Source of the DNA: Nitrosomonas europaea
Lineage (GTDB): Bacteria; Pseudomonadota; Gammaproteobacteria; Burkholderiales; Nitrosomonadaceae
DNA: 32,000 bases
Assembly: GCF_900167395.1 (NCBI RefSeq)
Contig: NZ_FUWK01000019.1
Location: 1 to 32,000 of the forward strand
Direction of reading: 5' to 3'
The notes under the pieces were generated by a model. That model made no database searches and was not told where the DNA came from. It saw nothing but the letters and a program-made list of their open reading frames with translations. This document shows, one piece after another, positions 1 to 32,000 of the stretch. Numbering within the stretch: position 1 is the stretch's first letter; every line of letters begins with the position of its first letter. A program made the position numbers and the translations under genes.

Positions 1-96
1 CATCACCTTACAGGCACGGGATACATTGCCAAGCTCAGCTGCCAGATTAAGCAAGCCAATCTTGTGTTTAATGATTTTATGATGAACACTGCTCAT
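1..96 (-). mobile_element. 5' end of an IS-type transposase gene (N-terminal helix-turn-helix region); the gene runs off the left edge
   Basis: Minus-strand ATG at 96..94 follows AAGGAG (109..104). My translation is MSSVHHKIIKHKIGLLNLAAELGNVSRACKVM. The LL.LA.ELGNVSRACK.MG pattern is one I recognise from HTH N-termini of rve/IS481-like transposases. Only 32 codons are visible and no inverted repeat could be identified. Confidence 0.45.
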
Positions 97-287
97 GGGA
101 TTACTCCTTTACGCTTTCGCGTTTGGTTGATAAAGATTCGCACCTCTATCAAACCGGGTAATCCCACCTCTTGGCAAGACCTGCTGTCAGATCAAATCTG
201 AACTACTACACTTCAGGTACACAGAAGATTGCACTGAAAATACTCTCCTCCTGATGAAGGATATTGCGGGCGGTAGGGTGATCCTGA

Positions 288-686
288 TTAAGGTTGTAAT
301 GCTTCTGCCACATTTTCCTGTTGGACACTGCGTGCAGGGAGTTTCTCTCGAATTCTTGCAGCCTTACCGGATCTGTCTCTCAGATAATAAAGTTTTGCTC
401 TGCGTACTGCACCGCGCCGTTTGACTTCCATACTTGCGATGAGGGGTGAATAAGTCTGGAACGTACGCTCGACTGCCTCGCCGCTGGATATTTTTCTTAC
501 GATAAATGAAGAATTGAGTCCGCGATTGCGTTTGGCGATAACGACTCCTTCAAAAGCCTGGACACGTTTACGGTCACCTTCTACTACATTTACGTTAACC
601 ACGAGTGTATCGCCTGGTGAAAAATCAGGGATGGTTTTTCCCAGTCTTTCAATTTCTTCCCGTTCTAGTTGTTCGATCAAGTTCAT
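288..686 (-). CDS. rplS: 50S ribosomal protein L19
   Basis: 132-aa ORF starting [32 protein letters not shown]..., a typical L19. It is the last gene of the conserved rpsP-rimM-trmD-rplS order. Confidence 0.95.
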
Positions 687-687
687 T

Positions 688-1500
688 TCATTGCTCCTGT
701 TCTTTAGTGTTATCCATCAATTGGTTGGCAACCACTCTATATCGTAATTGCTTGAATTCTTCCAGTAATTCCTTTTCCCTGTCAGGGAGCCCTTCCGGGT
801 ATTTTTCTGCTAACAAATCCGGCCTTTTCAACCAGGTTCTGCCAATGGATTGTTGCAGGCGCCAGCGTTCTATTTTTGCGTGATCACCGGATAGCAGTAT
901 CCGGGGGACCGGTTTTTCCTTATGCACTTCGGGCCGGGTATAGTGTGGATACTCCAGCAAATGATCCGTGTGAGAGTCCTGTCCGGCTGATCGTGTATCG
1001 CCCAACGCTCCCGGTAATTGCCTTACCACCGCATCGATTAAAACCATTGCTGCCAGTTCCCCACCGGAAATGACATAATCTCCGATTGAAATTTCTTCGT
1101 CTACCTGATCCTCTATCAGTCTTTCGTCAATTCCTTCGTAGCGACCACAGAGCAGCACAACCCCATCCAACTGAGAAATCTGCAAAACTTTTTTATGGTC
1201 CAGTCGCTTACCTTGTGGTGAAAGGTAAATGACACGGGTTTTGCTGACTCCGTCTTCACCCTGTCTGGCTTTTGCATCCGTAATCGCCTTATCCAGTGGT
1301 TCGGCCATCATGACCATACCCGGACCCCCGCCATAGGGCGAATCATCTACCGTCCGGTAATGGTTCATAGCATAATTACGAGGGTTCCAGGTATGCAGAC
1401 GATATAAATTACTTTTGTGCGCTCTGCCTGTTACACCGTGTTGCGTGACGGCATCAAACATATCAGGCAACAGTGTGATGACGTCAAACTCGAACGGCAT
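688..1500 (-). CDS. trmD: tRNA (guanine37-N1)-methyltransferase
   Basis: 270-aa ORF starting [15 protein letters not shown]... with the SPOUT-type block [13 protein letters not shown]. The stop lies 1 nt from the rplS start. Confidence 0.95.
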
Positions 1501-1510
1501 GATATGAAAT

Positions 1511-2020
1511 TCAATAACCCAGTTCCCAGTCTACTGTGATTTGTCGTGATTCCAGATCCACCTGTCTGATAACCTGATCGACAAAAGGAATCAATTCATC
1601 TTTACTGCTTCCGGACAGCCGGACTCGTAATACATCATTTGCCCCGGTTTCAAACAAGCCGGCTACTGTGCCGAGTGGTTCGCCCTGCATATTGACCACA
1701 CTGATCCCGATCAGATCCGTCCAGTAGTAACCGTCCTCTCCATCTTTTGACAGCGGGGGCAACTGACTGCGCGGCACTGCAACCAGCAATCCCTTCAGTT
1801 CAGATGCACTCGTCCGGTCGCTATACCCGGTGAGAGTGACGATCAGCAGATTATCGTGAATGAAAAAGGTAGCTGGACGCACGATTTGCCAGTTTTTCTC
1901 ATCTCTGCTGAGACACCACACAGGGTACTCCATCAACCCATCAACATACTCGGTGAAGGGAATGACTTTAATCTGACCTCGAATGCCGTGTGGCCCGGCG
2001 ATCCGACCCAGCACAACCAT
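1511..2020 (-). CDS. rimM: 16S rRNA processing protein RimM
   Basis: The ORF track extends to 2086, overlapping rpsP. The internal ATG at 2020..2018 is preceded by GGAG (minus-strand reading agaGGAGcct ATG) and gives [19 protein letters not shown], the conserved RimM N-terminus. Confidence 0.88.
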
Positions 2021-2048
2021 AGGCTCCTCTGGTAGAGGGAGCCCTGTT

Positions 2049-2318
2049 TCACTCCTGTGGTTGTGCAGCCTTTTGCTGTCTGCCAAACTGCTTGACGAGT
2101 CGTGAAACGGTATCGGACAGCTGGGCTCCCTTGGATTGCCAGTAGGTCAGGCGATCCATCTGGATACGCAAACTTTCTTCGCCGCCAGTAGCACGCGGAT
2201 TATAAAACCCGACACGTTCTATGAACTTGCCATCCCGCCGGTTACGGGAATCAGCCACTACCATGCTGTAAAAAGGACGCTTCTTGGCACCACCGCGTGC
2301 CAGTCTCACTACTACCAT
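2049..2318 (-). CDS. rpsP: 30S ribosomal protein S16
   Basis: 89-aa ORF starting [41 protein letters not shown], the canonical S16. Confidence 0.95.
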
Positions 2319-2361
2319 GTTGCCCCTTGTAAAAGTGGTTGTTTGTTAACTAAAACCGCCA

Positions 2362-2391
2362 ATTTTATGGCAGTTTCTGCCCGCATGGCAA
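2362..2391 (-). promoter_or_regulatory. Candidate sigma70 promoter for the rpsP operon
   Basis: The minus strand reads TTGCCA (2391..2386), an 18-nt spacer, then TAAAAT (2367..2362). It lies about 45 nt upstream of the rpsP ATG. This is a sequence match only. Confidence 0.3.
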
Positions 2392-2531
2392 GCAGTAAAT
2401 TAAATGGGGATTGACTATGTATTCAAAAAAGATCGTGGCAGAATCAGAATGATCGACCGTAATTATTCGACCCGGAATATATCCAAATCATACAATGATT
2501 CGATTTTGCTGGAACAGCTGGCTTGAAGACT

Positions 2532-3806
2532 ATGAAAAATACTGATCGAAATGATTCGTCAGTCGAAAAGCTGTTGACTGAAGCCAATCGCTGCGTGGCG
2601 TGCGGACTGTGTCTGCCCCATTGCCCGACTTATCATCTGACGCATTCTGAAGCAGACTCACCACGCGGGAGGATTGCGTTGATGAGTGGAGTCGCCAGCG
2701 GGCGTATTCCTTTGAATGAGAGATTTATTCAGCACATGGATCGGTGTCTGACTTGCCGTGCCTGCGAACAGGTTTGTCCGAATAATGTTGCTTATGGGCA
2801 GTTGATCGATGGTGCACGTGTCATGATTCATGAGTATTCATCCGTGCAGAGAGAAAGTCAGCATAAAAAGGGCCGGTTAAGAGACTTTCTGGAACGGGAA
2901 TTGATTGCCAAACCTGGTCGATTCGACAGGTTGCGGCCAGTGTTGCGTTTGCTGGCCGGTAGTGGCTTGTTGTCGTTATTGCTGCGGCTGGAGACTCTGA
3001 AAAGAAGCGATTTGATCCAGTCTCTACTATTTCTGGCAACTCGCAATTTGCCAGGCCAGCTGTGGCGTCGTTCATATCCGGCCAGGGGGGTGCTGCGCGG
3101 TGAAGTGGGGTTGTTTTTGGGATGTGTGGCAAGGTTGATCGATACTGAAACACTGCTTTCATCCATATTTGTGCTGAACCGGATGGGCTATACGGTGCGT
3201 GTGCCAGATACGCAAACCTGTTGCGGAGCACTGCATCAGCACAGCGGCCGGATCGATGCGGCCAGATCGCTGGCACAACAAAATCTCCATGCTTTTGAAG
3301 GCTTGAATATTCAGGCCATCATCAATACCGCTTCCGGCTGTGGTGTCCAACTGACGGAATACTCATCGCGATTGGATACCGGATTTTCTGTGCCAGTAAT
3401 GGATATCAGCCAGTTTCTCGATGAACAGGAGTGGGACGAGGTCGGTTTTGCACCTTTGTCACGTAGAGTTGCTGTGCATGAGCCGTGTACGCTGCGTAAC
3501 ACTTTACGTACTTCAAAGCACATGTACCCTTTGCTCCGGCGTATTCCGGGAATTGAAGTAGTGGAGCTTCCTGGTAACGAACAGTGTTGTGGTGCGGCTG
3601 GCACTTATTTTCTCGATCAACCCGAATTTGCAAAATCCTTGCTCGATGCGAAATTACAGGCCTTTGAGAGCACCGGTGCGGATTGTCTGGTGACGGGGAA
3701 TATTGGTTGTGCCTTGCATATTGCCAACGGATTGGCGAAGAAAGGAACAAATATAGAGGTTTTGCATCCGGTAACATTGCTCGCACGGCAAATGCGTATA
3801 AAATGA
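2532..3806 (+). CDS. GlcF-like iron-sulfur oxidoreductase (2x 4Fe-4S ferredoxin motif plus two CCG cysteine-rich domains)
   Basis: Motifs CVACGLCLPHCP and CLTCRACEQVCP are followed by the CCG-type blocks TCCGA and QCCGAAG. The start is either TTG 2523 or ATG 2532. No glcD/glcE partner is in the window. Confidence 0.8.
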   Translation: MKNTDRNDSSVEKLLTEANRCVACGLCLPHCPTYHLTHSEADSPRGRIALMSGVASGRIPLNERFIQHMDRCLTCRACEQVCPNNVAYGQLIDGARVMIHEYSSVQRESQHKKGRLRDFLERELIAKPGRFDRLRPVLRLLAGSGLLSLLLRLETLKRSDLIQSLLFLATRNLPGQLWRRSYPARGVLRGEVGLFLGCVARLIDTETLLSSIFVLNRMGYTVRVPDTQTCCGALHQHSGRIDAARSLAQQNLHAFEGLNIQAIINTASGCGVQLTEYSSRLDTGFSVPVMDISQFLDEQEWDEVGFAPLSRRVAVHEPCTLRNTLRTSKHMYPLLRRIPGIEVVELPGNEQCCGAAGTYFLDQPEFAKSLLDAKLQAFESTGADCLVTGNIGCALHIANGLAKKGTNIEVLHPVTLLARQMRIK

Positions 3807-3866
3807 AAGCTTGGGTTGGTTTGGCGTAAAACACAAAATCAACCAAAGCAGGCAATGGAGAGTTTT

Positions 3867-4493
3867 ATGTTGAATATCGATAAATTGATCATAGGTTTTG
3901 ATAGCGCCTTACGGACATTACTGGCTCCTGCCAATACCCTGCGCCCGGTACCGGGGAAGGATCTGCCTGAAAATGAGCTGAGCGAGATCGAGAAACGTGA
4001 ATCTGCAGCACTGATGCGCATCAATCATGTTGGTGAAGTTTGTGCTCAGGCACTTTATCAGGGGCAGGCACTGACAGCGCGTAATGACCGGGTGCGACAG
4101 GCGCTGGATCAGGCGGCACGTGAAGAAACCGAGCATCTTGCGTGGACAGAGCGCCGCATTGCGGAGCTGGGCGGGCGTAAAAGTTTTCTGAATCCGCTGT
4201 GGTATGGCGGATCGTTTACTCTGGGGCTGGTGGCCGGTGTGCTCGGCGATAAATGGAATCTTGGTTTCCTGGCCGAAACCGAGCGCCAGGTTGAGGCACA
4301 TCTGGCAGATCATCTGCAGCGATTGCCTCATCAGGATGTTCGCAGCAGAGCCATCGTGACACAAATGAAAGTGGATGAAGCGTGTCACGCTACCATGGCG
4401 GTTTCACATGGGGGAGGGCAGTTGCCTGCTCCAGTCAAAGTTGCCATGAAGTTCAGCTCCAGGATCATGACGCGCACCGCCTATTGGGTGTGA
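3867..4493 (+). CDS. coq7: Di-iron ubiquinone biosynthesis hydroxylase Coq7 (demethoxyubiquinol hydroxylase)
   Basis: Blocks [37 protein letters not shown] and VDEACHA are Coq7-type ExxH di-iron ligand motifs. The ORF track starts at TTG 3816. ATG 3867 follows GGAGAG (3857..3862), and ATG 3855 is also possible. Confidence 0.85.
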
Positions 4494-4537
4494 AACCGGA
4501 AGCAAATTCTTATCTGTTCCAGGATGGTGTAATCGTT

Positions 4538-5098
4538 ATGCAAAGCATCAACCTTACCGATCATTTTCTGATTGCCATGCCGGGGCTGGAAGATTCTTTC
4601 TTCGCAAGGACACTGACCTATATCTGTGAGCATAGCGAACGTGGTGCACTGGGTCTCGTGGTCAATCGCCCGACGGATTTATCCGTGGAAAACTTGTTGC
4701 TGCAACTGGGGATGTTTCCCAAAGGTACAGCTTCTTCCAATCTGCCGGTATTGCTGGGTGGTCCGGTGCAGATCGATAGTGGATTCGTATTGCACGAACC
4801 GGTCGGATCGTGGAAATTTACGCTGTCTTCCAATGAGTCGATCGGTTTGACTTCATCCGCCGACATTCTGCAGGCAGTTGCCGATTGCGAGGGCCCGAAG
4901 AGAATGCTGATAGCGCTGGGTTATTCAGGATGGGCAGCAGGGCAGCTCGAGCAGGAGCTGGCACAAAATGCCTGGCTGACGGTACCCGCCGAATCGCAGA
5001 TACTGTTTGAGTTGTCTTCTGAAGAACGGCTGCCTGCCGCCATGAAGTTGCTGGGAATCGATTTTTGTAATTTGTCCAGTGAAGTCGGTCATGCCTGA
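4538..5098 (+). CDS. yqgE: YqgE/AlgH family (DUF179) putative transcriptional regulator
   Basis: From ATG 4538 the protein reads [45 protein letters not shown]...[20 protein letters not shown], typical of AlgH/YqgE. The upstream 52 codons in the ORF track overlap coq7 and look spurious. Confidence 0.85.
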
Positions 5099-5537
5099 TA
5101 TGACCAGTGCTTCGTCTGGCACGGTACTGGCTTTTGATTTCGGTAAACGGCGCATCGGTGTGGCGATTGGTGAACATGAATTGCGAATGGCTCATCCTCT
5201 GACGACGATCGATCAGTCGATGACGAGGCCCCGTTTTGAAAAGATTGCGGAGCTGATCGAGGCATGGCAGCCGGTTCTGCTGGTGGTGGGGCTGTCAGTT
5301 CATGCTGATGGTACTGAGCATGAAATAACCCGGTTGTGTCGTCGTTTTGCCAGGCGGCTGGAAGGGCGATTCAGGATTCCAGTGGCACTGGCGGATGAGC
5401 GCTACACGACTGTGATTGCCCGTTCAGTGCTGGAAGAAGTAGGTGTGACTGGCAAAAAACAGCGGCCGATGCTCGATCAGATCGCAGCACAACATATTCT
5501 TCAGACTTATTTTGATTTATCTCATGCAGCTTCCTGA
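5091..5537 (+). CDS. ruvX: Holliday-junction-resolvase-like pre-16S rRNA nuclease RuvX (YqgF)
   Basis: The [17 protein letters not shown] motif is present, and the yqgE-ruvX adjacency is conserved. ATG 5091 overlaps the yqgE stop (ATGCCTGA). Confidence 0.9.
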
Positions 5538-6027
5538 CGCCGAGCAATTACTGACACAACTCATTGAAAAAATACGGCCGGATATAGCCGGAAATACCGC
5601 TATCGTGGGCATTCATACCGGAGGTGCCTGGTTGGCCAGGCGTATTCACCAAGCATTGGAGATTGCGTTGCCGGTGGGGGTGCTGGATATTTCCTTTTAT
5701 CGTGATGACTACAGTAAAATCGGCCTGCATCCACAAGTCAGACCTTCTCAGCTTCCTTTCGATGCCGAGAACAGTCACATCATTCTGGTGGATGATGTGC
5801 TTTATACCGGCAGAACAGTCCGTGCAGCAGTGAACGAACTGTTCGACTATGGTCGTCCGGCCAGTATCGATCTGGCTGTGCTGGTGGATCGCGGAGGACG
5901 GGAATTGCCGATTGCCGCCCGGTATACGGGGGAGGTGCTCACATTGCCGGAAAACAGCATGCTGGAACTGAGACAGTCGGATGACGGTAAATTGAGTCTG
6001 GATTTACGCAGCCTGACGACAGGTTGA
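5524..6027 (+). CDS. pyrR: PyrR, pyrimidine operon regulator / uracil phosphoribosyltransferase
   Basis: PRPP-binding block IILVDDVLYTGRTVRAA and an N-terminus typical of PyrR. ATG 5524 overlaps the ruvX 3' end by 14 nt. Confidence 0.9.
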   Translation: MQLPDAEQLLTQLIEKIRPDIAGNTAIVGIHTGGAWLARRIHQALEIALPVGVLDISFYRDDYSKIGLHPQVRPSQLPFDAENSHIILVDDVLYTGRTVRAAVNELFDYGRPASIDLAVLVDRGGRELPIAARYTGEVLTLPENSMLELRQSDDGKLSLDLRSLTTG

Positions 6028-6122
6028 TGGCTATCCGGAATTTGATTGCTGCCTTCCTGTTTGGCTGGTGTTATCCAGCCGGCTTTGGTTGTTATGTATG
6101 GGTTCTCTTCACTGATATTTAA
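6027..6122 (+). CDS. Hypothetical 31-codon hydrophobic small ORF / possible pyrB leader peptide
   Basis: The ATG overlaps the pyrR stop (TGATG at 6025..6029). My translation is MAIRNLIAAFLFGWCYPAGFGCYVWVLFTDI*. It encloses the hairpin GGCTGG-N6-CCAGCC (6063..6080). There is no independent SD and no homology evidence. Confidence 0.15.
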   Translation: MAIRNLIAAFLFGWCYPAGFGCYVWVLFTDI

Positions 6123-6162
6123 AACCTATGTGTTGTCGTAATTCCTGCGGGATCTCTGCGTA

Positions 6163-7113
6163 ATGGGCGTACACCCCCAGCTGAACAAAAATGGTGAGCT
6201 GCAGCATCTGTTGACGACGGAAGGGCTGCCTGCTGTGATTTTGCGCCATATTCTCGATACTGCAGAATCATTCACCGGTGTAACAGAGCGTGATGTCAAG
6301 AAAATTCCCCTGCTCCGGGGTAAATCGGTATTCAATCTGTTTTTTGAGCCGAGTACCCGCACCCGCACAACTTTCGAAATTGCAGCAAAACGCCTTTCGG
6401 CGGATGTGATCAATCTCAATATGGCAGTTTCATCTCAGACCAAGGGAGAAACGTTGCTGGATACGGTGGATAATTTGTCTGCCATGCATGCGGATATGTT
6501 TATCGTGCGTCATAACCAAAGTGGGGCAGCGCATCTGATTGCCCGTCATGTCAGGCCGGAAATTCATGTCATCAATGCGGGTGACGGATGGCATGCACAC
6601 CCCACACAAGCATTGCTGGATATGTTTACCATTCGCCGCTATAAGCAGGATTTCCATGCGTTGCGTGTAGCGATTATCGGGGATATTCTGCATTCCCGCG
6701 TGGCGCGTTCGCAGATTCACGCACTGACGACGTTGGGTGTGCCTGAGATTCGTGTCATTGCTCCCAAGACACTGTTGCCGGCCAAAGTCGAGCGACTTGG
6801 CGTGCATGTCTATCATAATATGGTACAGGGTCTGCAAGATGTGGATGTACTGATGATGTTGCGATTGCAGCATGAGCGTATGGAGTCAGCACATTTGCCC
6901 AGCACCGAAGAGTATTTCAAATATTATGGACTGACACCGGAGAAGCTTGCGCTTGCCCGGTCCGATGCAATCGTGATGCATCCCGGCCCGATGAATCGGG
7001 GGGTGGAAATTGATTCAGAGGTGGCGGATGGTACCCAATCCGTCATTCTTCCCCAGGTAAATTTTGGTATTGCCGTCCGCATGGCGGTGATGTCGATCCT
7101 TGCCGGAAATTGA
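6163..7113 (+). CDS. pyrB: Aspartate carbamoyltransferase catalytic chain
   Basis: Motifs [17 protein letters not shown] and the HPGP..RGVEI block. Confidence 0.95.
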
Positions 7114-7114
7114 T

Positions 7115-8386
7115 ATGCACATTCATATCCGAAATGGTCGTCTGATCGATCCCGGCAGTGGAATGGATCGTACTGATGATCTGTATCTGGCTGAAGGCAA
7201 AATCGTGTCGATCGGTTCCCGGCCGGATGGTTTTCATGATGATCGTGAGATCGAGGCCGGTGGAATGATCGTATGTCCCGGTCTGGTTGATTTGTCAGCA
7301 CGCTTGCGTGAGCCGGGACTTGAATATATGGCTACGCTGGAATCAGAGCTGGAAGCTGCGGTAGCAGGAGGGGTGACCAGCCTGGCCTGTCCTCCTGATA
7401 CAGATCCGCCATTGGATGAGCCGGGCCTGGTGGAGATGTTGAAGCATCGTGCCCGTAATCTCGATCAGGCGCGAGTGTATCCGGTGGGCGCGCTAACCCA
7501 GGGACTCAAGGGAGCGCGTTTGACTGAAATGGTCGAACTGCACGATGCCGGTTGTGTCGCATTTAGTCAGGTCGATGCGCCCATTGCCAATCTGCATGTG
7601 CTGATGCGAGCCATGCAGTACGCCGCCACGTTTGGTTTCAAGGTTTGGCTGCGTCCTCAGGATATACATCTGGCCAATCACGGTGTGGCCCATGAAGGTG
7701 AGATTGCCACCCGTCTTGGCTTACCGGCAATTCCGGTGTGTGCAGAGACGATTGCACTGGCCAGTATTCTGTCACTGATGAAGGAAACGGGTGCCAGCGT
7801 ACATCTCTGCCGTATTTCCAGTGCAGAGGGAACCGCGCTGGTGCGGGCAGCCAAACGACAGGGACTGCCGCTGACCTGTGATGTTTCCATCAACCATGTG
7901 CATCTGACCGATATGGATATTGGTTTCTTTGATGCAAATTGCCATCTCATGCCGCCACTCAGAAGCCTGGCAGACCGGGATGCGTTGTGCGTCGGATTGA
8001 TGGACGGAACGATCGACGCAATCTGTTCGGATCATGCGCCTGTAGATGAAGATGCCAAGTCGTTGCCATTTGCTCAGGCTGAAAGCGGTGCCACCGGGCT
8101 GGAGTTGCTGCTGCCTCTCACGCTGAAATGGGCGGTGGAAAACAGGTTGTCATTACCTGAAGCGCTGGCGAGAATTACATTCCATCCTGCACGGATTCTG
8201 GGAATCGAGACCGGGCAGCTGGCAATAGGTGCTGTGGCTGATTTATGTATCTTTGATCCTGATGCAAACTGGGTCGTCAGTCACACCGAATTGAGAAGCC
8301 AGGGTAAAAATACGCCATTTCTCGGAATGGAATTATACGGGCGTACCCGATTCACCCTGATTGGTGGACGTATCGTGTATGGTTGA
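7115..8386 (+). CDS. pyrC': Dihydroorotase-like protein, probably the non-catalytic PyrC' partner of PyrB
   Basis: Amidohydrolase fold with blocks CPGLVDL..RLREPG and CSDHAP. The DxHxH metal motif reads DLSAR (7289..7303). ATG 7115 is 1 nt after the pyrB stop. The pyrR-pyrB-pyrC' order matches Pseudomonas. Confidence 0.8.
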   Translation: MHIHIRNGRLIDPGSGMDRTDDLYLAEGKIVSIGSRPDGFHDDREIEAGGMIVCPGLVDLSARLREPGLEYMATLESELEAAVAGGVTSLACPPDTDPPLDEPGLVEMLKHRARNLDQARVYPVGALTQGLKGARLTEMVELHDAGCVAFSQVDAPIANLHVLMRAMQYAATFGFKVWLRPQDIHLANHGVAHEGEIATRLGLPAIPVCAETIALASILSLMKETGASVHLCRISSAEGTALVRAAKRQGLPLTCDVSINHVHLTDMDIGFFDANCHLMPPLRSLADRDALCVGLMDGTIDAICSDHAPVDEDAKSLPFAQAESGATGLELLLPLTLKWAVENRLSLPEALARITFHPARILGIETGQLAIGAVADLCIFDPDANWVVSHTELRSQGKNTPFLGMELYGRTRFTLIGGRIVYG

Positions 8387-8505
8387 TAACAATTCCCGGG
8401 AAGCACTGGTTTCGTCAAGACCATATTAAAATCCCGGGTTATTCGGCAGACCGGGTATTCTGAATATTCATCGATAACAAAAACTTTTTTTGAATTATTA
8501 CTGAT

Positions 8506-10611
8506 ATGAAAAACCCGCTGTTAGATTTTTCCACGCTTCCTCGCTATGAGGAAATTCGGAACGAACACATCACGCCTGCTATGGACGAGTTGTTGCGCGA
8601 CTGCCGTGCGGTAGTGAATAGAGTTAAAAATGCGACAGAATCTCCTGACTGGCAGGATTTTGTGCAACCGGTGGTGGATGCGAATGAGCGTTTGTCGCGT
8701 GCGTGGGGGCAGATAGCGCATTTGAATGCGGTCATGAATAACCCGGAGCTGCGCGAAATCTATAACGCCAATCTGCCGCGTATTACGCAGTACTATGCCG
8801 AGTTGTCGCAGGATCCAGTATTGTTTGAGAAATTCCGGCAGTTGCGGGCAGATCCGGCATTCAATGATTTAAGTCAGGCACGCAGGAAAATTGTGGACAA
8901 TCAGTTACGTGATTTTCACTTGGGAGGTGCCGAACTGCCGCTGGAAGATAAAGCCCGGTTCATGCAGATTCAGGAAGAACTGTCGGCGTTGAGCTCAAAA
9001 TTCAACGATAACCTGTTGGATGCAACCAACGCGTTTTCTTTGTTTATAGAAAACCGGGATGAACTTGCCGGAATTCCGGAGGATGTATTGCAGGCGGCGC
9101 GTGAAGCGGCAACCAAAGATACTTCGATTACTGTGCCGGGCTGGAAATTTACTCTGCATGCACCTTCCTATCTGCCGGTCATGCAGTATGCGGATAACCG
9201 CAGTTTACGTGAACGGATGTATCGGGCATATGTGACACGGGCGAGTGAGCTTGAAGCTGTTCCGGAGCAGACTGTGAATCGTGACAACATGCCTTTGATC
9301 GAAAAGATGCTACGTTTGCGCCAGGAGGAAGCAAGGCTGCTGAGTTACGATTGTTACGCACAGGTGTCACTGACTCCCAAGATGGCGGAAACGCCGCAGC
9401 AGGTGCTGGATTTTCTGAATGAGCTGGCAGCCAAAGCGAGACCTTACGCAGAAAGAGATCTGGCAGAGCTGCAGCAGTTTGCCGCTGATAAGCTGAAACT
9501 GGATCGACTCGAAATGTGGGATATTGCCTACGCCAGCGAAAAGCTGCGTATCGAGCGTTATGCTTTTTCTGAGCAGGAGGTCAAGCAATATTTCCCGGAG
9601 AACAAGGTATTGCCTGGCATGTTCCGACTGGTGGAGACTCTGTACGGCATACGTATCAGCGAAGCAGAGCCGGCACGTAACATTCAGTGCTGGCATCCGG
9701 ATGTGAAATTTTTCGATATTGCTGACGCGAATGGTAATTTGCTGGGGCAGTTTTATCTGGATCTTTATGCCCGCCCCGGTAAGCGTGGCGGGGCTTGGAT
9801 GGATGACGCGATCACCCGGCGGAAGATTGAGGTACCTGAAATCGGCCGTTCCGAAATCCAGGCGCCAGTTGCCTACCTTACTTGCAATTTTTCGGCACCC
9901 GTGACGATCGACGGCCAGTTGCGCCCGGCATTGTTCACGCATGATGAGGTAATTACGCTGTTTCATGAATTTGGTCATGGATTGCATCATTTGCTGACCC
10001 GGATGGATGAGCTGGGTGTTTCCGGTATCAACGGGGTCGAGTGGGATGCGGTTGAACTGCCCAGCCAGTTCATGGAAAACTTCTGCTGGGAGTGGGAAGT
10101 ATTGCGTGGTATGACTGCGCATGTGGAAACCGGCAATCCGCTACCGCGCGCGTTATTCGATAAGATGCTCGCAGCCAAGAACTTCCAGAGTGGCCTTCAG
10201 ACTTTGCGTCAGATTGAGTTTGCCTTGTTTGATATGCATTTGCACACGGATTTTGACCCGCAGGGCAGTGAAACCGTGTTACAGCGTCTGGATAAAATCC
10301 GCCAGCGGGTTGCCGTCATCATTCCACCCGCGTTCAACCGGTTTCCGGACAGCTTCGGACATATATTTGCTGGAGGTTATGCTGCCGGTTATTACAGTTA
10401 TAAATGGGCGGAAGTATTGTCTGCCGATGCTTACAGCCTGTTCGAAGAGAATGGTGCCGGCCAGGTGGTCAGTGCAAAAACTGGAGAGCGTTTCTGGCAT
10501 GAAATTCTTGCCGTAGGTGGTAGCCGCCCGGCACTTGAATCATTCATTGCATTTCGCGGACGCGAGCCAAAAATTGATGCGTTGCTGCGGCATCATGGTA
10601 TGGCAGCCTGA
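8506..10611 (+). CDS. prlC: Oligopeptidase A (M3 family zinc metallopeptidase)
   Basis: 701 aa with the HEFGHGLHH zinc motif and the downstream E in GVEWDAVELPSQFME, an M3 architecture. Confidence 0.9.
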   Translation: MKNPLLDFSTLPRYEEIRNEHITPAMDELLRDCRAVVNRVKNATESPDWQDFVQPVVDANERLSRAWGQIAHLNAVMNNPELREIYNANLPRITQYYAELSQDPVLFEKFRQLRADPAFNDLSQARRKIVDNQLRDFHLGGAELPLEDKARFMQIQEELSALSSKFNDNLLDATNAFSLFIENRDELAGIPEDVLQAAREAATKDTSITVPGWKFTLHAPSYLPVMQYADNRSLRERMYRAYVTRASELEAVPEQTVNRDNMPLIEKMLRLRQEEARLLSYDCYAQVSLTPKMAETPQQVLDFLNELAAKARPYAERDLAELQQFAADKLKLDRLEMWDIAYASEKLRIERYAFSEQEVKQYFPENKVLPGMFRLVETLYGIRISEAEPARNIQCWHPDVKFFDIADANGNLLGQFYLDLYARPGKRGGAWMDDAITRRKIEVPEIGRSEIQAPVAYLTCNFSAPVTIDGQLRPALFTHDEVITLFHEFGHGLHHLLTRMDELGVSGINGVEWDAVELPSQFMENFCWEWEVLRGMTAHVETGNPLPRALFDKMLAAKNFQSGLQTLRQIEFALFDMHLHTDFDPQGSETVLQRLDKIRQRVAVIIPPAFNRFPDSFGHIFAGGYAAGYYSYKWAEVLSADAYSLFEENGAGQVVSAKTGERFWHEILAVGGSRPALESFIAFRGREPKIDALLRHHGMAA

Positions 10612-10801
10612 GCAATGTATTTCTTGTCATCATCTGTTGAAGATCGTTAGTCTGCGGGATAGAGGATTGTTTACAGGCGATGAAAAAATATTCTGTCCTG
10701 ATGATGGAAAATGGCACTTTCTCCACACGAACAGCGAGTGGTAATGAGGCGGTTCAGAGGAGTATTTTACCTTTACCGGGCGCAGAAGCCGGAACCGTTT
10801 C

Positions 10802-10830
10802 TGGAAAAGCTTTTGTATCTCGCGTATAAT
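10802..10830 (+). promoter_or_regulatory. Candidate sigma70 promoter for carAB
   Basis: Perfect TATAAT at 10825..10830, with TGGAAA (10802..10807) 17 nt upstream. It lies about 80 nt before the carA start. Confidence 0.3.
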
Positions 10831-10910
10831 TGATTTTAGCGGTGCAGGGTCAATCTTGAGCCGCTTTTTTCTGTCCGTCTGCATCGTATTAAAAATTATT
10901 GGGGAGTTCT

Positions 10911-12062
10911 GTGTCTAACCGTCCGCGTGCTGTACTTGTTCTGGCTGATGGTACTGTTTTTCACGGAGATTCGATTGGTGCAGAAGGTATTACTATCGGT
11001 GAAGTGGCTTTCAATACGGCCATGACCGGTTACCAGGAAATTCTCACTGACCCTTCTTATTGCCGCCAGATCGTTACGCTGACTTATCCGCATATCGGTA
11101 ATACCGGTGTGAATGACGAGGACATTGAATCAACTACGGCTTCCAGGATCATTCATGCGGCAGGGCTGGTGGTTCGTGATCTGTCACTCGTCACCAGCAG
11201 CTGGCGCAGTCGTCATACGTTACCGGATTTTCTCAAACAGCATGGTGTGCCGGCGATTGCCGGGGTCGATACACGCAAACTTACGCGTATTCTGAGAACG
11301 AAGGGCGCACAGGCAGGCTGTATCATGACCGGTCATATCGATGAAACCGAAGCATTGCGACAGGCGCAGGCATTTCCCGGTCTGACGGGAATGGATCTGG
11401 CGCGAGTGGTCAGTTGCAGTCAGCCATGGGAATTCAGTGAAGGCGCATGGTCACCAGAAACAGGCTATCAAGCTGCGGGCGAGAGCCGCTGCCGGGTTGC
11501 TGTGCTGGATTTTGGTGTCAAGCGTGCGATTCTGCGCAAGTTGGTCGAGCATGGTTGTCATGTTACCGTTTATCCCGCGCAGACACGGATTGATGAAATT
11601 CTTGCCGCCCGGCCTGATGGTGTGCTGCTTTCCAATGGTCCTGGAGATCCGGAAGCCTGTGATTATGCAATCGATATGGCACGTGCATTACTGGCAAGCA
11701 AAATCCCTGTGTTCGGTATCTGCCTGGGTCATCAGATAATTGCACTGGCGATTGGTGCCAGGACGATCAAGATGAAATTCGGGCACCATGGTGCCAATCA
11801 TCCGGTATTGGATGTCGATAGTGGCCGGGTGATGATCACCAGCCAGAATCATGGATTTGCAGTGGATGTCGATACACTGCCTGCCAATGTGCGCGTCACC
11901 CATCATTCATTGTTTGATGGAAGTCTTCAGGGATTTGAATTGACGGATCATCCTGTTCTATGTTTTCAAGGACATCCTGAAGCCAGCCCGGGCCCGCAAG
12001 ACGTTAATTATTTATTCAGTCGTTTCATCAGTCGGATAGTGAAAAACAAGCAGTCAGCCTGA
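10911..12062 (+). CDS. carA: Carbamoyl-phosphate synthase small (glutaminase) subunit
   Basis: The N-terminal block [13 protein letters not shown] and the class-I amidotransferase block GICLGHQ with FQGHPE. GTG 10911 lies 4 nt after GGGGAG (10901..10906), and TTG 10899 is the ORF-track alternative. There is no in-frame ATG near the N-terminus. Confidence 0.92.
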
Positions 12063-12086
12063 GTCATCAGAACAACCTTCGTCATC

Positions 12087-15000
12087 ATGCCAAAGCGTAC
12101 CGACCTGAAATCTATCCTCATCATTGGCGCCGGGCCGATTGTCATCGGCCAGGCATGTGAATTCGATTATTCTGGTGTGCAGGCTTGCCGGGCACTGCGG
12201 GAGGAAGGTTATCGCGTCATTCTGATCAATTCCAATCCGGCGACGATCATGACCGACCCGGAGCTGACGGATGCCACCTATATAGAACCGATTACCTGGC
12301 AGGCAGTTGAAAAAATAATCGAGATCGAACGGCCGGATGCATTGCTGCCGACCATGGGTGGACAAACTGCACTCAATTGTGCCCTGGATCTGGTTCGGCA
12401 TGGCGTACTGGAGAAATACGGTGTAGTGCTGATCGGCGCTTCCCGTGAGGCTATCGACAAGGCTGAGGACCGCGAGAAGTTCAAGCAGGCAATGACACGT
12501 ATCGGCCTGCAATCAGCGCGTTCCGCCATGGCACACAGTATGGAAGAAGCAATGCAGGCTCAGGCAATGATCGGCTACCCGGCCATTATCCGGCCTTCTT
12601 TCACGCTCGGAGGCAGCGGAGGCGGGATTGCCTATAACCGGGAAGAGTTCATCGAGATCTGTGAGCGAGGCCTGGAAGCCTCACCTACCCGGGAGTTGTT
12701 GATCGAGGAATCGGTCATTGGCTGGAAAGAGTATGAGATGGAGGTTATCCGCGACAAACAGGATAATTGCATCATTGTCTGTGCCATCGAAAACGTCGAC
12801 CCCATGGGAGTTCATACGGGAGATTCGATTACGGTTGCGCCTGCCCAGACGCTGACGGACAAGGAGTACCAGCGTATGCGTGATGCGTCGATCGCGGTAC
12901 TGCGGGAAATCGGGGTGGAAACAGGCGGCTCCAACGTACAGTTTGCTATTAATCCCGAGAACGGGAACATGCTCGTGATCGAAATGAATCCACGGGTGTC
13001 ACGTTCTTCTGCACTGGCTTCGAAAGCAACAGGCTTCCCGATTGCCAAGGTTGCTGCCAAACTGGCAATCGGTTATACGCTCAATGAACTGGGCAACGAT
13101 ATTGCGGGTGGTATCATCCCGGCTTCGTTTGAGCCGACTATCGACTACGTCGTAACCAAAGTACCTCGCTTCGCATTCGAGAAATTCCCTCAGGCAAACG
13201 ATCGTTTGACTACACAGATGAAATCAGTAGGCGAGGTCATGGCGATTGGACGCACCTTCCAGGAATCGCTGCAAAAGGCATTGCGCGGGCTGGAAAGCGG
13301 CGTGGATGGTCTGGACGAAAAGACCACGGATATCGAAATCATCAAGGCCGAGTTGGGTCATCCCGGGCCTGAGCGTTTGTGGTATATCGCTGATGCATTC
13401 CGTTGCAATATCCCTTTTGATGAAATTCACGCGCTTACTCGGATTGATTCATGGTTTCTGGTTCAGATTGAAGATCTGATCAGGCAGGAGCAAGCTCTTT
13501 CAGAGAGACGGCTGGAAATACTGGATCGGCGTGAGTTATACCATTTGAAACGTTGTGGTTTTTCAGATCAGCGTTTGGCTGCACTGCTTGGTACCAGTCA
13601 GGATAAGGTGCGCGCCAGACGGCATGAGCAGGGGGTGCGCCCGGTTTATAAGCGGGTGGATACCTGTGCAGCTGAATTTGATACGCATACGGCGTATATG
13701 TACTCGACTTATGAGGAAGAATGCGAGTCGCGTCCGACTGATAACAAGAAGATCATGGTGCTGGGAGGCGGGCCTAATCGCATCGGCCAGGGGATCGAAT
13801 TCGATTACTGTTGTGTACATGCTGCTCTGGCGCTGCGTGAAGACGGGTATGAGACGATCATGGTCAACTGTAATCCTGAAACAGTCTCGACTGATTACGA
13901 TGTTTCTGATCGATTGTACTTTGAGCCCCTTACGCTCGAAGATGTTCTGGAAATTGCAGCCGTAGAGAAACCGGCTGGTGTTATCGTACAATACGGCGGG
14001 CAGACTCCGCTAAAGCTGGCGCGTGCGCTGGAGACCAATGGTGTGCCCATCATTGGCACCAGTCCGGATATGATCGATTGTGCCGAGGATCGTGAACGTT
14101 TTCAGGCCATGCTGCAGGGGTTGGGCCTTAAACAACCTTCCAATTTTACGGCACGTACTGCAGAAACAGCGTTGGCTGCAGCCGATAAAATCGGTTACCC
14201 GCTTGTCGTCAGACCAAGTTATGTGCTGGGTGGCCGTGCCATGGAAATTGTACATGAGGCGCGTGATCTGGAGCGCTATATCCAGGAAGCCGTGAAGGTG
14301 TCCAATGATTCTCCCGTGCTGCTGGATCATTACCTGAATAATGCGATCGAAGTGGACGTTGATGCCATTTCTGACGGGAAAGCCGTACTGATCGGTGGAA
14401 TCATGGAGCATATCGAGCAGGCCGGGGTTCACTCCGGTGATTCCGCTTGTTCATTGCCTCCTTTTAGTCTTTCCGCTTCCTTGCAGGAGGAATTGCGTCG
14501 GCAGACCGAGGCCATGGCGTATGCGCTGAATGTTAACGGTTTGATGAATATTCAGTTCGCCATTCAGGATGACACTGTCTATGTACTGGAGGTTAATCCC
14601 AGAGCATCGCGTACTGCCCCTTTCGTTTCCAAAGCAACCGGTTTGCAACTGGCTAAAATCGCAGCTCGCTGCATGGTAGGCCGGACACTGGCTGATCAAG
14701 GTGTCACCAAAGAAGTTTATCCTTCTCATTTTTCGGTAAAAGAGGCTGTTTTCCCGTTTGCTAAGTTCTCCGGTGTGGATACCATCCTTGGGCCGGAGAT
14801 GAAATCAACCGGTGAGGTGATGGGAGTGGGTAAAAATTTCGCTGAAGCATTTGTCAAATCACAGCTTGCAGCAGGCGTTCAATTGCCGGTATCGGGTAAT
14901 GTACTGATCAGTGTAAGAGACAGTGATAAACTGGAAGCCGTTTCAATCGCTATCAAGCTGGTTGAACTGGGGTTTTCACTTTATGCTACGCGTGGTACGG

Positions 15001-15284
15001 CTCGAACTCTGCAGCAGGCTGGATTGCCGGTTATTGCTGTAAATAAGGTGGCTGAAGGCCGGCCGCATATCGTGGATATGATCAAGAATGGAGAGATTGT
15101 CTTGATCATCAATACAGTTGCCAATAAACGTAGTGCTGTGCGTGATTCTTATTCGATCCGGCGTGTGGCTTTGCAGGCCAGGATAACTTATTACACAACA
15201 ATTGCCGGTGCGCGTGCTGCCTGTGCCGGTATGGCCAGTCGCCAGGAATTGCAGGTTTACCGTTTGCAAAATCTTGCCATCTAG
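12087..15284 (+). CDS. carB: Carbamoyl-phosphate synthase large subunit
   Basis: 1065 aa with duplicated ATP-grasp halves ([21 protein letters not shown] and [20 protein letters not shown]) and a C-terminal MGS-like domain. Confidence 0.97.
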
Positions 15285-15320
15285 GCAACAATAATCTTCC
15301 CTCCCAAGCTTGATGAACTT

Positions 15321-15347
15321 CCAATCTGGAGAGATTGGTATTTGTTT
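15321..15347 (+). terminator. Candidate intrinsic terminator after carB
   Basis: CCAATCT-GGAG-AGATTGG forms a perfect 7-bp stem with a 4-nt loop (15321..15338), followed by TATTTGTTT. It begins 37 nt after the carB stop. The stem is AT-rich, so it is only moderate in strength. Confidence 0.45.
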
Positions 15348-15381
15348 ACGAGCTCTTTTTAGCCAGACAGTCAACTATCGT

Positions 15382-15399
15382 GCATCATTCGAATGATGC
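15382..15399. promoter_or_regulatory. 18-bp perfect palindrome in the greA leader (operator or leader hairpin)
   Basis: GCATCATTCGAATGATGC is its own reverse complement. Its 3' end lies 65 nt upstream of the greA ATG. Confidence 0.3.
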
Positions 15400-15463
15400 G
15401 TTGAGTGTCTGTTGTTTGATGAATATTGTTTTATTGTTTTTCCATGGAAAGAGAAATCAAGTT

Positions 15464-15940
15464 ATGAATGCCATTCCCATTACCCAAGCTGGTGCAGAGA
15501 AATTGCGCGCAGAGTTGCATGAGATGAAAACGGTCCATCGCCCTGCTGTCATTGCCGCCATTGCGGAAGCACGTTCCCACGGTGACCTGTCTGAGAATGC
15601 CGAATATGATGCTGCAAAAGAAAGGCAAGGGTTCATAGAGGGACGTATTGCAGAATTGGAGAGTAAACTGTCCAACGCACAGATTATCAATCCCGCAACG
15701 CTGAATGCAGATGGTGCGTGCGTATTCGGTGCCACTATCGATCTGATGGATCTGGGCAATAATACAACCGTGACTTATCAGATCGTAGGGGATGATGAAG
15801 CCGACATCAAACAGGGTAAAATTTCTATCAGTTCACCCATTGCCCGGGCATTGATTGGCAAATATGCGGGGGATATAGCTGAAGTTCAGGCACCTGGTGG
15901 TGTTCGAGAATACGAAATTCTGGATGTTAAATATATCTGA
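15464..15940 (+). CDS. greA: Transcription elongation factor GreA
   Basis: From ATG 15464 (GGAAAGAG upstream) the protein reads [22 protein letters not shown]...[22 protein letters not shown], 158 aa. The 43 upstream codons in the ORF track are unlikely to be real. Confidence 0.93.
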
Positions 15941-15943
15941 GAG

Positions 15944-16945
15944 CTAATTTTCCAGATTCTCCGAAATCAGGGTCGGAATGCCATTTCTGGCCCGAATTGC
16001 CGATTCCAGTGCTTCAGGGCTGATTCTGGTATTCCTTGTCATTCTTCCATCAGGATCTTTGGCTGTTTTTTCAAGGAATTCTGCAATTGCACTATGAACT
16101 TTTTGCTCATAGTCATAGGGTGTGGTGTCATCTTCTTCCAGTGGCGGGTGAAGTTCGATGAATAAAAGGTTTTCCTGCCACCCCAGCTTGACAGGCTGGT
16201 TGACGATTTGTACTGGTGTACCTGTAGGTACAAGATTGAACAGTTCTTCGATATCTTCAGGGTACAGACGCATGCAGCCGTGCGTGACACGCATGCCTAC
16301 ACCAAATGGCTTATTGGTACTGTGGATGAGATAGCCAGGCAGACCGAGATACAGCGCATATCGTCCAAGAGGGTTATCCGGGCCAGGCGGAACGACATCC
16401 GACAGTGGAGGTTTACCCTCTGCTATTGCCTCAGCTTTGAGAGATTGGGGCGGTGTCCACGTCGGGTCTTTTTGTTTTCTGACAATGGTAGTTCTGCCTA
16501 GTGGTGTATTCCAATCCATTCTGCCGATACTGACAGGATGAGTAATGATCTCCGGCTTTTGTCCCTTTGCTGGTTTGGGAAAATAATAGAGCCGCATTTC
16601 CGGCAGATTGATGACAAGGCCGATTCGTTCAGCCTGCGGGATTATAAAACGCAGTGGCAATACAACCTCGGCTCCATCTTCAGGCAGCCAGCGGTTTGTA
16701 TTGGGGTTGGCCAGCACCATTTCATCCTGGCCGATACCATAGTGGCGTGCCACATCAAGTAGCGTTTCTTCGCGGCTGGCGGTTACTGTTTGCATCTGGC
16801 CGAAGATATCAATGTCATCGGGCGGACGTACCCAACTCCCGGCATAAACATGGACCACTGCTGGTAATGTCGTAAACAGCAGTAATAAACTGATTCCAAG
16901 CTTTTGCTTATCTTTATGCCTCATTTCATATCGTGTTGTGAACAA
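15944..16945 (-). CDS. Periplasmic L,D-transpeptidase (LysM plus YkuD domains; ErfK/YbiS/YcfS/YnhG-like)
   Basis: Features are a signal peptide, the LysM-like block LLDVARHYGIGQDEMVLANP, and the YkuD catalytic block YLIHSTNKPFGVGMRVTHGCMRLYPEDI with PGPDNPLGRYALYL. The start is either 16945 or 16924. Confidence 0.88.
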   Translation of the reverse strand: MFTTRYEMRHKDKQKLGISLLLLFTTLPAVVHVYAGSWVRPPDDIDIFGQMQTVTASREETLLDVARHYGIGQDEMVLANPNTNRWLPEDGAEVVLPLRFIIPQAERIGLVINLPEMRLYYFPKPAKGQKPEIITHPVSIGRMDWNTPLGRTTIVRKQKDPTWTPPQSLKAEAIAEGKPPLSDVVPPGPDNPLGRYALYLGLPGYLIHSTNKPFGVGMRVTHGCMRLYPEDIEELFNLVPTGTPVQIVNQPVKLGWQENLLFIELHPPLEEDDTTPYDYEQKVHSAIAEFLEKTAKDPDGRMTRNTRISPEALESAIRARNGIPTLISENLEN

Positions 16946-17113
16946 TTTATAATGCCGATGATTTTATCCGGCATGAAATTCAAAAGCTAATGATTTTAGC
17001 TTTTTACAGACGAAGTAGCGGTATTGTTGCGAGCAAGAATCATTATCGAAGGCTAATTGTGTTTGGTGTTTTTTTATGATTGTTGCTATAAAACAACAGA
17101 AAGTAATGTTTTC

Positions 17114-17142
17114 TTGACAGTTAAGGGGCCCTCCTATAAGCT
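17114..17142 (+). promoter_or_regulatory. Candidate sigma70 promoter for the FAAL-SDR-ACP-SPT module
   Basis: Perfect TTGACA (17114..17119), a 17-nt spacer, then TAAGCT (17137..17142). TATAAG is also present at a 15-nt spacing. It lies about 170 nt upstream of the FAAL start, in a 367-bp AT-rich divergent intergenic region. Confidence 0.3.
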
Positions 17143-17312
17143 CGCAGCCCATATATACCATGGAATAGAGACTACGCATTTGTCGGAAGCGTAAGGTTCT
17201 CAGACTGTGAATTATTGGTTGATTGGTTGCTGCTTATAAACAGGTTGAGTGATCACAGTATCCGTTCAGTCCATTCAGTAAATTGGCCAGAAAATATTTC
17301 TAGGGGAAGATT

Positions 17313-19145
17313 TTGAGTTCGACAATAGCCAAGTTGGGCGTTCCGCCAGTACAAAAAAGTAATTCCCTGTCTTCCAGAATAGATGTCGTTGTGCCAACGC
17401 CTACAGTTAATTCATCGCCTCAGAAAAGAGCGGATTTTACAACTTTGGTGGAGTCGCTCGAGTATGCTGCACAAGGGGAAACTGGGTACAATTTCTACGA
17501 TTCGAGAGGTAATCTAAAATCTGTACTTGCATACAAAGACTTGTGTGCCAACTCGAAAATAATCGCAAGACGGTTATCCGGTCTTGGATTGGCGCGTAAC
17601 AGTCGGGTTGCTCTGATTGCCGATACTACTCCGGAGTTCATCGAGCTGTTTTTTGCATGCCGGTTTGCAGGCCTTGTTCCATTTGCGATGCCGGTACCTG
17701 TAAATCTTGGCAGTCGTGCAATCTATGTACAGCAACTGAGAGGTATGCTTGAGAGCAGTAAGGCAAGCGTTGCAGTCGCCAATCTTGATTTCGTTGAATT
17801 TCTCAATGAGGCGGTTGGCAGTCTGGTAAGTAGCGAACTTAAATGGAGCGGTACACCTGAACAGCTTGATTTGCTGCCGGAAGCTGACGTAGTGTTTTCC
17901 CCCAATACACCAGATGAAACCGCCTATCTGCAATTTACTTCCGGCAGCACTCGTTTGCCAAGAGGGGTGGTCATTACCGAGCGAGCTTTGATGACCAACT
18001 TGCGCGGTATCGTTTGCAATGGTCTTGATGTTCGGCTGGGTGACCGATGCGCTTCATGGCTTCCTTTTTATCATGATATGGGCTTGGTTGGTCTGGTATT
18101 GGCCCCTTTGGCGGCCCAATTATCTGTAGATTATCTGGCAACCCGGGATTTTGCAGTCCGCCCCCTGCAGTGGCTTAAGTTAATCAGTCGTAATCGCTGC
18201 ACTATTGCTTTCAGCCAACCATTTGGTCTCAAGTTATGTACGCTGCGTGCCCGTGAATCAGATTTGGCTGATCTGGATTTGAGCTGCTGGCGAGCGGCCG
18301 GTGTCGGTGCTGAGATGATCCGAATGGATACATTGAAAAGCTTTGCAGCTAAATTTGCTGCTGCGGGTTTCGATGAGCGTGCTTTTCTACCATGCTACGG
18401 GTTGGCTGAATCGACCCTTGCCGTCTCTTTCCCTGATATCAGCCGGGGAGCAAGGAGTTTGCGTGTGGATGCCAGAACCCTGATCGAGAAAAAGATTGCG
18501 GTGAGAGTCCAGGCAGAGGGTAGAAAATATAATGAATTCGTGAATTGTGGTCGCCCATTACCAGGCCATGAGGTCAGAATAGTCGATGACACGGATCATG
18601 AGGTCCCTCACATGACGGTGGGAAGTATTCTAGTCAGGGGGGGGAGTGTAATGAACGGGTATTTCAACAACGCAGAAGAGACCGCGAGAGCGATCAGACC
18701 GGATGGTTGGTTGGATACGGGTGATATTGGCTTTCTGTTCGAGGATGATTTATATATTACAGGCCGGCGAACGGATGTCATTATCGTCAATGGTAGAAAT
18801 ATACGAGCTCAGGATGTGGAAGAGCTGGCTGAACAACAGCCGGAAGTAAGGGCACGTGAAGCTTCTGCATTTGGAATCAGTAATGAGGATGGTTCGACAT
18901 CGGTTGTGCTGGTTGTTGAATGCAGACTCGCATCGGCAGTAGACCGGCAATCGCTTATCAATAGACTTCAGCAGATGGTATATATGGCATTCGGGGTAAG
19001 CTGTCTGGTTGAGTTAGTACCGCCGCATACATTGCCCCGGACATCTTCAGGAAAGTTGTCACGCTTTGCAGCACGTCAGGGATTCCTGCGGCGCGCAAAT
19101 CTGGAACAGCCCACTGCAGCAACGACTATTCATACCGCTGGCTGA
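17313..19145 (+). CDS. Fatty-acyl-AMP ligase / acyl-ACP synthetase (adenylate-forming superfamily)
   Basis: Motifs YLQFTSGSTRLPRGVVIT, YHDMGL, GWLDTGDIGF and GRRTDVIIVNGRNIRAQDVE, plus C-terminal SSGKLSR. TTG start 17313 follows AGGGGAAG (17302..17309), and there is no in-frame ATG for more than 120 codons. Alternative starts are TTG 17334 and GTG 17391. Confidence 0.85.
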   Translation: MSSTIAKLGVPPVQKSNSLSSRIDVVVPTPTVNSSPQKRADFTTLVESLEYAAQGETGYNFYDSRGNLKSVLAYKDLCANSKIIARRLSGLGLARNSRVALIADTTPEFIELFFACRFAGLVPFAMPVPVNLGSRAIYVQQLRGMLESSKASVAVANLDFVEFLNEAVGSLVSSELKWSGTPEQLDLLPEADVVFSPNTPDETAYLQFTSGSTRLPRGVVITERALMTNLRGIVCNGLDVRLGDRCASWLPFYHDMGLVGLVLAPLAAQLSVDYLATRDFAVRPLQWLKLISRNRCTIAFSQPFGLKLCTLRARESDLADLDLSCWRAAGVGAEMIRMDTLKSFAAKFAAAGFDERAFLPCYGLAESTLAVSFPDISRGARSLRVDARTLIEKKIAVRVQAEGRKYNEFVNCGRPLPGHEVRIVDDTDHEVPHMTVGSILVRGGSVMNGYFNNAEETARAIRPDGWLDTGDIGFLFEDDLYITGRRTDVIIVNGRNIRAQDVEELAEQQPEVRAREASAFGISNEDGSTSVVLVVECRLASAVDRQSLINRLQQMVYMAFGVSCLVELVPPHTLPRTSSGKLSRFAARQGFLRRANLEQPTAATTIHTAG

Positions 19146-19223
19146 TAACATAGTTTCCATCGGTAAGGCCAGATCTTCGCACGAGAAGGAGATGGAAGTT
19201 CCTTCTCATGTTCAGTACGCTTC

Positions 19224-20144
19224 ATGTTTAGAACTGTCGCATTAACGGGCGCCACAGGGTTTATCGGCCGAGTTCTTATCGCCAAGCTGGCAGCGTCCGG
19301 ATGGAAGGTTCGTGCGTTGGCCAGGCGAGTACCTTTCAGACAGGATCTTCCACTCGTAGAATGGATTTGTGGAGATATGAATTGTGACAGTGTATTGTGT
19401 GACCTCGTTTCTGGTACCGAAGCGGTTATACACTGTGCAGGAGCAATCAGAGGAAAATCCTGGGATGATTTTTCCCGAACCAACGTGACTGGAACAAGAA
19501 ATATATTAAGAGCTGCTTCCGGAGCACCTTCCTGTTCAAGATTCCTATTTATTTCTTCACTGGCTGCGCGTGAACCCCATCTCTCCTGGTATGCACGGAG
19601 TAAATTCGAGGCTGAGCAGCTGATCCCGGGATTCTCCGGACTGGCATCGACTGTATTCAGGCCGGCAGCGGTTTACGGTCTGGGTGACAAAGCGATGCAG
19701 CCATTTTTTCAGGCGATGCGCTATGGTATTCTCCTCGTGCCGGGAGATCCTGGTAACCGTTTCGGCCTGATACATGTGGACGATATGGTTGCTGCCATTC
19801 ATAACTGGCTCGAGGCCGGGCAGCCTGTGAAGGGTACTTATGAAATAGATGATGGAACATCAGGCGGATATGACTATACGTCCATCGCTGCGCTTGCTGA
19901 ACAAGTTCTGAGCAGGCCGGTGCATTGTCTCCAGATACCTTTGGGCGGTATACGTATGCTAGCCCGTTTTAATTTATGGCTGGCGCATCTCCTGAATTAT
20001 GCTCCGATACTGACACCGGGCAAAGTGATGGAATTTCAGCATCCAGACTGGACGTGCGATATTTCTTCTCTGAAGAGAGAACTGGCTGGCTGGTCTCCGG
20101 TAACTAAACTGGAAACGGTGTTGCCCCTGCTTGTCAGAATGTAA
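19224..20144 (+). CDS. NAD(P)-dependent extended SDR (epimerase/dehydratase family), candidate 3-keto reductase (CerR-like)
   Basis: MFRTVALTGATGFIGRVL carries the Rossmann GxxGxxG motif, YARSK is the YxxxK catalytic motif, and the protein is 306 aa. Confidence 0.8.
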   Translation: MFRTVALTGATGFIGRVLIAKLAASGWKVRALARRVPFRQDLPLVEWICGDMNCDSVLCDLVSGTEAVIHCAGAIRGKSWDDFSRTNVTGTRNILRAASGAPSCSRFLFISSLAAREPHLSWYARSKFEAEQLIPGFSGLASTVFRPAAVYGLGDKAMQPFFQAMRYGILLVPGDPGNRFGLIHVDDMVAAIHNWLEAGQPVKGTYEIDDGTSGGYDYTSIAALAEQVLSRPVHCLQIPLGGIRMLARFNLWLAHLLNYAPILTPGKVMEFQHPDWTCDISSLKRELAGWSPVTKLETVLPLLVRM

Positions 20145-20288
20145 CGGATATTTATTCTTGAAGCATTCCAAATGTTCGTCGACAATATATTGCTTTCGCG
20201 GGTATCACTTCTGTTTTGATACCGGGTATTTTCATATTCCCTGATCCGGGAATGATTTGTCGATATGAACTGTTCAGGGATTGATCTC

Positions 20289-20546
20289 ATGTCTGAAGTA
20301 ACTCAAGAGCAAATTACAGCACTGCTTTGCCAGCGCCTGGCAAATTTTACGGAGATTGAAACGGAAGTATCTCCGGAAACGAACCTCATCACGCATTTAG
20401 CGATTGATTCGGTCAAACTGTTGAATCTAGTGATGGAAATCGAGGATCAGTTTGATATATCCGTTCCACTGAACACACTCGTAGATGTTCTGACGGTACA
20501 GGACCTCGCCAATCTGATCTACAAAATAAAATCATTATCACAATGA
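20289..20546 (+). CDS. Dedicated acyl carrier protein
   Basis: LAIDSVKLLNLVMEIEDQFDISVP is a phosphopantetheine-attachment helix II, with the Ser codon at 20409..20411. The protein is about 85 aa from ATG 20289 (the ORF track starts at 20265). The stop overlaps the next gene's start (ATGA). Confidence 0.8.
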   Translation: MSEVTQEQITALLCQRLANFTEIETEVSPETNLITHLAIDSVKLLNLVMEIEDQFDISVPLNTLVDVLTVQDLANLIYKIKSLSQ

Positions 20547-21727
20547 GTCTGCTGGAAAAACTTGATGCAGCCGCAGCGGCAAGGAAAGCACAATTACCCG
20601 AAGGTATTGGGGCTTTTGGCATTCCTATAGAAGAATCCTACTCGGCAACCGAAGCAAGAATCGGCAAACGTCGTGTATTGATGCTGGGAACCAACAATTA
20701 CCTCGGGCTCAGTTTCGCACCAGAATGCAGAGAAGCCGCTCATCAGGCCATTGATCAGGAAGGTACCGGTACCACCGGTTCGCGCATGGCCAATGGCAAT
20801 TACTATGGTCATCGAGCACTGGAGCGTGAGTTTGCAGAATTTTATAAATATCGTGAATGTATTGTTTTTACAACAGGTTATCAGGCTAATTTAGGAACGA
20901 TTTCTGGATTGGTAGGGGCGGGTGATATCGTGCTGATCGACGGGGATGCCCATGCCAGTATTTATGATGGCTGTATTTTGAGTGGGGCGGATATCATTCG
21001 CTTCCGGCATAACGATCCGGCTGATCTTGAAAAACGGCTTCGTCGGTTGGGTGATCGCAGTCGAAATACACTGATCATTATCGAGGGTATTTACAGCATG
21101 CTAGGAGATCAGGCTCCTTTGGCTGAGATTGTGCAAATAAAAAATACCTATCAGAGCACTTTACTGCTTGATGAAGCTCATTCACTCGGTGTTCTGGGAG
21201 AAACCGGTCAGGGGTTAGTGGAGAAAACCGGGATGAATGATGAGATCGACTTCATAACTGGAACTTTCAGTAAGAGTTTATGTGGTATCGGTGGTTTTTG
21301 TGTCAGCAATCACCCTCAGCTTGACCAGCTCCGGTATGTAAGCCATCCCTATATATTCACTGCTTCTCCTTCACCGGCAACTATTGCTTCCACACGTGCT
21401 GCTTTGAAACTGTTGCAAGAGGGGCGTTTATTACGTGAACGTTTGTGGCAGAATGCTCATCGGCTTTATTCCAGCCTTGAAAAGAGCGGATATCGTCTCG
21501 GTCCGCAACCCGGCCCCATCGTGGCCATCTTGCTTGATAATCCCAGGCAGGCACTTACACTGTGGAATGGACTGATGGAGCATGATATTTATGTGAATCT
21601 GGTATTGCCCCCTGCTGCACCGGAAGGAAAGTCACTGGTGCGTTGTAGCATCAATGCAGCCCATACGACTGAACAGATTGATCAGGTGTGTGATGTTTTT
21701 TCTAAACTGCATCCTATCGTAGCGTAA
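20543..21727 (+). CDS. spt: PLP-dependent alpha-oxoamine synthase, serine palmitoyltransferase-like
   Basis: The PLP lysine sits in GTFSKS (codon 21272..21274). Blocks NNYLGL, GTTGSRMANG, TGYQANLG, DAHASIYDGC, IRFRHND, LLDEAHS, PYIFTAS and LVRCSINAAHT match my memory of Sphingomonas SPT better than BioF/Kbl. Confidence 0.82.
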   Translation: MSLLEKLDAAAAARKAQLPEGIGAFGIPIEESYSATEARIGKRRVLMLGTNNYLGLSFAPECREAAHQAIDQEGTGTTGSRMANGNYYGHRALEREFAEFYKYRECIVFTTGYQANLGTISGLVGAGDIVLIDGDAHASIYDGCILSGADIIRFRHNDPADLEKRLRRLGDRSRNTLIIIEGIYSMLGDQAPLAEIVQIKNTYQSTLLLDEAHSLGVLGETGQGLVEKTGMNDEIDFITGTFSKSLCGIGGFCVSNHPQLDQLRYVSHPYIFTASPSPATIASTRAALKLLQEGRLLRERLWQNAHRLYSSLEKSGYRLGPQPGPIVAILLDNPRQALTLWNGLMEHDIYVNLVLPPAAPEGKSLVRCSINAAHTTEQIDQVCDVFSKLHPIVA

Positions 21728-21794
21728 GTGAGCAGATGTGGTTACCACTAGGCTTACGCTCATAAGAGTCGCTGGATGATAAAGGTTCTTACCT

Positions 21795-22559
21795 GTGATT
21801 GACTGGATTGTGCCAGATTGGCCTGCTCCTGCGAATGTTGACGCCATATTTACTACCCGGAATATTGGGGCTGCTGAGAACAGGGGAATTTATGCCGGTC
21901 TGAATTTGGCAAGCCATGTCGATGATGATCCGCTGATTGTTCAACAAAACCGTAACCAACTGCGTCAATATCTGCCTGACCATCCTCGCTGGCTGACACA
22001 GGTCCATGGTTCACAGCCAGTCTGGGTGGATTCCAGTAATGAAACACTTGAACTTGAAGCCGATGCCGCGATGAGCCGTCGCCCTGGTGTGGTGTGTGCG
22101 GTTCTGGTGGCAGATTGTTTGCCGGTTTTATTGTGTGATATGGCTGGCAGTGTCGTGGGTGTTGCCCACGCGGGCTGGCGCGGACTGGCCGGAGGTGTTA
22201 TCGAAAATACGGTCAGAGAGTTACGCAGGTTCAGTAGTAGCGATCGGATAATTGCATGGCTGGGCCCGGCAATCAGCTCACGGCACTTTGAAGTCGGAGA
22301 CGAAGTGCGAGAGGTGTTTACTCAGTACGATCACCGGGCAGCATGTGCGTTCTTGCCTGGCAAGGAGGCTGGAAAATGGTATGCAAATCTCTTTGATCTG
22401 GCGCGTCAGAGGCTATCTCATGCCGGGGTAAATCAGGTTTATGGTGGTGATTTATGTACGTTCAGCAATCCTGAACAATTTTATTCCTATCGCCGTGATG
22501 GAAAAACAGGAAGAATGGCTGGTTTGTTATGGATGACGCAGCCTGCGGGTATGCAGTGA
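21795..22559 (+). CDS. pgeF: YfiH/PgeF family (DUF152, laccase-domain) purine nucleoside phosphorylase / peptidoglycan editing factor
   Basis: GTG start giving MIDWIVPDWPAPANVDAIFTTR. Further blocks are VLVADCLPVL, VAHAGWRGLAGGV and CTFSNPEQFYSYRRDG. Confidence 0.87.
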   Translation: MIDWIVPDWPAPANVDAIFTTRNIGAAENRGIYAGLNLASHVDDDPLIVQQNRNQLRQYLPDHPRWLTQVHGSQPVWVDSSNETLELEADAAMSRRPGVVCAVLVADCLPVLLCDMAGSVVGVAHAGWRGLAGGVIENTVRELRRFSSSDRIIAWLGPAISSRHFEVGDEVREVFTQYDHRAACAFLPGKEAGKWYANLFDLARQRLSHAGVNQVYGGDLCTFSNPEQFYSYRRDGKTGRMAGLLWMTQPAGMQ

Positions 22560-22751
22560 CTGCGCCGTTAATGTCTGCCGGCTGAGTACGATAAATAATA
22601 CTCCCTTCCCCATTGCCTTCCTTGATGTAATTCAGTTCAGCTGGAAATCGTTATTAACCTCTTATCTTATCCTTTCCTGTTTGTACTGCGATCCGTAAGT
22701 AATCATGTGTGTAATTTCTGTCTGTTTCTGATTATCCTGGGTACGTAACTT

Positions 22752-23546
22752 ATGCCAGTATTAGCCTGGATCATTTTTGCCAGCCTAGCCAGTGGTTTAC
22801 TGAGTATTGGACTGGCAGCACTATTTGCCCTGAATGTCCACAGTAATAAGTGGATTTCTGTATTAATTTCCTACGCGATCGGCGCACTTCTTGGTGCAGC
22901 ATTTCTGAATGCATTGCCTGAGGCACTTGAGCTCACAGAGTCTCCCAAGCAACTGACGTTGATCCTGCTGCTTGGTATTCTTATTTTCTTTATTCTGGAA
23001 AAGCTTTTGTTATGGCGCCATTGTCATTTATCGGAATGTGAGGCGCATGAACCCGCTATACAGATAAAGTCATCAGATGTCCACGATCATGGTCGCAGTG
23101 GCATGATGATCGTGTTGGGTGACACCTTTCATAATTTTGTAGATGGTATCCTGATTGCAACGGCTTTTATGGCGGATATTCAACTCGGAATCGTTACGGC
23201 CATTGCCATTACTGCACACGAAATTCCGCAGGAGGCAGGAGATTTCATCATTTTGCTCAATTCGGGTTTTACCCGGGCGCGTGCCCTCTGGCTCAATCTG
23301 TTATCAGGTGCGGCGACACTGTTTGGCGGGTTGCTGGGTTATTTCATGCTATACCAGCTGGATCACATGATAGCGCCCATACTCGCTATTGCTGCGGCAA
23401 GCATGATATACGTAGCGATGTCCGATCTGATCCCCAGTCTGCATAAACGGCCGGAAATCAGAGCGACCATTCAGCAGGTCACACTCATCATCTTGGGAAT
23501 CAGTACGATATGGCTGATAGGGTTGTTCTTTGGTCATAACCATTGA
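22752..23546 (+). CDS. ZIP family divalent metal (Zn/Fe) transporter
   Basis: A multi-TM protein with HNFVDGILIA and AHEIPQEAGDFIIL signature helices and a His/Cys-rich loop (HCHLSECEAHE...DVHDHG). Confidence 0.87.
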   Translation: MPVLAWIIFASLASGLLSIGLAALFALNVHSNKWISVLISYAIGALLGAAFLNALPEALELTESPKQLTLILLLGILIFFILEKLLLWRHCHLSECEAHEPAIQIKSSDVHDHGRSGMMIVLGDTFHNFVDGILIATAFMADIQLGIVTAIAITAHEIPQEAGDFIILLNSGFTRARALWLNLLSGAATLFGGLLGYFMLYQLDHMIAPILAIAAASMIYVAMSDLIPSLHKRPEIRATIQQVTLIILGISTIWLIGLFFGHNH

Positions 23547-26178
23547 ACCTGACAATCTCAGGTGAATATTGCCTGGTTCTTGCATCGGCTGGCGCTGGTT
23601 GTGGGTTGAAGTTGCCACGATATCCTGCAGCCACCCTGTAATAAAGTGTCCGCAATAAAACGCCATCGTGTCGATAGATGGAGCGAGAATGTATCTTTCC
23701 CAGATTGATTAACCCGTTCTCAAAATTTCCCGTTGCATTACTGGATTCCAATGCCTGCTGTTTCATCCCGATCAGTAGTATCGGTTGATCAGAAGGAGGT
23801 TCGACACGATTCCAGAAGCTGTACATGGCGGCGTGTTGACCAAACAGGTTGCGTGACCGGATATCCAGGGCAGGCGTGTCCTTATAAAATGCAAGTGCAC
23901 TGGCGGTCGACCACTTACTCATTCCGATCACGATTGGCATTTCTCCCGTTGTTTGCCTGATTTCATCAGCAATTTTCTCGACTTCTGCTGTAGCTTCTTT
24001 CCAGAAATAATGCTCGCTCAGGAACTGGTAAGGTAATCCTGGTATTCCCAGTGTGACGTAATGCAGGATGAAGGCATAAGTCAGTAATGACAGGACGATC
24101 ATCGGTTGCCAGGCAGCACGAAGTCGCGCAGAGAGGCCCATGGGCACATCATTCTGGCCGATCATCCAGGCCATGGTAGGTATCAGTGCCAGCCAGAGGG
24201 GGCTGGTCCAGTGAAAACGCAGAGGATCGAAAGTGCTGATTGCCAGAAAAACCAGTAAGGGAACCCCGGTGAATATGCCGATGAAGAGATATTTTCGGGG
24301 AGCCTGACAGTAACTCAGGGAAATGGATCGTAACGCAAATACAGCAGCAATCAGTCCAACCGGGGTAAGTACGGTTGCAATCTGGAGTATCAATAGATGT
24401 GTGGCAAACGTATGTTGTGTATTCCCGACTCTGCCAGTCTGGAACAGGAAGGAAGCCCAGTCATTTTCCATGTTCCAGATAATTACCGGACTGAACAGGA
24501 TCAGTGCAATCAATATAGCGAGATAAGGGTGAGGACGGAGCAACCAACGGCGCGCAACAGGATCCAGGACAGCATAAATCAATGCGGCGATGCCAAGCAG
24601 ACCAAGCGTATATTTGGATAAAATCCCCAGCCCGAAAGCAATGCCGACTCCAAGCCATGCCTGGCTCTGATTGGCAAGCAAGGCGCGTTCCATGTAATAG
24701 AGTGTGGCAGCCCAGGCTGCAATCAGTGGAGCATCCGGTGTCATTGCCAGCCCTGTTGCAAAACCGAATGGTACGATGGCAAACAGCAGTACCGAACGCA
24801 TGGCAGTGGGTTTGTCGTAAAGGTTACGCGCAAGCGCGAATACATAAGCCATTGCAATCAATCCACACAGGAAAGCACCGATTCTGACTCCGAACTCATT
24901 ATGGCCAGCCAGCGTGGTTCCCAGCCAGATCAACCAGGCAACCATCGGGGGGTGATCGAAAAAGCTCAGATCTATGTGTTGTGCATACTGCCAGTAATAG
25001 GCTTCATCAGGTATCAGTTGCGCTACATCCATGTAGGCCAGGCGTAACAGGATGACAAAACAGACGATCCCCACAGAGGCAACGCGCCACCGTGTGTCAG
25101 TGGAAACGGGGGGCTCTGTCCGAGGGAATACATAAAAAGCAGAGCCGAGGTAGTTCACCATTGCTGTTGTCAGGATGGCAGGGAAAATTGCCCATTCAGC
25201 AGATATACCCCAGGTATAGACCAGCCAGGCCAGGATAGCGCCTCTCAGAAGCAGTGCAAATACACCAACTGTCAGGAAACGGATGAATTGCTGCCAATGC
25301 AGATGACCCGCGTGATGCAGCCGGAACGACCATTTTGAATTTATGGTGTAGTTGAAGCTGGCGGCAGCAATGAAACTGGAAATATGTGCCGAAGCCAGGC
25401 TGGCTCCGTGCCCGGTCATCCACTGAAAAATCAGGACGTCGACGAAGACTCCCAGAAATCCGACAATGGCAAAGCGGCTGGCTGTGTGGAATGAGACGGT
25501 TCCTCCCGCCAGGGTGATGAGTTGCAGTAAATAAACAAGATGGTGGGTGAGGGAAAGTTTGGAATTGCCATGCAGCCGATCGCGGAAACTGATGGGTATT
25601 TCCTTTACACGCAACCGGCCTTGTCCGGTCATCAGCAATTCCAGCAGGATCTTGTAGCCGCGAGCATTTTTTGTGATGTTTCCGATCAATTCCCGCCGGA
25701 AAGCAAAAAAACCGGAAGTTGCATCATTTACATCGCAAATGATGCGTGCGAGCCAGCCACCGGCTCGTGACAGCCAGAGCCGGTAAAAGGGCCAGCCAAC
25801 AGTATTGCCGCCAGCGATATACCGACTGCCGATGGTGATGTCATGGGTACCATCCAGTATCGGCTGGATCAGTGCGGCCAGTTTGTCCGGCGGGTGGCTC
25901 AGATCAGCATCCATGACGGCAATGACTTCATACCTGGCGACCGCTGTTCCATCGAGAATGGAAGCGGTCAGATCAGGTTGTGCGCGCCTCTCGATCAGAC
26001 GCACGTTATGCGTGTTTTGCCATTGTCTGACTTTGTCAGGCGTGCCGTCAGTAGAACCATCGTCCACGATAATGACTTCGAACTGGCTTCCCAGAGTATC
26101 AAGAGAAAAAATGCCTGATAACAGCGGATCGATATTTTCAGCTTCGTTCAGGGTGGGAATAATGAGTGAAAATGACAT
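23500..26178 (-). CDS. Tri-domain fusion of a GT2 polyprenyl-phosphate glycosyltransferase, a GtrA-like 4-TM module and an ArnT/PMT-type GT-C glycosyltransferase
   Basis: Residues 1-215 (26178..25534) read IIPTLNEAENI, VIIVDDGSTDGT, VMDADLSHPP, DATSGFFAFRR and RLHGNSKLS, which is DPM1/ArnC-like. Residues ~233-352 (25482..25123) form four hydrophobic helices with FNYTINSKWSF, which is GtrA-like. Residues ~363-892 (25092..23503) read LIPDEAYYWQYAQHIDLSFFDHPPMVAWL (Asp-Glu codons 25008..25003) followed by many TM helices and a soluble tail, which is ArnT/PMT_2-like. Confidence 0.85.
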   Translation of the reverse strand: MSFSLIIPTLNEAENIDPLLSGIFSLDTLGSQFEVIIVDDGSTDGTPDKVRQWQNTHNVRLIERRAQPDLTASILDGTAVARYEVIAVMDADLSHPPDKLAALIQPILDGTHDITIGSRYIAGGNTVGWPFYRLWLSRAGGWLARIICDVNDATSGFFAFRRELIGNITKNARGYKILLELLMTGQGRLRVKEIPISFRDRLHGNSKLSLTHHLVYLLQLITLAGGTVSFHTASRFAIVGFLGVFVDVLIFQWMTGHGASLASAHISSFIAAASFNYTINSKWSFRLHHAGHLHWQQFIRFLTVGVFALLLRGAILAWLVYTWGISAEWAIFPAILTTAMVNYLGSAFYVFPRTEPPVSTDTRWRVASVGIVCFVILLRLAYMDVAQLIPDEAYYWQYAQHIDLSFFDHPPMVAWLIWLGTTLAGHNEFGVRIGAFLCGLIAMAYVFALARNLYDKPTAMRSVLLFAIVPFGFATGLAMTPDAPLIAAWAATLYYMERALLANQSQAWLGVGIAFGLGILSKYTLGLLGIAALIYAVLDPVARRWLLRPHPYLAILIALILFSPVIIWNMENDWASFLFQTGRVGNTQHTFATHLLILQIATVLTPVGLIAAVFALRSISLSYCQAPRKYLFIGIFTGVPLLVFLAISTFDPLRFHWTSPLWLALIPTMAWMIGQNDVPMGLSARLRAAWQPMIVLSLLTYAFILHYVTLGIPGLPYQFLSEHYFWKEATAEVEKIADEIRQTTGEMPIVIGMSKWSTASALAFYKDTPALDIRSRNLFGQHAAMYSFWNRVEPPSDQPILLIGMKQQALESSNATGNFENGLINLGKIHSRSIYRHDGVLLRTLYYRVAAGYRGNFNPQPAPADARTRQYSPEIVRFNGYDQRTTLSAISY

Positions 26179-26268
26179 GTTAAGCTCAGGTTGCTCCCCG
26201 AAGCCCTGGTGATCAGGAATTGGGGCGTTTTCTCCAGGATGAACAGTGTATTGGCAGGAGGTTCGCTG

Positions 26269-27300
26269 TTAATGGACAGAATGCTTTATGGATGATTTCT
26301 GATATTTCAGGACGGCACGATTATGCTCTTCAAGTGTGGATGAGAAGTGGGAAGTTCCGTCACCTCTGGCAACAAAATAAAGTTCATCAGTAATTGCAGG
26401 ATTAAAGGCTGCCCGGATGGAAGCCAGGCCTGGCATGGCAATGGGAGTGGGCGGCAGGCCGAAGCGAGTATAAGTATTATATTCATGGTCGGTTTGAAGA
26501 TCGATCTTGCGCAGGTTTCCATCAAATTTGTTACCCATCCCGTAGATTACAGTCGGGTCAGTCTGGAGTTTCATATTGTGACGCAGACGGTTGATGAATA
26601 CACCGGCAATCTGGGTGCGCTCATTATCTGCTCCGGTTTCTTTTTCTATGATCGAAGCCAGAATCAGGCCATCATACTGATCTTTTAACGGGAGAAATTC
26701 CTGTCGTGCAAGCCACACTGTTTCGAGGTGCTGCTGCATGGCCTGGTAGGCACGTTTCAGAATGGTCAGATCACTGCTGTTTCGGGTAAAGAAGTAAGTA
26801 TCCGGGAAGAAAAGACCTTCAGCATGAGATTCTTTTGCTCCGATTGCGCGCAGTAATTCTGAGTCGTTGAGTTTGTCGGAGTCATGCCGGAGAGCAGGAT
26901 GTTCGTCCAGAGCTTTTCTGAATTGAGAAAAGGTCCATCCTTCAAGAAAGGTGATCGCATATTGCCTGACCTTTCCCCGGGTGAGATATTTCAGCAGGTC
27001 TAACGGTGACAGCTTCTCGGTAAGCTGATAATCCCCAGCCTTGAGTGATGCGTTGTATCCGGTGATATGGGCAAGCAATATGAAAGACCATTCATTGGAA
27101 AGGATACCTGCTTCGGCCAATTGTCCGGCAATACGGTGTAACCCACTTCCGGGCTCAATTGAAAATTCACTGGGTACTGCAGGGAGATTCAACGGAGTTG
27201 TAGCCAGTCGATAGAACCATACTGAAAACAGCGTACTGCCAACCAGAATGACAATAAGAACGAAACTGGTGAGTTTCAGAAAACGTGTTGATTTAGGCAT
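26269..27300 (-). CDS. mltG: Endolytic murein transglycosylase MltG (YceG)
   Basis: An N-terminal TM anchor and the YceG blocks LASIIEKETG, AGVFINRLRHNMKLQTDPTVIYG, YNTY and GLPPTPIAMPG. Confidence 0.9.
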   Translation of the reverse strand: MPKSTRFLKLTSFVLIVILVGSTLFSVWFYRLATTPLNLPAVPSEFSIEPGSGLHRIAGQLAEAGILSNEWSFILLAHITGYNASLKAGDYQLTEKLSPLDLLKYLTRGKVRQYAITFLEGWTFSQFRKALDEHPALRHDSDKLNDSELLRAIGAKESHAEGLFFPDTYFFTRNSSDLTILKRAYQAMQQHLETVWLARQEFLPLKDQYDGLILASIIEKETGADNERTQIAGVFINRLRHNMKLQTDPTVIYGMGNKFDGNLRKIDLQTDHEYNTYTRFGLPPTPIAMPGLASIRAAFNPAITDELYFVARGDGTSHFSSTLEEHNRAVLKYQKSSIKHSVH

Positions 27301-27427
27301 GTCAGCACACTCGGATGTTCGCTCAACTGGTTATGCCTTTACACCCCGGAGAAAGCATAACCAGTCATCCCAATCTGGAATTCGATTATTTCCAAATAAC
27401 ATATTCCGAAAATTCCGGAAATGATAT

Positions 27428-28669
27428 TCAGATTTTTCTGAAGACTAGTGTGCCATTAGTTCCGCCAAACCCGAACGAGTTCGACAGAGCTGCATCAATT
27501 TTCATTTCTCTGGCATTGTTGGGCACATAATCCAGATCGCATGCAGGATCCGGGTCATCGAGATTGATAGTGGGAGGGGCAATCTGGTGATAAACAGCCA
27601 AAGCAGAAAAAATTGCCTCTACACCTCCTGCAGCACCCAATAAATGCCCGGTCATCGATTTGGTGGAGCTGACTGCCAGATCTTTTGCATGTTCACCAAA
27701 GCAGCGCTTGACTGCAATCGTTTCTGCAATATCTCCCAATGGAGTCGATGTTCCGTGTGCATTGATGTAATGAAGCTCATCAGCGTGCATTTGCGCATCA
27801 GACAATGCATTTGTCATGCAACGGGCTGCGCCTTCTCCATCTTCACAGGGTGCAGTCATGTGATGAGCATCTGCACTCATACCGAATCCGGCCAGTTCCG
27901 CATAAATCTTTGCACCACGTTTTCTGGCATGCTCCATCTCTTCCAGAACGAGAATACCTGCTCCTTCTCCCAGAACGAATCCATCTCTTTTGAGATCCCA
28001 TGGTCGACTTGCTGCCGCCGGGTCATCATTGTTCGATGACAAGGCACGTGCTGAAGCAAATCCACCGACAGCAAGTGGTGTAACACATGATTCCGTACCC
28101 CCGCAGACCATGATATCAGCATCGCCATATTCGATCATTCTGGCAGAACTGCCTATACAGTGCGTGGCAGTTGTACAGGCAGTAACGATGGCAAGATTGG
28201 GCCCTTTGTACCCGAACATGATAGACAGATTACCGGCTACCATGTTGATGATGGTACTAGGGATGAAGAAGGGGGAGATTTTCCGGGGGCCGCCAGCATG
28301 ATAGGCAGCATCGGTATTTTCAATCATGGGCAGGCCGCCGATCCCGGAGCCGATGTTCACACCAATACGATCTGCGTTGAACCCGCTTACATCACTGATG
28401 CCGGCATCTCTGATAGCTTGGATGGCAGCCGCCATTCCGTACTGGATAAATATATCCATACGGCGCGCTTCTTTGGCGGAGAGGTACTCTGTTATGTCGA
28501 ATCCGTTGACTTCTCCTGCAATTTTCGAGGAAAAGTCTGATGCATCGAAGCGCGTGATTCGTGTAATACCGGATTTTCCGGCAATGACGTTTTCCCATGC
28601 TTCAGAAACCGTATTGCCGACGGGTGAAATTATGCCTAACCCGGTAATGGCTACTTTACGTTTGGACAA
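27428..28669 (-). CDS. fabF: 3-oxoacyl-ACP synthase II
   Basis: [19 protein letters not shown] at the N-terminus, active-site Cys in [18 protein letters not shown], and GHLLGAAG. Confidence 0.95.
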
Positions 28670-28702
28670 AACGACTCCAATGAATCATTGAAAAAACTGT
28701 TT

Positions 28703-28948
28703 TTACTGAGCTGCGTTGGCTGCTACGAAATCGATCGCTTCCTGAACCGTATTGATTTTTTCAGCTTGCTCATCAGGAATTTCGCATTCGAACTCTTCTT
28801 CGAGCGCCATGACCAGCTCAACAGTATCCAGTGAATCTGCACCCAGATCGCTGACAAAGGAAGATTCATTTTTGACATCTGATTCGTTGACGCCCAATTG
28901 CTCGGCTACGATTTTTTTGATGCGCTGCTCTATTTCAGTAATTTCCAT
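28703..28948 (-). CDS. acpP: Housekeeping acyl carrier protein
   Basis: [20 protein letters not shown]...[31 protein letters not shown] is a near-canonical AcpP. ATG 28948 is preferred over the ORF-track 28960. Confidence 0.93.
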
Positions 28949-29115
28949 TGATACACCCATCCTTTTCAGGTAAAGAAACTCTCACAAGTTTAACAAATTT
29001 CAAACTACCGGCAATACCTGCCCAGTTCTGCAAGTAAAGCACTTTGTGTTGCTGCAAAAAATATTGAACCTTTCCCGGTTTTGAGAGGGCCTGGATAAAA
29101 ATGTCCATAACCCGC

Positions 29116-29859
29116 TCACTCCATATACATTCCGCCATTGACGTGAAGTGTGGCTCCAGTGATATAGTCTGCTGCCGGAGAAGCCAGAAAAACGACAGCC
29201 GCAGCGACATCTTCAGGGCGCCCGAATCTTCCGAGAGGGATATGCTGAATCAGTGATTGTTGTTGATCTGGCGAAAGAGAACGGGTCATATCGGTATCGA
29301 TAAAGCCTGGAGCTACACAGTTCACAGTGATGTTTCTGCTGCCAATTTCTTTTGCGAGTGACTTGCTGAAACCGATCATCCCAGCCTTGGCCGCTGCATA
29401 GTTGGTTTGTCCAGGATTTCCGGTTGCGCCCACTACTGATGAGATATTGATGATCCGACCGCTGCGTGCTTTCATCATGGTGCGCAGTACGGCACGACTG
29501 AGACAGAACACGGATTTCAAATCGGTCTGGATAACGTTATCCCATTCATCGTCCTTCATGCGGGCCAGCAGGTTGTCTCGTGTGATACCGGCGTTGTTGA
29601 TCAGTATTGCAACATCTCCCAGTGATTGTTGTATGGTCTCAATACCACTCTTGATATGCTCGATGTTGCTGACATCCATGATCAGCCCCATCCCCGAAAT
29701 GCGAGCTTCGCTGAGATACTGACTGATATGGCCGGCTCCAGTTTCGGAAGTGGCGGTTCCGATGACGGTAGCGCCATGCTTTCCCAGCTCAAGTGCGATA
29801 GCTTTGCCGATTCCACGGCTTGCGCCCGTTACCAGTGCGATTTTATGTTCCAGTAGCAT
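29116..29859 (-). CDS. fabG: 3-oxoacyl-ACP reductase
   Basis: Motifs VTGASRGIGKAIA, NNAG and YAAAKAG; 247 aa. Confidence 0.95.
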   Translation of the reverse strand: MLLEHKIALVTGASRGIGKAIALELGKHGATVIGTATSETGAGHISQYLSEARISGMGLIMDVSNIEHIKSGIETIQQSLGDVAILINNAGITRDNLLARMKDDEWDNVIQTDLKSVFCLSRAVLRTMMKARSGRIINISSVVGATGNPGQTNYAAAKAGMIGFSKSLAKEIGSRNITVNCVAPGFIDTDMTRSLSPDQQQSLIQHIPLGRFGRPEDVAAAVVFLASPAADYITGATLHVNGGMYME

Positions 29860-29914
29860 CCGAGAATTTGTGAGTAATTGGAATGACTATTTCTGATGGT
29901 ATATTGCCGACGTA

Positions 29915-30853
29915 TTATTTCAACGTTTCTACCGTTTTGAGAAGTGAGCCGGAATCGGTCAGCGCGATATTTTCCAGATTCTTATCGATGCGCCGGTTCA
30001 GTCCGGACAGCACCTTACCCGGACCGCATTCCACGACATATTTTACATTCTGTGCCGCGATGGCCTGAATGGTCTCTGTCCAGCGAACCGGACGATAGAG
30101 CTGGCGCACAAGTATCTCACGAATGGAAGCGGTTTCAGAATGTTGCTGGACGTCAGCATTATGCAAAATAGGAATGCGGGGAGGTTGCAGCGCAATTTCT
30201 TCCAGTAGAAGAGCAAACTTTTCTGCTGCCGATTGCATGAGCGAGCAGTGTGAAGGAATACTCATTGGCAGTATGACCGCCAGCTTTGCTCCTTTTGATT
30301 TTGCGAGCACTACTGCTCGGGCAACTGCCTGGGAATGGCCGGCAATCACCACCTGGCCGGGCGCATTGAAATTTGCCGGTTCAAGCGATGTATCTGGCAT
30401 CGCATTTATTACTTCGGTGCATACTGAAGAGACGATATCATCATCTAGTCCGACAATAGCTGCCATGCCTCCGGTTCCTTCGGGAACGGTTTCCTGCATG
30501 ACTTTTGCACGATAACGAACCAGTTTCAGGGCATCAGTAAAAGTGAGTACTTCAGCTGCAACCAGCGCAGCGTATTCACCAAGACTGTGGCCGGCCAGAT
30601 AATGCGGCTCAATTCCCCCTGCCTGTTGCCACGCCCGGTAAATGGATACATCTGCAGCCAGCATGACAGGCTGGGTATTGGTAGTGAGATTCAGACTGTC
30701 TTCAGGTCCGTTACTGACCAGCGACCATAGATCCTGTTGCAGGATATCCGATGCCTCATTGAAAGTTCCACGTACCGATGGCAGCTCGGAATAGCTATTC
30801 ATCATACCAACTGACTGAGATCCCTGTCCGGGAAAAACGAAAGCGGCTTTCAT
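29915..30853 (-). CDS. fabD: Malonyl-CoA:ACP transacylase
   Basis: FVFPGQGSQSVGM and the GHSLGEY active-site serine block. Confidence 0.95.
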   Translation of the reverse strand: MKAAFVFPGQGSQSVGMMNSYSELPSVRGTFNEASDILQQDLWSLVSNGPEDSLNLTTNTQPVMLAADVSIYRAWQQAGGIEPHYLAGHSLGEYAALVAAEVLTFTDALKLVRYRAKVMQETVPEGTGGMAAIVGLDDDIVSSVCTEVINAMPDTSLEPANFNAPGQVVIAGHSQAVARAVVLAKSKGAKLAVILPMSIPSHCSLMQSAAEKFALLLEEIALQPPRIPILHNADVQQHSETASIREILVRQLYRPVRWTETIQAIAAQNVKYVVECGPGKVLSGLNRRIDKNLENIALTDSGSLLKTVETLK

Positions 30854-30856
30854 ATT

Positions 30857-31813
30857 TTACCAGCGTACCAGAACTGATCCCCAGGTGAATCCTCCTCCTA
30901 CACCTTCCAGCACGATATGCTGGTCCGGTTGGATACGACCGTCACGTACTGCCTGGTCGAGTGCCAGTGGAACGGAAGCAGCCGAGGTGTTGCCGTGTTG
31001 TGAAACCGTTGCTACCACTTTTTCTTCAGGGATACCCAGTTTCTTTGCTGTCGAGGTAATGATGCGAATATTGGCCTGATGTGGAATCAGCCAGTCGATA
31101 TCGGAAGGTTGCAGCTGATTCGCTTGCAGTGCTTCCAGTGCGGCTTCTTCCAGGACTTTGACCGCGAATTTGAAGACTGTACCGCCTTCCATGGTAATGA
31201 AAGGGGTCCCTTGTATTTTACCGGAATGGATCGACGCAGGTGCTGTGAGAACCTGGCTGTAACTCCCATCTGCATGCAGATGGGATGAAAGGATCCCCGG
31301 TTTCTGATCACGAGTGAGAATCACTGCTCCTGCACCGTCACCAAACAGGACACAGGTACTGCGGTCGTTCCAGTCCATGATACGAGAGTAGACTTCAGCA
31401 CCAACAACCAGCGCATTACGCGCTTTCCCGGAGCTGACAAACATGTCTGCCGTGGCCAGTGCATAAATGAATCCGCTGCAGACAGCCTGCACATCAAAGG
31501 CCGGCCCGTTGGACATACCAAGCTTGTTCTGCAGAATACAGGCTGTGCTTGGAAAGATCATGTCCGGTGTCGTCGTTGCGACGATGATCAGATCGATGTC
31601 CTTTGCCTGGATATCTGCAGCCTCAATGGCATTCCGGCTCGCTTCCAGCGCAAGATCACTTGCCATCTGGCCTTCTGCAGCAATATGCCGTCGTTCGATA
31701 CCGGTACGCGTCCGTATCCATTCATCGCTGGTATCAACCATCGATTCGAGGTCCTGATTGGTCAGAACTTTCTCCGGCAGGTAACTGCCGGTGCCAATGA
31801 TCCGTGAATACAT
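30857..31813 (-). CDS. fabH: 3-oxoacyl-ACP synthase III
   Basis: [23 protein letters not shown] at the N-terminus, AVCSGF (Cys), HQANIRI and GNTSAAS. In-frame alternatives are ATG 31819 and GTG 31825, and the GTG overlaps the plsX stop. Confidence 0.93.
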
Positions 31814-31821
31814 GGTCATGT

Positions 31822-32000
31822 TCACTCTATCGATACCGGTTGTGCGATGTTTTGTTCAATATTGTTTCGCAATGTCTCAATATGCTCGACGATGTTCCGT
31901 AACGTGCCACCACGTACTTCTTCTACCGCACGCCTGATGGCACAGCGGAAGGCGTAGCTGTCGGCTGATCCGTGACTTTTGATGACAACACCCCGTAACC
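31822..32000 (-). CDS. plsX: Phosphate acyltransferase PlsX, C-terminal fragment (gene enters from the right edge)
   Basis: My translation of the minus strand is [58 protein letters not shown]. The [11 protein letters not shown] block and the position upstream of fabH are typical of PlsX. Confidence 0.8.

Follow-up and report, generated by a model that had tools for sequence, protein, structure and literature searches.

The 32,000-nucleotide stretch of Nitrosomonas europaea DNA analysed here (contig NZ_FUWK01000019.1; "the window") carries, at positions 17313-21727, what is very probably the aasR-cerR-acpR-spt sphingolipid module of this organism. With near certainty, the four genes initiate sphingolipid (ceramide) synthesis in N. 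europaea. The cluster itself is already known, having been published for N. eutropha C91, and the N. europaea synthase is 100% identical to a RefSeq entry named 'MULTISPECIES: serine palmitoyltransferase [Nitrosomonas]', so that the novelty implied by the original prediction was overstated. Its substance, namely a fatty acyl-AMP ligase, short-chain reductase, carrier protein and serine palmitoyltransferase forming a sphingoid-base or ceramide-type module homologous to that of Caulobacter, is borne out by profile searches, PDB comparisons, orthology with Escherichia coli BL21 and two published studies (Padilla-Gomez et al., 2022, PMC9386255; a 2024 PLoS Pathogens paper, PMC11324152). Our own results on the four genes concern their identities and orthology, their synteny, the conservation of residues and selective constraint, while AasR-AcpR specificity, the acyl-AcpR preference of Spt and the need for CerR are taken from the literature on the orthologs of Caulobacter, E. 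coli BL21 and Sphingomonas wittichii. The features of the module are as follows.

17313-19145, plus strand: aasR, predicted fatty acyl-AMP ligase / acyl-AcpR synthetase, 610 aa, TTG start
19224-20144, plus strand: cerR (epi), NDUFA9-like extended SDR, predicted ceramide / 3-keto long-chain-base reductase, 306 aa
20289-20546, plus strand: acpR, predicted specialised acyl carrier protein, 85 aa (93 aa from an alternative ATG at 20265)
20543-21727, plus strand: spt, predicted serine palmitoyltransferase, 394 aa

Genomic context

As originally predicted, the four ORFs are intact and co-oriented, with domain matches far beyond chance, and the motifs quoted for them (TSGSTRLPRG, GRRTDVIIVNGRNIRAQDVE, SSGKLSR, TGATGFIG, YARSK, DSV and GTFSKS) are all present in the translations. 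For acpR, the start at the second Met, 20289, is the choice of most gene callers. The gene content of the core flanks likewise agrees with the earlier description (carAB-greA-ldt on the left, mltG-fab on the right): prlC, carA, carB, greA and a YkuD L,D-transpeptidase gene lie to the left of the module, and pgeF, a ZIP transporter gene, a GT2-GtrA-PMT_2 fusion, mltG/YceG and fabF-acpP-fabG-fabD-fabH to its right. The surroundings, which had been called nitrifier-like, are those of a nitrifier: a comparison covering 21,185 bp of the window shows 100% identity with N. europaea ATCC 19718 (AL954747.1). Three genes 3' of spt, N. europaea-type genomes encode an ArnC-GtrA-ArnT-like triple-fusion glycosyltransferase, and in Nitrosospira an MsbA-like ABC exporter lies directly 3' of spt; both are observations of position only.

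The TGA stop of acpR and the ATG start of spt share bases (ATGA), and terminator-like sites are absent across the cluster (0 versus 5.3 expected), two features that fit co-transcription; the lack of terminators is weakly suggestive of one transcript for the cluster. Promoter-like matches within it are at chance level (9 versus 7.9 expected), and an Rfam search returned no regulatory RNA close to the cluster.

The ligase, the reductase and the carrier

AasR scores 884.6 bits against the NCBIfam model NF006624, 'fatty acyl-AMP ligase' (cutoff 600), matches the AMP-binding domain at 6e-53 and has as its top PDB match 3PBK, an E. coli fatty acyl-adenylate ligase (E = 8.9e-162). Across 556 aa it shares 46% identity with AasR of BL21 (ECD_RS14830), and 79 sequences show no variation at the A3, A7 and A10 core residues. 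CerR matches the Pfam families Epimerase (Epimerase/SDR, 4e-21), NAD_binding_4 and 3Beta_HSD, exceeds the cutoff of none of the NCBIfam models, and is 41% identical to its BL21 ortholog over the full length. Its nearest solved structures in the PDB are the NDUFA9/39-kDa subunits of complex I, and Caulobacter CerR has likewise been reported to be NDUFA9-like (PMC11087976). The GxxGxxG, SS and YxxxK residues of CerR are invariant, again in 79 sequences.

AcpR, a Pfam PP-binding protein (9.5e-11), is distinct from the housekeeping AcpP of the same window. It stays below every AcpP equivalog cutoff (best 42 bits versus 84), while the housekeeping acpP product, encoded at 28703-28945, reaches 142 bits against a cutoff of 106; AcpR is 28% identical to this AcpP and 36% identical to AcpR of BL21. 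Its phosphopantetheine serine is invariant in 78 sequences.

Family and substrate of Spt

What can be discerned about the reaction of the alpha-oxoamine synthase? We placed it in its family by curated profile cutoffs and by PDB ranking. Beyond its Aminotran_1_2 domain match (4e-51), Spt scores 583.7 bits against the NCBIfam equivalog NF047599, SerpalmtaseBetaP (cutoff 500), the only alpha-oxoamine synthase model that it passes; the 'AlphaP' SPT model, at 420 bits for a cutoff of 670, is failed. Its best PDB matches are the serine palmitoyltransferases of S. wittichii (E = 4.5e-118) and S. paucimobilis (8e-109), and no variation occurs among 82 sequences at H137, D210, H213, K244 and R367. A different member of the superfamily, of BioF, Kbl, ALAS or CqsA/LqsA type, would place the ligase, carrier and reductase in the service of biotin synthesis, threonine catabolism, haem synthesis or an alpha-hydroxyketone signal, and the similarity of Spt to these enzymes is indeed substantial (225 to 333 bits), with homologs often annotated by JGI as '8-amino-7-oxononanoate synthase'. 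However, all of these models remain under their curated cutoffs (BioF 332.8 versus 426.45, Kbl 308 versus 460, CqsA-type 231.4 versus 428, ALAS 225.4 versus 338.55), the PDB ranking agrees, the SPTs standing far ahead of Kbl (4e-61), CqsA (1e-37), BioF and ALAS, and the conserved AasR, AcpR and CerR partners are the published signature of a sphingolipid module. The profile cutoffs and the PDB ranking effectively refute such an identity, which we regard as extremely improbable; Spt groups with the SPTs and not with BioF, Kbl or CqsA, just as its SPT-like character had been proposed from the start.

Given an SPT, its amino-acid substrate could still differ. The alpha-oxoamine synthase fold is shared, and with cysteate, alanine or glycine the module would yield the precursor of a capnine-type sulfonolipid, or else a long-chain amino alcohol in 1-deoxy or free form. 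Leu occupies in 82 of 82 Spt sequences the position equivalent to SpSPT Arg378 (PPATP loop), a residue that contacts the serine carboxylate in Sphingomonas SPT. We rejected this replacement as a sign of another substrate, because Spt of BL21, 52% identical to the N. europaea protein and assigned to the same equivalog NF047599, carries the same Leu and makes 3-oxosphinganine from serine (PMC9386255). The structural ranking also speaks against cysteate, as the cysteate acyltransferase 28eh (3.9e-57) is outranked by Kbl and by every bacterial SPT. A further point in favour of another amino acid is that the window contains no ceramide synthase: tblastn with BL21 YghO gave no match in the window or in 80-84 Nitrosomonadaceae loci, and none was obtained there with the neighbours of the BL21 cluster (LptF/G paralogs, a YtfJ-like protein and others). 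In a homolog search with BL21 YghO, the best 120 matches were all enterobacterial, with at least 79% identity, and the range of Nitrosomonas was not reached. However, N. eutropha has a cerS gene at a distant locus (Neut_1100, 41% identical to CC_1154; PMC11324152 Table S2D) together with ceramide-phosphoglycerate (CPG) genes (Neut_1101-1106; PMC9386255 Fig. 9; PMC11324152 Table S2D). The use of an amino acid other than serine is thus very unlikely.

Conservation and probable use of the module

The original prediction had proposed a comparison of synteny across related genomes, and 77 of 77 informative Nitrosomonadaceae loci share the order of the module, with varying flanks; the module itself is retained in all loci examined from Nitrosomonas, Nitrosospira and Nitrosovibrio. 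Over the four genes, dN/dS ranges from 0.03 to 0.21 (Spt 0.03-0.05, AasR 0.04-0.05, CerR 0.08-0.21), indicating strong purifying selection. Could a genuine module nevertheless be cryptic, being silent in the laboratory or active only under stress, so that N. europaea is normally free of sphingolipids? Our literature searches found no sphingolipid or ceramide reported from any nitrifier, in agreement with the earlier statement that such a product is chemically undemonstrated in this group, and they found no Nitrosomonas expression data for the module. A lipidomics study of N. halophila ZJB1 had sphingolipids among its search classes and lists none in its main text, and the promoter-like matches in the cluster, as given above, do not exceed chance. 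The negative lipid evidence is weak, however, because standard lipid databases are not known to include bacterial anionic sphingolipids; bacterial ceramide-phosphoglycerates would likewise fall outside LIPID MAPS-based searches. Moreover, the strong purifying selection, the lack of variation at catalytic residues and a synteny shared universally by the three genera argue for regular use, making a cryptic module quite unlikely. We infer that N. europaea expresses the module and accumulates ceramide or ceramide-phosphoglycerate.

As the module is kept, under strong purifying selection, in every locus, sphingolipids may even be universal in ammonia oxidisers. That they form a universal, chemically unseen structural lipid of the bacterial ammonia oxidisers, possibly with a lineage-specific head group or a role in oxidative or nitrosative chemistry, is a speculative proposal that we consider rather doubtful. 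More generally, the prediction for ammonia oxidisers is that they make ceramide, perhaps along with ceramide-phosphoglycerate. If found, these lipids would constitute a new lipid class for a biogeochemically and industrially important group, with possible effects on the interpretation of biomarkers and on the understanding of the outer membrane.

Proposed pathway

Our analysis suggests a route in which AasR, as a FAAL-type enzyme unable to use CoA, would adenylate a free long-chain fatty acid and pass the acyl group to the phosphopantetheine arm of its private carrier AcpR. The PLP-dependent Spt would then condense acyl-AcpR with L-serine to give 3-oxosphinganine and CO2. A GNAT-type ceramide synthase, presumably encoded elsewhere in the genome, would add the N-acyl chain, and CerR would reduce the 3-keto group, either of the free base or of the oxidised ceramide, the latter being favoured by the better localisation data. 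Two published models disagree on whether reduction or N-acylation comes first. Direct reduction of the keto group after the condensation, as originally predicted, corresponds to one of them; in the other, based on data from the Klein laboratory, N-acylation by bCerS comes first and precedes reduction by a periplasmic CerR (PMC11087976).

Comparison with known systems

The closest known relative of the module is found in the sister species N. eutropha C91, in which Neut_0458-0461 have been described as aasR, epi/cerR, acpR and spt (PMC9386255 Fig. 9-11; PMC11324152 Fig. 7, Table S2D), four genes in the same order as in N. europaea. The wider context is alike as well: Neut_0467, six genes past spt, is acpP, and in the window spt is followed by pgeF, zip, GT, mltG, fabF and acpP. 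The difference is one of species, and the published assignment is a putative one, made by BLAST and phylogeny only. Identities between the N. eutropha and Caulobacter proteins amount to 43% for aasR, 38% for cerR, 44% for acpR and 51% for spt (PMC11324152 Table S2D).

In E. coli BL21(DE3), the genes ECD_02851-02854 (AasR, epimerase/CerR, AcpR, Spt) have the identical order and orientation, and the four N. europaea proteins are their collinear orthologs, with 36-52% identity. For the BL21 set, of which AasR has a solved structure (3PBK), AasR/AcpR-dependent synthesis of 3-oxosphinganine has been shown biochemically, with AcpR carrying 4'-phosphopantetheine and Spt preferring acyl-AcpR (PMC9386255). 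The same study shows, for the proteins of Caulobacter, S. wittichii and BL21 alike, that AasR acylates its cognate AcpR and neither CoA nor AcpP, and that acyl-AcpR is the preferred substrate of Spt (PMC9386255). Unlike in the N. europaea window, the BL21 cluster is adjoined by a divergent cerS (yghO) and by LptF/G paralogs.

The pathway has been defined by genetics and biochemistry in Caulobacter crescentus, where aasR (CC_1165), cerR (1164), acpR (1163) and spt (1162) agree with the N. europaea genes in function and, by their published numbers, in transcriptional order, acpR preceding spt in an operon in Caulobacter. The original prediction had taken the gene order for a mirror image of the Caulobacter locus; in the direction of transcription, however, the genes are collinear with those of Caulobacter as well as BL21. 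Caulobacter differs in gathering bCerS, CPG and transport genes into a 17-gene cluster, whereas in Nitrosomonas they are spread over three regions (PMC11324152). The SPTs of S. wittichii and S. paucimobilis (PDB 2X8U, 2JG2) are the best structural relatives of Spt, which retains their PLP lysine, His, Asp and the equivalent of Arg390; they differ in belonging to the 'AlphaP' model and in having Arg378 in the PPATP loop where N. europaea has Leu, and in the Sphingomonadaceae aasR is unlinked. Set beside these systems, the cluster of N. europaea reads as a textbook case of the proteobacterial AasR/AcpR-dependent sphingolipid route.

The locus and its surroundings

The four co-oriented genes of the original prediction lie exactly where it placed them, every motif quoted for them is found in the translated reading frames, and the neighbourhood is as described on both sides, with carAB-greA-ldt to the left and mltG-fab to the right.

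17313-19145, +: aasR, fatty acyl-AMP ligase, 610 aa
19224-20144, +: cerR (epi), NDUFA9-like SDR, 306 aa
20265-20546, +: acpR, specialised ACP, 93 aa (85 aa from the second Met at 20289, the start chosen by most gene callers)
20543-21727, +: spt, serine palmitoyltransferase (SPT), 394 aa
28703-28945, -: acpP, housekeeping ACP
Left flank: rplS, trmD, rimM, coq7, ruvX, pyrR, pyrB, prlC, carA, carB, greA, YkuD L,D-transpeptidase
Right flank: pgeF, ZIP transporter, GT2-GtrA-PMT_2 fusion, mltG, fabF-acpP-fabG-fabD-fabH

The guess of a beta-proteobacterial nitrifier was correct: Nitrosomonas europaea ATCC 19718 (AL954747.1, 1,778,082-1,799,266, reversed) matches window positions 10543-31727 at 100% identity. 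Elsewhere in the window, a match to Rfam RF02349 'Proteobacterial sRNA psRNA2' (134 bits, gathering score 65, E=8e-33) spans 98-333 on the + strand, lying antisense to the 3' end of rplS (minus strand, 288-686) and downstream of that end. The 892-aa triple fusion at 23500-26178 (-), which joins GT2 (ArnC/DPM1-like), GtrA transmembrane and PMT_2 (ArnT-like GT-C) parts, looks like a polyprenyl-phosphate-sugar synthase and a periplasmic glycosyltransferase in one self-contained protein; the 3' end of its gene shares 47 bp with the convergent ZIP transporter gene.

Family assignment of Spt

To which alpha-oxoamine synthase family does Spt belong? It has the class I/II aminotransferase fold in a domain search, and the only NCBIfam alpha-oxoamine synthase model that it passes is the 'SerpalmtaseBetaP' equivalog.

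Bit scores of Spt against NCBIfam models, with cutoffs curated model by model
NF047599 SerpalmtaseBetaP: 583.7, cutoff 500, passed
SPT 'AlphaP': 420, cutoff 670, below
SPT 'CFB': 353, cutoff 640, below
BioF: 333, cutoff 426, below
Kbl: 308, cutoff 460, below
CqsA-type: 231, cutoff 428, below
ALAS: 225, cutoff 339, below

Among solved structures, the SPTs of S. wittichii (E=4.5e-118), S. paucimobilis (E about 1e-108) and Sphingobacterium (E=3e-79) rank ahead of Kbl (E=4e-61), cysteate-C-fatty acyltransferase (E=4e-57), BioF (E=3e-47) and CqsA (E=1e-37). By profile cutoffs and structure ranking alike, the synthase is thus of the SPT type and groups with none of BioF, Kbl and CqsA. The PLP lysine K244 and residues H137, D210, H213 and R367, which align with K265, H159, D231, H234 and R390 of Sphingomonas SPT, are invariant among 82 sequences, and the protein is 100% identical to the RefSeq entry 'MULTISPECIES: serine palmitoyltransferase [Nitrosomonas]'.

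The residue of codon 355 (21605-21607) stands immediately ahead of the PPATP loop, at the place of Arg378 in S. paucimobilis SPT. Whereas both Sphingomonas SPT structures have Arg at this position, the Nitrosomonadaceae and E. coli BL21 sequences carry Leu in 81 of 82 cases and Val in the remaining one; Leu appears to be a mark of the 'BetaP' SPT family and not a substrate change.

The partner proteins

AasR matches Pfam AMP-binding and the NCBIfam model NF006624 'fatty acyl-AMP ligase' (884.6 bits, cutoff 600), its top structural match being the E. coli fatty acyl-adenylate ligase 3PBK (E=8.9e-162). CerR belongs by domain search to the extended SDRs (Epimerase / NAD_binding_4 / 3Beta_HSD type), and its closest solved structures are NDUFA9/39-kDa complex I subunits, a homology also reported for Caulobacter CerR (PMC11087976). 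In the Nitrosomonas protein, the Rossmann motif is preceded by no N-terminal extension. AcpR contains a PP-binding domain. The view that it is a dedicated ACP holds, because it falls below every housekeeping AcpP model (best 42 bits, cutoff 84) and is only 28% identical to the window's own AcpP, which itself scores 142 bits against a cutoff of 106.

Possible co-transcription and conservation

The acpR stop and spt start codons overlap (ATGA), terminator-like sites are absent from 16800-22000 (5.3 expected by chance), and promoter-like matches in the cluster scan do not exceed chance level. The 78-bp aasR-cerR spacer holds an 11-nt inverted repeat, CACGAGAAGGA / TCCTTCTCATG (19180-19210; 91% complementary, 9-nt loop), 14 nt ahead of the cerR start; as no T-run follows, the repeat does not count as terminator-like.

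A scan of species-representative genomes recovered 80 loci with SPT identities of 75-99%, all from Nitrosomonadaceae (including Nitrosomonas, Nitrosospira and Nitrosovibrio) except for a few generically labelled MAGs. The order aasR-cerR-acpR-spt is retained in 77 of the 77 loci with enough upstream DNA, so that the quartet behaves as one unit. The flanks vary by lineage: the europaea, halophila, communis, mobilis and nitrosa groups alone have pgeF-zip-GT after the module. Comparisons with near relatives whose dS is unsaturated give a dN/dS of 0.04-0.05 for aasR, 0.08-0.21 for cerR, 0.03-0.07 for acpR and 0.03-0.05 for spt; from these values, the module is no relic in decay.

In Nitrosospira an MsbA-like ABC exporter, a candidate lipid flippase, directly follows spt on the same strand; that of Nitrosospira sp. 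Nl5 (7277-9025 of locus L072) has 582 aa with ABC_membrane and ABC_tran domains. N. oligotropha Nm45 has, some 2 kb downstream (9345-12266 of locus L076), hopanoid-type genes that encode a radical SAM protein with DUF3463, a GT2/GT21 protein and MlaC. Nitrosomonas-type spt modules, 77-78% identical, also turn up in MAGs that bear the labels Bacteroidetes, Gammaproteobacteria or 'Proteobacteria' (loci L086, L057, L075 and L084); the probable cause is mis-binning or a coarse label, and not horizontal transfer.

Predicted pathway and product

In the best-supported mechanism, AasR would adenylate a free fatty acid and load it onto holo-AcpR, Spt would condense the acyl-AcpR with L-serine to 3-oxosphinganine, a GNAT-type ceramide synthase would add the second acyl chain, and CerR would reduce the 3-keto group. 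Whether reduction or N-acylation comes first is in dispute between two competing models. The step order originally proposed matches the eukaryote-like model of Olea-Ozuna et al., in which keto reduction reportedly comes straight after condensation. Acylation before reduction is argued for by data of the Klein laboratory, in which a cerR mutant builds up oxidised ceramide, and Spt and the bacterial ceramide synthase (bCerS) are cytoplasmic and CerR periplasmic (PMC11087976). No ceramide synthase gene lies within the window; that of N. eutropha, Neut_1100, adjoins the ceramide-phosphoglycerate genes Neut_1101-1106 (PMC11324152).

In the literature searched, sphingolipids are reported from no nitrifier, and the original statement that chemical proof of such a product is lacking in this group therefore stands. 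A lipidomic study of N. halophila ZJB1, which included sphingolipids among its searched classes, names none in its main text, though bacterial ceramide-phosphoglycerates would escape the LIPID MAPS library that it used; its whole-cell data are public (Metabolomics Workbench DataTrack ID 6727, cited in PMC12804982).

Comparison with described clusters

The locus of E. coli BL21(DE3) (NC_012971.2, 2,990,834-2,994,885) encodes a fatty acyl-AMP ligase, an epimerase-family protein, an ACP and Spt, arranged and oriented as in the window, and a divergent yghO lies upstream; E. coli K-12 is without the cluster. YghO (17283-18425 of locus L006), of the bCerS type, matches none of the NCBIfam models; among the matches listed, homologs at least 79% identical come from many Enterobacterales (Serratia, Pantoea, Erwinia, Pluralibacter, Citrobacter and Kosakonia among them), and most bear no annotation beyond 'N-acetyltransferase'. 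Essentially full-length pairwise identities between window and BL21 are 46% for AasR, 41% for CerR, 36% for AcpR and 52% for Spt, and BL21 Spt scores 599 bits on the NF047599 equivalog common to both. According to Padilla-Gomez et al. (2022; PMC9386255), AcpR of Caulobacter and BL21 bears 4'-phosphopantetheine, their AasR acylates AcpR and not CoA or housekeeping ACPs, and in making 3-oxosphinganine the Spt enzymes of Caulobacter, E. coli B and S. wittichii favour acyl-AcpR.

The sphingolipid-module interpretation is supported with minor corrections. As to gene order, the genes do not mirror Caulobacter: they run collinear with those of BL21 and, judged from gene numbers, with those of Caulobacter. 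A description of the cluster already exists, and its prediction is in print. NCBI maintains a dedicated SPT equivalog model and lists the N. europaea protein under the name serine palmitoyltransferase already, and Figure 9 of Padilla-Gomez et al. (2022) shows Neut_0458 aasR, Neut_0459 epi, Neut_0460 acpR and Neut_0461 spt of N. eutropha C91, proteins also placed in its ACP and synthetase trees (PMC9386255). In the same gene order, their identities to the Caulobacter proteins are 43%, 38%, 44% and 51% (2024 PLoS Pathogens, PMC11324152). The N. eutropha AcpP, Neut_0467, lies six genes past spt, in agreement with the window order spt, pgeF, zip, GT, mltG, fabF, acpP.
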